A stretch of 64,000 nt of DNA from IMG/VR virus record IMGVR_UViG_3300046507_000407. One strand, given 5' to 3'. Position numbers and translations under genes: made by a program. Source of the DNA: an uncultured virus (IMG/VR IMGVR_UViG_3300046507_000407) (lineage: Duplodnaviria; Heunggongvirae; Uroviricota; Caudoviricetes; Schitoviridae). Position 1 is the stretch's first letter. Every line of letters begins with the position of its first letter. Shown here in pieces: positions 1 through 64,000 of the stretch. Below the pieces are notes generated by a model that ran no database searches, was not told where the DNA came from, and was given only the letters and a program-made list of their open reading frames with translations.

Positions 1-2
1 AC

Positions 3-170
3 CTGTCCCTCTGGCGATTCTGGGCAATCCACCATGGCGAACTGGTCATGGAGCTCACCGAGATGGTCAAGGAGCACGACTTCCTGTTGCGCGATACGTT
101 CGCCAACACCGACACCAATCAGGCCAGAGCACTGGCCACCATTCTCAATGAATGGATCTTCCGGGAGTGA
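3..170 (+). CDS. partial hypothetical protein (5' truncated)
   Basis: Open frame from the window edge to TGA at 168-170 (LSLWRFWAIHHGELVMELTEMVKEHDFLLRDTF...WIFRE), phage-like codon usage. Confidence 0.5.
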   Translation: MSLWRFWAIHHGELVMELTEMVKEHDFLLRDTFANTDTNQARALATILNEWIFRE

Positions 171-172
171 AC

Positions 173-391
173 ATGCAATCCCTCGCAATCCAGAAAGACC
201 TGTTCAAGGCCAATGGCCAGCCGCAGGAAGAGATCATCCTGATGACCGCGGCCAACTGCCCGGTGAAATCCTTCGAGAGCCGCGAAGCAGCACTCGACTG
301 GATCGAGAAACGCAACCAGCGTCCGGGCGTGCATCCGACCGTGCGTCTCGTGCGCAAGATCACCCAGTTCGAAGAGCTCGGCTATGTCTAA
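173..391 (+). CDS. hypothetical early/middle protein
   Basis: ORF 152..391; ATG at 173 after GGGAG, tightly packed with neighbours. Confidence 0.6.
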   Translation: MQSLAIQKDLFKANGQPQEEIILMTAANCPVKSFESREAALDWIEKRNQRPGVHPTVRLVRKITQFEELGYV

Positions 392-557
392 GGTCAAGTA
401 CGTCTGTGCTTGTTGTGGCAATGACGACATTACTCGTGATGCCACGGCCCGCTGGGACATCGACAAGCAGGACTGGGATTTGTCCAGCTACGAAGACGCC
501 ACCTGGTGTGGCGAATGCGGTGACGAATGCGACATCCGCAAGGAGATCGTTGAATGA
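384..557 (+). CDS. small zinc-ribbon protein (57 aa)
   Basis: Hand-translated MSKVKYVCACCGNDD...WCGECGDECDIRKEIVE; two CxxC-type motifs; overlaps upstream stop. Confidence 0.6.
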   Translation: MSKVKYVCACCGNDDITRDATARWDIDKQDWDLSSYEDATWCGECGDECDIRKEIVE

Positions 558-694
558 CTGAAATGGTCGAGCGTTACCAGCTTGAAGTCAAAGACGAGAT
601 CCTGGTCAACTTCGAGACTCAGGAAGCCATGATCCGCTTCATCCAGCAGGAACTGCCGCAGGACATCGAGTACAACACCCGCACACTGCACTGA
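554..694 (+). CDS. small hypothetical protein (46 aa)
   Basis: ATGA overlap with previous gene, AGGAG RBS; MTEMVERYQLEVKDEILVNFETQEAMIRFIQQELPQDIEYNTRTLH. Confidence 0.55.
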   Translation: MTEMVERYQLEVKDEILVNFETQEAMIRFIQQELPQDIEYNTRTLH

Positions 695-725
695 ACCAAG
701 GAAGGAAGGAATGAAGGTTCCTTAT

Positions 726-763
726 AAGGGCATGGCGGCTTTGTTCGCTGTGCCCTTTCTTTT
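726..763 (+). terminator. intrinsic terminator
   Basis: AAGGGCATGGCGG-loop-TCGCTGTGCCCTT stem followed by TCTTTT. Confidence 0.7.
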
Positions 764-786
764 AATTCTCTCGGAGCAACTTCACC

Positions 787-1596
787 ATGACCCAAGCCAG
801 AATCGACCATCAGAAGGAACTGGAGCACCTGTTCAGCAAGAACCAGCTGATGCCTCGCATGCGTGCGGAGTTCATGGCCGAGAAAGAGATCCTCGATCAC
901 CTGAAGGCGAACGGGATTCCCGAGGCTTTCGGCATCGACCTGCTCGTCCAGATGGCACTCCACAAGCGGTGCGACCTCGCCACCCTTGTTGGCTGCTTGA
1001 GGCATCACTGTCCCAAGGCCCAGGACGTGGCTGACCTGCTGCTCAAGTGTGCGGAGGCTGACCTCGTCACCTACAACACCATCCTGCGACAGTTCATCGT
1101 CATCTTCACAATCAGTGCAGATGTGCAGGAGGAGATTGACCGCTTCCAGTATCCACTTCCCATGGTAGTGGAGCCAAGGAAGATCACACACAACAAGCAG
1201 TCTGGTTATCTTCTGAACAACTCCAGTGTGATTCTGCGGGACAACCATCACGATGATGATGTGTGTCTCGATCACCTGAACCGACTCAACCGGATGAAGT
1301 TGCAGATCAACTTCAACACAGCGAAGCTCATCAACAATGAATGGAGAAACCTCGACAAACCCAAGGAAGGTGAAACCCGGGCCGAGTTCGAACGACGCGT
1401 GCGAGCTTTCGAGAAATACGACAAGACTTCTCATGCTGTCATCGAGCTACTTGTTCGGGAAGGCAACGAGTTCCACCTCACCCACCGCTACGACAAGCGT
1501 GGCAGAACCTACGCCCAGGGCTACCACGTCAACTACCAGTCCACTGCCTGGTGCAAGGCAGTCGTCGAATTCGTCGACGGGGGGGTGACGGTATGA
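787..1596 (+). CDS. N4-like RNA polymerase II subunit 1 (RNAP1, gp15-like)
   Basis: 269 aa; FQYPLPMVVEP and C-terminal YDKRGRTYAQGYHVNYQ (DxRGR motif) typical of the N-terminal half of the split T7-like RNAP. Confidence 0.93.
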   Translation: MTQARIDHQKELEHLFSKNQLMPRMRAEFMAEKEILDHLKANGIPEAFGIDLLVQMALHKRCDLATLVGCLRHHCPKAQDVADLLLKCAEADLVTYNTILRQFIVIFTISADVQEEIDRFQYPLPMVVEPRKITHNKQSGYLLNNSSVILRDNHHDDDVCLDHLNRLNRMKLQINFNTAKLINNEWRNLDKPKEGETRAEFERRVRAFEKYDKTSHAVIELLVREGNEFHLTHRYDKRGRTYAQGYHVNYQSTAWCKAVVEFVDGGVTV

Positions 1597-1781
1597 GCGA
1601 AGCCCGTGAGGTTGCAGAAGTTCTGCGGCCGCACTATCGCTGGTGGCGAGGCAAGCAGGCCAGCACTATGGAGCTTGCCCGCCGCTTTGTGTGTTCGCAG
1701 ATGGCCGCGGAAACTTACACGGTCATCGACAACGTGGCCACAGCCCTGCACCAACTTACCAAGGAACCAAGGATTGAATGA
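1593..1781 (+). CDS. hypothetical protein
   Basis: ATGA overlap with RNAP1 stop; ORF 1551..1781 trimmed to ATG 1593. Confidence 0.55.
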   Translation: MSEAREVAEVLRPHYRWWRGKQASTMELARRFVCSQMAAETYTVIDNVATALHQLTKEPRIE

Positions 1782-1930
1782 CTGAACCCGACAAGGACAT
1801 CAGGCACATCGAACAGCTCGCTGCTGCTCATCGTCGCCTGATGCGCCTGTTTAACCCTGCCACTGCACGAGACTGGATGGAGGAACTAAGGAAGGAAGTT
1901 AGCAAGGAAACAAGGAAAGTAGGAAGCTAG
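1778..1930 (+). CDS. small hypothetical protein (50 aa) running through the repeat tract
   Basis: ATGA overlap; MTEPDKDIRHIEQLAAAHRRLMRLFNPATARDWMEELRKEVSKETRKVGS. Confidence 0.4.
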   Translation: MTEPDKDIRHIEQLAAAHRRLMRLFNPATARDWMEELRKEVSKETRKVGS

Positions 1931-1935
1931 TTTCC
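1888..1935. repeat. tandem 8-bp (4-bp periodic) repeats, putative parS/par operator
   Basis: AAGGAAGG AAGTTAGC AAGGAAAC AAGGAAAG TAGGAAGC TAGTTTCC directly upstream of parA. Confidence 0.65.
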
Positions 1936-1990
1936 TGCCAATGAAGGATCCAGTATTGTTTACATGGAACCAACCTTCATTGGAGTTCGC

Positions 1991-2632
1991 ATGCTTACAA
2001 TCGTCTTCTCCAACCTCAAGGGTGGAGTCGGCAAATCGCTGCACACAGCCAACTTCTGTGTGGCGCTGGAAGACCAGGGCCAAGGCCCGGTTGTCACGAT
2101 GGACCTCGACGAACAGGGTACTCACGCTGGCTGGTGGAATGACCGCGGCCAGATGGAGGCACCGGCATTCGCCGCTGTCAGTGACTATACGCAGCTGGCC
2201 GCAGCACACGCTGAACTGGTCAGCGCCGGCTACAGGTGGTGTGTGATCGACACCCCACCGCGGCTGGCCACTATCTGCGAGGAAGCCATCCGACTGGCTG
2301 ACCTTGTCATCATCCCCTGCAAGCACGCCGTCGGAGACATGCGCGCCACCATGAAAACGGTGGAGCTCTGTGAGAGCATGGGCAAGAAGTTCATGTTCCT
2401 GCTCAATGAGACCAACGGCAAGGCCGTGACCGAGGAGGCTCGCAAGATCCTTGCAGGTATTGGGCCGGTGCTGCCGCAGGACATCCCGAAGAACAACCGT
2501 TACTGGCAGGCACTGGCCAAAGGCAAGGGCATCACCGAGGCCACCCAGACCAGTCCTGCACTGGCCGAGACGAAACTCGTGGAATTCGTCATCGCCAAGC
2601 TGACCCGCAAGAAGGAGGCGGCACATGTCTAA
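1991..2632 (+). CDS. parA: ParA-family partition ATPase (short type Ib, no N-terminal HTH)
   Basis: Deviant Walker A NLKGGVGKS, DLDEQG, Walker B VIDTPP, ADLVIIP; 213 aa from ATG 1991 with GGAG RBS. Confidence 0.93.
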   Translation: MLTIVFSNLKGGVGKSLHTANFCVALEDQGQGPVVTMDLDEQGTHAGWWNDRGQMEAPAFAAVSDYTQLAAAHAELVSAGYRWCVIDTPPRLATICEEAIRLADLVIIPCKHAVGDMRATMKTVELCESMGKKFMFLLNETNGKAVTEEARKILAGIGPVLPQDIPKNNRYWQALAKGKGITEATQTSPALAETKLVEFVIAKLTRKKEAAHV

Positions 2633-2969
2633 ACAGCATCTGGCAGGGCTAGTCCTGCGTCCGGGTCAGGCACAGCCTGCAAGTAACCGTGAAACGAACG
2701 TTCCTTCTAACCAACCTTCCAAGGAAGGAGCCAAGGAAGCAAGGGAGGAAATAGTCAGGGAAGTTTCCATGCCGGCCGTCAAGCGTCGTCCATGGGACGG
2801 GCTCGATGAACCGGTGAAGGGTAACTTCGAGGTCAATACCCGGCTGCTGGCCAAGCTCGCCTGGCTCAAGAGTGCCAAGCAGATCCGCACCCAGAAGGAC
2901 TTCGTCGCTGAGGTGCTGGAACGGGAGGCTGACAAGCTGATTGCCAAGGCCGAGAAGGAAGGCTACTGA
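2625..2969 (+). CDS. small ParB/ParG-type centromere-binding protein (disordered N-terminus, RHH-like C-terminus)
   Basis: Overlaps parA stop; 114 aa; low-complexity N-half; C-terminal strand-helix-helix pattern KGNFEVNTRLLAKLAWLKS...QKDFVAEVLEREADK. Confidence 0.7.
   Translation: MSKQHLAGLVLRPGQAQPASNRETNVPSNQPSKEGAKEAREEIVREVSMPAVKRRPWDGLDEPVKGNFEVNTRLLAKLAWLKSAKQIRTQKDFVAEVLEREADKLIAKAEKEGY
2681..2768. repeat. second 4-bp periodic repeat tract inside the parB-like gene
   Basis: TTCC TTCT AACC AACC TTCC AAGG AAGG AGCC AAGG AAGC AAGG GAGG ... AGGG AAGT TTCC; same units as 1888-1935 in both orientations. Confidence 0.55.
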
Positions 2970-3571
2970 TGAGCGAGGAAGAGGAAAAGCAGTTTGACCT
3001 GTTCCAGGCCGAGACCACCTGGTTTCACATCTTCCGGTCCATGATGGACTCAGGCGATGCGGCGAAGATGGGGGGCAACGCCTTCATGATCTACTGCATC
3101 ATCAAGGGCCACACCAACTTCAGGACGGGCAGGGCATTCCCTGGGATCGACGTGATCATGGAGAAGGCTGGCCTGTCCAAGTCCCAGGTGCTGCGCGAGC
3201 TCGATACGCTGGAGACCATGGGCTACATCACCCGGGCCAAGGAAGGCAGGAAGAACGTCTACACGCTGCGCGAGAAGATCGGCATCACCGATGAGAAGGG
3301 CAGGCCCATGGCGGACGCCACCTGGGATTACGTGCCGGATGGCGTACGGACTGCCGTGGCTGAGCTCAAGCATGTGATGATGACCGGCGACTTCAAGGGT
3401 GCGAAGATCATCCAGATCGAGAACATGACGGTGCACTTCAACCAGTTCAACGATAATTCCAGCCAGATCAACATGCAGAGCGTGCTGGAGAACATGGACA
3501 AGCTCGACCCGGCTTCCCGGGACCGGCTGCGCAGGCGGCTGGAAGAGGTGCAGGCAAGGCAGGCTGAATAG
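2969..3571 (+). CDS. winged-HTH replication initiator-like protein (Rep)
   Basis: HTH segment AFMIYCIIKGHTNFRTGRAFPGIDVIMEKAGLSKSQVLRELDTLETMGYI resembles HTH_36-type initiators; followed directly by iteron-like repeats and DnaA boxes. Confidence 0.72.
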   Translation: MSEEEEKQFDLFQAETTWFHIFRSMMDSGDAAKMGGNAFMIYCIIKGHTNFRTGRAFPGIDVIMEKAGLSKSQVLRELDTLETMGYITRAKEGRKNVYTLREKIGITDEKGRPMADATWDYVPDGVRTAVAELKHVMMTGDFKGAKIIQIENMTVHFNQFNDNSSQINMQSVLENMDKLDPASRDRLRRRLEEVQARQAE

Positions 3572-3696
3572 GTGTCAGCCATGACACCAATCAATAGGTG
3601 TCACGGGTGACACGTATCAGCCATGACACCTGGGAAATCCGGATAGGTGTCGTGCGTGACACCCTTTCATGGGTGATAGGTGTCTTGGGTGACACC
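3568..3696. repeat. five palindromic iteron-like repeats (ATA)GGTGTCA-N4-TGACACC
   Basis: Copies at 3568-3588, 3594-3614, 3613-3630, 3643-3663, 3676-3696. Confidence 0.88.
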
Positions 3697-3734
3697 CTAA
3701 CGAGAAGAGATGTTTACGTTAACAATACAGGGAG

Positions 3735-3757
3735 TTATCCACAAAATCTGTGGATAA
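3735..3757. promoter_or_regulatory. two inverted perfect DnaA boxes (putative oriV)
   Basis: TTATCCACA at 3735-3743 and TGTGGATAA at 3749-3757, preceded by AT-rich TGTTTACGTTAACAATA. Confidence 0.85.
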
Positions 3758-3770
3758 GTCGGAGGCCATG

Positions 3771-3986
3771 ATGAGCGATCCGCAGGAACCGAAGAACCTC
3801 GTACTGGTGAAGCTCGACCAGGTGCTGACCCAGCTGGGCCTGCTGCATGACGACATGCGTCAGGTCAAGACCCGCATGTCGGCACTGGAGCGGCAGATGC
3901 AGGTCACCAGTGAGTCCGTCGTGGCCCAGTGGGACACCTTTGACAACCACGCCGACCGGCTCGCCAAACTCGAAGCCCGCAGCTAA
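3771..3986 (+). CDS. small coiled-coil hypothetical protein
   Basis: GGAGG RBS, ATG 3768/3771; heptad pattern ending RLAKLEARS. Confidence 0.6.
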   Translation: MSDPQEPKNLVLVKLDQVLTQLGLLHDDMRQVKTRMSALERQMQVTSESVVAQWDTFDNHADRLAKLEARS

Positions 3987-4041
3987 TCCTGCCTGGGTAT
4001 CATCGGGCGTCTGTCCATGAAACCCGAGCCAAGGAACGAAA

Positions 4042-4269
4042 GTGGCCATCGAAAATATCCCACGATTTGAAACGGAGGAGCAGGAACTGCGCTGGATCCT
4101 CAACGAGTTGCACCGCGAGTACCAGCGCAAGGTGGCCCCCATCCTGAAGCGGCTGTCCAAGATCGATGCGGCCAAGCCACTGCCGCCCGTGAACGTCTCG
4201 GACTATGACCACTTCAACCAGCAGCAGCTGAACCAGCTGCTCGAACAATTCAGGAAAGGCAAGCCATGA
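4042..4269 (+). CDS. hypothetical protein
   Basis: 75-aa ORF, AAGGA RBS, GTG start. Confidence 0.6.
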   Translation: MAIENIPRFETEEQELRWILNELHREYQRKVAPILKRLSKIDAAKPLPPVNVSDYDHFNQQQLNQLLEQFRKGKP

Positions 4270-4472
4270 GCCAGGAAACGGCGATACCTGAGATAACCGA
4301 GCAGGAGCTGCAAGCCACGCTTGAGACGCTCCAACGAACAGAAGGGGAGCGGGCCAAGATCGTGGTGCAACAGTGGGCCGCGACACTTGCGCACCCCACA
4401 GCAGCACAATTCGAGCTACGTCATCGACTGAGACTCGCAGCCTTCGTCAAATACGCATCGCAGCGTCTCTGA
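4266..4472 (+). CDS. hypothetical protein
   Basis: 68-aa ORF with ATGA overlap. Confidence 0.55.
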   Translation: MSQETAIPEITEQELQATLETLQRTEGERAKIVVQQWAATLAHPTAAQFELRHRLRLAAFVKYASQRL

Positions 4473-4490
4473 CGCAACACCGCATTACAA

Positions 4491-4528
4491 GAAGCCACCG
4501 TGAGGCAACTCCGGTGGCTTTTTCTTTT
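4491..4528 (+). terminator. intrinsic terminator upstream of RNAP2
   Basis: AAGCCACCG-TGAGGCAACTC-CGGTGGCTT followed by TTTCTTTT. Confidence 0.75.
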
Positions 4529-4552
4529 GGTTCCTTTTGTGGAGTGACTACC

Positions 4553-5746
4553 ATGCAACGCTTCTCTGGCCTGCAGTACCTGAAGATCGACATCGCCAGC
4601 AACTTCGGTCTGGACAAGAAGACGTGGGACGAGCGGCTCGACTGGTTCGAGCAGCACAAGGACCACCTGCACGAGCTCATCAGCCAGGCCGAGACACCGG
4701 CACTCTTCTTCGCCGGCGTGACCGCCTACGAGAAGGCACTGCGCCGTGAAGCCTCGGGCTACCCGATCTCGCTCGATGCGACCAGTTCCGGATTCCAGAT
4801 CCTCGCCTGCCTGACTGGCGACCGTCTGGCCGCCGAGATGTGCAACGTCCTCTTCACTGGCTCGCGTGAGGATGCCTACACGGGCATCTACGAGCGCATG
4901 CTCGCCAAGGTCGGCGCCGAGGGCAGGATCCAGCGCCCCGACATCAAGCAGGCCGTCATGACGGCACTGTACGGCTCGCAGGCGGTACCCAAGCAGGTAT
5001 TCGGTGAGGGGCCGCTCCTGAACATGTTCTACGAGACCATGAAGGAGGCTGCCCCCTACGCCTGGGAACTGAACGAGGCGTTCCTGTCCATGTGGAACCC
5101 GGATGCGCTCATCAACAGCTGGGTGATGCCCGATAACTTCCACGTCCATGTGAAGGTCATGGGGCTCGTGACCGAGCGTGTGCACTTCCTGGGCGAGCCC
5201 ATCGATACGGTGAAGAAGGAGAACCTGCCGACGGAGGAGGGCAGGTCACTGGGTGCGAACACCATCCACTCCATCGACGGGATGATCGTGCGGGAGATGA
5301 ACCGCCGCTGCAACTACGATCCGGCCGTCATCAACCGGGTCTGGGACGCACTGGAAGGCAAGGGCGAGATTGGCTCCGACGAAGACGATGAAATGGTGAT
5401 GCTGCTGTGGAACCACTTCCGTGAGTCGGGCTACCTGTCGGCCCGCATTCTCGATCACCTGTATGTCGACAACGTCGATCTCGTCGACGAGGTGGAACTG
5501 CGTGAACTGCTGAACAGTCTGCCGGCCAAGCCGTTCCAGCTGCTCACCGTGCACGACTGCTTCCGCTGCCTGCCGAACTACGCCAACGACCTGCGTGAGC
5601 AGTACAACCTGCAGCTGGCCCTGATTGCGAAGAGCCGCATGCTGCAGTTCCTGGTGAGCCAGATCATGGGCCGCAAGATCGAGGTCAACAAGATCGACGG
5701 GAACATGTGGACCGAGATCGCAGAAACCGAGTACGCGCTGTCGTAA
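4553..5746 (+). CDS. N4-like RNA polymerase II subunit 2 (RNAP2, gp16-like)
   Basis: 397 aa from ATG 4553; motif A LDATSSGFQ, motif B RPDIKQAVMTALYGS, ANTIHSIDG, motif C VHDCF. Confidence 0.95.
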   Translation: MQRFSGLQYLKIDIASNFGLDKKTWDERLDWFEQHKDHLHELISQAETPALFFAGVTAYEKALRREASGYPISLDATSSGFQILACLTGDRLAAEMCNVLFTGSREDAYTGIYERMLAKVGAEGRIQRPDIKQAVMTALYGSQAVPKQVFGEGPLLNMFYETMKEAAPYAWELNEAFLSMWNPDALINSWVMPDNFHVHVKVMGLVTERVHFLGEPIDTVKKENLPTEEGRSLGANTIHSIDGMIVREMNRRCNYDPAVINRVWDALEGKGEIGSDEDDEMVMLLWNHFRESGYLSARILDHLYVDNVDLVDEVELRELLNSLPAKPFQLLTVHDCFRCLPNYANDLREQYNLQLALIAKSRMLQFLVSQIMGRKIEVNKIDGNMWTEIAETEYALS

Positions 5747-5757
5747 CCGGCGATTAA

Positions 5758-5845
5758 ACCGGAAGTGGCAACAGTGAATTGTCACTTCCGGTATTGCTTT
5801 TCTGCAGGTGCATAAAAGCAACGCAAACGGTTGCGCAATCTGCGT
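5758..5845. repeat. three abutting inverted repeats/hairpins
   Basis: ACCGGAAGTGGCAA/TTGTCACTTCCGGT (5758-5792), TTGCTTTTCTGC/GCATAAAAGCAA (5794-5821), ACGCA..TTGCGCAA..TGCGT (5821-5845). Confidence 0.65.
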
Positions 5846-6204
5846 AGCCACCTGACAAGGGCGCATTATTTGCCCGACGATGTCCCTACAGCGTCCCCCA
5901 ATACTCTTACGACCGTGCGCTGACACCTTTCAGCCCGGCAACCACACGACCTCAAAGTTAGTTCTATCGTCTGATGAAAGCTGGCGAGGCTACTGCACGC
6001 CCGTTCGTAAACTGGTCCATAAAAAGACTAGATGGATCAAGAAGATAGACACGTACCAGGGAATTCCCCTATGCAGTACCCCAGCGATCCTGATGGCACA
6101 AGGACCAGCCGTGCGCAACCAAAGTTACACTCAGAAAAACCTCTTTACACCTTAGGGAAGACTTGGCAGAATTTGCCCGCACTGAAGTAAGCAATCAGTA
6201 ACTT

Positions 6205-6232
6205 TGCCCACTGTGAGCGGTGGGCATTTTTC
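6205..6232 (+). terminator. intrinsic terminator
   Basis: TGCCCACTG-TGAG-CGGTGGGCA followed by TTTTT. Confidence 0.75.
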
Positions 6233-6255
6233 ATTCCGTTCGGAGCATCAACGTC

Positions 6256-6564
6256 ATGGCCAATCCCTTCGAGTCTGCCCGTCCCCACCTCTGGAACGGG
6301 CAGGGCCAGATCGGAAGTTTCGAGAAGTACATCTGTCACGCCCTGCAGCGGGCCGCAGATCGCAAGGCGGTAACGCAGGAAGTGGCAGACCAGGCTCGGG
6401 CCATGATTTACACCCGTCTCGGTGAATACCTGAGCGTTGAAAGCTGGCTGTGCTGTGAAGCCGGCATCCGCCTCGGAGAGATGGATCCGCTATCAGTGCA
6501 GGGTTATCGCTTTCGTTGGTTGGCTGACCTCTCAGCCAAATGGAACCAAGGAGAACGGAAGTGA
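6256..6564 (+). CDS. hypothetical protein
   Basis: ORF 6220..6564, likely ATG 6256 after GGAG. Confidence 0.65.
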   Translation: MANPFESARPHLWNGQGQIGSFEKYICHALQRAADRKAVTQEVADQARAMIYTRLGEYLSVESWLCCEAGIRLGEMDPLSVQGYRFRWLADLSAKWNQGERK

Positions 6565-7310
6565 TTTTTCCCCAGCAAGAACGCGTTGTGCACCAGCTCA
6601 GCCATGTCATGCGTGTGTTCGCAGAAAGCGAAGCCGCGATCCGTCCGCACTTTCACTTCACGGGTCCGTCCGGCTCGGGCAAGACGTATCTCCTTGGCCA
6701 GGTGGCCAAGGAGTACAAGCTGCCGATCATCGAAGTGAACGCAGCCGGTATCACGGCCGAAGGTCTGTCGGGCAACTCACTGTCCAAGGCACTGCGCAAG
6801 CTGCGGGATCACTGGACCGGCCCGAACATCATCTTCGTCGACGAGTTCGACAAGCTGTTCCAGCGCAACGGCGAGCAGACCGAAGGCTTCCGCTCGATGG
6901 TGCAGGACGAGTTCCTCACAGCACTGGAGAGCAAGTACACGTCGATTTTCACGGACTACGGCAAGTACGAGCCGTTCCGCATCGACAACTCGCTATTCGT
7001 GTTCGCCGGCGCCTACTCGAACCAGAAGATCGACAACCTGATGGGTCTGAAGGATGCCGGGCTGCGCACCGAATTCATCGGCCGCGTACCGCTCGTCTTC
7101 TGTACCGAAGAGGTACCGCTCGATGAGCTGCAGAAACACATCTGCAACGTCGAGCTCTACCAGAAGTACAAGGCGCTGTACCCGAACACGAAGGACGCAC
7201 TGGCTGCACGGGTCATCGTCCAGATGATGCAGACACAGGCAGAACAGACGCCCATCGGCATCCGCCTGCTGAACAGCGTCATCCATCAATATTTCATGCG
7301 TGACATCTAG
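6561..7310 (+). CDS. AAA+ ATPase (ClpX/HslU-like nucleotide-binding domain)
   Basis: Walker A GPSGSGKT, Walker B IIFVDEFDK, FVFAGAY and EFIGRVP segments as in ClpX-type AAA domains. Confidence 0.85.
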   Translation: MIFPQQERVVHQLSHVMRVFAESEAAIRPHFHFTGPSGSGKTYLLGQVAKEYKLPIIEVNAAGITAEGLSGNSLSKALRKLRDHWTGPNIIFVDEFDKLFQRNGEQTEGFRSMVQDEFLTALESKYTSIFTDYGKYEPFRIDNSLFVFAGAYSNQKIDNLMGLKDAGLRTEFIGRVPLVFCTEEVPLDELQKHICNVELYQKYKALYPNTKDALAARVIVQMMQTQAEQTPIGIRLLNSVIHQYFMRDI

Positions 7311-7321
7311 GAGTCCTCATT

Positions 7322-7570
7322 GTGAACGGTCCCCAAAACCTGCTTGAAATCGAGCTGCTGATCAAGGCGCATGTGTATGCAGAGTTCAAGCCGCCCACCT
7401 CGAGAGCACACGACGAGGCGGTGAACCGGCTGATGAAGCTCGACATGATCAGGCTCAATGTCGATGACCTGACCGTGACGACCACGCTGCGTGGCCAGTT
7501 CTGGGTCAATCACCTGTGCACGATTCCGTTTCCGGTGGAGAGCTACAGGATCCCGGAGACCGAGTCGTGA
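7322..7570 (+). CDS. hypothetical protein
   Basis: 82-aa ORF with AGGAG RBS. Confidence 0.6.
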   Translation: MNGPQNLLEIELLIKAHVYAEFKPPTSRAHDEAVNRLMKLDMIRLNVDDLTVTTTLRGQFWVNHLCTIPFPVESYRIPETES

Positions 7571-7668
7571 GTGCGGAGCAACTCATCATCCTCGCCATTG
7601 GCTCGCTGTTCTTCGCGGAACGCGTGCGCGAGATGCTGCGTGGCGTGAAAGATTTACAGGAGGAGTAA
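7567..7668 (+). CDS. small membrane peptide (33 aa)
   Basis: GTGA overlap; MSAEQLIILAIGSLFFAERVREMLRGVKDLQEE; fills the gap to the next RBS. Confidence 0.4.
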   Translation: MSAEQLIILAIGSLFFAERVREMLRGVKDLQEE

Positions 7669-7670
7669 CC

Positions 7671-7892
7671 ATGTGGGCATGCTTCATCGAATGGCTGAAA
7701 GAGTGGCTGCTGCGCAAGCTGGTGGCCGACCTGATCCGACGCAGTTACGGTCCCCACCTGTTCACGGTGATCACCGAGGAACACCTCAATCACTTCTGCG
7801 AGAACAACCTGCATGCCATCCGGGGGCGTATGCACGACCTGGTGGACCTGGCTGCTGACCGGGTAGCGGCACAAGGAGATCCACTGCTATGA
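7671..7892 (+). CDS. hypothetical protein
   Basis: AGGAGGAG RBS before ATG 7671. Confidence 0.6.
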   Translation: MWACFIEWLKEWLLRKLVADLIRRSYGPHLFTVITEEHLNHFCENNLHAIRGRMHDLVDLAADRVAAQGDPLL

Positions 7893-8155
7893 AGTACATC
7901 GTCGTCAAAATGCAGGATGGCTCGGAAGGTATCTTCACCTTCCCGCGAGAGATCGATCACGATCACTATCACGAGTCGCTGGCAGCTATCCGTTTCGGCG
8001 GCCGAGACTGGAAGCGCCATGTACTGGGCCGTCCGAGTGATCTGGTGTCCGCTGGCTTCATCGACAACGGCAGCTGCTATGGTCGAAGTGAAACACTAGG
8101 TGTTGCTTCCCGCGGTGTAACTGACACAGCACTTCTTCGTAAGGGTGGTCTATGA
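7889..8155 (+). CDS. hypothetical protein
   Basis: 88 aa, ATGA overlap; SAGFI...CYGRSETLG motif. Confidence 0.7.
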   Translation: MKYIVVKMQDGSEGIFTFPREIDHDHYHESLAAIRFGGRDWKRHVLGRPSDLVSAGFIDNGSCYGRSETLGVASRGVTDTALLRKGGL

Positions 8156-8508
8156 AACCGCCCATGATTCTGGATCGACGCAGCTCGATCCTGGACCGGA
8201 TCATGGAGCGAGTGGTGGTGCAGGATCTGGGCTTCCTGTTCGAGGGCCAGCCGAGTCCCTGTCATATCTGGACCGGTCCCACGAGTGGAGAAGGCAAGGG
8301 CGGTGGCTACGGCCGCATGAGCCTGAACGGTCAGACAGTCGCCACGCATCTGGTGGTCTACACCCACTACTTCGGCTACATCCCGGGCAAGAAACAGATC
8401 GATCACCTGTGCTGCAACCGGCTGTGCTGTAACCCGGTGCATCTTGAACTGGTGTCCCATATACGCAACCAACGCCGGCGAGCCAGCCGAGCCAAGGAAA
8501 AGACATGA
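8152..8508 (+). CDS. HNH endonuclease (N4 gp22-like)
   Basis: CHIWTG...GYG...IDHLCCNRLCCNPVHLELVS..N HNH signature. Confidence 0.88.
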   Translation: MKPPMILDRRSSILDRIMERVVVQDLGFLFEGQPSPCHIWTGPTSGEGKGGGYGRMSLNGQTVATHLVVYTHYFGYIPGKKQIDHLCCNRLCCNPVHLELVSHIRNQRRRASRAKEKT

Positions 8509-8873
8509 GCGCTGGCACTGTAAAGGGCAAGGCCTTGCTGGTCATCACCCGACGGGAGGACTGCTTCGAAGGTTTCTGCTGGGATATCAGCTGTTTCATC
8601 CAGTCGTGCAGTGGAAACGAAGACGCCAGGGACTGGGTCAAGGACGAGTTCGGGTGCGTCGAATATGACACCCATCCTGCACCGTCACCGGCCTACCAGA
8701 TGGAGATCGGAGAAACGATCCGCGTCTCGGTGGTTTATGTGCTTGATCACTGGACAGACTACTGGGGCGAAGGCAGCAGCAGGTTGGAATACACCAAGTG
8801 GCGGGTGCTCCGCAGACAGAAACCGAAGGAGCGCTACATCAGTAAAGCTCAACGAGCCAAGGAAAGAACATGA
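8505..8873 (+). CDS. hypothetical protein
   Basis: 122-aa ORF, overlapping start/stop with neighbours. Confidence 0.65.
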   Translation: MSAGTVKGKALLVITRREDCFEGFCWDISCFIQSCSGNEDARDWVKDEFGCVEYDTHPAPSPAYQMEIGETIRVSVVYVLDHWTDYWGEGSSRLEYTKWRVLRRQKPKERYISKAQRAKERT

Positions 8874-9256
8874 GCAGCACAGTCAAACAATACGGCTTCG
8901 TCGCCTTGCTTAAGAACAAGATCGATGACGAAGAGCGCGAAGCAGGCAATGAAAACCAGTATGAGCTGAAGACCGGCATCCGTGTCGTCTACAGCGGTGA
9001 GCTCGTGTTCATCGATTTCAACTACGAGAAGCCGCTGCGTGACCGGGAGAATTTCTACGGCCTGTCTCTTGGACCCACCAAGGCCAAACAGGGCGAGTCT
9101 CAGGCTGACTTCGAAGCGCTGATGCACAAATACATGTACGACATCGACAAGGGTTCGATCACGCCGTACATCTGCATCTACTACAACGGCGGTGACAGTC
9201 CGCTCGATATGCTGACCAAGGAGAAATTCCTGGCCGGTGATACGGAGGATCTGTGA
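8870..9256 (+). CDS. hypothetical protein
   Basis: 128-aa ORF, ATGA overlap. Confidence 0.65.
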   Translation: MSSTVKQYGFVALLKNKIDDEEREAGNENQYELKTGIRVVYSGELVFIDFNYEKPLRDRENFYGLSLGPTKAKQGESQADFEALMHKYMYDIDKGSITPYICIYYNGGDSPLDMLTKEKFLAGDTEDL

Positions 9257-9603
9257 GCACCAAACTGCTGGCCGAGAAGAACGGCAACATCTCGATTGTC
9301 AATGTGCACCGGTCGACCAAGACCTACCTGGTCTTCCGCTATGCGATGGAGTCCAACGACTGTCAGCTTCCCCTCAAGAGCCAGGGGAAAGAATGGCAAC
9401 TGTTCCTGAACGTCGAAGACGCCACGGCGTGGATCGAGGAGCAGAACAAGCCGCCCGTGAAGATTGTCCAGCCGGGTTCGCGCGAGTGGTTCAAGCGTGA
9501 GAAGGAAGTGATTAACTCCTACGCACCACAGATCGTTGCCTGCAACAACTGTGGCAGTCCAAGGCACAAGCAGTACAAGTGCATGTACTGCGAGAAGGAG
9601 TGA
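9253..9603 (+). CDS. hypothetical protein with C-terminal zinc ribbon
   Basis: CNNC...CMYC at the C-terminus. Confidence 0.65.
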   Translation: MSTKLLAEKNGNISIVNVHRSTKTYLVFRYAMESNDCQLPLKSQGKEWQLFLNVEDATAWIEEQNKPPVKIVQPGSREWFKREKEVINSYAPQIVACNNCGSPRHKQYKCMYCEKE

Positions 9604-10329
9604 ATGTGGGGAAGGCCACATAGGGAACGCTCTTTGCTATGGCACTATTTGCGCCATATCTTGAGGAGTCCTTACGTGACCAACCTGAACCGCCTGCACT
9701 ACGACATCGCCCATCAGAAGCTGACTGATTACCTGCTGCATTTCTGTGTGTCCCGTATTCACGGGCTGCACAACGCAGAGTCTGCCCATCCCCAGACCTT
9801 TGGTGCCCACGCCGGATTTGTCTCTACAGATCTGAGTGGCCAGCGGGATGTGCTGCACAAGGGTGATCTGCTGCTGCTGACGGGTCACCGTGATCCGAAG
9901 TGGCGTATGGCCTGGCTCAACCAGGTGAAGAGCTCGCACCGCGGTACTGAATATCTCGTTCAGTCCACCTGCGGTGAAGGTGAAGTGACGTGGATAGACA
10001 ACATCGACATCGCTTTCTTTCACCGACCCACCCTCAAGCTGCATCCGGAGTGGCGGTGGACCAACGAACAGCATCAGCTGGCTGATCAATGGATGGAGTG
10101 CGTCATGGCTAACCGTGACACCCGTCTCATTGCTCCCATGATGCCGGTGTTTTTTGGGGACTCAGTTCGACTGAATGCCCGAGGCCGGTTTGGAATCTCG
10201 GATTTCAAACCCTCAAAGACAATTAGCGACTTCCGTGAGCTGACTCAACACTCCCTGTTGAGCATCTACGATGAGTTGTGTCAGATGCTGCACACTGACA
10301 CGACACTGAAAGCGGAGGTCGATCACTAG
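9604..10329 (+). CDS. hypothetical protein (start may be GTG 9676)
   Basis: 241-aa ORF; GAGGAG upstream of GTG 9676. Confidence 0.6.
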   Translation: MWGRPHRERSLLWHYLRHILRSPYVTNLNRLHYDIAHQKLTDYLLHFCVSRIHGLHNAESAHPQTFGAHAGFVSTDLSGQRDVLHKGDLLLLTGHRDPKWRMAWLNQVKSSHRGTEYLVQSTCGEGEVTWIDNIDIAFFHRPTLKLHPEWRWTNEQHQLADQWMECVMANRDTRLIAPMMPVFFGDSVRLNARGRFGISDFKPSKTISDFRELTQHSLLSIYDELCQMLHTDTTLKAEVDH

Positions 10330-10343
10330 GACTTCTGGATAGC

Positions 10344-11387
10344 ATGGACGCTTACCGCTGCTCACCCCGTCAACTCCGTAGCTACATCACCGATTGCCTT
10401 TACGCTGGACTCGTGCCCTTCGTCACCGCATCGCCGGGAGTGGGCAAGTCCAGCATCATGAAGCTGGTGGCCCAGGATCTGAACCTGAAGATCATCGACC
10501 ACCGGCTCTCGACTTCCGCCCCCGAAGATCTCTCCGGCCTGCCGCGTTTCAATGAGCACGGCGCCGAGTTCGTGCCGTTTCGGGATCTGTTCCCGCTCGA
10601 CGACAAGGCTGTGCCGAAAGGCAAGGACGGCTGGATGCTGTTCCTCGACGAGTTCAATTCGTCAGCCAAATCGGTGCAGGCTGCGGCCTACAAGCTGGTG
10701 CTCGACCGCATGGTTGGCCAGTACAAGCTGCATCCGAACTGCGTGATCACGGCGGCCGGCAACCTGGCCACCGACCGGGCCATCGTCAACCAGATCAGCA
10801 CGGCCATGCAAAGCCGGGTCATCCATCTGGAGCTCGAAGTGAACTTCGAGGAGTGGCTGCACGACGTGGCGTTCAAGGAAAACTACGACGCCCGCATCAT
10901 CGGCTTCCTGAGCCAGTTTCCCTCCAAGCTGATGGACTTCGATCCGAGCCATTCGGAAAAGACCTTCGCCTGCCCGCGCACCTGGGAGTTTGTCAACAAC
11001 CTGTGCAAGCTGCCGAACTGGCAGGGTGACCTGACCGACAAGGCGCCGGTGCTCACCGGTGCCATCACCAGCGGCATCGCCACCGAGTTCATCACCTTCT
11101 CGAAGATCTGGAAGGAGCTCATCAGCATCGACCAGGTGGTCAAGGATCCGAAGAACACACCGATCCCGGCTTCGCCTTCCTCGAAGTGGGCGACGATTGC
11201 CCACCTGATGGATCACATCAACCTGCTGAACTTCAGCGAGGTCTGTACGTACGTGAACCGCGAGGATTTCGGCATCTCGTTCCGCATCCTCTTCTTCCGC
11301 TCGTGCATGGTGCGCCATCCGGACCTGCGCACGCACCCGGCCTTTGCCAAGGCGATTGCCGAGCTCTCGAAGTACCTGACCACCTGA
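10344..11387 (+). CDS. MoxR-like AAA ATPase (N4 gp24-like)
   Basis: SPGVGKS, LFLDEFN, AAGN, TAMQSR, CPRTW; paired with downstream vWA protein. Confidence 0.9.
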   Translation: MDAYRCSPRQLRSYITDCLYAGLVPFVTASPGVGKSSIMKLVAQDLNLKIIDHRLSTSAPEDLSGLPRFNEHGAEFVPFRDLFPLDDKAVPKGKDGWMLFLDEFNSSAKSVQAAAYKLVLDRMVGQYKLHPNCVITAAGNLATDRAIVNQISTAMQSRVIHLELEVNFEEWLHDVAFKENYDARIIGFLSQFPSKLMDFDPSHSEKTFACPRTWEFVNNLCKLPNWQGDLTDKAPVLTGAITSGIATEFITFSKIWKELISIDQVVKDPKNTPIPASPSSKWATIAHLMDHINLLNFSEVCTYVNREDFGISFRILFFRSCMVRHPDLRTHPAFAKAIAELSKYLTT

Positions 11388-11402
11388 ACCAGGGGAAAGA
11401 GT

Positions 11403-11594
11403 ATGCCCATGTATCGGGTCACCGTGGAAGAGACCCTCAACCACACCCTCGATGTCGAAGCTGACACTGAAGAGGAGGCCGGTGAATTGGCCATTGCTGC
11501 AGTCGTTGAGGACTGCGAAAAGCACTTCATGAACGTGGAAGACCGTAGGGCAACGATGGTCCTAGAACTCCCCGAACCAAGGAGAAAAGCATGA
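11403..11594 (+). CDS. hypothetical protein
   Basis: 63-aa acidic ORF, VEADTEEEA motif. Confidence 0.65.
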   Translation: MPMYRVTVEETLNHTLDVEADTEEEAGELAIAAVVEDCEKHFMNVEDRRATMVLELPEPRRKA

Positions 11595-11842
11595 GCGCTG
11601 TATTGGCAGCTCTTCGCTATGCCGAGCTGGACGCCAACGTTGATCGTGCGTTCCTGCTGCACATCACGATGCGCTATGGACGGAAGATCGTGGGTGCCAT
11701 CTTTGGCAACACACCGGACATCGCTGCTGATGGTGGCATCGGCATCCAGATCTGGAGGAACAACCGGGAAACGGACGAGAAGCAGTTCGTCACCCTGGCC
11801 CACGTCCTCTGGTGTGAAATTGAATGGATGGACGGACAATGA
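11591..11842 (+). CDS. hypothetical protein
   Basis: 83-aa ORF, ATGA overlap. Confidence 0.6.
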   Translation: MSAVLAALRYAELDANVDRAFLLHITMRYGRKIVGAIFGNTPDIAADGGIGIQIWRNNRETDEKQFVTLAHVLWCEIEWMDGQ

Positions 11843-12984
11843 CACCCATCGACCCATCAACCATAGACCTGCGAACGCTGAACCGTGAGCTGGACAAGGT
11901 CAGATCGGAAGTCTTCCTGAAGCACGAGACCGCGGCCTTCCTTGGCTCGATCATGTCCACGCTGGAATTCATCTGGACCAAGGAGATTCCGACTGCGGCC
12001 ACCGACGGCATCCACTTCTGGTGGAACCTGGACTGGTTTGCTTCCCTGGCTCCCAAGGACCGCGGCACCGTCCTGCGTCATGAGCTCTGGCACGTTGCAC
12101 GCCTGCACATGATCCGGCAGGGCACCCGGGATCCGCATATGTGGAACATCGCCTGCGACTACGTGATCAACAACGATCTGAAGCTCGAAGGCTGTGACTT
12201 CACTTTCGGCGGACTCGTCGACTCGCAGTACGCCAGCATGGCCGAGGAAGACATCTACGACCAGCTGGCCAACAATCCGCCGATGCCTGACTTCGGCGCA
12301 TGGAAGCCCGGTGCCGGGCCGGACATGTTCCCGATGGACAAGGCCAAGAAGCAGCAGGTGATCAACACGGTCGTCACTGCGGTGCAGCAGGCCAAGATGT
12401 CCGGTGCCGGTACGGTACCCGGTGGCATTGCCGAGCTCGTCGAGCAGTTCCTCAAGCCCGTCGTGCCATGGCAGACGCTACTGCAGCGCTGGTTCAGCGA
12501 AATGCTGGACGAGGACTACTCGTGGTCCAAGCCCAACCGTCGCTACGACGACATGTACCTGCCGAGCCGGCGCCTGGAAATGGGGCGGCTCGAAAACCTG
12601 CGCTGGTACATCGACGTCTCGGGCTCGATCCGCATGAGCCATGCAGTGCGTTTCAAATCCGAACTCAAGTTTGTGAAAGAAACGTACCGTCCGGAGAAGC
12701 TCTCGGTCGTGCAGTTCGACACGAAAATCCAGCGAGTGGACACCTGGGGCGAGGATGACCCGTTCGACAAGCTGGAGATTCACGGTCGGGGAGGTACGTC
12801 TCTGGAGTGTGTCCGTAGAGATATGTTGGAGGAAAAACCAACCGCTGCTATCATCTTCTCGGACATGGAATGCACACCCATGAATCCCACCGGACTGCAG
12901 GACATACCCATCCTGTGGGTGATGTTGCCAAGTCGCAGCGGACACAGACCCAGTTTCGGTGACTGTGTCGAGATCCAGGAATAA
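11839..12984 (+). CDS. metallopeptidase-like plus vWA domain protein (N4 gp25-like)
   Basis: TAATDG, HELWH (HExxH), WNIACDYVIN; C-terminal MIDAS DVSGS, GRGGT, FSD. Confidence 0.88.
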   Translation: MTPIDPSTIDLRTLNRELDKVRSEVFLKHETAAFLGSIMSTLEFIWTKEIPTAATDGIHFWWNLDWFASLAPKDRGTVLRHELWHVARLHMIRQGTRDPHMWNIACDYVINNDLKLEGCDFTFGGLVDSQYASMAEEDIYDQLANNPPMPDFGAWKPGAGPDMFPMDKAKKQQVINTVVTAVQQAKMSGAGTVPGGIAELVEQFLKPVVPWQTLLQRWFSEMLDEDYSWSKPNRRYDDMYLPSRRLEMGRLENLRWYIDVSGSIRMSHAVRFKSELKFVKETYRPEKLSVVQFDTKIQRVDTWGEDDPFDKLEIHGRGGTSLECVRRDMLEEKPTAAIIFSDMECTPMNPTGLQDIPILWVMLPSRSGHRPSFGDCVEIQE

Positions 12985-12993
12985 GGAATCAGA

Positions 12994-13518
12994 ATGGTCA
13001 TCAACGGCGCAGACCTGCTCTTCTTCAAACCGATCAAGGGCATGCTGGACAGGAAAGAAACAGCGCACGGTGTGAGTCATGGCCTGTCCGAGGCAGGCTA
13101 TGACATCCGCATCAAGCAGGAGATCCAGTTCTGCGGGATCGACAGCGTACGGCGTTATGTCGTGTCCACCGAGCGTAACGCCGACGGCTCGTTCAGGAGC
13201 TATCACCGCCAGATGGGGAATTTCACCATCGCCTCGACGGTGGAAGAGTTCGCCATGCCTGCCGAAGTGCTCGGCATCGTGCACGACAAGAGTACGTGGG
13301 CACGGCAGGGACTGTCAGTCTTCAATACGGTGATCGAGCCTGGGTGGAAGGGTTTCCTTACCCTGGAGCTGTTCTACCGGGGCAACGGCAATCTCGTCAT
13401 TCCGGCCGGCGCTGGCATTGCGCAGGTGATCTTTCACCGTGTGAGCCGGCCGGCGATCTACTCAGGAAAGTATCAGGGGCAGGCCGATGAACCAGTCCAC
13501 GCCATTGCGTCTGTGTAG
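12994..13518 (+). CDS. dcd: dCTP deaminase / dUTPase superfamily protein
   Basis: GLSEAGYDIR, HDKSTWARQG, NTVIEPGWKGFLTLEL, GIAQVIF, YSGKYQ. Confidence 0.9.
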   Translation: MVINGADLLFFKPIKGMLDRKETAHGVSHGLSEAGYDIRIKQEIQFCGIDSVRRYVVSTERNADGSFRSYHRQMGNFTIASTVEEFAMPAEVLGIVHDKSTWARQGLSVFNTVIEPGWKGFLTLELFYRGNGNLVIPAGAGIAQVIFHRVSRPAIYSGKYQGQADEPVHAIASV

Positions 13519-13663
13519 CACCTGCAAGCAGCCCAATGGCTGGGTGCTGCTCGATGCGAGGAAGTACGCCTGGTACTGCGGCGAATGCTATGGCCAGTGG
13601 GAGAGGAAGTTCCTGCTGGATATGGTTGAAGCACGCAGGCAGATAGCCCTGAACCCAGACTGA
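13487..13663 (+). CDS. small zinc-finger protein (58 aa)
   Basis: Hand-translated MNQSTPLRLCSTCKQPNGWVLLDARKYAWYCGECYGQWERKFLLDMVEARRQIALNPD; CSTC and CGEC. Confidence 0.5.
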   Translation: MNQSTPLRLCSTCKQPNGWVLLDARKYAWYCGECYGQWERKFLLDMVEARRQIALNPD

Positions 13664-13691
13664 TCGTTTGTTTGTTTGGGGTCTTCGACCC

Positions 13692-13721
13692 GGAAAGGAG
13701 CCTTGACAGCTCCTTTTCTTT
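13692..13721 (+). terminator. intrinsic terminator with a -35-like TTGACA in its loop
   Basis: GGAAAGGAGC-CTTGACA-GCTCCTTTTC-TTT. Confidence 0.7.
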
Positions 13722-13748
13722 GATCGTATATTAGAGATAACTTTGAAG
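13703..13748 (+). promoter_or_regulatory. sigma70-like promoter overlapping a copy of the YTAGA-N6-TTTG motif
   Basis: TTGACA (13703) - 18 nt - TATATT (13727); TTAGAGATAACTTTGAAG at 13731-13748. Confidence 0.55.
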
Positions 13749-13758
13749 AAGGACAGAT

Positions 13759-13893
13759 ATGTATCCAGCTCTGTTGATGCTGGTTCTGGCTGCCTCCCTT
13801 CTGAAGGAACACTGGCCTCGTGCAGTGGGCCGTGTACGTCCTGCATCCCCATCGCAATCTCGGGAGAGACCCGAGCAGGACGAGTATGGCTAG
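13759..13893 (+). CDS. 44-aa peptide with hydrophobic N-terminus
   Basis: GAAGGA RBS; MYPALLMLVLAASLLKEHWPRAVGRVRPASPSQSRERPEQDEYG. Confidence 0.4.
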   Translation: MYPALLMLVLAASLLKEHWPRAVGRVRPASPSQSRERPEQDEYG

Positions 13894-13926
13894 GGCAGAC
13901 CTGAACCAGTAACTGCACATGGTTAT

Positions 13927-14060
13927 CGCGGAGCGCTCTGGACGCCGCCGCTGGAGATAAGGCTGGGCCTTCATGCCGGAAGGTGAATGCGCTACGGCGC
14001 ACATCAGTCCACTGTCAACGCGGAACAAGCGGATTCGACCGGGAACTAGAGCGCTCCACG
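13927..14060 (+). ncRNA. candidate structured RNA
   Basis: Closing stem GGAGCGCTCT (13930-13939)/AGAGCGCTCC (14048-14057) enclosing CCTTC/GAAGG and TGCGC-TACG-GCGCA hairpins. Confidence 0.45.
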
Positions 14061-14075
14061 ATGCCCATTTAAACG

Positions 14076-14108
14076 AAGGGCGAAGATCTAAACCATCTTC
14101 GCCCTTTT
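14076..14108 (+). terminator. intrinsic terminator
   Basis: AAGGGCGAAGAT-CTAAACC-ATCTTCGCCCTT-TT. Confidence 0.75.
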
Positions 14109-14132
14109 CCATTGAACATTAAGGACACCCAC

Positions 14133-14600
14133 ATGAATAACGAAAAGTTGCTGGACGAGGTCGAGCAGTGGCTGGGTAATCACCACAGCATCCAGGGTCA
14201 CCCGTTCAGCGAGGAGAGCCTGCTGGAACGCATCCGCAATGTGCGTGCTGACATCCGGCGCAAGTCGGCCATCGAAGGCACGGCCAAGCCGATGAACGGC
14301 GTCGATGTCATCCCGGAGATGACCGATCCGCTCGGCAAGCACTGGGCACAGCCGGATCGTCAGATGATTTTCATCCGTGACGGCAAGGCCCACATGTGTG
14401 CGGAAGACTTCCGCACGCTCAAGCAGTACGACACGTCATTCCCGTCGGGTGTGTACCCGGGAAAGATGTGGAAGCGCATCAACATCGGTGTGGCGCACCT
14501 GTGCTGGTACGGCGAAGAGAACGACAAGCGCGAGTGCCCGATCCATCACCTGGTGATCGAGGTGGCACAGCAGGAGCAACCCGAAGCGGTGACAGCATGA
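14133..14600 (+). CDS. hypothetical protein
   Basis: AAGGA RBS, ATG 14133; IPEMTDPLGKHWAQP and YDTSFPSGVYPGKMWK segments. Confidence 0.7.
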   Translation: MNNEKLLDEVEQWLGNHHSIQGHPFSEESLLERIRNVRADIRRKSAIEGTAKPMNGVDVIPEMTDPLGKHWAQPDRQMIFIRDGKAHMCAEDFRTLKQYDTSFPSGVYPGKMWKRINIGVAHLCWYGEENDKRECPIHHLVIEVAQQEQPEAVTA

Positions 14601-15058
14601 TCGACGACCCGAAGTTCGCTGCCTTCATGGAGGCAGTGCTGCAACCGTGTGAAGAAGTGCGCCTCGATAGCGTGAACAGCACCGACTCCGGGAAGATCGC
14701 AGCCGCAATCCTTGCGGCAAATTTCCATTCGTTGGGGCTGCGCATTTTGCAGATGGACATCGCTCGCCGGTTCGCGGGTGACCGCACGGTCATTGTTCGC
14801 GCCTCCCTTGATGGTCTCCGACCAGCCAGGATGTTTATCGACGAGATCTATGAATTCCCACCTGCGCACGATCCGTTGAAGGCGATCTTAGGTCTGCATA
14901 CGGATGCCAGTCTGCTCGAAGCATTGGACAGGCTGAAGTTTTCTCCTCTGGCTCAGGACGAACCGGAACCAAGGGCAAAGAACGGGGCACTCGCCAGCAA
15001 GAAGACGCAGGCAGCGAAAGCCAAGCTGCCGTTCTATCACAAGAACCGGAGATTCTGA
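14597..15058 (+). CDS. hypothetical protein
   Basis: ATGA overlap at 14597 within ORF 14396..15058; basic C-terminus. Confidence 0.6.
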   Translation: MIDDPKFAAFMEAVLQPCEEVRLDSVNSTDSGKIAAAILAANFHSLGLRILQMDIARRFAGDRTVIVRASLDGLRPARMFIDEIYEFPPAHDPLKAILGLHTDASLLEALDRLKFSPLAQDEPEPRAKNGALASKKTQAAKAKLPFYHKNRRF

Positions 15059-15663
15059 TGTCGACACCACCGAACCTGCTGGCCTGGCTCCAGGAACAGC
15101 AAAAGGCAGGCATTAACAAGGTAATCCTGCCGGTCGAAGACGTGATTGCCGCTATCACCCGCCAGCCTGCCGCGCCAATCAGTCTTGAGCAGATAAAAGC
15201 ACTCGAAACGGCTGTTTGCAACGGTCAAAGCGGGGAAGCGTTGCGTCTTCTGCACCACATGCGCAATGCGCTTGCCGCGCCATCGGTCGAGCAGGACGAG
15301 CGCGGGGCGCTGGACGTGAGCGTGCTTGCGCGGCTAAGTGCTCAGATATTCGATTGCCCTCTCAATCCGACCATTTCGAAATTCGCACGCGCCGTAGAGG
15401 CAAACATCCGCGCCGCATCAACTTCCGCCAATGTGGCGCAGGGTGCGGAGGCGTCGGAAACGTGCAGATGCCAGCGCCTAGGGGATTGGAAAGGGTTTCA
15501 TCATCCGCTGTGCGACAAGGCGCAGGCAGCACAGACAGCGCTCACGGATGAGGCTACATCAGTCACGGCAGCCATGCCCGGCACTGATGCCTGGACTGTC
15601 GCTGTGTTCGCCTCTCACGTTGCACCGGTCGGCACGCTCGTCTATCTGAAGGCAAGGCCATGA
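15058..15663 (+). CDS. hypothetical Ala-rich mosaic phage protein
   Basis: 201-aa ORF, TGATG coupling; codon usage differs from core genes. Confidence 0.65.
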   Translation: MSTPPNLLAWLQEQQKAGINKVILPVEDVIAAITRQPAAPISLEQIKALETAVCNGQSGEALRLLHHMRNALAAPSVEQDERGALDVSVLARLSAQIFDCPLNPTISKFARAVEANIRAASTSANVAQGAEASETCRCQRLGDWKGFHHPLCDKAQAAQTALTDEATSVTAAMPGTDAWTVAVFASHVAPVGTLVYLKARP

Positions 15664-15884
15664 CAGGGCTGAACCGATGGCGTTTCGTGGCACATGGCGA
15701 GATTGGCTATGTGTGGCACGACACCCTTTACAACCGCTATGTGCTCTCGGATGCCCTCGGACCAGAAGGTGTGGTGGTGTGCAAGAAGCGGGGTGCAACA
15801 CGGCCCGATCCCAAACTATTCCAGACGGAGGCAGCAGGACATGAACTGGATCAAGAAACTGCTGGCACTGACACGGCGTCCTGA
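15660..15884 (+). CDS. hypothetical protein
   Basis: 74-aa ORF, ATGA overlap. Confidence 0.5.
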   Translation: MTGLNRWRFVAHGEIGYVWHDTLYNRYVLSDALGPEGVVVCKKRGATRPDPKLFQTEAAGHELDQETAGTDTAS

Positions 15885-16155
15885 GCTGTCAGCTGACCAT
15901 CCGTGGAGTCAGTCATCAATGGCCACACAGCGAGCCCGCGGCAGATACCTGCACGCAGCGAAGGAATCTGCAGCCTTCCGGGAAGGATTTGAGCATGGCC
16001 GCTACCAGGGCGCGCTCGACTGTACCAGTCGGGTTGCGCATGAGCATCTGGTGCTGCGCACAGCAGGTCTCGTCAATCAGGCAAGGGTAGCCAAAGATCT
16101 ATCGCAGGAACTCGATGCACTCGTGCGTCGATATGAGCCAAGGAAAGGAAGTTAG
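15841..16155 (+). CDS. hypothetical protein
   Basis: ATG 15841 with GGAGG/AGGA upstream, within ORF 15694..16155. Confidence 0.55.
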   Translation: MNWIKKLLALTRRPELSADHPWSQSSMATQRARGRYLHAAKESAAFREGFEHGRYQGALDCTSRVAHEHLVLRTAGLVNQARVAKDLSQELDALVRRYEPRKGS

Positions 16156-16157
16156 TC

Positions 16158-16634
16158 ATGCCCCGTACCCGATTTTTCAAGTCACGCAAGCAGCCCGTTC
16201 GCGGTTCGATCCTGTTTCGCAACACCATGGACGCGGAACTGAATCTCGCACTGGTGCCTCATGGACACCTGAAGGCGATTGCTGAAGAACGGGGAGGGGA
16301 GGAAGAGTTCCTGACTGTGGCCTTCCGGTCCATGGTCGGAGCCTCGCTCATTGTGTTCGCTGACGAAGCCGGCAAGGAAGCGCTTGAGAAAGAGGTTTTC
16401 CTGCCCGCTCTGGCCAGTCTCATTGCAGTGGGTGAGCGGTATCAAAGGCTCGGCAAGTTCAGCTTCATCGGGGATGAACTGAAGAGCCTGAAGGACGCGT
16501 TGAACCTGACCGACGACCTCCAGAAAGTTACTACCAGACGCCAACAGCGCGAGATGTACAGGCAGGTGCAGGGGTTCATAGGCGGGTTCGAATTCACACT
16601 GAAGAACCTTCGCTTATTACAGGAGCGATATTAA
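16158..16634 (+). CDS. hypothetical protein
   Basis: 158-aa ORF with AAGGA RBS. Confidence 0.65.
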   Translation: MPRTRFFKSRKQPVRGSILFRNTMDAELNLALVPHGHLKAIAEERGGEEEFLTVAFRSMVGASLIVFADEAGKEALEKEVFLPALASLIAVGERYQRLGKFSFIGDELKSLKDALNLTDDLQKVTTRRQQREMYRQVQGFIGGFEFTLKNLRLLQERY

Positions 16635-17542
16635 TGACGATCACAGTCAAAGTAATAGCTGACAGCATCAGCGCGGCGGGCCAACGACTGACGACCATGC
16701 AGCTACGCTATCCGCGATTCATCCATGCGGAAGTGATGACTCACCGGGTGTTCTCACGCAACGCATCGTCTTCCCGTGCCATTCCTGTGGAACGGATCAT
16801 CGCAGATCTGCAGCGCGATCCGGCGATCCCCGTTCACTGGGGCGCCAACCAGCCCGGCATGCAGGCCCGGCAGGAACTCGACGCCGAGGGCAAGCTGCTC
16901 GCTTCCGCTCACTGGCTCGATGCGATGGACCTCGTTGTCAAGGAAGTACAGGAACTCGTCAAGCTCGGCCTGCACAAACAGGTCGCCAACCGGCTGCTGG
17001 AGCCGTGGAGCCACATCAACGTGGTGGTGACGTCATCGCAGTGGGCGAACTTCTTCGCACTCCGCTGCCATCCGGATGCCCAGCCGGAGATTCAGCAACT
17101 GGCGCAAACCATGGAGCATGCACTGCTCCTGTCCATCCCCACCCTGGTTCACGTAGGCGAGTGGCACCTGCCCTACATCAACTTCGGTGAAGACTGGGTC
17201 GAAGCAACCCGGTACTGCCAGGCTGGTCGCATCACCCGCGACATGCCTCGCAAGGAAGAGATCTACGCTGTGCTGCGCAAGGTCAGCACAGCCCGCAACG
17301 CACGCGTGTCCTATCTCACGCATGACGGTCGCAGGACCACGGTCGAGGAGGACGTGGACCTGCACAACAAACTGGTGGTGGCCGAGCCACTGCACGCCTC
17401 GCCGGCCGAGCATGTGGCCACACCGGATCGCTGGCTGGAAGGCGAGAAGCACGGTTACTGGGAGAACGAAGAGCTCCACGGCAACCTGACCGGCTGGCAA
17501 CAATATCGAAAACTTCTTCCCAGGGAGTTCGTGCCTGGTTAG
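16634..17542 (+). CDS. thyX: flavin-dependent thymidylate synthase ThyX (N4 gp30-like)
   Basis: YPRFIHAEVMTHRVFSRNASSSRAIP, HKQVANRLLEP, FFALRCHPDAQPEI, HASPAEH. Confidence 0.92.
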   Translation: MTITVKVIADSISAAGQRLTTMQLRYPRFIHAEVMTHRVFSRNASSSRAIPVERIIADLQRDPAIPVHWGANQPGMQARQELDAEGKLLASAHWLDAMDLVVKEVQELVKLGLHKQVANRLLEPWSHINVVVTSSQWANFFALRCHPDAQPEIQQLAQTMEHALLLSIPTLVHVGEWHLPYINFGEDWVEATRYCQAGRITRDMPRKEEIYAVLRKVSTARNARVSYLTHDGRRTTVEEDVDLHNKLVVAEPLHASPAEHVATPDRWLEGEKHGYWENEELHGNLTGWQQYRKLLPREFVPG

Positions 17543-17605
17543 AATTAAGTTTGTGGGAGGTTGAATGGTTTCTTGGGGGTAAACCCCTCGCCATGCGACC
17601 CCTTG

Positions 17606-17637
17606 AGGGGCACTGGAAACGGTGCCCCTATTTTTTC
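17606..17637 (+). terminator. intrinsic terminator
   Basis: AGGGGCACTG-GAAA-CGGTGCCCCT-ATTTTTT. Confidence 0.8.
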
Positions 17638-17685
17638 CCTTTTGATTAGAGATTTCTTTGAGGTCGCTAACCAAAGGAGAAAACG

Positions 17686-18036
17686 ATGCTATCTGAAGCC
17701 CGTTACCGGGAAGTGCTGGACGAGGTGTTCGTGGGCACCGGTCCCAACTGGGCACAGGGTGGAGCGGACTGGAACAACCAGATGATCCTCGCCCTGGCCA
17801 TCCATGGACTCGTCCTGCTGCCCCGCTATGGCAGCTGGGGCGGTACCCCGCCATTCAGGCACTACATCGAGATGTCCGCTCCGTCCCTTGAGACAGTCAA
17901 GGACGAGCATGGCCGTACGCATCTTCGGCCGCCAGCCTGGAACACCAGCTGGATCGTCGATGCCGATTGGGAAGAGCACTACAAACCGCCTCTCAAGTTC
18001 CAGTTCACACCTCTCACAAGGAAAAACCAATGCTAG
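17686..18036 (+). CDS. hypothetical protein
   Basis: 116-aa ORF with AAGGAG RBS. Confidence 0.65.
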   Translation: MLSEARYREVLDEVFVGTGPNWAQGGADWNNQMILALAIHGLVLLPRYGSWGGTPPFRHYIEMSAPSLETVKDEHGRTHLRPPAWNTSWIVDADWEEHYKPPLKFQFTPLTRKNQC

Positions 18037-20504
18037 TCGCAGATATTCAGGGTGAAGCCACCGCAGCCACGCTCGGTGCGAAACGTACCACCGCAATGGG
18101 CATGGTGCAGGACGCCGGGTTCCTCATGATGCTCTCGACTAACCTGTACTCGAACCAGCAACTGGCGTGCATCCGTGAAACGCTGTGCAACGCATGGGAT
18201 GCTCACATCGAGGCTGGCACGACTCATGTGCCGGTGAAGGTCACCATCACCGCAGAGAACGAGCTCGTGATCGAGGACAGTGGTCTCGGTATCCCCGAAG
18301 ACCTGTTCGAAGAGATCTATGGCACGTTCGGCGGCTCGACCAAGCGACTGAATAAGGCCGTGACGGGCGGCTTCGGACTCGGCTGCAAGTCGCCCTGGGC
18401 CTACACGGAATCCTTCCGTGTGATCAGCGAGAACCAGGGAAAGAAAGTGGTCTACAACCTGGTGCGTGCCTCGGTGGAAGTTCATGGCCTGCCGGCGATC
18501 ACCCGCGTGATGGAGATGCCCACCGAACGCTCGGGCCTGACCGTGCGCTTCCAGCTCAAGCAGCAGGACGTGGAGCAGATGGTGCTCTACATCCGCCATA
18601 TCGCCATGCACGGCGACATGAACGTGCTGTTCCTGCGCGAAGGCCATATGGATGAGCCGATGCAGCTGCCCAAACTGGAGCTCGATCCGACACCAGGTAG
18701 CTACTCGGTCGAAGCGTCCAAATGGTACGACAGCTACATGGGCCGGCATGACCTGTTCGTGCGTTATGGCGCCGTCGTCTATCCGATGTTGCAGACCCCG
18801 GGTACGCAGAAAGCGGTGAATCTGCTGAAGGAATTCATGGAGCTGGTCGGCTTCAGCAAGATGGTTGTGCAGGCCGCACCCGGCACGCTGGCACTGACAC
18901 CGAACCGTGAAACGCTGTCGTCTTCGAAGATGACCGAAGACGGCATCACGGAGCTGTGCGTGGCACTCGTGGCCCGCATCGAGGAGGACATCATTCGTCA
19001 GATCCCCGGCTCGATCATGCAGGCCGTGGAACGTCTGGAGAAGGGCGACAGCTACTTCAGCACGCTGGAGAGTTTCCGCGATGTGACAGAAGTCATCACA
19101 CCCATGTCGGTGCGCCGGTATCTGGAATCGCAACTCGGTCGGGTGAAGTGCGCCAAGTATGAAGCCATGCTGAAAAGCGCCGAGCATCGTGGCTTCAAGA
19201 GCAGGCACATGTTCACCAACAAGGCAGCAACGCACGAGTATCACCATCTGCGTCGCCGTCTGGCTGGACGGCACTGGAAAGAGAAGGACTCGATACGTCT
19301 GGCCTTCGCCAAGCATTACGTGCTGCGGCCGCTCTCGCGTGTGTTCCTGAAGAACCCGCAGGTACTGAAGCAGAACCAGCTCTTTCACGCCGAGCACTTC
19401 TTCTCAGGCAGTTCGACCAGGCAGTCCCGCTGGCTGGAGCATGTCGATGTCCGCGAGTTCGACCGGCTCAAGCAGTTGATCGACTCACCGACTGTGTTCG
19501 TCACGACACGCACCAAACATCTTCTCAAGAGCATCAAGTGCTGTCCGTGGGTGACGAACGAGAGTGCCACCTGGGTCTACCGGCTTGAACCCAAGCAGGA
19601 CCAGGCAGCTGTCATCAAGGCATTCGAAGACAGCGGCATGAAGGTGATCGATCTCACGCTGAATCACGACTGGGACGACGGCGCAGCCTTGATCGAATCG
19701 GAACGTGCGTATCGCAGCGCGAACCGTAAGGCAGCAACCGGCACGTTGCCAGGCATCGAGACGAAGAAAGTCCGCAACATGCTGATGTCGCTCTCGAACG
19801 TCTATCACGCGGATGGTCAGCGCAAGATGGGCGTGGAACACATCAAGGTCATGAAGAATGTGACCGAGATGAGCAACACACCGCTCTTCTACGTGGAAGT
19901 GGACCGGCTGGGCAAGGAGGGTTCCCTTGGCTCTTTCGGACATTACCTCGATCTCGATGACAACGAGCGCAAGCACGGTGTGATCGTGCGCGGTGGTATC
20001 GAGAAGAACATGGCCATCCGGCGTGGTGCGGTGGATATGAATGCCTACCTCGCCCAGAAACTGTGGGCGCGTGTGCATACGAAGGAATACGAAACGTATT
20101 GCACGAAGCTGCGCAGGCCTGCGCTTCAGCACGTCCACAAACTGGGCAACGAGACCGTCGAGATTCTCGACTACCTCGGCGTCAAGCTGCCCGGGCTGGA
20201 CAAGCTCATCACCGACCTGGCAATGGAGCGTGCGCTGGAACAGACCTCAAGCATTAGCGCAACCACGTTCGCGCACTACATGCCTCAACTGACCATGGAG
20301 GAAATGCGCCACTACTCGCAGGTAGTAACCAAGTTTGAGCTCATCGAGCTTCCCTCGATTGCCAAGATCAAGACGCTGAAAAAGGACCGGATGCTTCAGC
20401 GTCTGTTGTGGGATCTGGACATGCTCAAGCAGTATCCGGAGCGCAAGGCTGCGCTCAAATCGCTCGTCATGAGCGCCCTTAAAAACGGAAAGCAAGATGA
20501 ATAA
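18030..20504 (+). CDS. rIIA: rIIA-like lysis-inhibition protein
   Basis: GHKL ATPase N-terminus: LYSNQQLACIRETLCNAWDAH, DSGLGI, STK, GGFGLGCKSPWAY; 824 aa; N4 synteny. Confidence 0.9.
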   Translation: MLVADIQGEATAATLGAKRTTAMGMVQDAGFLMMLSTNLYSNQQLACIRETLCNAWDAHIEAGTTHVPVKVTITAENELVIEDSGLGIPEDLFEEIYGTFGGSTKRLNKAVTGGFGLGCKSPWAYTESFRVISENQGKKVVYNLVRASVEVHGLPAITRVMEMPTERSGLTVRFQLKQQDVEQMVLYIRHIAMHGDMNVLFLREGHMDEPMQLPKLELDPTPGSYSVEASKWYDSYMGRHDLFVRYGAVVYPMLQTPGTQKAVNLLKEFMELVGFSKMVVQAAPGTLALTPNRETLSSSKMTEDGITELCVALVARIEEDIIRQIPGSIMQAVERLEKGDSYFSTLESFRDVTEVITPMSVRRYLESQLGRVKCAKYEAMLKSAEHRGFKSRHMFTNKAATHEYHHLRRRLAGRHWKEKDSIRLAFAKHYVLRPLSRVFLKNPQVLKQNQLFHAEHFFSGSSTRQSRWLEHVDVREFDRLKQLIDSPTVFVTTRTKHLLKSIKCCPWVTNESATWVYRLEPKQDQAAVIKAFEDSGMKVIDLTLNHDWDDGAALIESERAYRSANRKAATGTLPGIETKKVRNMLMSLSNVYHADGQRKMGVEHIKVMKNVTEMSNTPLFYVEVDRLGKEGSLGSFGHYLDLDDNERKHGVIVRGGIEKNMAIRRGAVDMNAYLAQKLWARVHTKEYETYCTKLRRPALQHVHKLGNETVEILDYLGVKLPGLDKLITDLAMERALEQTSSISATTFAHYMPQLTMEEMRHYSQVVTKFELIELPSIAKIKTLKKDRMLQRLLWDLDMLKQYPERKAALKSLVMSALKNGKQDE

Positions 20505-22413
20505 AAATTTCGTGACCATTGTCGCCCTGTCGATCGATAGCCGCCATGCCGTGCTGTACAAGGAAGACGGCTCGACGCTGACGATCCCCCAGGGAGATGC
20601 CCGTCTGCCGCGTATCGTGAAGCAGTCGAAGTTCGAGCTGAAAAACGGCGTGCCGGCAACGGTCGACATCACCCCGGTCGTCATTCAACGCACCGAATTC
20701 CCGGATGCGGAGAAGGGCACCAAGGGCGTGATCAAGTTCTTCCGTGTAGCCAAGAGCTTCCTGAAGTCGCTCGTGAACACCGAGTCGCCGGAGGCCGTGC
20801 CCGAAGAAGTGGCCCACGTCTCGCCGCTGGAGATCGGAGTCTTTCCGGGCAAGGAAGCAACGAACCAAGGAACCAAGGAAGAAGATGCACCTGCAGATCC
20901 GACGCCGGCTGTGGCTGATGCGGCTCCGGTTCAGGCTGACCAGAAAGGACCGGGGTTCTTTGTCAACACTGCTGTCGGAGACCCAAACGCAACTACCGGT
21001 CAGTCCCAGGCTGCGCTGACCAATGACCAGAAGCTGGACGCAGCGCGAGAGCGCATGCACCAGCTGGTTAGCAACAGCGTGGGCACCAGTCAGGCCGAGT
21101 TCCATACGCCGCTCGACGAGCAGACGGAAACGATTGTGGCGGTCCATGAAAAGACCGGCGCCATCATTCCCGATGCGCACAAGCTCGCCCGGCAGCTGCG
21201 TTCGTCGCAGAAGCTGGAGAACTACGTGGGCTTCGAGCGCTTCATCGAACGCCTGTCGGCCATCATCGACCAGCGTGGTCACTCGGTCGAAGACCTGATG
21301 AAGTTCATCGAGAAGGGCGATCTGCCGATTGCGGACGACGGTTGCATCGTCATCTACAAACGGCTCAATAGCCGCGGTGACCACTTCGTCGATGTGCACA
21401 CGGGCAAGATCCCGCAGAAGGTCGGCTCGTATGTGTTCATGCGTGCCGGCCTGGTGGATCCGAACCGTCGCCAGGACTGCTCGAACGGCCTGCACGTTGC
21501 TTCGCTCTCGTACCTGAACGCTTTCAGCGGCAATGTGACGGTGATCGCCAAGGTCCGTCCGGAAGATGTATTTGCGGTACCGCAATACGCGCACAACAAG
21601 ATGCGTGTGTGCGGGTACCACATCCTGGCGAACCTGTCGAATAACCTGCGTGACATCGTCAACAGAGGTGGCTCGATCAGCTCCGATGCCGAAGGTGCAC
21701 GCCTGCTGGCCAACGTGCTGAAGGGCAACCACGTCGGCATTTCCCAGCACGTCGAGATCGGCGGTCACCAGGGCGAGAATGTGACCGTCACGAAGGTGGC
21801 GAATGCAGTGTCGGCCGATCAGCTGCCGGCGCTCAAACTCGATACGGCGCAGACGCTCGACATGCAGGAAGCACTCGAAGCGAAGGCACCGGTGGCTCCG
21901 GAGATCAAGGCCAAGGACCTGATTTCAGCGCCTGCTGAAAAGGTGTTAATTAACATTATGTCAAGTGACCCCAAAGAAACCTCGGGGGAAGTGGCAAATA
22001 AGTCCGTACAAACCGAAGGTAAATTGAGCCAGAAGGAAAAAGCTGCTCAGCTTCTGCATATCGCCCAGACGGCAATGTCGTTCCCCGCCGAAGTGGCTGC
22101 AGTCAAAGCACTGGTCGAGTTCCGTAAATCCACCCGAAAGGGATGGTCGGCACTCGGAATTGATGCGGGCGACGTACTTCATATCGAGAGGGTTCTCGGT
22201 CTGGAATACAAGCCAGTAAACGCTCCCAAGCCTGTGAAGGCCCCGAGCAAAGGCTCCAAGAAGGTGCAAAAGGCTGAGACGCCGAGCAAGATTTCGCCGC
22301 AGGATAAAGCGTATACCTTGCTGGCTCAAGGACTTAGCAACATCGAGGTGGCCAACCAGACCGGCCTGTCCAAAGACCAGGTCTATCGACTGAAGAAAAA
22401 GCTGCCGAAGTAA
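20497..22413 (+). CDS. rIIB: rIIB-like protein with C-terminal HTH
   Basis: DLPIADDGCIVIYK, DPNRRQDCSNGLHVAS, KVRPEDVFAVP, KMRVCGY; follows rIIA. Confidence 0.9.
   Translation: MNKNFVTIVALSIDSRHAVLYKEDGSTLTIPQGDARLPRIVKQSKFELKNGVPATVDITPVVIQRTEFPDAEKGTKGVIKFFRVAKSFLKSLVNTESPEAVPEEVAHVSPLEIGVFPGKEATNQGTKEEDAPADPTPAVADAAPVQADQKGPGFFVNTAVGDPNATTGQSQAALTNDQKLDAARERMHQLVSNSVGTSQAEFHTPLDEQTETIVAVHEKTGAIIPDAHKLARQLRSSQKLENYVGFERFIERLSAIIDQRGHSVEDLMKFIEKGDLPIADDGCIVIYKRLNSRGDHFVDVHTGKIPQKVGSYVFMRAGLVDPNRRQDCSNGLHVASLSYLNAFSGNVTVIAKVRPEDVFAVPQYAHNKMRVCGYHILANLSNNLRDIVNRGGSISSDAEGARLLANVLKGNHVGISQHVEIGGHQGENVTVTKVANAVSADQLPALKLDTAQTLDMQEALEAKAPVAPEIKAKDLISAPAEKVLINIMSSDPKETSGEVANKSVQTEGKLSQKEKAAQLLHIAQTAMSFPAEVAAVKALVEFRKSTRKGWSALGIDAGDVLHIERVLGLEYKPVNAPKPVKAPSKGSKKVQKAETPSKISPQDKAYTLLAQGLSNIEVANQTGLSKDQVYRLKKKLPK
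21939..21966 (+). other. dif-like XerC/XerD recombination site candidate (11-6-11)
   Basis: AAAGGTGTTAA TTAACA TTATGTCAAGT; right arm 9/11 identical to the E. coli XerD arm TTATGTTAAAT; AT-rich island in a GC-rich gene. Confidence 0.45.
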
Positions 22414-22511
22414 TTCGGTCTAGTGTTCGGAAACCCACAGTAAACCCCGCTCTCTTCCAAGATAGTTCTAGTCATGTCAAACTAGAGTTTATTTTGAGGA
22501 GAGTGACCATT

Positions 22512-22859
22512 ATGTCTGGCGTTTACCGGGCAAACCGAAAGGCAACAGACGAGGACATCATCCGACTTAACAGCGTCGGACTGTCCTTGTCTTCGATTGC
22601 AAAGCTGTTGGACTGCCATCCAACTACCATCACGCTCCGACTGAAGGCACTTGGAATCAGCCCCGCTGATACTCGACGTACCTTTATGGAGGACGTGTTC
22701 ATGTCATTGTCTCCCAAGCAGCAGGAATGGCTGGCTAAACAGCTCGGCCCTCACATCTCAATCAAGGATTTTGTGAGAAACCTGCTTGTGAAGGAGTTTC
22801 TTAAAAGCGGGGAAACAGATGTCAAAGCAACAAGGAAGTCTCCAAAAGCTGTCAGCTAA
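22512..22859 (+). CDS. HTH DNA-binding protein (N4 gp35-like)
   Basis: GLSLSSIAKLLDCHPTTITLRLKALG HTH; PADTRRTFMED segment; ATG 22512 after GAGGAG. Confidence 0.8.
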   Translation: MSGVYRANRKATDEDIIRLNSVGLSLSSIAKLLDCHPTTITLRLKALGISPADTRRTFMEDVFMSLSPKQQEWLAKQLGPHISIKDFVRNLLVKEFLKSGETDVKATRKSPKAVS

Positions 22860-23346
22860 TGTCCTGAGCGCAACTCTTGCCTGGTTTGCGGCAGCTCGCC
22901 CTCAACCCACCAGCAAGCAGTTTCATACCCAACTCGGCGTTCACTTCGAAGAAGTCGGAGAGATGGTCGATGAACTCACGCCGTGCAACTCCAAGACTGC
23001 GGTCCTGTTGCATGAAGCGAGAGTTGCCCTCAAGGCATTAGGCAATCACCTGAAAGCGACGGACGAATCCGTGACCGTTCTTCCGGAAGACCGTCAGGAT
23101 TTCCTGGACGCGATCTGCGACCAGATCGTGACCGTCACCGGCGTCGGCCAGCATGCGGGTTTCCCGGTGGTGGATGCACTCGATGAGGTCAACCGTTCGA
23201 ACTGGTCCAAGTTCGATGACAAAGGCCAGCCCATCGTCGACGCCAACGGCAAGATCATGAAAGGCCCGGGCTACTTCAAGCCCGACCTGTCGCAGTTCGT
23301 CCCGAAGCGGATCCCCGTCTTCGACGACAAGCTCACCACCGCGTAA
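22819..23346 (+). CDS. NTP pyrophosphohydrolase (MazG/PRA-PH-like)
   Basis: HFEEVGE, LDAICDQIV, EVNRSNWSK, GKIMKGPGYFKPDL. Confidence 0.85.
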   Translation: MSKQQGSLQKLSANVLSATLAWFAAARPQPTSKQFHTQLGVHFEEVGEMVDELTPCNSKTAVLLHEARVALKALGNHLKATDESVTVLPEDRQDFLDAICDQIVTVTGVGQHAGFPVVDALDEVNRSNWSKFDDKGQPIVDANGKIMKGPGYFKPDLSQFVPKRIPVFDDKLTTA

Positions 23347-23417
23347 CTCCCTCCCCCTGATTTTTCCCCTGGCTCACCGCCAGGGGCGTATTCTCTATTT
23401 CCAGTTAGGACTCCTTC

Positions 23418-24722
23418 ATGGAACAGTTGAAAACGATCCCGCTCAACAGCGGGCAGCAAGCCGCAGCGGACGGATTCATGCAGTTCCTGTTCGGATCCGA
23501 CAAGGAGCTGTGCATCGCCGGCCCGGGTGGCGTCGGCAAGACCTACCTCATGTCGTACCTGATCGACGAGGTGATGCCGCAGTACGAAAAGATGTGCGCG
23601 ATCACCGGCATGCGCCCGCAGTTCACCGAAGTGGTGATGACCGCCACGACCAACAAGGCCGCCGAAGTGCTGGCCGAAGCCACCAAGCGGCCGACCCAGA
23701 CCGTCCATTCGTTCCTGAACCTCGTACTCCGTGAGAACTGGAGCACCGGCCAGATGCGGCTGGAGCACGGCAAGCAGTGGAAGATCCACTACAACAAGAT
23801 CATCTTCATCGACGAGTCGTCGATGATCGACACGCCTTTGCGCCGGGAGATTCTCGAAGGCACCCACGGCTGCAAGATCATCTACGTGGGTGACCACCGG
23901 CAGCTCTCGCCCATCACGGAAAAGATCTCGCCGGTCTATGCCGATGCGTCGCTGCCCTTCTTCGAGCTCACCGAGCAGATGCGGACCACCATCCCTCACC
24001 TGCAGGCAGTCAATGCGCAGCTGAGAGAGACGGTGAAGACCGGCGTCTTCCAGCCGATCCAGACGCTACCCGGTGTGATCGACCTGCTCGATGGCCCGCA
24101 GATGGAGGCGGAAGTCAACGCCACCTTCCATCAGCAGACGCACGAAGCACGGATCCTCGCCTACACCAATCCGCGGGTGCTGCAGTACAACGCCCACATC
24201 CGCGAACTGCGTGGCCTGGGTGAAGCCTTTACCGTCGGTGAGTTCCTCGTGAACAACTCCGCGGTGATCCTGGGCTCGGTTGTGATGCACGTCGAGGAAG
24301 AGATCGAGGTGATGGACATCGATCCGACCCCGGAGATGATCGACCTGGACGGCCATGCCGAACTGGAAGTCGTTCGCATGACGTTCAAGAACAGCTATCA
24401 CGAGCTCTACCGTGACGTGCCGGTACCGGTGGATCGTGACCATTACAGCCGGCTGCTGAAGTATTTCCAGAAGGAAAAGATGTGGCGCACCTTCTACCAG
24501 CTCAAGAACGGTTTCCCCGATCTGCGCCAGCGTGATGCGGCCACCGTGCACAAGGCACAGGGCTCGACCTACGGCACCGTGTTCATCGATCTCGATGACC
24601 TCTCCACCTGCCGTAACCCGGACACCGCAGCCCGCCTGCTGTACGTCGCGTTCAGCCGTGCCCGGCACCGTGTCGTGTGCTACGGCGAGCTCGCCCAGAA
24701 ATTTGGAGGAATGCTCACATGA
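23418..24722 (+). CDS. SF1 DNA helicase (Dda/RecD-like, N4 gp37-like)
   Basis: GPGGVGKT, TATTNKAA, IDESSMI, YVGDHRQL, LTEQMR, TVHKAQGST, LYVAFSRAR. Confidence 0.93.
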   Translation: MEQLKTIPLNSGQQAAADGFMQFLFGSDKELCIAGPGGVGKTYLMSYLIDEVMPQYEKMCAITGMRPQFTEVVMTATTNKAAEVLAEATKRPTQTVHSFLNLVLRENWSTGQMRLEHGKQWKIHYNKIIFIDESSMIDTPLRREILEGTHGCKIIYVGDHRQLSPITEKISPVYADASLPFFELTEQMRTTIPHLQAVNAQLRETVKTGVFQPIQTLPGVIDLLDGPQMEAEVNATFHQQTHEARILAYTNPRVLQYNAHIRELRGLGEAFTVGEFLVNNSAVILGSVVMHVEEEIEVMDIDPTPEMIDLDGHAELEVVRMTFKNSYHELYRDVPVPVDRDHYSRLLKYFQKEKMWRTFYQLKNGFPDLRQRDAATVHKAQGSTYGTVFIDLDDLSTCRNPDTAARLLYVAFSRARHRVVCYGELAQKFGGMLT

Positions 24723-25267
24723 GACAGATGCCAACCAAGCCCCTGCCGGTCACCAGCAACAACATTGCGTTCAAGGTGCTGACCGACCTGATGGTGAAGA
24801 TGTTCGAGCCAGAGGAAAGACGGTTGCAGGCAATGCTGGACCGCCTCATCGAACAGAATCAGGAAGTCATGCCCGCCAGCACAGGGGCGATGTGCGGCTT
24901 CATCTTCAACGGTGAGCGGCACATCCATAGCCGGTACCCTGGCTACCCGGGAACACTGCTGCCGGGACTCTCCTTTGGCCTGAATGACCCGATGGACGCA
25001 TGGCTGAAGGATAAGGCCGTCATCAATCAGGACCGTGACCTGATCCAGCAGACGCTCTTCAAGTGCGTCTTCAACTGGCGGGATGGTCAGGACTTCCGTA
25101 ATCGCATGCCGGACGCCGTGGTGCCGCTGCTCTCCGACGGCCTGCAGCTGCTACCCCGCACCGTGCCTTTCGAGGAGGCGACATGTCTGAAGGACCGGGA
25201 CAGACGGCAGTTCGAGAAGATCCTGCCGAAGATCGAGCTGTACACCGCAGTTCGACTGATTTACTGA
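24719..25267 (+). CDS. hypothetical protein (N4 gp38 position)
   Basis: ATGA overlap at 24719; syntenic between helicase and polymerase. Confidence 0.65.
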   Translation: MRQMPTKPLPVTSNNIAFKVLTDLMVKMFEPEERRLQAMLDRLIEQNQEVMPASTGAMCGFIFNGERHIHSRYPGYPGTLLPGLSFGLNDPMDAWLKDKAVINQDRDLIQQTLFKCVFNWRDGQDFRNRMPDAVVPLLSDGLQLLPRTVPFEEATCLKDRDRRQFEKILPKIELYTAVRLIY

Positions 25268-25284
25268 AGAAGGAGTTGCACGAG

Positions 25285-27903
25285 ATGCGTCATCACGTTT
25301 GGTCACAGCAGCCGGAGTATCCGGTGTGTCTTCTGGTCGGTCAGATCCAGAAGGATGAAATCGACCGTGCCTATTTCCCTGCTGGCTCAGCAGTGGACCG
25401 GGACGATGTGATGGTGCTTGACCTGCACTTCACCGGCAAGAAGACGCCGGCCAGTGAGATGCAGCGCTACATCAAGGAACAGTTGCAGGAGGTACTGGAC
25501 GAGAACAAGGTCCAGTACATCCTCGTGACCGACTCCAGCTACTTCAAGACCTTCACGGGGGCGAACAAGTCGGATGCGAATCTGGGTTACGTGCTCGACT
25601 CCAAGTTCGGTCCCCAGAAGGTGCTCTACATCCCGTCGTACCGGGCGATGTTCGCGGACCCGGCCGGCATCCGCAAGAAGATCACCCAGTCACTGGATGC
25701 GCTGGTGGCGCACGCCACTGGCAGCTACACGCAACCCGGCCACGGCATCATCAAGTCTGCGGCCTATCCGCAGACGGATAGTGAGATCGAGGCATGGCTC
25801 GACAAACTGATCGAGATGGACGTACCGCTCTCGATAGACATCGAGACGTTCGGCCTGAAGCACTACAACGCCGGCATCGGTACGATCAGCTTCGCCTGGA
25901 ACCAGGGAGAAGGGATTGCGTTCCCGGTCGACTACGTGCCCATCGAGGGCGCCACCGAAGCCCCGTTCGGCATGCAGGTACGCAATGAGCATCGCCGCGT
26001 ACTGCTGCGCCGGTTCTTCGACCGCCTGAAGCAGAAGGCGATGTATCACCGGATCGCCTTCGACGTGTACGTGCTGATTTACCAGCTCTACATGGACAGC
26101 ATCATCGACACCGAAGGCCTGCTCGACGGTGTTGAGGTCATGCTCCGGAACTGGGATTGCACCCTGCTCATCACGTACCTGGCGACGAACTCCTGTGCTG
26201 GCAACAAGCTCGGTCTGAAAGACCAGGCACAGGAATTCGCCGGCAACTATGCGCAGACCGAGATCAACGACATCACGAAGATCCCGCTGCCGCAGTTGCT
26301 GGAATACAACCTGGTGGACTGTCTTTCCACCTGGTTCACGTTCAACAAGAACCACCCGAAGATGGTGGCCGACGACCAGCTGAACATCTACCAGACCCTC
26401 TTCCAGCCGGGGATGGTGGACATCATCCAGATGCAGTTGACGGGCCTGCCGATCAACATGGCGACGGTGAAGAAGGTCAAGGCCGAGATGCAGGCCGACT
26501 TCGACCGCGCACTGCACACCATCTCCTCGTCCAAGATCGCCAAGGACTACGAGTACCGGCGAGCCGCCAAGTGGGTAGCCAAGAAGAACCAGACCCTGAA
26601 GAAGAAGCGGGTCAGCCTCATCGACTGTCCGCAGGACGAGAAGGAGTTCAATCCCCGCTCGGCACCACAGCTTCAGGATCTGCTGTTCGAGGTGCTGCAG
26701 TTGCCCGTCATTGATCTGACGGATTCGAAGCTCCCATCGACCGATGCGGATACCTTCAAGGCGCTGCTCAATCACACGGGTGACCCCTATGTGACCGAGT
26801 TCCTGCAGGCGATGCTCGACTTCAAGCTGGTCGAGAAGATCCTGGGCACCTTCATCCCGGCGATGGAGAACGCCCAGCTCGGCCCGGATGGCTGGTATTA
26901 CATGTTCGGCAACTTCAACCTCGGGGGTACCGTCAGTGGCCGCCTGAGTTCGAACGATCCGAACCTGACCAACCTGCCGGCCGGTGGCCACAAGGGCCGC
27001 AAAGGCGAATACGGCAAGATGATCAAGTCCTGTGTCGAAGCGCCACCGGGCTGGATCTATGCAGGACTCGACTTCGCGTCACTCGAAGACCGGATCAGTG
27101 CGCTCACGACCAAGGATCCCAACAAGCTGAAGGTGTACACCGACGGCTACGACGGACACTGCCTGCGTGCACATGCGTACTTCGGGGATCAGATGCCAGA
27201 CATCGATCCCGGTTCGGTGGAGAGCATCAACTCAATCGAGAAGAAGTACAAGATTTTCCGGCAGGACTCCAAGGCACCAACCTTCGCCCTCACCTACCAG
27301 GGCACGTACTCCACCCTGATGAAGAACTGCGGCTTCACGATGACGCTCGCTCTCGCCATCGAGGCAGCGTACCGGTCGCTCTACAAGGTGTCGATCGACT
27401 GGGTGCAGGCCAAGCTCGATCAGGCGAGCAAGGACGGCTACGTCACTGCGGCATTCGGTCTGCGGGTTCGCACTCCGCGTCTCGCTCAGGTGATCCGTGG
27501 CACGAGCAAGACGCCCCGGGAAGCGGATGCGGAAGGACGCACGGCTGGCAATGCCCTTGGGCAGAGCTGGTGTCTGCTGAACACCCGGGCCGGGGTCGAG
27601 TTCAACGCCAAGGTGCGCCAGTCGGAGCACCGGCTCGATATCCGCCCCTGTGCGCAGATCCACGATGCGCAGTACTTCATCGTGCGCGAAGACCTGAAGG
27701 CGCTCGCCTTCATGAATGAGCACCTGGTAAAGGCGGTGCAGTGGCAGGACCATCCGGACATCTGGCACGACGAGGTCAAGCTCGGTGGCGAGGTATCGGT
27801 TTTCTTCCCGGACTGGTCCAGCGAGATCGGCATCCCCAACGGCGCCGATGAAGCGGGCATTCTCGCCGCACTGAACGACGGCATGGAAAAACTTGCCGCC
27901 TGA
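25285..27903 (+). CDS. family A DNA polymerase with 3'-5' exonuclease (N4 gp39-like)
   Basis: Exo DIET and YNLVD; TVSGRLSS, motif A DFASLE, motif B RQDSKAPTFALTYQG, motif C QIHDA; 872 aa, uninterrupted. Confidence 0.95.
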   Translation: MRHHVWSQQPEYPVCLLVGQIQKDEIDRAYFPAGSAVDRDDVMVLDLHFTGKKTPASEMQRYIKEQLQEVLDENKVQYILVTDSSYFKTFTGANKSDANLGYVLDSKFGPQKVLYIPSYRAMFADPAGIRKKITQSLDALVAHATGSYTQPGHGIIKSAAYPQTDSEIEAWLDKLIEMDVPLSIDIETFGLKHYNAGIGTISFAWNQGEGIAFPVDYVPIEGATEAPFGMQVRNEHRRVLLRRFFDRLKQKAMYHRIAFDVYVLIYQLYMDSIIDTEGLLDGVEVMLRNWDCTLLITYLATNSCAGNKLGLKDQAQEFAGNYAQTEINDITKIPLPQLLEYNLVDCLSTWFTFNKNHPKMVADDQLNIYQTLFQPGMVDIIQMQLTGLPINMATVKKVKAEMQADFDRALHTISSSKIAKDYEYRRAAKWVAKKNQTLKKKRVSLIDCPQDEKEFNPRSAPQLQDLLFEVLQLPVIDLTDSKLPSTDADTFKALLNHTGDPYVTEFLQAMLDFKLVEKILGTFIPAMENAQLGPDGWYYMFGNFNLGGTVSGRLSSNDPNLTNLPAGGHKGRKGEYGKMIKSCVEAPPGWIYAGLDFASLEDRISALTTKDPNKLKVYTDGYDGHCLRAHAYFGDQMPDIDPGSVESINSIEKKYKIFRQDSKAPTFALTYQGTYSTLMKNCGFTMTLALAIEAAYRSLYKVSIDWVQAKLDQASKDGYVTAAFGLRVRTPRLAQVIRGTSKTPREADAEGRTAGNALGQSWCLLNTRAGVEFNAKVRQSEHRLDIRPCAQIHDAQYFIVREDLKALAFMNEHLVKAVQWQDHPDIWHDEVKLGGEVSVFFPDWSSEIGIPNGADEAGILAALNDGMEKLAA

Positions 27904-27985
27904 TTCGTTGTTTCTTTGGGGTGTTAGTTAACTGCTAGACACCACAGAAACAGTCCTTTATCATCCTTTATTAGATATATGTTTG

Positions 27986-28014
27986 AGGGGAGCCAGAGAG
28001 ATCCGGCTCCCCTT
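27986..28014 (+). terminator. hairpin/terminator
   Basis: AGGGGAGCC...GGCTCCCCT-TT. Confidence 0.55.
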
Positions 28015-28034
28015 TACTCCCTTTTGAGGTCCAC

Positions 28035-28397
28035 ATGAAAGCTCCCGTCAAGAACACCAGCAAGAAATTCTTCTTCCTCGTCTCGGCTTCGGTGGTGTTT
28101 GCCGTGCGTATGGGTAAGGACAAGATGTCCGACCCGACCACGATGCAGCTCAATACCGTGGTCACTGGTACCGAAGACCGTTTCCCGTCGAAGGCAATTG
28201 GCCATGCACAGCAGGCCGTGCAGCTGGCGCTCTTCAAGCGCCTGGGTGATGAAGCGCAGAACGTCGAGATTGGCGACGTGATCATCAACAACCTGATGAA
28301 CCTCGGCTACATGACGGACGAGGAATTCAACGCCAAGCCGGCGCCGGCCGCCGAGCTGCCGGAGGAAATCAAGAAGCAGCTGGAGCTGGTCAAGTGA
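28035..28397 (+). CDS. hypothetical protein (N4 gp40 position)
   Basis: 120-aa ORF with GAGG RBS. Confidence 0.7.
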   Translation: MKAPVKNTSKKFFFLVSASVVFAVRMGKDKMSDPTTMQLNTVVTGTEDRFPSKAIGHAQQAVQLALFKRLGDEAQNVEIGDVIINNLMNLGYMTDEEFNAKPAPAAELPEEIKKQLELVK

Positions 28398-28939
28398 GCA
28401 CCGCGAGCCAGAAAGAAAACTCTGGCCTGCGGGTGAACTACTACCTCGCGCAGGTGGACCATCCGCAGCGTGAAGAGCAGCCGCCCTACCAGGCTGAGTG
28501 CGAAGACATCATCGACGCGCTCGGCCTCACACCGGACGAGGCCAACATCTTCAAGGAGATCTGGCGTACCGCGAATGAGCGCACTCACGGCAAGGGCAAG
28601 GAAGGCAACAACCCACTGCGTGCTGCCCAGAAGCTCGTGCACTACTCGGGCCGGATCCTGAAAAAGGCGCAGCGCCTGCTCGGAACGGATGCTCGGGCAG
28701 CTTCCGCAAAAGCCGCGGTCGATGCGCTGGCAGGCCATGAGCCAGAGCAGAAAGACGAAGGCTGGTACGCATGGGAAGGTAAGCAACCCTTCCCGGCCAC
28801 ATGGGGCAACACGTATGTCGAGGTTCAATTGCGAAGCAGCGAAATCAAGGCAGGTTACTCGCGGAGCTTCGACTGGAAACAGTCCAGCGATGGTCTCTGT
28901 GCCGACGACATCATCGCCTGGCGTCTCGCCAGGAAGTAA
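28394..28939 (+). CDS. hypothetical protein (N4 gp41-like N-terminus)
   Basis: VNYY...ECEDIIDALGL..EANIFKEIWR; extra C-terminal domain ending DIIAWR. Confidence 0.7.
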   Translation: MSTASQKENSGLRVNYYLAQVDHPQREEQPPYQAECEDIIDALGLTPDEANIFKEIWRTANERTHGKGKEGNNPLRAAQKLVHYSGRILKKAQRLLGTDARAASAKAAVDALAGHEPEQKDEGWYAWEGKQPFPATWGNTYVEVQLRSSEIKAGYSRSFDWKQSSDGLCADDIIAWRLARK

Positions 28940-28994
28940 CCTCTGATCCTTTTCTCTGGTTCGCCAGTCTCCTACACTATCCTGAGGACTGCTC

Positions 28995-29975
28995 ATGAGA
29001 GTCTCCAACAACAATGACATCTCGTTGCCGCTGGCCGTGTGGCTGCTGAACGACGAGTATGACTACCAGAACGACGAGAACTACATCAGTGCCACCCGCC
29101 TGATGCGGCCGCTGCGTCACCTGGTACTGCCACACCGTATTCCACCGGCCCAACGCCAGATGCCCGATGTGCAGGACTTCATCCCGTCGGCGCTCGGCAA
29201 GTCCCTGCACGACTCCATCGAGAAGGCATGGACGACCGGGTACCGCCGTGCGCTGAAGATGCTCGGCTATACCGACGACATCATCGACCACGTCCGGATC
29301 AACCCGGTGACACCGGAAGAAGGCACGATCCCGATCTACATCGAGCAGCGGGCCAAGCGCACGGTGGTGGTCAACGGCAAGGCCTACGTGATCGGTGGCA
29401 AGTTCGACATGGTCATGGAAGGCCAGGTGATGGATAACAAGTCCACCACCGCCTACACCTGGGTCTTTGGCGGCAAGGACGAGGACTACCGGCTGCAGGG
29501 CTCGATCTACCGCTGGTTGAACCCGGAAAAGATCACGGAGGACACGATCCGGATCAACTTCATCTTCACCGACTGGCAGAAGATGCAGGCCAAAACGAAT
29601 CCGAACTACCCGCAGCGCCGGGTGATGCACAAGGATGTGCCGCTGCTGTCGGTCGAGGAGACCGAAGCCTGGATCATCTGGAAGCTCACCCAGGTCCAGA
29701 AGCACATGGATACACCGGAAGCACAGCTGCCCGAGTGCACCGACGAAGAGTTGTGGCGCTCGGACCCGGCCTACAAGTATTACAGCGACCCCACCAAGAC
29801 CTCGGGGCGCTCGACCAAGAACTTCGACTCCCTCGTCGAGGCGCAGCAGTTCTGGAAGGTCGAGAAAGGAGGCAAGGGAATCGTCATCACAGTACCAGGA
29901 GAGGTTAAACGCTGCTCGTACTGTGAGTCATTCGACATCTGCACCCAGAAAGACAGGTATCTGCAAACATCATGA
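28995..29975 (+). CDS. PD-(D/E)xK / Cas4-like exonuclease (N4 gp42-like)
   Basis: ISATRL, G..LH, EQR, GGKFD, DNKST, QGSIY, C-terminal CSYC.....C. Confidence 0.85.
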   Translation: MRVSNNNDISLPLAVWLLNDEYDYQNDENYISATRLMRPLRHLVLPHRIPPAQRQMPDVQDFIPSALGKSLHDSIEKAWTTGYRRALKMLGYTDDIIDHVRINPVTPEEGTIPIYIEQRAKRTVVVNGKAYVIGGKFDMVMEGQVMDNKSTTAYTWVFGGKDEDYRLQGSIYRWLNPEKITEDTIRINFIFTDWQKMQAKTNPNYPQRRVMHKDVPLLSVEETEAWIIWKLTQVQKHMDTPEAQLPECTDEELWRSDPAYKYYSDPTKTSGRSTKNFDSLVEAQQFWKVEKGGKGIVITVPGEVKRCSYCESFDICTQKDRYLQTS

Positions 29976-32146
29976 TCGATCTCACCGGAGTTACCCACCA
30001 CCCAGTAATCGAAGAAATCACGGACGTTCTGTGTGCCAAGACGCAGAACACCGACCGCGGATTCTTCCGCACTGAAGTCGCCTACTTCCTCGGGAAGATG
30101 GCGGCAAGCATGCGCGCAACTGTCGTAACGAAGGACCGTGGTGAGATTCCGGTGAACATCTACGCACTGGCACTCGCCACTTCCGGCTTCGGCAAAGGCC
30201 ACTCGGTCAACATCGTCGAGAACGAATTCATGCAGGGCTTCCAGAAGCGCTTCACCGAGGACACGTTCCCGGTGATCGCAGAAAAGCACCTGTGGGATGC
30301 GGCCAATGCACGGGCACTGCGCAACAGCTCGGATGCGAACGACGAGTTCGAGGCCGTCAACGCCGAGTACAAGCGCTGTGGCACGTACGTTTTCACGTTC
30401 GACTCCGGCACCCCGCCTGCGATCAAGCAGCTGCGCAACAAGATGATCCTGGCGAACTGCGGTGCCATCAATCTTCAGATCGATGAAATCGGTTCGAACC
30501 TGATCGGTGCGGTGGATGTGCTCACCCTGTTCCTGGAGCTGTACGACCAGGGCCTGGTCAAGCAGAAGCTCACCAAGAATACCGCCGAGAACACCCGTGG
30601 CGAAGAGGTCAGCGGCAAGACGCCGACCAACATGCTGCTGTTCGGCACGCCGGCGAAGCTGCTCGACGGTTCCACCACCGAGGACCAGTTCTACTCGTTC
30701 CTCGAAACGGGTTACGCACGGCGTTGCCTGTTCGGCTGGGGGAACCAGGAACGGAAAGCCTCCCACACGATGACGGCCGAGGAAATCTATCGCCGTCTCA
30801 CGAACCCGTCGAACGACGCCAACGTGAAGAAGTGGGCAGCGCACTTCCACAAGCTGGCCGATCCGGCCATGTACGGCTGGAAGATGATCGTCGAAGAGCC
30901 GGTCGCCGTGAAGCTGATCCAGTACAAGATCTCGTGCGAAGAGGCGGCGGAAACCATGCCCGAGCACGAGGAAGTGAGAAAGGCTGAACTGGGTCACCGC
31001 TACTGGAAGGCACTGAAGCTGGCCGGCGCACTCGCCTTCGTCGACGAGTCCAATGAGGTGGAGATGGATCACCTCATGAGCGCAATCCTGCTGGTCGAGG
31101 AATGCGGCAAGTCGTTCGAGCGGATCCTGAACCGTGAAAAGAATTACGTGAAGCTGGCGAAATACATCGCCACCTGCGGCAAGGAAGTCACGCACGCGGA
31201 TCTGAACGAGAACCTGCCGTACTACAAGACCGGCGCAGCTGCCCGCACCGAGATGATGACCATGGCGGTTGCGTGGGGTTACAAGAACCACATCATCATC
31301 AAGAAGAGCTTTGCCGACGGCATCGAGCTCTACAAAGGTGAGACTTTGCAGGAGACCAATCTCGACGAGATGTACATCTCCTACGGCGAGCACTGGGCGT
31401 ACAACTACCTGTCGGAAAAGGTGCCGTTCGACCAGCTGCATGTGCTCACCAATGGCGCCCAGGCGGATGGCTCGCCGCTGCACTGGTGCAACCACCATCT
31501 GAAGGGTGGGCACCGGGCCGAGGAGAACGTGGTCCCGGGCTTCAACCTGCTCACGCTCGACATCGACGAGGGCGTGTCGCTCGACGTGGTCCACGAACTG
31601 ATGCGCGAGTACAAGTTCATGACGTACACGACCAAGCGTCACCAGACCGAAGGGCATGGTGACCGCTTCCGCCTGATCCTGCCGATCAACTACCGGCTCG
31701 ACCTGACCTCGGACGAGTACAAGGAGTTCATCGACAACATCATGGAATGGTTGCCGTTCCCCTCTGACGAGGCGGCCAAGCAGCGCAGCAAGAAGTGGGA
31801 GAGCTTTGCGGGTGGCCAGTACCACTACAACCTCGACGGAGAAATTCTCGACGCACTCCGGTTCATTCCGAAGACCGCGAAGAACGAGGCGCACAACGCC
31901 GAGATGAAGAAGATCGAGTCGATGGACAACCTGGAGCGCTGGTTTGCACAACGTATCGCTTCGGGCAACCGCAACAACAACCTGCTGAAGTACGCGATGG
32001 CACTGGTGGATTCGAACATGGATCTGTACTCGGTGCAGCAGGCGGTGCTGGCATTCAACGCCAAGCTGAGCAACGGCCTGACCGAGGACGAGATCCGTAC
32101 GACGATTTTCGTGTCGGTGGCCAAGCGCTTCAGCAAGGCAGCCTAA
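29972..32146 (+). CDS. DNA primase (N4 gp43-like)
   Basis: 724 aa; SGFGKG, IDEIG, LDID, YTTKRH, RFRLILP, C-terminal GNRNNNL PriCT-like; N4 synteny. Confidence 0.9.
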   Translation: MIDLTGVTHHPVIEEITDVLCAKTQNTDRGFFRTEVAYFLGKMAASMRATVVTKDRGEIPVNIYALALATSGFGKGHSVNIVENEFMQGFQKRFTEDTFPVIAEKHLWDAANARALRNSSDANDEFEAVNAEYKRCGTYVFTFDSGTPPAIKQLRNKMILANCGAINLQIDEIGSNLIGAVDVLTLFLELYDQGLVKQKLTKNTAENTRGEEVSGKTPTNMLLFGTPAKLLDGSTTEDQFYSFLETGYARRCLFGWGNQERKASHTMTAEEIYRRLTNPSNDANVKKWAAHFHKLADPAMYGWKMIVEEPVAVKLIQYKISCEEAAETMPEHEEVRKAELGHRYWKALKLAGALAFVDESNEVEMDHLMSAILLVEECGKSFERILNREKNYVKLAKYIATCGKEVTHADLNENLPYYKTGAAARTEMMTMAVAWGYKNHIIIKKSFADGIELYKGETLQETNLDEMYISYGEHWAYNYLSEKVPFDQLHVLTNGAQADGSPLHWCNHHLKGGHRAEENVVPGFNLLTLDIDEGVSLDVVHELMREYKFMTYTTKRHQTEGHGDRFRLILPINYRLDLTSDEYKEFIDNIMEWLPFPSDEAAKQRSKKWESFAGGQYHYNLDGEILDALRFIPKTAKNEAHNAEMKKIESMDNLERWFAQRIASGNRNNNLLKYAMALVDSNMDLYSVQQAVLAFNAKLSNGLTEDEIRTTIFVSVAKRFSKAA

Positions 32147-32203
32147 CCACAAACGCTGATCCTTTTCCCTGGTTCAAGGAATGGGATCGGCCCGGGAGAA
32201 ACC

Positions 32204-32965
32204 ATGAGCACAGTAGCAGAGGAAGTCGAGATTCTAGGTGAGGTCAACGACCAGTTGATCCTGATCGCCGGCTTCTCGGGTGAAGGCAAGAGCGCATCGC
32301 TGCGCAACATCCGGAACCAGGAAAGCTGGGTGTACCTGAACTGCGAAGCCGGCAAGCGTCTTCCGTTCAAGAACAAGTTCAACAACGTGCGGGTGACAGA
32401 CCCATATGAAGTGTGGAGCTACTTCGACGAGTGCATTGCGAACAAGGATCAGGTCGCGGGGATCATCATCGACTCGTCCACGTTCCTGATGGACATGTTC
32501 GAGTCGACGTATGTGCTGAACAGCGCCAACACGATGCAGGCCTGGGGCCAGTATGCCCAGTACTTCAAGGTGCTGATGCAGCAGAAGGTCACGCAGTTCG
32601 GCAAGCCGGTGATCATCATCGCCCACCTGCTGGACGAGCTCGACGAAAAGAGCATGGAAGTGAAGACCAAGGTGCCAGTCAAGGGTTCGCTCAAGAACAA
32701 CGGCATCGAAGCGTACTTCTCGACCGTAGTGGTTGCCAAGAAGGTTCCTGTGAAGGAACTGGAGAAGTTCGGCAGCAAGCTCCTCGATATCACCGAGGAG
32801 GAAAAGGAACTGGGCTACAAGCACGTATTCCAGACCCGCCCGACGAAGCAGACCACGGGTTACCGGGTCCGCTCACCGATGGGCATGTTTGACAAGGCAG
32901 AGACGTTCATCGACAACGATGCGCAGAAGCTGCTGGATCACCTGAACGAGTTCTACGGTATCTAA
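32204..32965 (+). CDS. Sak4-like AAA ATPase (N4 gp44-like)
   Basis: GFSGEGKSASL, LNCEAGKRLPF, IIIDS, RSPMGMF. Confidence 0.85.
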   Translation: MSTVAEEVEILGEVNDQLILIAGFSGEGKSASLRNIRNQESWVYLNCEAGKRLPFKNKFNNVRVTDPYEVWSYFDECIANKDQVAGIIIDSSTFLMDMFESTYVLNSANTMQAWGQYAQYFKVLMQQKVTQFGKPVIIIAHLLDELDEKSMEVKTKVPVKGSLKNNGIEAYFSTVVVAKKVPVKELEKFGSKLLDITEEEKELGYKHVFQTRPTKQTTGYRVRSPMGMFDKAETFIDNDAQKLLDHLNEFYGI

Positions 32966-33020
32966 CCAGACCCAACCTCGAACTCACACACAACCATTTT
33001 TCAAAAGCGAAATACACACC

Positions 33021-33812
33021 ATGAGCACTCTGTTCGGCAAACTCAGCAGCGACGGCCTCGAAGAATCCCAGGACCGTCTGGGTGGTGGCTTCGGCCCCAT
33101 CGATTCCGACATCTACAAGCTGAAGGTCAAGGCGATGTACGCCGGCGTCTCCAATACCCCCGGCTCGCAGGCGCAGTCGGTCACCCTGATCGGTGACAAC
33201 GGCGGCAAGGAATACCGTGAAACCTTCTGGGTCACGAATTCCAAGGGCGAGAACTGGTTCGCGGCCAAGGACAAGGACGGCAAGCCCACGGGCAAGAAGT
33301 CCCCGCTGCCCGGCTTCACCATCGTCGACGACATCTGCCAGATCACGACTGGCAAGGGTCTGTCGGAGCAGGAAGCCGAAGACAAGGTCGTGCAGGTGTA
33401 CGACCCGGAGCAGAAGAAGCAGGTCAACAAGAACGTGCCGATGCTCGTCGAAGCGCTCGGCCAGGAAGTGGCGCTGGGCATCATCCGCCGCAAGGTCAAC
33501 AAGAACGTGAAGAACGACGCCGGCGAGTACGTGCCGACGGCCGAAGAGCGCGAAGAAAACTTCACCGACAAGGTGTTCCACCCGGAAGTGAAGCTGACCA
33601 TCGTCGAAGCGAAGGCCGGTGCCGACGTCGCCACGTTCTGGGACGCCTGGCTCGAACTGAACAAGGGCAAGACGCAGGACCGTCGCAAGATCAAGGACGG
33701 TCAGGGCAACGGCGGCGCAGCAGGCGCACCGCAAGCAGCCCGTGCGGCCGGTGCAGCTCCGCAGGCTCAGGCCGCTGCCCCGAAGAAGTCGCTGTTCGGC
33801 GCCAAGAGCTAA
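33021..33812 (+). CDS. single-stranded DNA-binding protein (N4 gp45-like)
   Basis: EESQDRLGG N-terminus, YRETFWVT, LPGF, C-terminal KKSLF; N4 synteny. Confidence 0.85.
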   Translation: MSTLFGKLSSDGLEESQDRLGGGFGPIDSDIYKLKVKAMYAGVSNTPGSQAQSVTLIGDNGGKEYRETFWVTNSKGENWFAAKDKDGKPTGKKSPLPGFTIVDDICQITTGKGLSEQEAEDKVVQVYDPEQKKQVNKNVPMLVEALGQEVALGIIRRKVNKNVKNDAGEYVPTAEEREENFTDKVFHPEVKLTIVEAKAGADVATFWDAWLELNKGKTQDRRKIKDGQGNGGAAGAPQAARAAGAAPQAQAAAPKKSLFGAKS

Positions 33813-33816
33813 GGCG

Positions 33817-34395
33817 ATGAAGATCCGCGTCTGCGGCATGGACCCCAGTTATCGCAACTGGGGTCTGGCTGAGGGGATACTGGATCTGGACTCTGGCGTC
33901 TTCGAGCTTAACCAGATCCTCATCGTCAAAGGTAAGGATCTGGACGGCAAGCAGATCCGCAAGAATTCCAGTGACGTGCATCTCGCTACGGAGCTGTGCC
34001 GGGGCGTCTTTCCCCTGGCTCAGCGGGCCAATGTGGTCTTCGTCGAAGTGCCGGTTGGTTCCCAGTCAGCCTACGGCATGAAGTCGTACGGAATCGTCTG
34101 TGGAGTGCTCGGTGCCATGCGGCACGCAGGTATCGAGATCATCCAGGTGGATGCGTTGGCGGTGAAAGAATCCCTCACCGGCAATCAAAATGCCACCAAG
34201 AAGCAGATGATCGCCGCAGCAGTCTCGGAGTATCCCCACGTCGAGTGGCCCCGGCAGGAGAAGAACGGTGCCACCTGGAAAAAGGGTGATCTGATGAACG
34301 AGGCAGAGCATTGCGCAGACGCCATCGCAACCATTCACGCGGGGGTACAGACGCCCTCGTTCCAAACTCTCATGCGACTTTTCGCAAAGGTGTAG
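33817..34395 (+). CDS. RuvC-like Holliday junction resolvase (N4 gp46-like)
   Basis: GMDPSYRNWGLA, FVEVPVGSQ, NATKKQMI, EHCADAIA. Confidence 0.85.
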   Translation: MKIRVCGMDPSYRNWGLAEGILDLDSGVFELNQILIVKGKDLDGKQIRKNSSDVHLATELCRGVFPLAQRANVVFVEVPVGSQSAYGMKSYGIVCGVLGAMRHAGIEIIQVDALAVKESLTGNQNATKKQMIAAAVSEYPHVEWPRQEKNGATWKKGDLMNEAEHCADAIATIHAGVQTPSFQTLMRLFAKV

Positions 34396-34397
34396 TC

Positions 34398-34913
34398 ATG
34401 CAAATCACAATCGTCCAGGCAGAAATCGAAACTGCCATCCGCAAGTACATCGAAGAACAGATCAACGTGCGCGACGGCATGCGTATCGACATCGATCTGT
34501 CGGCCACCCGTGGCGCCGACGGCTTCAAGGCCATCATCGACATCGTGCCGGACACGAGCAAGAAGGCGGTCCAGCAACAGCAGCAGGTTCAGGTCCAGAA
34601 GCCGAATGATCCGAAGCTGCCGGCACCGAGCCAGGCAAAGGAACAGGCCCAGCCGCCCGTGGACAATGCCCACGTAGCCGAGGGTGCGGAAAAGTTCCCG
34701 GAAGCTGGTACGGGATCGGCCGAGCCGAGCTCGACGGAGCCGACGAATACGGGCGATGCTGGTGAAGCGGGAAACGCTTCGCCGGCCCCTACTTCGGACG
34801 CTGGTGCGACGGATGCTGCTCAGCAAACTGCCTCGGCGGCTGCTGACACGCCGGCCGAAGCACCGAAGACGCGTACGCTGTTCACGAACATGAAACGCGT
34901 CAGCAACAGCTGA
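34398..34913 (+). CDS. hypothetical protein (N4 gp47-like)
   Basis: MQITIVQAEIETAIRKYI...IDLSATRG..G..AIIDI followed by a disordered tail. Confidence 0.75.
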   Translation: MQITIVQAEIETAIRKYIEEQINVRDGMRIDIDLSATRGADGFKAIIDIVPDTSKKAVQQQQQVQVQKPNDPKLPAPSQAKEQAQPPVDNAHVAEGAEKFPEAGTGSAEPSSTEPTNTGDAGEAGNASPAPTSDAGATDAAQQTASAAADTPAEAPKTRTLFTNMKRVSNS

Positions 34914-35092
34914 TGAATGTGCTGTCAGTCGTCATCCTCGTGGTGGCGACTGTGGTAGGCCTCACAGTTGCCATCATCGCAGCAGCCCCCTTCATCGCCA
35001 TTGGCGTGGTCCTCCTGGGGGCAGCCTATCTGCTGTTTTGCAGCACTGGTGGGGACGATGATGATCCCCCCAAGCCGCCTGCGGTAAGATAG
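34913..35092 (+). CDS. small membrane protein (59 aa)
   Basis: TGATG coupling; MNVLSVVILVVATVVGLTVAIIAAAPFIAIGVVLLGAAYLLFCSTGGDDDDPPKPPAVR. Confidence 0.6.
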   Translation: MNVLSVVILVVATVVGLTVAIIAAAPFIAIGVVLLGAAYLLFCSTGGDDDDPPKPPAVR

Positions 35093-35297
35093 GCAGTTCC
35101 AGCCCTGAGAGAGCTGGGAGAAAGCGTCCGGACGACCGTGGCAACACAGTTGGACGTAAAGCTAAAGACGGTCGAGCAGTAGCGGCTGATAACTGGTTGA
35201 GCAAAGCAGGTCACCCAAGCCGGAAGCTCGCAAGGCAAGCCGGGGAGCAATGGGCATCCCGACAGCGGAGGCGTACAGATATCAGCCGAACAGTACC
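35093..35297 (+). ncRNA. candidate structured RNA at the junction of the two transcription arms
   Basis: Stems CGACCGT/ACGGTCG (35133/35168) and CGGCTGATA/TATCAGCCG (35183/35280); GCAA tetraloops; no convincing ORF. Confidence 0.4.
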
Positions 35298-35340
35298 AAA
35301 AACCCCCAGTGCCCTGAGAGAGCCTGGGGGTTTTTCTTTT
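35298..35340. terminator. bidirectional intrinsic terminator between convergent arms
   Basis: AAAAACCCCCAG...CTGGGGGTTTTTCTTTT. Confidence 0.8.
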
Positions 35341-38300
35341 TAGTGGCTGAAGATATTCACCCACGGGTTGAGCATCGGTGCATGGGCGATCTGTCCCATC
35401 CCGAAGCTGAACGACAGTTGCCCATCGGCCAGTTTCGTGAAGATGTTGTCCGAGATCGGTGTACCGATGGAGCCAAGGAAGGAAGGCGCCGGGGCCAGTC
35501 CGGCCAGCAGTGCATGCACCGGATTGTTGCGGATCATCGAGAGTGCCACCTTGGCCGAGCGGATCTTGAAGTTGTAGAACCACAAGAGACCCATCGATTC
35601 GGTGTAACCCCGAAAGCGACCCGGCAGACGGTCATAGTTGACGTACTCCTCCGTCACCCGGGCCAGTGCATATTCCCTGCTCTTGCGCTGACGCTGGGTG
35701 AGATCGTCATACAGGATGGCCTTGGCCAGGAAGTCCCCGTACTCGACTGCCGTCTGCATCCCCTTGAAGAGCGCCGTATCCTTGGTGATCAGTGCATAGC
35801 GGCCCGCCGTCCTGATGCCCGGAGGCAGCTTGTCGACCAGACCCTCGATGTACGAATGCAGGCGCCCCGACGTCAGTTCCACTTCCTCAGCCGTGGCCTG
35901 GCCGTCGGAGATCGCACTGAACTCCCCTGCCTGGATCAGCGGCCAGATCGAGAGCCGCTTGTGGCTGTCCTGGATCGAGCGGATCTCGGCACCCAGCTTG
36001 CGCTGGGCGATCACGTCACCGCGGCCTTCTGCAGCACGCAGCTCCGCATCGGCTTCAATGCGGCGCAGCTCCGAGGCCACATAGGCTTTCACCTCAGCAG
36101 TCTTCTTCGGCATGCCCGTGATAATCGCCTTCAGCGGCACACCGCGGGAGGCCAGCTGGTAGCCGTTGGAAATCAGGTTGGCCACCGGCACCACCACCGA
36201 CTTGACCACGATCATCGTCTTCACGTCACCGACGAAGTTCTGGAAGGTCTTCTCGGCATTGACCATGTACTCATAGGCCTTGTTGCCGAACACCGACATC
36301 GCCATGCGCTGCACCTGCTTCTGTGCCGCATCACTCCAGCGGGAGTTGCCGGTCCACGCATCACCCACCGAGGCCGAGCGGTAGCCCAGTGCATCGTTGA
36401 GCATGTCCCGGCGCACGTAGAACTGCTTGCCGAACTTCTGCTCGATCTGCTGACGCATCTGCGGAGTGATCAGCCGCACGGCATCACGCAGCACCGGATC
36501 CTTCGCCCATTCGCGTTTGTCGAACACGTCGATGTAGCGCGACTGGTTGCCGGCCGACTCGTTGATGTCAGTCGTGTGCATGTCAGCGAGCTTGTCGATC
36601 AGCTGGTTGTTGTAGTCCGCGGCCAGCTGCTCCTCGACCTGACGGCCACGCCACACACCCAGCATCTGGTGCAGCTGCGAGTTGAACTGCAGCTTGCTGT
36701 TCACGATCTGCGAATCCAGTGCACGCTCATAGGCCACCACTTCACCGGTCTCGTCGAACACCGGCATCAGGTGTTCACCGGTCTCCATGCCGGTCATGAT
36801 GACAGCCTGTGCACGCTGGACTGCCTTCGGATCCGTGATCCGGCCGGCAGAGGCCATCTGCGAGTAGCCCGAGGACACATCCACGCCACCGGCCGTCTGC
36901 CGCACGTTCTGCAGAATGCCCTGCTGGAATGCCTGACGGCCACTGACCGGCTGGAAGTAGTAACCCTTCTTCGTGCGGCCGGTCTCAGCATTGCTGCCCT
37001 TGTAGTCACCCAGGCGCACGTAGGACTGACCCACCAGTCGGGCGTACTCCGAGTCATCGGCAACGATGAGGGAAGAACCTGCCTGCTGGACCTGCGGGAT
37101 GTAGCCCTTGAAGTGATTCAGAAGCGCACGGTCATTGGACTGGGCCTTGGTCATTTCATCCACACGCTGACCTTGCAGGTAAGACAGTGCGAACTTGATG
37201 CCCTTCTCTTCCTGCACAGTCAGGTTGAGCAGCTTCACCTGTTCTTCCTGGCTCATCTCATTGAGCGCATAAAGCGAGGTGAGTTGGTCCACAGCCTTGG
37301 TGAGTGCCGGGTCAACCTTACCCACCAGCCACTTCGGCGTACCTGCCATCCGGGCAATCGCTGTTGCGTTGCGCAGAAGGTTCGATGCAGTCTCCCCCGT
37401 CATCATGTAGTGGGCGAGTTCCTTCATCTTCTTCTGACGGAAGTCGAAGTTCGGCTTGTCGAGCGACCTGATCTCAGCTTCCAGATCCTTGATCTTCGCA
37501 TCGCGTGCCTTGCTGTCCTTGAGCATGTCGAGCACTTCGCTCTGGCTCATGCCCTGAACCAGGGAAGCCAGATCCGAGCGGCCCATGCCCTTGTGCAGCA
37601 GATCCCACTCCTGCTCGGTGAGCGTGCGGCCGAACTGCTGCGCGATGATGGTCGGCACTTCCTCGCGGAACTGCTGGCGCATCTTCTGGATCATCGAGCG
37701 CACGGTCTTGATCATGTCGTAGACCTGCGCATTCGAGGCTACCCGGCCGATCATGTCGTGCACGAGATCGGTGAAAGGCTTGAACGCCTGGATCCGGTTG
37801 GCATAGGTGAGCATGCCCTCTGCCACCAGTCCGGCCTGGTCCTCATTGACGATAGCGGCGAAGAGCCGGGTTGCAGCGGCCGCCGTCTTCGTCAGCCTGT
37901 TGTCGAACTTCGCATCGAGCGCTTCAGCCTTGTTCACCGCTCCCTGGGCCAGTGCGTTCATTCCCTGGATCATGTAGTCGTTGGCCGAGTCGACCAGACC
38001 ACCACTGTTCTTCAGGTACAGGTCCAGTGCCGTCTGGCGTTCCTGGGCGATGTCGATGAACCGGTTGCCCAGTGCATCCATCGCAGCGAGCACGTCTTTC
38101 GACTTGCCCTCTCCGGAGATCCGGCGACCGAGCGAGTCGAGCACGTCGGTGGCCAGATTCTCCAGTGCCCGGTCCACTTTCGATTCCGCCTTCGAGCGCT
38201 CCTGCTTCTCGACAGCGATCTTCGCCAGCACACCGCGGAACTGGTCGTTGGTCATGGAGAGAGCGACGAACGTCGGCAGCAGCGTCGAGCGCCCTGCACT

Positions 38301-41300
38301 GTCCATCTCCGCAAAGAGATCGCCGCGGATCGCATCGACCTTCTGCTGTGCATCGTGACGCCGCTGGTTGGCATCCGGCTCGTTCGGATCCTCCATCATC
38401 GTGGCATCGAGATGCTGGTTCACCTGGCTCCAGAGCTGCTGCATACGGGCGAGCACGTTGGGATCGAACGAGGCTTCGGTAGCGAGGCCGGCGACGATCT
38501 TGCCGAACGTGGTCTTCTCCTGCAGCGACATCGGGAACACGGTCGAGAAGCGCTGGGCCATCTCGGTACCGAGATCCTGGGCGACCACCTGGCCGACGTA
38601 CTTGCGACGCAGCACTTCGCGTACATCACCCTGTGGTGCTGCAATCCAGTTCGTCACCGTGCGGTCGAACGTGTCATCGAGTTCGGTGAGCCGGTCGTTG
38701 TTGCCGTACTGGGTGTTCTGGAAGAGCACCGTGTCCTGCATCACCTGGTGCAGTGCCGGCTGCGAGGCCATCACCACCTGCGTGTTGAACAGCAGGTTGC
38801 TGAACATGTCACCTTCCGGTGCCACCGGCTTGTCCTTGCCGAACACCAGCTGACGCACGAGATCGACGACGCTGCGGGCCATCTTCACGAGCCAGTGAGC
38901 ATCGACCCGCTTCTGAAGCAGGGCGAGCTGCGTGCTGGCCAGACCCCAGGCCATGTACTCGTTCAGTGCTGCGGCCTTGCGCTCCGCTTCACTCAGGGCC
39001 GGGTTGTTCAGTGCCTGACTGATCGCTGCGGCCGCATTGTTGTACGCCACCTGCATCGCACGGGGCAGCGCATCAATACCACCTTCCTGGTCCTGAAGCC
39101 CCACGAACTGCTGCATCAGCACTTCGAGGTTCTGGATCGCTTCACGGGTCTGCACCGGCGTCTTGCCGAGGTCATTGCCACTGTAGAAGTTCAGCACCGT
39201 GCGGAAGGTCGAGGCGTGGATCAGCTCGTGCGCGAGCGTCTCCGCCGACGGCGACACCAGCCAGATCTCCTGACGGCCGGTCAGCGTGAAGCCCTGCACG
39301 TTCTCGTCCGTGAGGCGGCTGGCGTCGATCATGTTCGCACCGAGCGAAGCGTTGTAGGCGAGCAGCTGCGCACGGGTACCGTGCACGATCTGGTAGCCGT
39401 CGGCCGCCAGTGTCTTCTGGATCGACTGCAGCACGATCGCCTGATCGCGGGGAACCTTCTTCATCACTTCGCGGATGAGGCCGTTCACCGACTGCGTACC
39501 CACCACGCGTGCACCGCCTGCCCGCTCCTGACCGTACTTCGCCAGATCGGTCGGGACCGCCTCAGCCTTGGCCGGGTTCTTCTTCTCACTGGCTCGCAGC
39601 CTGTCGAGCTCTTCCTGCGTGATCTCGCTCATGCGCTGGGCGATCTGCTCCGGCGAGCCGACGACCATTTCCTTCTCGGTCACCCGGTACGGGGAAGCGG
39701 CAGCGGCCATCTGGTCCACCGACACGTTGACCCGGTCCATCGCACGGTGCCGGGCCTCGACTTCGAGCTGTGCACGGGCGAGCTGCTGCTGTACCGCTTG
39801 CAGCTCCTCAAGCACCGCTTCAGGCGGGAACTCCTTCAGCTTGCCGGGCTCTGCTGCCCGGGGACCGAACAGTGCCCGTACCAGATCCTTGTGCAGGTCC
39901 GAGCCTTCGGTCACCTGGGTGGCCGGCAGGTTCTGCATGAACGTGTCGAACGAGGTGGAGACTGCCTTGAGCGGATTGCCCATCCACGTCTGCCACACTG
40001 CCTCGTTGGCCTGCTCGGAGCCCGCACCGATCTGGTCCAGTGCCAGGTGGATGCCGTCGAAAATCAGCAGTCGGCGGGGATCGGTCTTCGGGTTGTTGGA
40101 GAACGTCTGGATCATCCTGCCGTCGCCCATGCCGATGTTCAGCGAGGCGACACCGGCCACACCGATGTTGCCCGGGCCATAGACGGTGGCCGGTACCCGG
40201 AACGAATCGTCCAGTGCGGCTGCAAAGTGTTCGCCGGCGAGACCGACCTGATTCCTGCCCGACATATAGAACGTCTGGCCCGGAGCCTCAATCAGCGGAG
40301 CCAGGGAAGACAGACTCTTGCGCACGCCATCGAGCTCACGCTGCGACAGGAAGTCACCGTCCCTGAAGGTCGGGTCCGACTTCGCACGCTCGGCCAGTGC
40401 CTGCTCGACACCGCGTTCGAACAGGTGTTGCAGCACAATCGACTGCACCTGCGTGGCGGTCTTGACCATCTCCATCGACTGGAAGGTCGAGTCGCCCACC
40501 ACTTCGGTGATCGACTTGCGCATGTCGTCGACAAAGAACTTGCGGATGTTCTTCTGCATCGCCTGCAGGTCACCCGAGCCGAACGTGAAGTCTTTCAGAT
40601 CCTGGTTCAGCGGCTTGTTGCTGGTGCGTTGCAGCGTCACCTGCTTCTTCGACGGATCGTACTCAGGTGTGAACGAGCGCAGTGCCTTGAGCGATTCAAG
40701 GAACTGGTCGTTCTTCACCTTCTGCTCAGGTCCGAAGATCTCGGCCTTGTCCCAGCCGTTCTGCATCGCCGTGGACATCTGGCTGTAGAGCGCCTCGGTG
40801 AGCATGCCCACGATCTTGTTCGCAATGCCGTTCGCACCCGAGGCGTACATCGTCACCGTCAGCGGGTTCTTGGCGATGTCGCGTTCCATCTCGACCTGAT
40901 CGCCACCGTCGAACCTGATGACCTTGTCGCCCAGCAGGATGTTCATCAGGTGCAGCACATGCCGCATCTGCCCCTTCATCTCCGGAGAGATATCGGGACT
41001 GGTCAGGTTCGCTGCAATGCGGCCGTTCAGGTTGCTGGAGGTTGCCTTGTACAGATCGACCGGATCGATCTTGCGCTGGACCGTGGAGTTCTGGAACGGC
41101 AGGCCACCGAAGTACAGACCGCCCCGGCTCATGTTCTGCAGCCAGGTCGTGTCGGTGGCACCACGGGCAAACATCGCCATGGCCATCACCGGACCATTGG
41201 TCATGCCGTCGGCTTCGAGGTAGAGCTTGGTTTTGAACTTGCTCATGTCCTCACCGGCTTCCTGGGCGTTCAGGAGCCGTGCGTATTCCTTCAGCGCATA

Positions 41301-44300
41301 GAACGTGGCGAACGATGCACCGGAGCCAAGGGAAGCATGGAGTGTGTCCATCGATTCCGGATCGAGCTTGCGGCTCTTCAGGAAGTCACGGAGCACTTCG
41401 ACGGCCGGCGCATACTTGCCGTTCACGAGGTCGAGCATCTTCGACTTCGCTTCACCGTACGGCATGTTGTGCACCTTCACACCGATGCCCTGTGCCACAC
41501 CCAGATCGAACGCACGGATGTGCTCGCCGTCGAGCATGTTCAGCGTCGACTCGGTCGGCAGGATCGCATGACGCACGAGCTTCGAAGCCTGCGGATTGAA
41601 GGCGCCCAGCATCTGGAGTCGGCCCACCTTCGACACGCCATAGCCGTAGCGGATGTCCACTTCATCCGGCTGCTTGCCGGAGTCGAGTGCACGGGCACGA
41701 ACGGCGGCGACCGTATCACGCAGCGCATCGAATGCCGCGGTGATCGAGAGTGCCTGACCTTCCTTCGACTGGAAGTCGTTCCGGTTCAGCTGCTCCTCGT
41801 CAGTCACACCCGGGCCGAAGATCTTCAGCATCTGGTCATGACCCAGTGCATCGTAGAGCTCGACTGTGTCCAGGTCCAGACGATGCACCACGTCCGTCTC
41901 ATTGGCCACCATCTGCTGCTGCTCGGTCGTGAGCTTCACACCCGGATTGCGCATCTGCTCATCCGAGTTCTGCGGCAGGTCACCGTCAAGGTAGTGCGTG
42001 AGTTCGGGCTTGACTGCAATCACCCGCTCAATCGCATCCGGCAGCTTGGCAATACCGTCGAACACAGCGAGCTTCGGTGTCTTCAGCACTTCCACTGACT
42101 GTACGTTCTTCGTGACTTTGGCATCCTTCGACAGGATCTGACCGGTGGTCTTATCCACCTTCATCACGTCCGGTTCGATCAGCTTGCCACCATCAGCGAG
42201 AGGTGTACGGCTCAGGGTGTTCATGATCTGCGCAGCCACAGCCTGTGTGATACCCCGCGTGTAGGTAATGTCAGCGTTGGTATCCGGCACTACACCCCAG
42301 TACGACTGGATCTTCTGGGCCAGGTCCGAGTAGCCGTCGATACGCAGCGTGCCTGACTTCAGGAAGCGCTCCATGTCGCCATTGCCATCGACATTGTCCA
42401 CGTCGATACCGAAGATCGAAGCGATGTCGCTGTTGTCGTAGTGGCTCGACTTGTTGCGCGAACCGAGCAGCCACTGCAGGCCGGCGAGTGCTGCCGACTC
42501 CGCGAGTTGCGGGTTCATCACCAGCTTGCCCTCCTCGTTCTCTTCCACGAGGTTCATCAGCTTGCCGTTGCGGTACCGGTTGATGTCGGCCGTGCCTTCA
42601 TCGAGGTGGGCCTGGTTTGTCTTGGTCCCTTCCTTTTTGCCACCCTTGGCGAGGAACTTCGCAATCTCCGAATTGATGTCGTCGATGATATGCGGCACGT
42701 ACGTGAGCAGCTTGCGATAGGCCCGGCGCACGTCAGCGTCGAATGCCTTGGTGCTCTGGCCCGAGGCCTGACCGAACGCATGTTCCGAGGCCAGTGCCCG
42801 GGTCACTGCCTGCAGCGGATGCTCTTCGCCGGCGAGCTTCGTCAACGGCGCCTTCGGGAACTTGAAGGAGTCGGTGAACTTGTTCCCCGTCGGAAACTGA
42901 ACCAGGGAAGGAAAGGCTGCGCCCAGACCCTGCGTCTGAGTCTCGCCCACCACCTTGTACTTCTTCGCCGGGGCAAAGCTCTTTTCACTGGCTCCCGGGT
43001 TCAGTGTCTTCTCGATCTCGGCAAGACGGGCTTCTTCCTGCTTCGAGAGCGGCGCCTCGATCTTGCGGTTGATCAGGTCTGCACGTTCCTGTTCGAGCGG
43101 GCCGGTTTCGTTTACCGATTCCGCTGGCTTCGTGCCCTGTTTTACTTCATCCTTCGGGGCAGGCTTGTCCGATGTAACTGCAGACGTAACGGGTTGTTTC
43201 GGTGCTTCTTTCTGCACCGCTTCGTTACTAGACTTCGGAGCAGGCGCTTCATTTCCCTTAACCGATTCGGGTGCAGCCGGCTGGTCCTGTTTCTTGCCCC
43301 GAGTGCCGTCAGCGAACTCCTTCGCCACCTTCGACGGGTGAGCATCGGAAAGTGACGGATCCAGAGGTACTTCGCCCAAATGCTTAACACCCAGTTCTGG
43401 AAAAGCCGTTGCCAGCGCATTGTGAATCCCGGTGAGAGCCTGCGTCTCAGCAGCCACCTGCTGAACGAAGCCGATGGACTTGGCCGCTTTCTTGCCCGTC
43501 ACGGTCACACCAAAGGGGTTGACGCTCTTCGTGAAGCCGGACTTGTCCCGACGGGCAGCATCGTAGTGGAGCGCGTTCTGCGGATTCGCATCCCCGCCAT
43601 GAGCAGCAATCTGCGCGTTAACCGCACCGACCTTGTTCTGCTGGCTCTGCACAAATTTCTGGAACCCGAGCAGCGCCGACTTGGCGCCTTCGAGATCGTT
43701 TCGACCATACGCATCCCGAACCGCCTGCATATGCTCAAGCGCCGACTCGCCACCTTCTGGCGATCCCTGGTTGACCGTCACCTGCTGGCTGACCAGATCG
43801 GCAGCTGACTTCAGCCCCGTCTTCGCCAGCTGGTCCTGATACGCCTTCTGTCCATCCAGAATCGCATTGGCCATGCGCAGCGCTGCGCTCTGGTGATTGT
43901 CGAGCTGCACCTTGCCGGCCGCAGCCATGTTCAGGATCAGCTCATTGTTCGTCCGGTTCGAGTGCTGCGGACTGATCGTCGCCGCGGCGATGTTGGCCTG
44001 AACGTTCTTCTGGCCTTCGGGCGTGTTGAACTGTTCCTCAGTCAGATCCGACTTCGAGACCTGTGTAGCCACCTTCTGTGCACGTTCAGGATTGGCCGCG
44101 GTCCTGCCTGCCGGTGACTGCTGGAACGCCGTGACGAGATCGCCCACCTGGCTGGTGAACTGCTTGGCCTCGTGGCTGTCGTCCAGTGCCTTGAAGTCCT
44201 CGCCCTGGATGTGCAGACCGTTCTCACCCAGCAGACCATTGATCGAGTTCGTGAGCGTGCCCAGTGCAATCGCCTGATCTTCTGGCGAGTTCTTGACGTT

Positions 44301-46205
44301 CTTCGCTTCGTTCGCCAGATTCTGGAGGAACTGAATGCGCGAGGTCTGACCTTCCGCTGCCCGCTGAACGACTTCCGGCATATGCGCTACTTCCGCCGGA
44401 TCGAAGTGCACCACACCCTTGGCCTGTTCGACGTAGGAATTGGCTGCGTCCTTCTGTTCCTGGCTCAGATCGGGATGGTTGTTGATCGCATCCGTTGCTG
44501 CTTGCGCTGCTGCCGGTGCGTTTTGCGTGGCTTCCTGTGCAGCGGTCGAGACAGCCTGATCCGAGACTGGCGACTTCGCCTCGTTCTCGGCCATGACCCG
44601 GTCACCACGCTTGCCGGCGAGTTCAGAGGCCTTGCTGCTGATGCCCAGTGCTCCGCGAGTGGTGGCACTCATGATCGAGCCAGGACCGGACACAGCGCCG
44701 GCTGAGGCCATGCCGTACAGGCCACCGAGACCGGCCTGCTCACCGACACCTGCGAGCAGATCCTGGTTCGGATTGGAGGTTTTGCTGGTCGCCACGTTCT
44801 GTGCGAGCTGCCCGGTACCGGACTGGACCGTCTCCTCGACACCTTCCTTCAGGATGTTCTGGCCGAGCTGGCGCAAGGTCGGGATCTTCAGCGGTGCCGA
44901 CTCGAACTTGGCGACAAGTCCTCCCGTGGCCGTGGCCACCGGTGCCTGGATCGCTGCGGCAATCAGACCCGAGCGGTTGGCTACCGTCTTGCGTGCGTCT
45001 TCCTGCAAGGCAGTGACCTGCTCCGGCGTCGGATTGGGGCCGAGCTGTTTCATGCCAGCTTCGACAAGACTGTTGAACATGGGCGAGTTCTTCGCCAGTT
45101 CGTCGAACGGCGTGTTCACCACGTCGGCCGCATTCTGCTGGTAGGCGCCGCCCGCTTCAGTCGCACCGATGCCGGCCATCGTCGCACCTTCATGCGAGAC
45201 AGCACCGATCACCTTTGAGCCAAGGGGAGAAGCAGCAGCCCGGCCAAGCATGGCCGATACACCCGTCGCACCCGAGTCTGCAGCAATGGCGCCTTCAACC
45301 AGTGCCCGCTTGAGTGCTGTGCCGCCCAGCACATTGGCCCCGGCCGCAATGCCCTTGCCGATCGGACCTGCCGTCAGCAGGGAGCCGATACCTTGCGCCA
45401 CACCATCGGAGAGGATCGTTGGATCCGAGACAGCGTTACCCACAGCGGTGGTCGCGTCTTTACCCAGTCGGCGTAGTCCGGCGACGAACGAACCGTCCGT
45501 GCCTTTGGTGTCCTGAAATTGAGCTTCATTGTCCCGGTATCCGAGTTCGTTACGAGCGGCGTTGAGTTGCCGGTGAGCATTCATTCCGTCCGACTGGAAG
45601 TTGTTCTGCACACCTTCATTGAAACTCTTGATCGCACTGGCAACTGTCGTGCCGGCTGTCTTGTTGACGATGCCCGCACCCAGTGCAGCGACACCGCCCA
45701 CCGAGTTGACCACACCCAGACCCACACCTGAAGCGAAGTCACCTGCAGCCTGCGGCAGGGAACGCGTGGCGTTGATGTCGGCCTGAGTCGCACCCTGCGC
45801 CTGCAGCTGCGCATTGATCATGCTCTGCGCACGGTCGTAGCCATACTTTTTGGCCAGATCGTAGGGCGTGAGGCTATTCAGGTCCGCCAGTTCCTGGCTC
45901 GGCAGTGTCTGGTTACCCGTGCCGGAGTTGCGTGCCAGTGTTGCGCTGTACAGCTGATCCAAGGAAGGCAGACCGGTCTGTGCTGCAACCTCTGCCTTCT
46001 TTGCATCAGCCGCCTGGGCGAGGCCGGCTTTCTTCTGGTCCACTGCCGCTGCTACGGTGTCCTGCTTGGTGGGTGTTGCCGGAGCTGCCGGTGCATCAGG
46101 AAGGAAAGGATTGGGTACCGTTCCTGTGACCGGCCCGACGTTCGGGGCAACGCCAGTACCTGCTGTACCCAGGTACTGGTCAAACATCTCTTGCGCGGAC
46201 GGCAT
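35340..46205 (-). CDS. virion-encapsidated RNA polymerase (vRNAP, N4 gp50-like)
   Basis: 3621 aa; SKVGRLQM, LYLEADGMTNGP, RDIAKNPLTVTMY, GMGDGRM, IFDGI; no cysteine seen, as in N4 vRNAP. Confidence 0.96.
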   Translation of the reverse strand: MPSAQEMFDQYLGTAGTGVAPNVGPVTGTVPNPFLPDAPAAPATPTKQDTVAAAVDQKKAGLAQAADAKKAEVAAQTGLPSLDQLYSATLARNSGTGNQTLPSQELADLNSLTPYDLAKKYGYDRAQSMINAQLQAQGATQADINATRSLPQAAGDFASGVGLGVVNSVGGVAALGAGIVNKTAGTTVASAIKSFNEGVQNNFQSDGMNAHRQLNAARNELGYRDNEAQFQDTKGTDGSFVAGLRRLGKDATTAVGNAVSDPTILSDGVAQGIGSLLTAGPIGKGIAAGANVLGGTALKRALVEGAIAADSGATGVSAMLGRAAASPLGSKVIGAVSHEGATMAGIGATEAGGAYQQNAADVVNTPFDELAKNSPMFNSLVEAGMKQLGPNPTPEQVTALQEDARKTVANRSGLIAAAIQAPVATATGGLVAKFESAPLKIPTLRQLGQNILKEGVEETVQSGTGQLAQNVATSKTSNPNQDLLAGVGEQAGLGGLYGMASAGAVSGPGSIMSATTRGALGISSKASELAGKRGDRVMAENEAKSPVSDQAVSTAAQEATQNAPAAAQAATDAINNHPDLSQEQKDAANSYVEQAKGVVHFDPAEVAHMPEVVQRAAEGQTSRIQFLQNLANEAKNVKNSPEDQAIALGTLTNSINGLLGENGLHIQGEDFKALDDSHEAKQFTSQVGDLVTAFQQSPAGRTAANPERAQKVATQVSKSDLTEEQFNTPEGQKNVQANIAAATISPQHSNRTNNELILNMAAAGKVQLDNHQSAALRMANAILDGQKAYQDQLAKTGLKSAADLVSQQVTVNQGSPEGGESALEHMQAVRDAYGRNDLEGAKSALLGFQKFVQSQQNKVGAVNAQIAAHGGDANPQNALHYDAARRDKSGFTKSVNPFGVTVTGKKAAKSIGFVQQVAAETQALTGIHNALATAFPELGVKHLGEVPLDPSLSDAHPSKVAKEFADGTRGKKQDQPAAPESVKGNEAPAPKSSNEAVQKEAPKQPVTSAVTSDKPAPKDEVKQGTKPAESVNETGPLEQERADLINRKIEAPLSKQEEARLAEIEKTLNPGASEKSFAPAKKYKVVGETQTQGLGAAFPSLVQFPTGNKFTDSFKFPKAPLTKLAGEEHPLQAVTRALASEHAFGQASGQSTKAFDADVRRAYRKLLTYVPHIIDDINSEIAKFLAKGGKKEGTKTNQAHLDEGTADINRYRNGKLMNLVEENEEGKLVMNPQLAESAALAGLQWLLGSRNKSSHYDNSDIASIFGIDVDNVDGNGDMERFLKSGTLRIDGYSDLAQKIQSYWGVVPDTNADITYTRGITQAVAAQIMNTLSRTPLADGGKLIEPDVMKVDKTTGQILSKDAKVTKNVQSVEVLKTPKLAVFDGIAKLPDAIERVIAVKPELTHYLDGDLPQNSDEQMRNPGVKLTTEQQQMVANETDVVHRLDLDTVELYDALGHDQMLKIFGPGVTDEEQLNRNDFQSKEGQALSITAAFDALRDTVAAVRARALDSGKQPDEVDIRYGYGVSKVGRLQMLGAFNPQASKLVRHAILPTESTLNMLDGEHIRAFDLGVAQGIGVKVHNMPYGEAKSKMLDLVNGKYAPAVEVLRDFLKSRKLDPESMDTLHASLGSGASFATFYALKEYARLLNAQEAGEDMSKFKTKLYLEADGMTNGPVMAMAMFARGATDTTWLQNMSRGGLYFGGLPFQNSTVQRKIDPVDLYKATSSNLNGRIAANLTSPDISPEMKGQMRHVLHLMNILLGDKVIRFDGGDQVEMERDIAKNPLTVTMYASGANGIANKIVGMLTEALYSQMSTAMQNGWDKAEIFGPEQKVKNDQFLESLKALRSFTPEYDPSKKQVTLQRTSNKPLNQDLKDFTFGSGDLQAMQKNIRKFFVDDMRKSITEVVGDSTFQSMEMVKTATQVQSIVLQHLFERGVEQALAERAKSDPTFRDGDFLSQRELDGVRKSLSSLAPLIEAPGQTFYMSGRNQVGLAGEHFAAALDDSFRVPATVYGPGNIGVAGVASLNIGMGDGRMIQTFSNNPKTDPRRLLIFDGIHLALDQIGAGSEQANEAVWQTWMGNPLKAVSTSFDTFMQNLPATQVTEGSDLHKDLVRALFGPRAAEPGKLKEFPPEAVLEELQAVQQQLARAQLEVEARHRAMDRVNVSVDQMAAAASPYRVTEKEMVVGSPEQIAQRMSEITQEELDRLRASEKKNPAKAEAVPTDLAKYGQERAGGARVVGTQSVNGLIREVMKKVPRDQAIVLQSIQKTLAADGYQIVHGTRAQLLAYNASLGANMIDASRLTDENVQGFTLTGRQEIWLVSPSAETLAHELIHASTFRTVLNFYSGNDLGKTPVQTREAIQNLEVLMQQFVGLQDQEGGIDALPRAMQVAYNNAAAAISQALNNPALSEAERKAAALNEYMAWGLASTQLALLQKRVDAHWLVKMARSVVDLVRQLVFGKDKPVAPEGDMFSNLLFNTQVVMASQPALHQVMQDTVLFQNTQYGNNDRLTELDDTFDRTVTNWIAAPQGDVREVLRRKYVGQVVAQDLGTEMAQRFSTVFPMSLQEKTTFGKIVAGLATEASFDPNVLARMQQLWSQVNQHLDATMMEDPNEPDANQRRHDAQQKVDAIRGDLFAEMDSAGRSTLLPTFVALSMTNDQFRGVLAKIAVEKQERSKAESKVDRALENLATDVLDSLGRRISGEGKSKDVLAAMDALGNRFIDIAQERQTALDLYLKNSGGLVDSANDYMIQGMNALAQGAVNKAEALDAKFDNRLTKTAAAATRLFAAIVNEDQAGLVAEGMLTYANRIQAFKPFTDLVHDMIGRVASNAQVYDMIKTVRSMIQKMRQQFREEVPTIIAQQFGRTLTEQEWDLLHKGMGRSDLASLVQGMSQSEVLDMLKDSKARDAKIKDLEAEIRSLDKPNFDFRQKKMKELAHYMMTGETASNLLRNATAIARMAGTPKWLVGKVDPALTKAVDQLTSLYALNEMSQEEQVKLLNLTVQEEKGIKFALSYLQGQRVDEMTKAQSNDRALLNHFKGYIPQVQQAGSSLIVADDSEYARLVGQSYVRLGDYKGSNAETGRTKKGYYFQPVSGRQAFQQGILQNVRQTAGGVDVSSGYSQMASAGRITDPKAVQRAQAVIMTGMETGEHLMPVFDETGEVVAYERALDSQIVNSKLQFNSQLHQMLGVWRGRQVEEQLAADYNNQLIDKLADMHTTDINESAGNQSRYIDVFDKREWAKDPVLRDAVRLITPQMRQQIEQKFGKQFYVRRDMLNDALGYRSASVGDAWTGNSRWSDAAQKQVQRMAMSVFGNKAYEYMVNAEKTFQNFVGDVKTMIVVKSVVVPVANLISNGYQLASRGVPLKAIITGMPKKTAEVKAYVASELRRIEADAELRAAEGRGDVIAQRKLGAEIRSIQDSHKRLSIWPLIQAGEFSAISDGQATAEEVELTSGRLHSYIEGLVDKLPPGIRTAGRYALITKDTALFKGMQTAVEYGDFLAKAILYDDLTQRQRKSREYALARVTEEYVNYDRLPGRFRGYTESMGLLWFYNFKIRSAKVALSMIRNNPVHALLAGLAPAPSFLGSIGTPISDNIFTKLADGQLSFSFGMGQIAHAPMLNPWVNIFSH

Positions 46206-46258
46206 AGAGTGATCCTTCTTAGATATAAGTTTGAAGTGAAACTTTACCAGTTAACGAG

Positions 46259-46290
46259 CAAAAGCCCCACCCTTTTGGGGTGAGGCTTCA
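46259..46290 (-). terminator. intrinsic terminator
   Basis: On the minus strand AAGCCTCACCCC-AAAA-GGGTGGGGCTTTT. Confidence 0.65.
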
Positions 46291-46310
46291 CTGTCCCTGT
46301 CGGGTTGCAG

Positions 46311-48560
46311 TTATTGATACGAGAAAGCCAGCGGGTTCTTCGTGGGGTCTGCTGCGTCAATCATCATCTGCTGCAAGCGCGCCTTGCCTTCTGCGTCAGC
46401 AGCCTGCGCTGCATCAATCTTGGCCGCAGCCGCCTTGACGTTGGTCTGCTGGGAGTTCGGCCCGTTCAGCTTCTCCCAGGCCTTGTCCCGGCGTTCCTTC
46501 GCAGCAGCATAGATATGTGCCACCCGTTGAGCATACCCCGGATCGACAGGATGACCCTGCTCTTCCTGCTTGCGGATCGAGATCACCTGGCTGGTGACAT
46601 CGTCCAGTGCCTTCTGGGCATTCTGTGCAACGGACTGCGCCTGCTTGTTATCCGACGATACACCCACCGCCTTGGTGATCCCCGCGGCATTGATGCTGCC
46701 CAGCAGGTTCTTCGCAGCCTCCATGTCCAGGTTCTGGCCAGTGGAGAGGCGTGTACCATCGAGCCAGGTTCCCAGGGTCGAGTCGATCACGTCTCCCGAC
46801 TTGATGACACCGTTGCCCTGCGCAATCAGCTGGCCTGCCGCCGCGGCCGTCAGCTGTGCCACCGCCTTGTTATTCCCATCACGCTGCGTACCTTCAGGCG
46901 ACTGCATGACCTTCTCGATCATGCGCTGGATGCGGTTCTCGTTCTGCCCGTCGAATTGCCCGCCCTTGGCTACCAGCTTGTGCGCAACCGCCTGCGGAGA
47001 GGTGGTCTTGTCGCTCATCGAGGCAACCCACTGCTCCGGGTCAATGCCGGTGTTGGCGACTATCTGGTTACCATGCTGCAGCGAGCCGGCCTGAAGCATC
47101 GCATTGACCGACTTGCTCTGGCTGGAGTTCGCCACCAGCTCGTCGATGCTAGGCAACTGTGCTGCCTTGGCGATAGCCGTCGAAGCACCACTGGCCGGAG
47201 CCGGCGTCACATCCTGCTCACCCGGAGCCAGGGAAGCAGAGGTAGCACCCTGGGGACGGGCCGTGGCTGCAAGGATCGCAGCCGGACTCGTGCTCGACTC
47301 GCCCTTGCCGATCACTTCCCGTGCCTGGCTCCAGTCCGCACCCTTGAGCGCACTGGCGGTTGCCGGTGTCAGCGACGTCCACCGGCCAACCATGGCCGAC
47401 GGGTCATTCTTGACCGTGTCCCAGATGGCGCTGGCCACCTTGTCATGGGTGGCATAGTCGTTGATGTCAGCGTTGCGCCAGTCCTTGCCAAGTGCCTTGG
47501 GCGCGAAGTCTGCCCAGGTCGGAGCCGTGATCTGATACGGACCCACATTGGAGTGGCCGGTGCCGTCCTGGGTCTTGTGGGCATCGGCCAGTGCCTTGCC
47601 GTTATCAACCACATCACCGACAGTCCGGATCGACGGATCGACCTGGCCACCACCGAGCGTCAGTCGCATCGGGTTGGTGTCGCCCGTGGCTGCACCGCCA
47701 CCACCGACAATACCCCCGGAGCCAGCAGGAGAAAGGCCAAGCTGGTAGTCCTTGTTACTCTCGTTCCAGCGCTTGCGGGCCAGTGCTTCCGTCTGCGGAT
47801 CGAGCCCAAGGCTCGCCACATAGTCGCTCATGCCCTGTGCATCCGTCGGCGGATGACGGGCCATCAGCTGCACTGCCTGGTCTGCCTTCACCGATGCAGC
47901 CTGATCCCGTGCTGTGACCTGGTTCGAGAGCACCTTGCCTGCCGTGTCCAGGGTCTTCTGCCCGGCATCCTGACTGCCGCGCATGATCTTGCCGAGCGTC
48001 TCCGGATCGACACTCAGTGAGAGCTGCTGGAACTCGGGGCTGCTCACCAGTGCATTGGCTTCATCAAACCGCCCGGCATCCCGCAGCGTCTGCACACGGT
48101 TCGCATACGGCATGATTGCCGAGAGGGCCGACTGGTCACGCTGGGATACACCGAGATCGAAACCGGTCTTCTGCGCACGCACCGTGTCGTACTGCCCCTT
48201 CTGCAGAGCAGCGAGGCCTTGTGCCGAATGCAGGTCGTTGTTGACACGGTCATCGACGCCCTTCTGCAGTGCGCCGATCTGTGCCGCATTCACGTTGGAC
48301 GGGTCAATGCCCAGGCTCTGCAGGTTCGAGAGCAGCGAACCATCCGCCAGTGCCTTGCGCAGACCATCCGCCGTCTGGTAGCGGGAAGCGGCCTGTGCCA
48401 CTGCATCATTGGCGATGGTGGTCTGGTCAGCACCGAACTTGCCAATGGCATCGGAGAGTCCGTTCGTGCCGCGGGTCAGCAGGCCCGCAGCCGTAGCGAG
48501 TCCCTGAATTGCGCCGTCACCGTGCGGTGCATCGACATTACGCCAGGTCAAAACAGCCAT
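46311..48560 (-). CDS. internal virion/ejection protein with lysozyme-like domain (N4 gp51-like)
   Basis: MAVLTWRNVDAP N-terminus; internal SNVGPYQITAPTWAD...W.SL muramidase-like segment; position next to vRNAP. Confidence 0.75.
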   Translation of the reverse strand: MAVLTWRNVDAPHGDGAIQGLATAAGLLTRGTNGLSDAIGKFGADQTTIANDAVAQAASRYQTADGLRKALADGSLLSNLQSLGIDPSNVNAAQIGALQKGVDDRVNNDLHSAQGLAALQKGQYDTVRAQKTGFDLGVSQRDQSALSAIMPYANRVQTLRDAGRFDEANALVSSPEFQQLSLSVDPETLGKIMRGSQDAGQKTLDTAGKVLSNQVTARDQAASVKADQAVQLMARHPPTDAQGMSDYVASLGLDPQTEALARKRWNESNKDYQLGLSPAGSGGIVGGGGAATGDTNPMRLTLGGGQVDPSIRTVGDVVDNGKALADAHKTQDGTGHSNVGPYQITAPTWADFAPKALGKDWRNADINDYATHDKVASAIWDTVKNDPSAMVGRWTSLTPATASALKGADWSQAREVIGKGESSTSPAAILAATARPQGATSASLAPGEQDVTPAPASGASTAIAKAAQLPSIDELVANSSQSKSVNAMLQAGSLQHGNQIVANTGIDPEQWVASMSDKTTSPQAVAHKLVAKGGQFDGQNENRIQRMIEKVMQSPEGTQRDGNNKAVAQLTAAAAGQLIAQGNGVIKSGDVIDSTLGTWLDGTRLSTGQNLDMEAAKNLLGSINAAGITKAVGVSSDNKQAQSVAQNAQKALDDVTSQVISIRKQEEQGHPVDPGYAQRVAHIYAAAKERRDKAWEKLNGPNSQQTNVKAAAAKIDAAQAADAEGKARLQQMMIDAADPTKNPLAFSYQ

Positions 48561-48569
48561 GACTCCCCC

Positions 48570-49025
48570 TTATGCGAGCTTGTGGGCGTTGATGTACGCC
48601 TGGGTGTCGGCCGCCGACTGACCCGTCACCGAAGCACGAGCATTGGCCCGGTCTTCCAGCGAAGTGTTGTAGGTCGACACCGAGTTGTTGTAGTTCTTCT
48701 GTGCCAGATCCTTCTGGAAGCTGAACTGATTCTTGGCCAACCCCAGTGCCTGGATACCCGTGTAGAGGTTAGCCAGGGTTGAGAGTCCACTGAGTCCCAG
48801 CTGAAGCGTGGGAAGGTTGGCGCCCAGTCCACTGCTGCCGGCGATTGCACTACCGCCCAACACACCTGCGGTGGAATCCGTAGATGCACCCAGCGTGGGC
48901 GAGCCCATGCCGAACGAGTTGATCGCCCCATAGCCAGAGGTGTTGGACACACCCAGGCCCGTCGGGACTGCGAACTGGTTAGGGTTGGGCGTTACTTGCG
49001 TGCCATACCCGAAATTAAGATCCAT
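48570..49025 (-). CDS. virion structural/ejection protein (N4 gp52-like)
   Basis: 151 aa, Gly/Ser rich, YNTSLEDRANAR motif; synteny. Confidence 0.8.
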   Translation of the reverse strand: MDLNFGYGTQVTPNPNQFAVPTGLGVSNTSGYGAINSFGMGSPTLGASTDSTAGVLGGSAIAGSSGLGANLPTLQLGLSGLSTLANLYTGIQALGLAKNQFSFQKDLAQKNYNNSVSTYNTSLEDRANARASVTGQSAADTQAYINAHKLA

Positions 49026-49034
49026 GATGATCCT

Positions 49035-51578
49035 TTAGGTAACGAGAGTCTGAGCGGGATCCAGAGTCAATGACGTGAACTGCGAAATCAGTGCGTGCGT
49101 GAGTTCCGCAATATCGCTACCAGTCATCAGTGTTCTGTTCAGGAAACTGCTGGCAGGCTCATACACATGCTGCTGTGTTGGCTTGCCGGTGTCAGTGAGC
49201 TGCATGGGATCGAACGACGCCATGTTGTCGAGACCGAGCGCCCGATAGGCGTCCTGCACGTCAGCTTGCTTGGCATTGTACGACTCCAGCATCTCGGTGG
49301 TCTGCTTAATTACATCCTGTGTTTCCACCGCCATGTACTCATTCACACCCTGCCCGATGGCATTGGTGATCGTGAGAAGTGTCGCGGGTTCTGTCAGCTG
49401 GCTCAGGGCCGTCGTCCAGCTGCCGCCAGCGGCCATATTCATGCCGACGACCATGATCACCACTGTTGCAATGGCGCCAACGATGGCCCCGACCTTGTCC
49501 CCGAACGCCGCCTTGGCGATCAGGCCAAGCACCTTGGAGAGCACCATCGCCGCGATCATGCTGATGGCGATACCGGCAATCACGGCCGCTGTGCCGGACA
49601 GTCCGATTGCACCGCCAATGGCGCCATAGGCTGAGGTGGCCGGCCCGGTACCAGTGCCCCAGGTGAGCCAGGTGATAACGATGATGATGATGATCATGAT
49701 CACCGAGAACCACCACGACTGGTACCACTTCTTCTTCACCACCTGGTAGCAGTTGAACACCATGTAGACGCAGGCTGTCGCCATCTGCGTCGAGTCCTTC
49801 AGGCCGGTCGAGCGGAAGATCTCTTCGTGCAACGGGATGATGAAACCGCTCTCCTCCCGGTCGTTGATCGCATCGGTGATGCCGATATCGACCGACTTGC
49901 CGTCGTAGATGAAGTTCTGATGAACCAGGCCATAGAGCGTGAGCGACTTCCAGTTGTTCGCATCCACCTGCCACCAGAGCGTGACACTGGACACCTGGGT
50001 GCTCAGGTTGATCACCTGGGCCAGATCATTGCCGGGACGCAGCGACTTCGTGTAGATGTCCGATCCGTTGATGGTCCACCAGATGTCACCCACCTTGTGC
50101 GTCGCATCAGCCATCCCGGCACCGGAAGCCGGCTCCACCCCGTTCCATGAGATCTTCATGTTGAAGTTCAGGTTCTTCGTGCCCGAGGTCTTCATCTCGA
50201 TGGACTGCCACGGCAGGGCCGGATACGGAATCAGCACAGGCGGCTTGGTAGCCTGCATGCCCACACCGCCATTGGCATCGGCCCAGGCGAGATAGGCTTT
50301 CTGGCTCGCATCGGCCAGCTCCCACTGGGTCTTGAAGCGGGAGTAGGCCCGAAAGTCAAATGAGGCCGACTCCATGATCGACTCGAAGAACGCCCACATG
50401 TATTTCTTGGCCGTCGGCTCTTCCACATTGGCCGATACCCCGAAGACGACATAGGCATAGTCGATGTCACCTATCGACTGGTTGTCGTTGATCTTGTCGA
50501 TAAGCTTGTTAAAGCGTCCACCCGTCGCCTTCAGATAGGCACGCTTCGCCGCGGTGTAGACCTCCGGCTGGTAGGACGGCGACACCATCCTGTTGTTGAT
50601 CCGCACCGGGATATACGGGAAGAACGAGCCCATGTCCTTGGGTGCGGCAAACATTGCATCGAGCACAGCGTTGCCTGAGCCAGAGGCATAGATGAACACC
50701 TTCAGCCCGCTTGACACCGTGTTCGTGATGTCCTGCGTGTCGATCCGGTAGGACCGGGAGATCGCCGTGGTGTTGCCCGCCGCCACCACGTTTTCCGTCT
50801 GCGTCATGATCTGGCGCGACGAGTGCGTGCGGGACCGGTTGGCCAGATCGATGCCGAGGTAGCTGGTCTGCTGGAACACGTTGACCGTGTCCATCCCCTG
50901 CACGGTCGTAGCCGAAAGCTGGAGTGTGACGGGAGTGAGCGTGCTGCTCACCAGTGCCCAGCCCACCGTGGAAGGAAATGCCCCGGTACCGACGTTCACC
51001 GTCTGGCCCGGTACCACCGGACCATCGACCTTGCCCGTGTCCAGGGTGTAGGCCGCAAAGAGATACCGTGCCTGCGGGTCGAACCCTTCCGGCACGAACA
51101 CATCGACCGATCGATCGGCGTAGGTGATGTAGCACTGCCCCATCAGATAGTCGGCGTGCCAGTCCGTCTCGATGAGCTCCGGACGGTGGGACAGGATGTA
51201 CTGCTCAGCCCACCAGGAGATGTCCCCGTAACCGAGATCCATCGACTGGATGGACACCGTCTCGCCGGCTGCGGACGGGATCTGCTGGGCGAGCAGATGG
51301 GCATCGAGCCGGTTACCCGTGGAGATCTGCCCGGAGACGAAGCCCACCTTCTCGGCGTAGCCCGAGCTGCCTGCGGCCCACTTCGAGAAGTTGCGCAGCG
51401 TCATCCCCGGGCCATTGCGATAGCCATCCCGGATCGTCTCACCCAGGGAGTCGCTATCGTTGATGACACCAGACAGCACAGTCGTCTTCAGGAAGTTCGG
51501 ACGATCTTTCACATCCCCCGCCAGGTTATAGATGGAGGATGCGACAACCGTGGTCGAGCCAGCACTGAAGAAGCCCAT
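49035..51578 (-). CDS. N4 gp53-like protein with hydrophobic C-terminal segments
   Basis: MGFFS...VASSIYNLAGD; KKKWYQS followed by TM-like stretches; synteny. Confidence 0.8.
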   Translation of the reverse strand: MGFFSAGSTTVVASSIYNLAGDVKDRPNFLKTTVLSGVINDSDSLGETIRDGYRNGPGMTLRNFSKWAAGSSGYAEKVGFVSGQISTGNRLDAHLLAQQIPSAAGETVSIQSMDLGYGDISWWAEQYILSHRPELIETDWHADYLMGQCYITYADRSVDVFVPEGFDPQARYLFAAYTLDTGKVDGPVVPGQTVNVGTGAFPSTVGWALVSSTLTPVTLQLSATTVQGMDTVNVFQQTSYLGIDLANRSRTHSSRQIMTQTENVVAAGNTTAISRSYRIDTQDITNTVSSGLKVFIYASGSGNAVLDAMFAAPKDMGSFFPYIPVRINNRMVSPSYQPEVYTAAKRAYLKATGGRFNKLIDKINDNQSIGDIDYAYVVFGVSANVEEPTAKKYMWAFFESIMESASFDFRAYSRFKTQWELADASQKAYLAWADANGGVGMQATKPPVLIPYPALPWQSIEMKTSGTKNLNFNMKISWNGVEPASGAGMADATHKVGDIWWTINGSDIYTKSLRPGNDLAQVINLSTQVSSVTLWWQVDANNWKSLTLYGLVHQNFIYDGKSVDIGITDAINDREESGFIIPLHEEIFRSTGLKDSTQMATACVYMVFNCYQVVKKKWYQSWWFSVIMIIIIIVITWLTWGTGTGPATSAYGAIGGAIGLSGTAAVIAGIAISMIAAMVLSKVLGLIAKAAFGDKVGAIVGAIATVVIMVVGMNMAAGGSWTTALSQLTEPATLLTITNAIGQGVNEYMAVETQDVIKQTTEMLESYNAKQADVQDAYRALGLDNMASFDPMQLTDTGKPTQQHVYEPASSFLNRTLMTGSDIAELTHALISQFTSLTLDPAQTLVT

Positions 51579-51580
51579 GA

Positions 51581-52468
51581 TCAGAGTCCGGGGAAGTTGT
51601 TGGCCTTCAGCTTGGCCAGCACCGAGTTGACCGAGTCATTGGTAAAGCCGGCCGGCGCTTCCAGTCCCTCGTCGATGGTCTTCATCGTGATCCAGGCATC
51701 GGTGAAGATCTTCGCCGCCTTGGTCTCGCCGTCCCGCTGGTAGCTCGTCACCTGCTGGGCGTAGAGCGCCTTCTGCGAACCAACGGTACCGGCGACTGCC
51801 GTGCCATCGGTGCGGGTTTCCATCGTCTGTGCACGGGCGGCTTCTGCCTGTTCGGAGACGAGCGTCACCTGCTTGTTGGCCAGATCGGTTGCAGCCTTGG
51901 CCTGCAGGAGCTGCTGCGGCATCAGGTTTTCGAGCTGGTACTTGGACACGCCGAACTGCACGTCCTCGGTACCGAGCTTGGCCTTAGTCAGTGCCAGCGT
52001 GGCCTTTTCCGTCTCGGCCTGAAGGCGGGCCGTGATTGCCTGGTACTTGGCGGTTTCCATTGCCACCCGGGCCGTCACCATCGTCACCTGCGCATTGACT
52101 GCCTGCCAGTACGCAGCGTCACGCTGGATCAGGAACTGCACGGCGTTCTGCACCGCGGAGTCCATCAGGGCCATGTATGCCTTGGTGTACTCGGCGCCCG
52201 TGATGCGGCCCTTCTCGTATTCGGTCTGAAGCTGCGCTTTCATGCCCTGCATGAGCACGTCGAACGTACCGGTACCGTCCACACTGCCGGCTGTCAGGTC
52301 GGCATTGGTGAGCTTCTTGATTTCCTGGTACGCAGCGGAGTTCGTATCACTGGGCACCTTGTAGATGTCCGAGCTCAGATCCAGTGCATCAATCGCAATG
52401 GGTGTACCGGAGAGCAGTGAACTGAAGGTGAGGTTTGCGTCATCTGCGACGCCGTATGGAGCTGGCAT
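51581..52468 (-). CDS. virion structural protein (N4 gp54-like)
   Basis: GTGTFDVLM, GRITGAEY, DAWITMKTIDEG; ATG 52468. Confidence 0.8.
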   Translation of the reverse strand: MPAPYGVADDANLTFSSLLSGTPIAIDALDLSSDIYKVPSDTNSAAYQEIKKLTNADLTAGSVDGTGTFDVLMQGMKAQLQTEYEKGRITGAEYTKAYMALMDSAVQNAVQFLIQRDAAYWQAVNAQVTMVTARVAMETAKYQAITARLQAETEKATLALTKAKLGTEDVQFGVSKYQLENLMPQQLLQAKAATDLANKQVTLVSEQAEAARAQTMETRTDGTAVAGTVGSQKALYAQQVTSYQRDGETKAAKIFTDAWITMKTIDEGLEAPAGFTNDSVNSVLAKLKANNFPGL

Positions 52469-52484
52469 GTTCTTTCCCTGGTTC

Positions 52485-52529
52485 AAACAAAAAACCCGCC
52501 CACCGGGTTTGACCCTTGGGGCGGGCTTC
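52485..52529 (-). terminator. intrinsic terminator
   Basis: Minus strand GCCCGCCCC...GGGCGGG followed by TTTTTTGTTT. Confidence 0.7.
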
Positions 52530-52549
52530 TCGTGATGAAGATCGTCGAC

Positions 52550-53164
52550 TTATTCGGTGGTGGCTTCGACTGAGCCTGCGGCGATCTGCGCCGTGGCAAG
52601 CTGGTGGATTTCCTTGTCCGTCAGCTGCGGCAGCACCTCGATGGCGAATTCCTTGTTCCAGCTCGTGACCGGCGTCGTCACACCCGTGCGCTTGTCCTTG
52701 ACCGTACGGATGTTCAGGAAGCGCCGGGCTTCGAGCGTCTTGTACAGGATCATCGGGAGGTGGTAGCCACCGTCGGTCGCTTCACCGTAGGGGATGAACT
52801 TCTTGATGTTGCCCAGATGTTCGTTGGCCACACACAGGAGCTCACCCGGCAGGTTCGCTTTCTTCGGATCCAGACACTGGATCCGCACCCGCACGAGCTT
52901 CATGTTCTCGTCGTGCAGATGCTGGCGCAGCGTCTTGCGCTTGACCGGCCGAGAGTCGCTTGCAAGCGGGTTGGACTTCACGTCTTCGCCTGCGGCCGGT
53001 GCCTTGTCTTCCTGTGTGGCGTTCATCTTCTCGTCGATCTTCTTCTTCAGCGTTTCGACGGAGATGTTATTGCTGAATACAATGCCCATCAGGCTGGCAC
53101 GTTCCTTCAGCATCTGGAGTTCGGAGGGCTGGTTATCAGCCGGATCTTTCAGCAGTTCGCTCAT
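52550..53164 (-). CDS. N4 gp55-like protein
   Basis: ELQMLKERASLMGI.FSNNI..ETL, KLVRVRIQCLDPKK, EFAIEVLPQLT. Confidence 0.8.
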   Translation of the reverse strand: MSELLKDPADNQPSELQMLKERASLMGIVFSNNISVETLKKKIDEKMNATQEDKAPAAGEDVKSNPLASDSRPVKRKTLRQHLHDENMKLVRVRIQCLDPKKANLPGELLCVANEHLGNIKKFIPYGEATDGGYHLPMILYKTLEARRFLNIRTVKDKRTGVTTPVTSWNKEFAIEVLPQLTDKEIHQLATAQIAAGSVEATTE

Positions 53165-53180
53165 GATGGTTCCTTCAGAG

Positions 53181-53226
53181 GAACCAGGGGAAAGGACACT
53201 CGGCGGAGTATCCTTTCCCTTGGCTC
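53181..53226. repeat. long stem-loop downstream of the capsid gene
   Basis: GAACCAGGGGAAAGGACACTC-GGCG-GAGTATCCTTTCCCTTGGCTC. Confidence 0.7.
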
Positions 53227-53230
53227 AGGT

Positions 53231-54463
53231 TTAGATCGGCGCGACCGTCTTGATCATGCCAAGGCGTTCCGGGCGCTTGATCAGGATACCGTAGTACCAC
53301 TTGATCGAGCTGAAGCCCGTTTCACCGTACGGATCATTGCGATCCGCCGTCTCGTTGCCCGGCATCTTCGTGAGCACCGAGAACTTGACCGTCTTGCCGT
53401 CGGTCTGGAAACCGATGGTGGTGAACGAGTCGTCACCGATGGTGAGCATCGGGAACACGTCGTAGTGCTCCGCACCGCCCTTCATCGAGCTGCGATAGCC
53501 CGGGTTGTCGACCACTGCCGCACCAGCGCCGGCCCAGTGCAGCATTTCCGGCACCTGGATGAAGCGCCACTTGCCGATGCTGCCGACTTCGCCGTTCAGC
53601 ACGTTGCCTGCATCGGCGTAGTGCTGGATTTCGATGAACGCCTTGTTGCCGAAGGTGTCCTTCATTTCCTGCAGCATCGGCGTGAGTTCCGAGCCGACAT
53701 ACATGATGCGCGTCGAGCCGATCACCTTCGTGTCGACCAGACGCGAACCCGTGATGATCGTAACCTTCGTCGGGCTGCGGTTGTCGGTCAGGATCTGGTC
53801 CAGACGCACCAGGTTCTTGTACGACACCACCGAGGCCGGGATTTCCGGCACGGCACCTGCAGCCGGCGTCACTTCACCGGTGATCTCGGCGTCCGACGTC
53901 GCAGCACCGGAGAACAGCACGACACCCGGTGCGGCCAGCAGATCTTTCTGCAGCGTGGCTTCGGTCATCTGCACGGCGCCATTCATCAGCTCCGTGGACA
54001 GGTGGCTCATCAGCTCGGAGTCCGAGTCGAAGTCGAGCGATTCCTGCGTGAATTCGGTGAAGAAGCCGAACTTGTGGATCGAGCCTTCACGCTCCAGACG
54101 GGTGAAGCCGACGCGGTTCACGCGGCCACCGTTTTCGGTCAGCACCGGCAGCTTCGAGGTGATCGTGCCGATGTCCTTCGACGAGCCGTACAGGTTGCCG
54201 TTGGCAATCGTGGCGCCGGTAGCGTCCAGACCCTGGTCGTTGATGTTGCGGTCGTCGAGTAGCGGCACGTACTCGTAGATCTTGATCTTCTTGCCGAAGT
54301 TCTTCGGCATGTTGGTGACCGAGGCGAGCGGCATGAAATACTGCTCTTTGCGGGCCGTGATGATGGCCTTCTTCAGCCAGAAAAAGGTGTTCATCTGGTC
54401 CGACGATGCGGAGTCGATGCTCGACTTGCTCCCCTCCGCGGGGGCGTTGTAGTTCAATGGCAT
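53231..54463 (-). CDS. major capsid protein (N4 gp56-like)
   Basis: 410 aa; [55 protein letters not shown]. Confidence 0.95.
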
Positions 54464-54480
54464 GGGTCAGGTTCCCTTAA

Positions 54481-55749
54481 TCAAAGCCGGTTTTCAAACT
54501 TCTTCAAGAACTCTTCATCGCTCATTGCGAGCGGGTTGACGAGCTGCTTGACTTCACGGGGAGTGCTCCGCGTAGCTGCGGCGGCACTTGCCTGATCTGA
54601 GTTCGAGACGGCTGGCTTGGGGGCGACGATGCGCGTTGCCACCGGTTCCCTGGTTACCGGGGTCACCGGTGTGTCCGAGGAGCCAGAAACAACAGGAGGG
54701 GGTTGCTTGGCGACCAGGTCGACGAAAGCGCCCGCCTTCTGCAATTCGTTACCCACAGCCTGATAGGCGTCGATGAACGGCAGACCGGCCGGAATGATCC
54801 CCAGGGTGCGCTGGCGGTTCACTTCAGTGGAGATACGGTCGTAGATCCCGTTCTCGCGCTGCTCGTGAATCGTCTGCATCAGCTGAGGCTCTTTCCACAG
54901 CACTTCCTTAGAAGCCTGATCCCAAGTCGAGTTGATGGTTTGAAGTGTGACCTTCCCATCCTGGTTCGAGGTCAACTCGCCCAGAATGGATTTGAAGGCT
55001 ACTTCCTCATCACTGACCTTGTGATTTCCACCAAGGTAGTTTGATTCCTGCTCGGTATCGATCGACATCGGATCGACACCCTTTTCCTTCAGCAGCTTCT
55101 GGATTGCCGCGGGGTTGCCGTTGTTCAGGTCAATCAGGAACGACAGCTTGTCGGGGTCCATCAGCTGGTTGTTTTCCAGCATCAGAAGCGTCTTGCGATG
55201 CGGCGCCATGTCCTGCATCTTGCGCGTGTAGTTCGCCCCCATCTGCATCAGCTGGATCGCTTCGTCGATTGAACGAAGTTCGATCTGTTTGCCGTTTGCC
55301 TTGAAGGGCGTCATCACGCGCTTGTAGAGCGCTTCATAGTCAACAGAAGCAGCCTGGCCAGCTGGCTTGGTTGCGTCGGTACCTTCCGCTGCATCCTTAC
55401 CCTGGGTGTCCTTAGCATCGCCTGCCGGCTTTACTTCAGGAGCACTTGCAGTTGCTGCATCCTTCGTGCTTTCCTGCTTGACTTCAGCTTCCGTCGGAAC
55501 ATTACCACCATTCGCACCCGGTTTACTAGGGGGTTGCGTCGTGGATGCAACGTTCGACTCGACTTCAACTTCAGTTGACTGCGGTTCGACTTTGGTTTCG
55601 ACCGTTTCAACTTTGGCTTCAGGGGTGACAACTTCGCTGGGCTTGTCGGCGGGGACTTCTTCAATCACCTCTGCACCGGGCAAAGGCTGATTGAGGAAGT
55701 CCTCATCCGACATCGCCAGCGGATTCTGCTCCGCTGCGACGTCAGGCAT
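54481..55749 (-). CDS. N4 gp57-like protein (scaffold; often annotated tape measure)
   Basis: NPLAMSDEDF/EEF at both termini; PFKANGK, LMQMGANYTRKMQ. Confidence 0.85.
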   Translation of the reverse strand: MPDVAAEQNPLAMSDEDFLNQPLPGAEVIEEVPADKPSEVVTPEAKVETVETKVEPQSTEVEVESNVASTTQPPSKPGANGGNVPTEAEVKQESTKDAATASAPEVKPAGDAKDTQGKDAAEGTDATKPAGQAASVDYEALYKRVMTPFKANGKQIELRSIDEAIQLMQMGANYTRKMQDMAPHRKTLLMLENNQLMDPDKLSFLIDLNNGNPAAIQKLLKEKGVDPMSIDTEQESNYLGGNHKVSDEEVAFKSILGELTSNQDGKVTLQTINSTWDQASKEVLWKEPQLMQTIHEQRENGIYDRISTEVNRQRTLGIIPAGLPFIDAYQAVGNELQKAGAFVDLVAKQPPPVVSGSSDTPVTPVTREPVATRIVAPKPAVSNSDQASAAAATRSTPREVKQLVNPLAMSDEEFLKKFENRL

Positions 55750-55752
55750 GGT

Positions 55753-56112
55753 TTATTCGCCTCCGAGTGTTTCGAGATCACCACCGGCACGGACGTGTGC
55801 GATGGCCTGTTCGTAATCAACGATCTGGCCGTCAGCGTTGTCGCCCATGACCATCTGCATCGCCATCCAGCGCTTCAGGTGGCCTGCTGCCTGGGCCATG
55901 GCCAGGGCATCCGCACGCTGGCGATCCGTGAGTGCCGGATCCGCCGATTCGCGTGCATACCGGGCGCATTCCTGTTCACAGAAGGCTTCACGGATCACCT
56001 TGCGAAACTCACGGTTGTCCATGAGCCTGGCGAGCTGGTCCCGAAGCGCAACTTGCGCCTTGGAATCTTCCAGTCCCTTTTCGAGTTGCTGGAGTTGAGA
56101 TACTGCGTGCAT
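55753..56112 (-). CDS. N4 gp58-like protein
   Basis: 119 aa between portal and gp57; RLMDNREFRKVI...ECAR. Confidence 0.75.
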   Translation of the reverse strand: MHAVSQLQQLEKGLEDSKAQVALRDQLARLMDNREFRKVIREAFCEQECARYARESADPALTDRQRADALAMAQAAGHLKRWMAMQMVMGDNADGQIVDYEQAIAHVRAGGDLETLGGE

Positions 56113-56158
56113 GGATGGTCGTCCTTGACTATAAAGTTAGGGTTAGGTGACCGGTGGT

Positions 56159-58426
56159 TTAGGCCGGTCGGCTGAGAGGTTGCGCGGGTTGCGGTACCCC
56201 AAAGTTAGTTTGGGGGATTGTAGGGTTTGCAACGGGCGCTTGTCCAGCACCAGACTGAGCTTTCGACAGTGCGTTGTACCCCACTGCCGCTTCAATATCC
56301 GGTTTGGACTCCGCACCATTGGCCTGCTTGCGCTTGGCGAGCAGTGCCTTGGTGACTTCGAGCTGCTGGTTACCTTCAGCCTGGCCCGCCTGCTTCTCCA
56401 TATCGCGGGCATGCTTGGTGCCAGTTTCCTGCTCGACGAAGTCGAGGTTGGCCTTGTCCGTCTCAGCGCCGGCCTTGCCTGCCTGTGCCCGGTAGTAATC
56501 TGCCTGAGCCTCGTTGCGGTCAATCTCTGACTGCTCCTTCTGCAACTGGAGCTGCTGCAACTTCTGCTGGAACGGATCGGGTTGCGGCTGGAAGGTGGCA
56601 ATCTTGTGAGCCAGGTCCGGCATACGCTTCAGCCGTGCGATCTCACTGAGAATGAGTGCCGTGAAACTCCAGTCCGCCTTCGGTCCCAGCGTCTGCAACA
56701 TGAACGCCAGATCCTGGGCCTGCTGGTTATCGATCTCGGCGGTGGAGATGTCCACCTTCAGATCGAAGTTGCCGATCAGATCGTCCCGGTTGACCGTCTC
56801 GAACTTTTCGTTGGTCACCCGTACGACTTCCTTGTCCGACAGGAAGGCCTGATTCATCGACACGATTTTCATGCCGATCTGCGTCATACCAAAGGCAAGA
56901 CGCCGCAGGATCGACATCTCACGCTTTGCCGCGGCGTCCAGTGCACCCTTGATGCCGGCCGCGACCTGCCCGTAGGCTTCACCCGACACACCACCGCTGA
57001 AGCTCTTCACACCGGTGAGGGCTTCCGCATCCTGGTTCATGTACTGGACCATGGTGAGCGCCGACTGCGGCAGCTCCGGATACTTGTGCTCGATCAGCCC
57101 CTGCTGGATCGGCATGTTCGGGTTGAACTCGTAGTCCTGCCCGTTCTCGTACCGACGGCGGTTCAGCGGGTCAAGCATGCCCTTGGCAAAGCCCTGCTGG
57201 CCATTGGCCGAGCGGCCCATCAGATCGATCATGCCCCGGGTGACAGCACCCAGAATCTTCTGGTTGTCCTCCAGCATCTCCGCATCCGGCTCGCCGTAGG
57301 CAGCACGCTTGATCGGCAGATACGGCACCACCACAAACGGGATCTTCTGGTCCGGGAACGGATTGAGCTCCATCCGGATAACAGTGTCGGCAATCCAGGT
57401 GGCCACAATCGGCACCAGCGTCCCATCACCATTGATGTCGTACATGCCCCAGTATTCGTAGGCGACGACCTTCTTGCGGGACAGATCCTTGAACTGGAAG
57501 TCCTGCGGCGTACTGGTGGCGTGGTCCGGTTCCTGCACCGGCGAGGCGCCTTCCCAGTTCACCGCATCGAGGTTCTTGTAGCGATCCGGTTCCTTCTGCA
57601 GCTCGGCCTTGTTCGTCTCGAACGAGACGATGGCAAAGAGCGCCTTGTCCGTGTCGCCGTTGCAGCTCGGATCGAGGAAGAAGTTGCGGATGTCGATCAC
57701 CTCGGCCGTCGGCCGGTTCTCCAGCAGCTGATCGACCTCAACCGTCTCCATGCCGGTTTTCACGGCATAGGTCATCTGGCCATTCTCCTGGTAAAGGGAG
57801 ACGGCCGACTGCATCTCGGGCGGCACCTGCTCGGCGTAGGTCTTCGGATCCGTCTGAGCCAGGGACAAAGCCTGTTGCAGCGCCTGCATCTGCTGCTGGG
57901 TGTCGATCTCGAAGTGGGCAAACTTCGGCACCTGCTGCTTGACCTTCTTGCTCACCCGCTTCCAGCCGAGGCGCACGACCGACGTGCCTTCGTCGACCGT
58001 GCAGCGCACGAAGTCATCGACGAACTTCACCCGGTTCATCTTGGTGCGGAACTGCCAGTTCAGCACCAGCTCGTTCTGTTGCGCACCGGGCCTGTCTTCC
58101 CAGCTCGTGGGCTTGACCTCGAACAGCTTGTCTGAGCCAAGGAAAGGCTCGGAGAGCGCCGAGTAACGCCACTCGGCCTGACGCCGGATGAGCTTGGGCT
58201 GCACGGATGAGCGGCCCTTCACCTTCGGCGGAGCAGCCTTGCCCTTCACATCACGCAGGGCGACCCAGTGATTGATCCGGGTGACCTGCTCATCGTGCGA
58301 AGGCTTGGCCGCCTCCATGTCACCCTTGAGGATGTCGAGCGTCGGCTCGTTCTTCCAGGCGGTGAGTTTCTTGGGCGGTACACCCGGCGCCGGCAGAATC
58401 TGGTCAGGAGATTGGAGTTGTGTCAT
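56159..58426 (-). CDS. portal protein (N4 gp59-like)
   Basis: 755 aa; [61 protein letters not shown]. Confidence 0.95.
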
Positions 58427-58965
58427 GGGGCGGTATCCGTGTTGAGGAGCTGGCGATCCGCCATCAGTTGCTGGCCGACTTGCACGAGCTGTCGGTCACG
58501 CAGTTCAACAGTTGCCCGGAGCTCTCCAACCAGAGATCGGCCCGCTTCAAGAGCCCGGTCGAGTTCGGCTGTATGGCCTGCGAGATCTGCGCACTGAGCG
58601 CCTCCGCCTTGGGCCTGACGTTGATAAATTGCGGCCCGGGCGGCACTGCGCTGCACGCTGAGATCAGCATCACGGCGCACAGCAGCAAGCTGTTGCGCGT
58701 GTGCTTCAGAAGCCGCATCGAGTGCGTCCGCTGCACGTTGGGAGTCATGGGCATGCTCTTTTTCCTTGTCCGCGTACTCAGCCCGGAGCCTGTCCGTGGC
58801 CTCGTTGCGCGCTATCTTGTCTGCATCCCATTTGGACTGGATCTCGGCTTTTCCGTGATCCACTCCAGATGAGTAGCAATACCAACCTGCTCCACCGACG
58901 ACGACTGCCGGCAACACACAGTAGAGCAGGAGTCTAGGTAGAACCATGGGAGGTCTCCCCTTCAT
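58423..58965 (-). CDS. i-spanin (Rz-like)
   Basis: N-terminal TM helix followed by coiled coil; downstream of endolysin. Confidence 0.8.
58464..58718 (-). CDS. o-spanin (Rz1-like lipoprotein) embedded in the i-spanin
   Basis: [22 protein letters not shown] lipobox, Pro-rich linker; different frame, entirely inside the i-spanin. Confidence 0.75.
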
Positions 58966-59554
58966 CCTTGCACCGCTCTAGCGGCACGTTTCCGATACGG
59001 TTCGATACCCAGCCGGTTGTGTACTGGTTGAGTCCCGTGAGACTCATGTAATACACAGCCTGTTGGGCATCGAGTAACTTGACCACCAGCTCACAGGCCT
59101 GGACTCTTCCCCGAAGACGCTGCAATGCCTGGTACGCCTGAATTGTTCCTGGGCCGACTTTACCATCAACATAAGTTGAGGGGAAGTCACGCCCACCTCT
59201 GTTCAGGGAGTTGAGTGCTTTCTGGAGCCAGAGAGAAGGACGGGCCGGGCCAGTATTCACAGCACTGTCCACCAGTTCCTGTGCGACTGCCGGAGACAGT
59301 TTCAGGAACGGTTCAAAGCCCGGTTTCCGGATGTAATCTTCGAAGTAAATTGAGGTAGCCAGCTCCTGACTGAGACTCTTCATCGGGCCGGTGTAGCCGT
59401 GCTGCACCGCGACCGCCTGGGTGATCCCGTGATTGGTTTCTCCCCCTGGGTCTTTGGGGTCATTAACGTAGCCGCCTTCCACTGCGAAGACGGCTGCGAT
59501 AATGGCCGCTGCTACCCCACCAATCCCGGCTTTTTTCGCGTTACTGACTGGCAT
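58934..59554 (-). CDS. endolysin, GH108 N-acetylmuramidase with SAR-like N-terminus (N4 gp61-like)
   Basis: EGGYVNDPKDPGGETNHGIT, DSAVNTG, VDGKVGPGT, GWVSNRI; Gly/Ala-rich hydrophobic N-terminus. Confidence 0.92.
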   Translation of the reverse strand: MPVSNAKKAGIGGVAAAIIAAVFAVEGGYVNDPKDPGGETNHGITQAVAVQHGYTGPMKSLSQELATSIYFEDYIRKPGFEPFLKLSPAVAQELVDSAVNTGPARPSLWLQKALNSLNRGGRDFPSTYVDGKVGPGTIQAYQALQRLRGRVQACELVVKLLDAQQAVYYMSLTGLNQYTTGWVSNRIGNVPLERCKDEGETSHGST

Positions 59555-59795
59555 TATCGGTACCCTCCCTCAGCTGGTCGTGTGTCCACACGAGCACCCG
59601 GCTGATCATCACGGCAGCGAACAGCACCACGCCGACGGCAGGTGCATGCGGGATCCTGTCAAGTACAGGCTTGTCGATACCCGTCCAGACGCTATAGATG
59701 AGGTCAGCCGTCGAGGAGACGAAGCCGATACCCGACCACCACATGGATGCCCACGAGTGGGCCTTGTCTGCGTTTTCAACCAGCTTCAGTGCCAT
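59541..59795 (-). CDS. putative holin
   Basis: 84 aa, two hydrophobic segments, MKLVEN..AHSWASMW start, directly upstream of endolysin. Confidence 0.65.
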   Translation of the reverse strand: MALKLVENADKAHSWASMWWSGIGFVSSTADLIYSVWTGIDKPVLDRIPHAPAVGVVLFAAVMISRVLVWTHDQLREGTDNASQ

Positions 59796-59796
59796 G

Positions 59797-60144
59797 TCAT
59801 TTCCCTGTGAGCAGTGTGATCAGCCCCGTCTTGGCGGCGGCGATCAGACCGACCATGCCGAGAAGTGAGCCGGCTGCGCCCCAGATCCACTTGCCGGCAG
59901 CGCCTGCACCCTGGACCTTGTGCTTGATGGTGATGAACTCCTCGATGGTGGGTGCCTGGGTCTTCAGTGACTCCTCAACCTTCTGCATCCGGCCATCCAT
60001 GACGGCGAGCGTCTGCGACTGCTCTTCCATCTTCAGGTAGGTGGCCTTACGCGCGAGCTTGGCATCGTCCTGTTCGCGCACGATGTAGAGCAGTCGCTCT
60101 TCCATGCGTGCTAGCTGTACTGCGAGATTGACTTCGTCGCCCAT
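59797..60144 (-). CDS. lysis-cassette membrane protein (N4 gp63-like holin/antiholin)
   Basis: Coiled coil with C-terminal TM; PTIEEFITIKHKVQGAG..GKWIW. Confidence 0.7.
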   Translation of the reverse strand: MGDEVNLAVQLARMEERLLYIVREQDDAKLARKATYLKMEEQSQTLAVMDGRMQKVEESLKTQAPTIEEFITIKHKVQGAGAAGKWIWGAAGSLLGMVGLIAAAKTGLITLLTGK

Positions 60145-60161
60145 TTGCTGGCCTGTAAACG

Positions 60162-60201
60162 AAAAAAGGGGGAGCTCCGGCGATGTGCCTGGAACTCCCC
60201 C
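60162..60201 (-). terminator. intrinsic terminator upstream of the lysis cassette
   Basis: Minus strand GGGGGAGTTCC...GGAGCTCCCCC-TTTTTT. Confidence 0.75.
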
Positions 60202-60278
60202 TTGGTGAGCCGCAGATGGGCGTCACTGGGTTACGGAATGTACTCGGATGATACGCGAAGGCTGGTTAGCACTCCAGT

Positions 60279-60458
60279 TTAGTCGGAGGATTCGACCACA
60301 CTGGCGTTGGGATTCACAGACACCGGCACCTCCGGATCGATCACCTTGCGACTGGAGTGATTGAGCAGGTGCGGATTCGCTGCCAGCCAGTCATCCAGTG
60401 TCGGTGTCTTCCAGTTCGATGCAGCAATCTGCACGGTGTCGGTCGTTGTATCGGCCAT
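60279..60458 (-). CDS. small hypothetical protein (59 aa)
   Basis: GGGAG RBS; MADTTTDTVQIAASNWKTPTLDDWLAANPHLLNHSSRKVIDPEVPVSVNPNASVVESSD. Confidence 0.5.
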   Translation of the reverse strand: MADTTTDTVQIAASNWKTPTLDDWLAANPHLLNHSSRKVIDPEVPVSVNPNASVVESSD

Positions 60459-60508
60459 GTCTTTCTCCCTGGCTCAGGACACCCACCGCAGTGGGCGCCC
60501 TGCTCCGG

Positions 60509-61855
60509 TTACGCCTGCACTACACCCGGCTTCCAGTAAGACTGACGCTTCGTCTTGTTGGTGACCGTGAAGTTGTTGAAGGTGTAGAGACCAGCGTCCT
60601 GCACGTAGACCGTCGGTGACAGGCTGGTCGTGCCCGGTGTGACCTTGAACTCCTGCGAGAAGATCACGTCCCGGATGGTCTTGTCCGCATTGATCGGACG
60701 CACGTTTCCATTGCCGGCCGGATTCTCGACATCGATCGACACCGTCAGGCCACCTGCCGTGGCGAGGTTCAGTGCCGGACCCGTGACCCGGCCACTGAAT
60801 TCCAGCACGTCACCTGCCACCCAAGCAGCCGGATCGACCGAGCCAGCGAGTGCATAGGCACCGCCATTGGCGGCCATCGTGTACTTGAACAGGTTGCCGC
60901 TCGAACGGGCCAGTGCCGTGTCTGCCGTGCCCGGTACCAGTACCGTGGCATTGTCACCGACCGAACCTTCGCCCCAGCCACCCATGTAGCCTTCGGCCAC
61001 CTTGAAGTTGAAGCACCCGTTCTGCAGGATGTTGTGCAGACGGCCCGAGTCGGCCACTTCATTGGCCGAGGACAGGTACACCTGGTTGAGCGCCAGCTGC
61101 GGATTCTGCAGGAAGTACGACACATAGGCCGCAATCGCATCGGCACCGGCCTGATTCGGGTGGACCCCGTCATCGGACAGACCGGCACGGAAGCCACCGG
61201 TTGCTGTGTCACAGGTGAACTTGAACACGTCGATCAGCGGCAGGCCGTAGTACGCCGCGAGGTCGTACAGGAACGGGATGAAGTCACGCGTCTCCGACCA
61301 GCCCGTGTTGTCCTGGCCAAGGCCAGCCTGCGTCTTCGCCGGGGGCGTGACGAGGATCGGGATGATGCCATTGGCGAGCGACTGCTGGACGATCCACTCG
61401 TAGTCGTCGAGCACGTCGGCCATGCCGGCAAACGAGATGCCCGTGGTGATCGAGTTGGTGCCTGCCATAAACAGGATCGCTTCCGGCTGGAACGGCAGCA
61501 CGTCCGTGGCAAAACGGGCACGCATCTGCGCAACCGTGTTCCCACCGACGCCCGCATTGGCCAGGTACGTGAAGCGCGCAGCACGACGGATCGCATTCTC
61601 GGCATAGCCGTTGCCCGCCTGCCAGTAGCCGTTGTTCAGCGTCGAGCTGTTCTGCGTGATCGAGTCACCGAACGGCAGGATGCGGCGGATACGCGAGAGG
61701 TTCACTTCCTTGACCTTGTCCGAGCCAAGGATACGGAAGGCACCCGTGGCATCCTTCGATCCCCACTGGCCATTCTCATTCGGGAACAGCGAGCTGTAGC
61801 CGATGTCCGGCGTATCCGTCAGCGCTGCTGCGGTATTTTTCAGTACGAGTGGCAT
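60509..61855 (-). CDS. tail-associated SGNH/GDSL esterase with C-terminal beta-sandwich domain
   Basis: FGDSIT, NAGVGG, AGTNS, DGVHPN catalytic blocks; located in the tail gene cluster. Confidence 0.85.
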   Translation of the reverse strand: MPLVLKNTAAALTDTPDIGYSSLFPNENGQWGSKDATGAFRILGSDKVKEVNLSRIRRILPFGDSITQNSSTLNNGYWQAGNGYAENAIRRAARFTYLANAGVGGNTVAQMRARFATDVLPFQPEAILFMAGTNSITTGISFAGMADVLDDYEWIVQQSLANGIIPILVTPPAKTQAGLGQDNTGWSETRDFIPFLYDLAAYYGLPLIDVFKFTCDTATGGFRAGLSDDGVHPNQAGADAIAAYVSYFLQNPQLALNQVYLSSANEVADSGRLHNILQNGCFNFKVAEGYMGGWGEGSVGDNATVLVPGTADTALARSSGNLFKYTMAANGGAYALAGSVDPAAWVAGDVLEFSGRVTGPALNLATAGGLTVSIDVENPAGNGNVRPINADKTIRDVIFSQEFKVTPGTTSLSPTVYVQDAGLYTFNNFTVTNKTKRQSYWKPGVVQA

Positions 61856-62563
61856 TTATACCTCGATAAGGTAGCCATCCAGTTTGAGAGTGCCGTCCAC
61901 CGTGATGGCCATACGGAGGAAAGCCTGACTGTCGTCAGGAACGAAATAGGTCGTCCCTGCGGCAATTTTCCGGGGGGTGAAGCCACCGCTACCTGAGCCA
62001 GAGGAAGCAGGAAGCTGCGCAGCAGGTACCTTGCCGTCTGCCCCAAGCTGGGCCACACCGTTGATCGCACCGAGCTTTGAGGCCAGCAGGACATCCGGCT
62101 TGTTCAGGATGGCGCCCATGCCATTGGCTGCATTCCAGTCGGCCGGCACCTGTGCTGCGGGAATCGGCGGCAGCTGGTTACCCGGCACCTTGCCGTCGGC
62201 ACCGAGTGCCGCTACCCCATTGATCTCGCCCACCCGGTCAGCCGCCAGTGCCTCGACCCATGCGCCTTTCGAACGGGCGTAGGCCTTGACTGCATCGGTC
62301 GGCTCGGGAATCCCGAAGGTGGTACCCGGGGGGAAAATCAGCCCCTTGGCCAGATCCGCCAGCGAGACAAGGTTCGTCCATGCCGGGTCACCCTCACGGC
62401 GCCACTGGAGATACTGCTGGTCCGGGCTTTCCTGGAGTTCGATATCCCGCGGTGCCAGCAGGCTCATGTTGTCGGCCACGAACAGGATCTGCCCGAGTGC
62501 CGCATGCACTTCCTTCACAACCTGGTAGCTGTTGCCCAGCCGACTATCGACCAGTGTATTCAT
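61856..62563 (-). CDS. tail fibre / receptor-binding adaptor protein
   Basis: MNTLVDSRLGNSYQVVKEV N-terminus, LQWRREGDPAWTNL, two NGVA.LGADGKVP..QLP repeats. Confidence 0.75.
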   Translation of the reverse strand: MNTLVDSRLGNSYQVVKEVHAALGQILFVADNMSLLAPRDIELQESPDQQYLQWRREGDPAWTNLVSLADLAKGLIFPPGTTFGIPEPTDAVKAYARSKGAWVEALAADRVGEINGVAALGADGKVPGNQLPPIPAAQVPADWNAANGMGAILNKPDVLLASKLGAINGVAQLGADGKVPAAQLPASSGSGSGGFTPRKIAAGTTYFVPDDSQAFLRMAITVDGTLKLDGYLIEV

Positions 62564-62577
62564 GGTGAAACCCTCAG

Positions 62578-62766
62578 TTAGTCCTTCTTGAAGCGGTCTT
62601 TCACCGCCTTGCAATGTTCGATCCACTCGACGGTTTCGGGAGGCAGCTCGATGCCATTCTGGCGAAGGGCATCAAAGCCCTTCATCAGTGCATCAAGCTG
62701 ATCGCCCATGTCCATGTACGCATCTGCACGCAGTGGGCGTGGATCCACTTCGGTATGGATCTTCAT
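62578..62766 (-). CDS. small tail-associated protein
   Basis: RADAYMDMGDQLDALMK...AVKDRFKK, a motif common beside tail genes. Confidence 0.7.
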   Translation of the reverse strand: MKIHTEVDPRPLRADAYMDMGDQLDALMKGFDALRQNGIELPPETVEWIEHCKAVKDRFKKD

Positions 62767-63185
62767 GGCTGGGTCACCTGGAAAGTGGCATCGAGCATCG
62801 GAAACGCCGACACCCTGACTTCATAGGTGCCGGGTTGACTGAAGGACAGGTCGGCTGTGTCGTCCGTGCAGTCGTGAGCTACGCCCTGAACCGTGATTAC
62901 ACACGGATTCGGCAGCGTTAACAAGGTCATTCCAGAAAGAGTTGCCGGATTTTCCGGCCGGGCCGTGACAACACCATCCTTTACATAGTCCGTGAGCAGA
63001 CTAGCGGTGCCCTCGATCACACCCTCCCCCTGGAGCTCCAGCATCGAGCGGGGCACCGTGCCGAGCCACTGGATCCGACCGGTGGCCGGATCGTACTTCA
63101 CGAAGTTGACTGCAGGATCCGGTTGAACTTCCGGTTCCGGTGGGGGTGTCACTTCAAGTGCAGGCAGATCTTCTGCATCATTCAT
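62763..63185 (-). CDS. tail-associated hypothetical protein
   Basis: ORF 62763..63203, likely ATG 63185 overlapping the upstream stop. Confidence 0.65.
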   Translation of the reverse strand: MNDAEDLPALEVTPPPEPEVQPDPAVNFVKYDPATGRIQWLGTVPRSMLELQGEGVIEGTASLLTDYVKDGVVTARPENPATLSGMTLLTLPNPCVITVQGVAHDCTDDTADLSFSQPGTYEVRVSAFPMLDATFQVTQP

Positions 63186-64000
63186 CGCATTACTCCAAGA
63201 CACAGCATCGAGAACTGGCCAAGCAGTGCCCGGCCACCATCCCAGTTATTGCCGAAGTAGACACTGAAGGTGTGGGTGCCGGCTGATACGTCGATCTTCG
63301 AGGTAGCCGTGCCTGAGCTGGTGAAGTCCTTCTTCAGGGAAATCGCCGTGTCGAGGAAGGTCTGACCGTCCACCTTCACCACGCACCGGCTGTTCGTATC
63401 GAAATCCCGTGCACCAGCTATCCACGACACCATGGCCACAATGGCACAGGTATCCGGGTACGACACAGTCAGGTTGGCGAACGGACCGTCGAGCGTATTG
63501 GCGCCGCTGGAAAAATCATTACCCGTGCCCTGCGTGTAGGCAGGGACCGTCACCGAGTTGGGGCCGATCTTCAGCGTCGAGACCGCTGCATTGGTGATCT
63601 TGGCGTTGGTGATCGTCGCATCCCCGATCACCGCTGCGGCTACACTCAATGTCGGCACGCCATTCACGTTCTGGATGATGAACGGCTGCTGGCCGGCATA
63701 GCCGGGGTACGCCACGATGAACCGGTCCACCCGTACATTGAAGGCCGAGTAGTAGCCATTGTTCATCAGGTTAAAACCCGTGGCGTAACCATTCACGTCG
63801 ATGGTTACACCCCACTGCCCGTACAGTCCATTGACCGACTGGGCCACCTGGTTGATGGTCGTGGTGTGTCCGTTCAGTGTGGTCGTGACGGACTGGATCT
63901 GGGTAGCGGTGGCCGCATAGTTGTTGGCAACCGCGGTCTGGATGTTCTCGATCTTCGCGTCAACGTCGACACTGACCGAGGCCTCCACCGTGCTCATACG
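63182..64000 (-). CDS. central tail fibre / tail-tip J-like protein, C-terminal part (5' end outside window)
   Basis: QWGVTIDVNGYATGF...FNVRVDRFIV...PFII...IGDATITNAKI...LKI, DUF1983-like segment. Confidence 0.8.
   Translation of the reverse strand, partial: RMSTVEASVSVDVDAKIENIQTAVANNYAATATQIQSVTTTLNGHTTTINQVAQSVNGLYGQWGVTIDVNGYATGFNLMNNGYYSAFNVRVDRFIVAYPGYAGQQPFIIQNVNGVPTLSVAAAVIGDATITNAKITNAAVSTLKIGPNSVTVPAYTQGTGNDFSSGANTLDGPFANLTVSYPDTCAIVAMVSWIAGARDFDTNSRCVVKVDGQTFLDTAISLKKDFTSSGTATSKIDVSAGTHTFSVYFGNNWDGGRALLGQFSMLCLGVMR

Follow-up and report, generated by a model that had tools for sequence, protein, structure and literature searches.

A candidate plasmid-type replication and partition module between the RNA polymerase genes of an N4-like phage: a probable phage-plasmid in Schitoviridae

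N4-like phages are, by textbook account, obligately lytic, which is one reason why they are preferred in therapy and biocontrol. Why does an N4-like phage carry genes of the kind that plasmids use for replication and partition? The question is raised by a metagenomic sequence from an uncultured virus of Schitoviridae (IMG/VR IMGVR_UViG_3300046507_000407), of which a stretch of 64,000 nucleotides, hereafter called the window, was analysed. A 2.8-kb insert separates the genes for RNAP1 and RNAP2 in the window, and its features are listed in Table 1. The insert is probably a self-contained plasmid-type maintenance module, with which the N4-like phage would persist as a low-copy circular episome, that is, as a phage-plasmid.

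Table 1. Features of the region from RNAP1 to RNAP2 (positions in the window)
Feature	Position	Strand	Remarks
RNAP1, N4-type RNAP II small subunit (gp15-like)	787–1596	+	phrog_2166 'N4-like RNA polymerase' 1.9e-101; left border of the insertion
Two small ORFs, no Pfam/PHROG family	1551–1781, 1778–1930	+	ORF 1551–1781: 56% match in L008
AAGGAA-like motif array, ~8-bp period, upstream of parA	1886–1947		Repeat families D3, D7, D8
Small ParA, type Ib-like Walker ATPase, KGGVGKS	1964–2632	+	phrog_164 8.8e-28; Pfam AAA_31, CbiA, MipZ
114-aa partner protein	2625–2969	+	ATG within parA, 8-nt overlap; 1-nt overlap with the wHTH gene
200-aa HTH_36 winged-helix (wHTH) protein	2969–3571	+	Pfam HTH_36 3.2e-10
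4–5 palindromic repeats, ATAGGTGTC-N5/6-GACAC(C)	3568–3698		Candidate initiator binding sites
AT-rich conserved spacer (CTAACGAGAAGAGATGTTTACGTTAACAATAC)	3699–3734		39% GC vs 59% in the window; candidate DNA-unwinding element
Two perfect DnaA boxes TTATCCACA, inverted	3735–3743, 3749–3757	+, −	Only perfect matches in the window
Three small ORFs from the origin to RNAP2, no family	3750–3986, 4042–4269, 4266–4472	+	ORF 3750–3986: 58% conserved in L008
RNAP2, N4-type RNAP II large subunit (gp16-like)	4373–5746	+	phrog_2051 1.6e-159, Pfam RNA_pol; right border

The window has the hallmarks of Schitoviridae, namely a giant virion RNA polymerase gene, RNAP1 and RNAP2, and an N4-type structural module. 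The giant ORF (3621 aa) lies at 35340–46205, and N4-type portal, major head, primase, SSB, and rIIA/B were found with PHROGs. RNAP1 homologues were present in 57 of the 59 N4-like IMG/VR loci used for comparison. The lytic genes in the window all look intact, and searches of the 64 kb with PHROGs and Pfam revealed neither a repressor or anti-repressor nor an integrase. The earlier note had likewise described lytic genes that look intact and no visible integrase. No terminase was matched within the 64-kb window; approximately 13.7 kb of the source contig (77,677 bp) lies outside it. In DNA-level searches, the window gave only short matches, in RNAP1 and rIIB, to the phage collection and no match to the plasmid collection. 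The window combines a full phage gene set with plasmid-type replication and partition genes on one replicon.

The first gene of the insert encodes a ParA of 213–222 aa, whose true start is probably at 1991, behind GGAG. The protein has the properties of type Ib ParA, namely a length of about 200–220 aa, the motif KGGxxK[ST] (here as NLKGGVGKS close to the N-terminus), and no N-terminal DNA-binding domain. It matched NCBIfam ParA_partition at 7e-32, under the curated cut-off, and its closest solved relatives in the PDB were TP228 ParF/ParA (2e-7). Upstream of parA, the AAGGAA-like motif reaches its window-wide peak at 1888–1947 with 10 hits per 60 nt (mean, 0.22), and the second-densest segment, 2701–2760 with seven hits, falls in a cluster (2701–2765) within the gene for the 114-aa protein. 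Similar clusters of CCAAGGAA/TTCCTTGG were observed upstream of parA in the related loci L008, L011, L044, L045, and L061. Its similarity to Shine-Dalgarno sites and to Lys-Glu codons explains why CAAGGAA is over-represented across the whole window (38 found vs 7.2 expected); the unusual feature is the clustering, not the motif as such. Judged from its sequence and position, the array is a candidate parS-like centromere/operator, and the ORF at 1778–1930, which overlaps it, may not be a gene.

At its N-terminus, the 114-aa protein has a conserved peptide, which is followed by a disordered segment rich in K and E and, at the C-terminus, by a domain of two helices. In the AF2 monomer model, residues 1–60 were disordered, residues 62–83 and 90–111 formed helices, and no strand was present. 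Sequence searches with the protein and its family gave no match in Pfam, PHROG, NCBIfam, or PDB, and a Foldseek search with the protein gave nothing meaningful. Homologues of this protein invariably sit between ParA and the wHTH gene, and the junction with the latter reads TGATG. The protein is a candidate centromere-binding adaptor with a ParG-like role. The earlier note, which was made from the sequence alone, had described three translationally coupled genes between RNAP1 and RNAP2, and the coupling was found as described. Its reading of the second protein as RHH-like agrees with the position and coupling of the gene, but the RHH fold was confirmed by no tool, the similarity to ParD, RHH_1, and RHH_3 in Atlas structure rows being weak (TM 0.40–0.42). 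The assignment to a type Ib partition locus stands for the small ParA and the gene order but not for the fold of the partner, and the repeat array is a candidate centromere; the periodic repeats noted upstream are indeed the densest cluster in the window, although their motif is common throughout it.

The third gene encodes the wHTH protein, for which 173 homologues were found. It matched PHROG families of replication initiation, namely phrog_270 (1e-9), the O-like families 678, 391, and 345 (2e-5 to 1e-3), and the DnaD-like family 186. Its structural model shows one wHTH domain (pLDDT 66), and the fold search against the PDB gave generic winged-helix proteins only, among them regulators as well as AspA and TubR, which bind centromeres, with E values of about 3e-3; in NCBIfam, only weak matches to regulators were obtained. 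HTH_36 was the only family assigned, and no recognised Rep family (Rep_3, TrfA, RPA, and similar families with two winged helices) was matched. The wHTH protein is a candidate origin-binding replication initiator. Among representative genomes, a protein-pattern scan gave no match to the wHTH protein, and an alignment-based scan gave relatives at 45–60% only.

Downstream of the wHTH gene, copies of the palindrome begin at 3568, 3594, 3643, and 3676, and a variant copy occupies 3614–3631. All four occurrences of TAGGTGTC in the 64-kb window fall in this region (0.64 expected), and a count of four was reached in none of 100 shuffles. The copies are spaced inverted repeats, not direct-repeat iterons, and are nearer to the dyad-symmetric sites of ori-lambda. 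The segment 3699–3760 has a GC content of 37% against 59% in the window, and the motif of the AT-rich spacer, GACACCCTAAC.AGA..AGAT.TT.A...TTAACAA, has invariant columns across six loci. Seven matches to the DnaA box were found in the window, and the five other than the perfect pair, all distant from this site, each deviate at one position. DnaA boxes and an AT-rich region thus adjoin the candidate initiator sites, as in theta replicons. The module would work like the iteron-type theta replicons (P1 oriR, F oriS, pSC101, and RK2), yet it is not a member of that group. The palindromic repeats and the two perfect DnaA boxes had been seen correctly from the sequence, as had the winged-helix nature of the 200-aa protein. 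Of the proposed iteron/DnaA-dependent origin, the DnaA boxes hold, and an AT-rich region adjoins them, whereas the 'iterons' are palindromes and the wHTH protein lies outside the iteron-Rep families. The earlier note had also named a wHTH protein that matches nothing but transcription regulators as evidence against its reading; the PHROG matches to initiation families go beyond such matches, while the structure and NCBIfam searches gave generic or regulator matches.

The distribution of the module among relatives was then considered. ParA, small-protein, and wHTH genes were present at the same site in all four loci with RNAP2 identities of 63–78% and in none of the other 55 N4-like IMG/VR loci, so that a search for parA between the gp15 and gp16 homologues, as had been proposed, located it in 4 of 59 loci, the closest by RNAP2. 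In L018 and L019, the nearest relatives without the cassette, RNAP1 and RNAP2 are adjacent. The origin layout is kept with lineage-specific repeat cores in L008, L011, L044, L045, L061, and the Polaromonas sp. plasmid pA29BJ2 (NZ_MN657148.1). The core is GGTGTC..GACACC in the window, L008, and L011; GGTGAC..GTCACC in L044; GGTCTC..GAGAC in L061; CCATCACCCATGATGG in L045, where the third gene is replaced by a Polaromonas-like allele; and CCCTTAT...TAAGGG in pA29BJ2. At least one perfect DnaA box lies at the same place in these six, and a perfect TTATCCACA follows the repeats in every compared locus, whichever core is present. The palindromes co-vary with the wHTH allele while the DnaA box stays.

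The trio was also found in contigs of T7-like phages and in pA29BJ2, where the three genes stand in the same order at 3514–5130, with identities of 36.5% for the wHTH protein and 32% for the small protein (E 3e-7), and where three palindromes are interleaved with DnaA boxes. Unlike the window, pA29BJ2 is a 104-kb catabolic/accessory plasmid without phage genes. No other initiator was found among its named CDS, and none of its 21 unnamed proteins matched a Rep family. On Burkholderia chromosome 2, the wHTH gene and the origin motif lie in an integrative element, next to an integrase, NikA, and TrbL, and no ParA accompanies them, indicating that the replication and partition halves are independent. 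If the proposed role is correct, the HTH_36 protein, palindromes, and DnaA box would constitute a compact mobile initiator/origin family common to plasmids, integrative elements, and two podovirus groups.

The following mechanism is proposed for the module. For lytic growth, the phage would keep its own polymerase, primase, and helicase. For episomal maintenance, host RNA polymerase would transcribe the three genes from parA to the wHTH gene as one operon, translationally coupled through the observed overlaps; the promoter/terminator scan gave no sigma-70-like promoter upstream of parA, and the one sigma-70-like site, at 3719–3747, is no more than was found in shuffles. Dimers of the wHTH protein would bind the 4–5 downstream palindromes, with which the observed co-variation of repeats and allele is consistent, and together with host DnaA at the adjoining boxes they would open the AT-rich stretch, after which the circle would be copied by the host replisome. 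The AAGGAA arrays would act as the centromere bound by the 114-aa protein, whose conserved N-terminal peptide may drive the ATPase of the small ParA, and the copies would segregate as in type Ib systems.

Episome-sized relatives were found in bacterial isolates. Caballeronia sp. LZ034LL has a 77,218-bp contig with a wHTH homologue (85%) and an RNAP2 homologue (80%), and Paraburkholderia sp. SIMBA_054 has a 77,653-bp contig with a wHTH homologue (89%), both close in length to the source contig of the window (77,677 bp). A lytic phage present as a contaminant or in a carrier state could also account for these phage-sized contigs. It is unlikely, in our judgement, that the phage is strictly lytic, that the isolate contigs stem from contamination or from passing carriage of the phage, and that the cassette is a passenger, inactive or incidental, either left over from recombination with a plasmid or used only in lytic growth, for instance for additional origin activity or DNA positioning. 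That no lysogeny regulator was found in the 64 kb and that all lytic genes look intact are in accord with a passenger, as is the lytic lifestyle of characterised N4-like phages; in a term search, the paper on the family (PMC7650795) had no mention of temperate, lysogen, plasmid, or partition. However, all three genes are intact and overlap one another, and they are kept at one site among relatives with RNAP2 identities down to 63%. Initiator and repeats have co-evolved and were swapped as a unit in one lineage, a pattern not easily accounted for unless their function is under selection, and 55 of the 59 N4-like loci grow without the cassette, which is therefore not needed for lytic replication. 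Furthermore, an RNAP2 scan of representative genomes gave seven loci, all in MAGs, with the cassette in none of the four examined, whereas named isolates carry it, in a small sample. The suggestion in the earlier note that the phage persists extrachromosomally at low copy number thus gains support, as an inference, from the conservation of the cassette, the co-variation, the plasmid-borne trio, the isolate contigs of about 77 kb, and the Acinetobacter phage and plasmid described below.

It is unlikely that the trio serves partition only, with the wHTH protein as an AspA/TubR-like centromere binder, the palindromes as the centromere, the 114-aa protein as a ParA adaptor, and any episomal replication supplied by other functions without a dedicated initiator. 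The wHTH protein does match the solved structures of TubR (E 0.003) and AspA (Foldseek 2.5e-3), and pNOB8 has such a three-part ParA/adaptor/wHTH system. However, in integrative elements of Burkholderia the wHTH gene, repeats, and AT-rich motif stand without ParA and the small protein, the repeats are always followed by a perfect DnaA box and an AT-rich stretch, neither of which a centromere needs, the PHROG matches are to replication-initiation families, pA29BJ2 would be left without a recognisable initiator, and the AAGGAA arrays adjoining parA offer another candidate for the centromere.

The proposed maintenance module was compared with known systems. P1 maintains low-copy episomal lysogeny with RepA/oriR, which has DnaA boxes, and ParA-ParB-parS. 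The window resembles P1 in that a tailed phage carries lytic functions together with a separate initiator (here a candidate), origin repeats, DnaA boxes, and a ParA-type operon. The two differ in that RepA of P1 is a two-winged-helix protein acting on direct repeats, whereas a single-wHTH HTH_36 protein and palindromes are found here; in that Par of P1 is of type Ia with a large ParA and ParB, in contrast to the small ParA and the 114-aa partner without a family; in that P1 has C1 immunity, of which no counterpart was found in the 64-kb window; and in the backbone, which is N4-like with a virion RNA polymerase. The O protein of lambda has an N-terminal winged helix, and its dimers occupy some four dyad-symmetric repeats adjoining an AT-rich region. 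A candidate winged-helix initiator, 4–5 dyads, an AT-rich neighbour, and the O-like PHROG matches are likewise seen here, but ori-lambda lies inside the O gene, whereas the present repeats lie downstream of the wHTH gene; and O recruits a P-DnaB complex, whereas no P-like loader was seen in the window, where the DnaA boxes suggest DnaA-dependent loading. With ParF-ParG-parH of TP228, the locus shares a small Walker ParA, a partner gene directly downstream, and a short-period array upstream; parH has tetramer boxes at 8-bp spacing. The 114-aa partner differs from that system in having no detectable similarity to ParG or any RHH family.

The Acinetobacter phage vB_IME_Ab2712 (OK149216.1) of Schitoviridae, whose record is marked UNVERIFIED and was deposited as a phage from hospital sewage, was 99.3% identical to the circular A. 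baumannii plasmid pRBH2-3 (NZ_CP110465.1) across 97.6% of the phage sequence. The Acinetobacter element measures about 74 kb. It shares with the window an N4-like backbone with a giant ORF (3646 aa, matched by that of the window), an N4-gp56 capsid annotation, RNAP2 (35%), and portal (45%), as well as ParA (32.5%), a small ORF, and an HTH_36 protein (39%) in the same order. For the virion polymerase, a 1666-aa central piece gave no match in Ab2712, and the whole ORF gave a 25% match by tblastn. An error in the taxonomy label of Ab2712 was considered and rejected, since N4-type RNAP2, capsid, portal, primase, and polymerase are common to it and the window. Unlike in the window, the trio of Ab2712 lies elsewhere, in a region of about 27 kb with lysis, tail-fibre, superinfection-exclusion, and invertase genes; its small ORF is not detectably homologous to the 114-aa protein, and no DnaA box occurs in the first 330 nt downstream. 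The Ab2712 cassette looks like an independent acquisition. pRBH2-3 is listed in a table of one phage-plasmid catalogue, which builds on a catalogue of 2021, within an unnamed community numbered 210 (PMC12977533, Table S1). No paper describing a phage-plasmid or prophage of N4-like phages or Schitoviridae was found among the matches listed in a full-text collection with few subscription journals, and term searches of PMC7650795, PMC8224337, PMC4533152, PMC6193963, and PMC13366799 gave nothing relevant.

If the phage-plasmid reading is true, Schitoviridae include temperate members, and lifestyle is not readable from family membership or a missing integrase. Isolates of A. baumannii may then harbour N4-like phage-plasmids that go unrecognised because they are annotated simply as plasmids. 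The question also arises of how a phage is silenced when its early genes depend on an injected polymerase. Early transcription of N4 needs the polymerase injected from the virion, and an episome without that polymerase would be silent by default until a trigger expresses it. This silencing is part of a broader and tentative reading, which we regard as possible but doubtful: that two lineages of Schitoviridae, a Burkholderiaceae-associated clade including the window and an Acinetobacter lineage, independently became temperate phage-plasmids through related ParA/HTH_36-initiator cassettes at different sites, with lysogeny without a classical repressor, the cassette being a portable 'lysogeny by plasmid' kit that also entered T7-like podoviruses. 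In the Acinetobacter lineage, the Rep-like protein of Ab2712 was found on about 150 A. baumannii contigs, and for eight of its nine sequence variants the longest contigs were 62–77 kb.

Three genes encoding ParA, a 114-aa protein, and a 200-aa winged-helix (wHTH) protein were located between RNAP1 and RNAP2, the gp15-like and gp16-like subunits of the N4-type RNA polymerase II. As the earlier note had described, a cluster of repeats upstream of these genes, palindromes, and two perfect DnaA boxes were also present in this region. The window has a GC content of 59% and covers the greater part of the genome of an N4-like (Schitoviridae) phage, containing an N4-type DNA polymerase, primase, Dda-like helicase, SSB, rIIA/rIIB, portal, major head protein, and lysis cassette, in addition to RNAP1 and RNAP2, both assigned by PHROG matches. 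HNH endonuclease genes were also observed. The wHTH protein was recorded on three contigs from metagenome sources, the longest being 77,677 bp, and the window therefore corresponds to approximately 82% of a phage-length contig. In a DNA-level search of phage and plasmid collections, only short RNAP1 and rIIB stretches matched the window.

Positions and characteristics of selected genes in the window
Feature	Position	Strand	Remarks
RNAP1	787-1596		left of the trio
ParA	1964-2632		KGGVGKS; likelier start 1991, preceded by GGAG
114-aa ORF	2625-2969		8-nt overlap with the ParA stop
200-aa ORF	2969-3571		overlaps the stop of the 114-aa gene within TGATG
RNAP2	4373-5746		right of the trio
HNH endonuclease	8152-8508		early/middle region; phrog_1872, 1.9e-43
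HNH endonuclease	11824-12984		early/middle region; phrog_1314, 2.3e-118
3621-aa ORF	35340-46205	minus	

ParA matched phrog_164 (8.8e-28) and Pfam AAA_31/CbiA/MipZ, and its match to NCBIfam ParA_partition (7e-32) was below the curated cut-off. Among solved structures, ParF/ParA of plasmid TP228 were its best relatives. A consensus promoter scan yielded no site upstream of parA. Searches of Pfam, PHROGs, NCBIfam, and PDB assigned the 114-aa protein to no family. The first half of its AF2 monomer model was disordered and followed by two helices, Foldseek returned nothing, and weak RHH-family matches (TM 0.40-0.42) were obtained from the Atlas's own model only. Based on its gene position, coupling, conserved N-terminal peptide, and adjacent repeat arrays, this protein is a candidate ParG-like partner of ParA. 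The partition half is similar to type Ib systems such as TP228 ParFG, with a partner protein that has no assigned family. The 200-aa protein contained Pfam HTH_36 (3.2e-10) and also matched PHROG families whose annotations are replication initiator, O-like initiator, and DnaD-like loader. Its model had a pLDDT of 66 with structure matches to generic winged-helix proteins only, and a minority of its Atlas neighbours had DnaD_N or RP-C matches, which are leads only.

On the 3′ side of the wHTH gene, four ATAGGTGTC-N5/6-GACAC(C) palindromes and one variant were found. The word TAGGTGTC occurred four times in the window (0.64 expected), always within these palindromes. They are followed by a stretch of 37-39% GC, beyond which lie the only two perfect DnaA boxes of the whole window, inverted and 5 nt apart. 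AAGGAA-like motifs, forming a candidate centromere, were densest in the window upstream of parA (10 per 60 nt, mean 0.22) and second densest within the 114-aa gene. Since the motif is commoner than expected throughout the window (38 found versus 7.2), the clustering alone was taken as evidence. Additional CAAGGAA/AAGGAA clusters were observed at 20850-20880 within rIIB, with a spacing of 16 and 8 nt, and at 698-730 immediately 5′ of RNAP1 (AAGGAAGGAAGGAATGAAGG). They may be either extra binding sites or mere Lys-Glu codons and ribosome-binding sites.

The palindromes varied with the wHTH allele. Among the related cassette-bearing loci, the core was GGTGTC..GACACC in the window, L008, and the T7-like contig L011, GGTGAC..GTCACC in L044 (wHTH identity, 61%), GGTCTC..GAGAC in L061 (54%), and CCATCACCCATGATGG in L045, which has five palindromes. 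In L045, an N4-like locus (3337-5160; IMGVR_UViG_3300046457_000143, 77,934 bp), ParA (61%) and the small protein (46%) were retained, and the third gene was replaced by an allele nearer that of a Polaromonas plasmid (31%), with the palindromes changed too. This change looks like a replicon-specificity (incompatibility) swap. A perfect TTATCCACA comes after each palindrome array, and the motif GACACCCTAAC.AGA..AGAT.TT.A...TTAACAA was common to six loci on the 3′ side of the last palindrome. Co-variation of protein and site, next to an unchanging host-factor site and an AT-rich spacer, is what would be predicted for an origin with its initiator. The earlier proposal of an iteron/DnaA-dependent origin holds for the DnaA boxes but not for the iterons: the sites are dyad-symmetric, as in ori-lambda, and the putative initiator falls outside the iteron-Rep families.

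IMG/VR was scanned with RNAP2, and 59 N4-like loci were obtained. In the comparison proposed in the earlier note, parA was found between the gp15 and gp16 homologues in 4 of the 59 loci. These were the four closest to the window (RNAP2 identities of 78, 70, 65, and 63%), and all of them also had the small protein and wHTH genes at this site. None of the remaining 55 loci (identity of 61% or less) had any trio gene, and their RNAP1-RNAP2 gaps ranged from 62 nt to 4.2 kb. In L018 and L019, the nearest cassette-free relatives among representative genomes, RNAP1 adjoins RNAP2. Conservation of the cassette thus characterises the window phage's own clade, in which it is an insertion retained at a single site despite considerable divergence of the backbone.

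The module was also found on other replicons. The Polaromonas plasmid pA29BJ2 (NZ_MN657148.1; 104 kb), which carries catabolic, toxin-antitoxin, restriction, and MobC genes, has the trio at 3514-5130 and, on its 3′ side, three palindromes interleaved with DnaA boxes. No CDS listed in its partial gene table was named initiator, and none of 21 unnamed proteins matched a Rep family; the lack of another recognised initiator in this partial table is supportive, short of conclusive. Five IMG/VR contigs of 16-45 kb (L009-L013) had the trio with wHTH identities of 70-71% and the same origin layout. Among them, L011 was annotated as a T7-like podovirus with DNA polymerase I, exonuclease, T7-lysozyme-like protein, capsid, and scaffold, and its cassette (5202-8760) is directly 3′ of a Xer-like tyrosine recombinase. 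T7-like podoviruses would thus be a second "lytic-type" phage group with a plasmid kit. In integrative elements of Burkholderiales (5 of 401 genomes sampled), the wHTH gene and origin motif occurred without ParA. On chromosome 2 of Burkholderia sp. LMG 32019, at ~3.10 Mb, a tyrosine integrase and NikA-like/TrbL conjugation genes flank a wHTH homologue (53% identity) that has the conserved origin motif and no ParA nearby. The initiator/origin and ParA/small-protein halves are thus separable from each other, which argues against a role for the wHTH protein solely as centromere binder in a three-part partition system.

A search with the wHTH protein identified homologues in Paraburkholderia sp. 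SIMBA_054 (89% identity; contig of 77,653 bp) and Caballeronia sp. LZ034LL (85% identity; contig of 77,218 bp). With RNAP2, an 80%-identical protein was found in LZ034LL, on a contig likewise of 77,218 bp, and a partial RNAP2 on a 76,468-bp contig of Paraburkholderia sp. SIMBA_049. Because these isolate contigs are as long as the phage genome, they fit putative separate replicons rather than integrated prophages. No integrase was found by searching the 64-kb window, in agreement with the earlier note, and no repressor or anti-repressor was found there. The persistence as a plasmid proposed in that note is supported by comparative evidence and would apply to this phage by inference.

In the proposed mechanism, wHTH dimers would bind the palindromes, host DnaA would occupy the boxes, and the AT-rich stretch would open, allowing the circle to be copied by the host replisome. 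The 114-aa protein on the AAGGAA arrays and ParA would segregate the copies, and the phage's own replication machinery would be reserved for lytic growth. The early transcription of N4 depends on a polymerase injected from the virion. A classical repressor might therefore not be required to keep an episome lacking this polymerase silent, although this is speculative. Phage-plasmids as a kind are well known, and the P1 plasmid prophage is alike in function, with an initiator, origin repeats, DnaA boxes, and ParA partition. No description of a phage-plasmid with an N4-like backbone was found in the searched literature, which lacked most subscription journals, and a term search of the family paper (PMC7650795) gave no matches for temperate, lysogen, plasmid, partition, or prophage.

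A clearer, though distant, second episomal case was found in Acinetobacter. Phage vB_IME_Ab2712 (OK149216.1), from hospital sewage and filed under Schitoviridae in a record marked UNVERIFIED, has RNAP2, capsid, portal, primase, and polymerase in common with the window, and its genes for ParA, a small ORF, and an HTH_36 protein are arranged in the order of the window's trio. Over 97.6% of its length, it shared 99.3% identity with pRBH2-3 (NZ_CP110465.1), recorded as a circular plasmid of 75,126 bp from an A. baumannii isolate; the annotation of this record includes "N4-gp56 family major capsid protein". The Rep-like protein occurred on ~150 contigs (not de-duplicated across sources), and the longest contigs were 62-77 kb in eight of nine sequence variants. 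The trio is placed differently, in a ~27-kb region without a match in the window (~23.3-50.9 kb of OK149216.1; ~2.6-30 kb of pRBH2-3), which points to separate acquisition. This region also encodes a serine recombinase/invertase, an Ltp-type superinfection-exclusion lipoprotein, an amidase endolysin, a 2662-aa tail-fibre-like protein, thyX, and ribonucleotide reductase.

In a study on phage-plasmid typing (PMC12977533), the supplementary Table S1 row for NZ_CP110465 gives MM-GRC type "210 community", geNomad "Phage", and no P-P type. The element thus stands in the MM-GRC column under an unnamed community, which may amount to an uncurated phage-plasmid call. In the consulted text passages and rows of the table, pRBH2-3 is not described as N4-like, and the AB_1 type of that study is a different group (SSU5-like, 101-122 kb). 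In pRBH2-3, a 749-aa protein (58104-60353; L017:8104-10353) has the RefSeq name "chromosome partitioning protein ParB". The window portal (56159-58426) matched the equivalent Ab2712 stretch at 45%, and the 749-aa protein is likely misnamed, being by position an N4-type portal.
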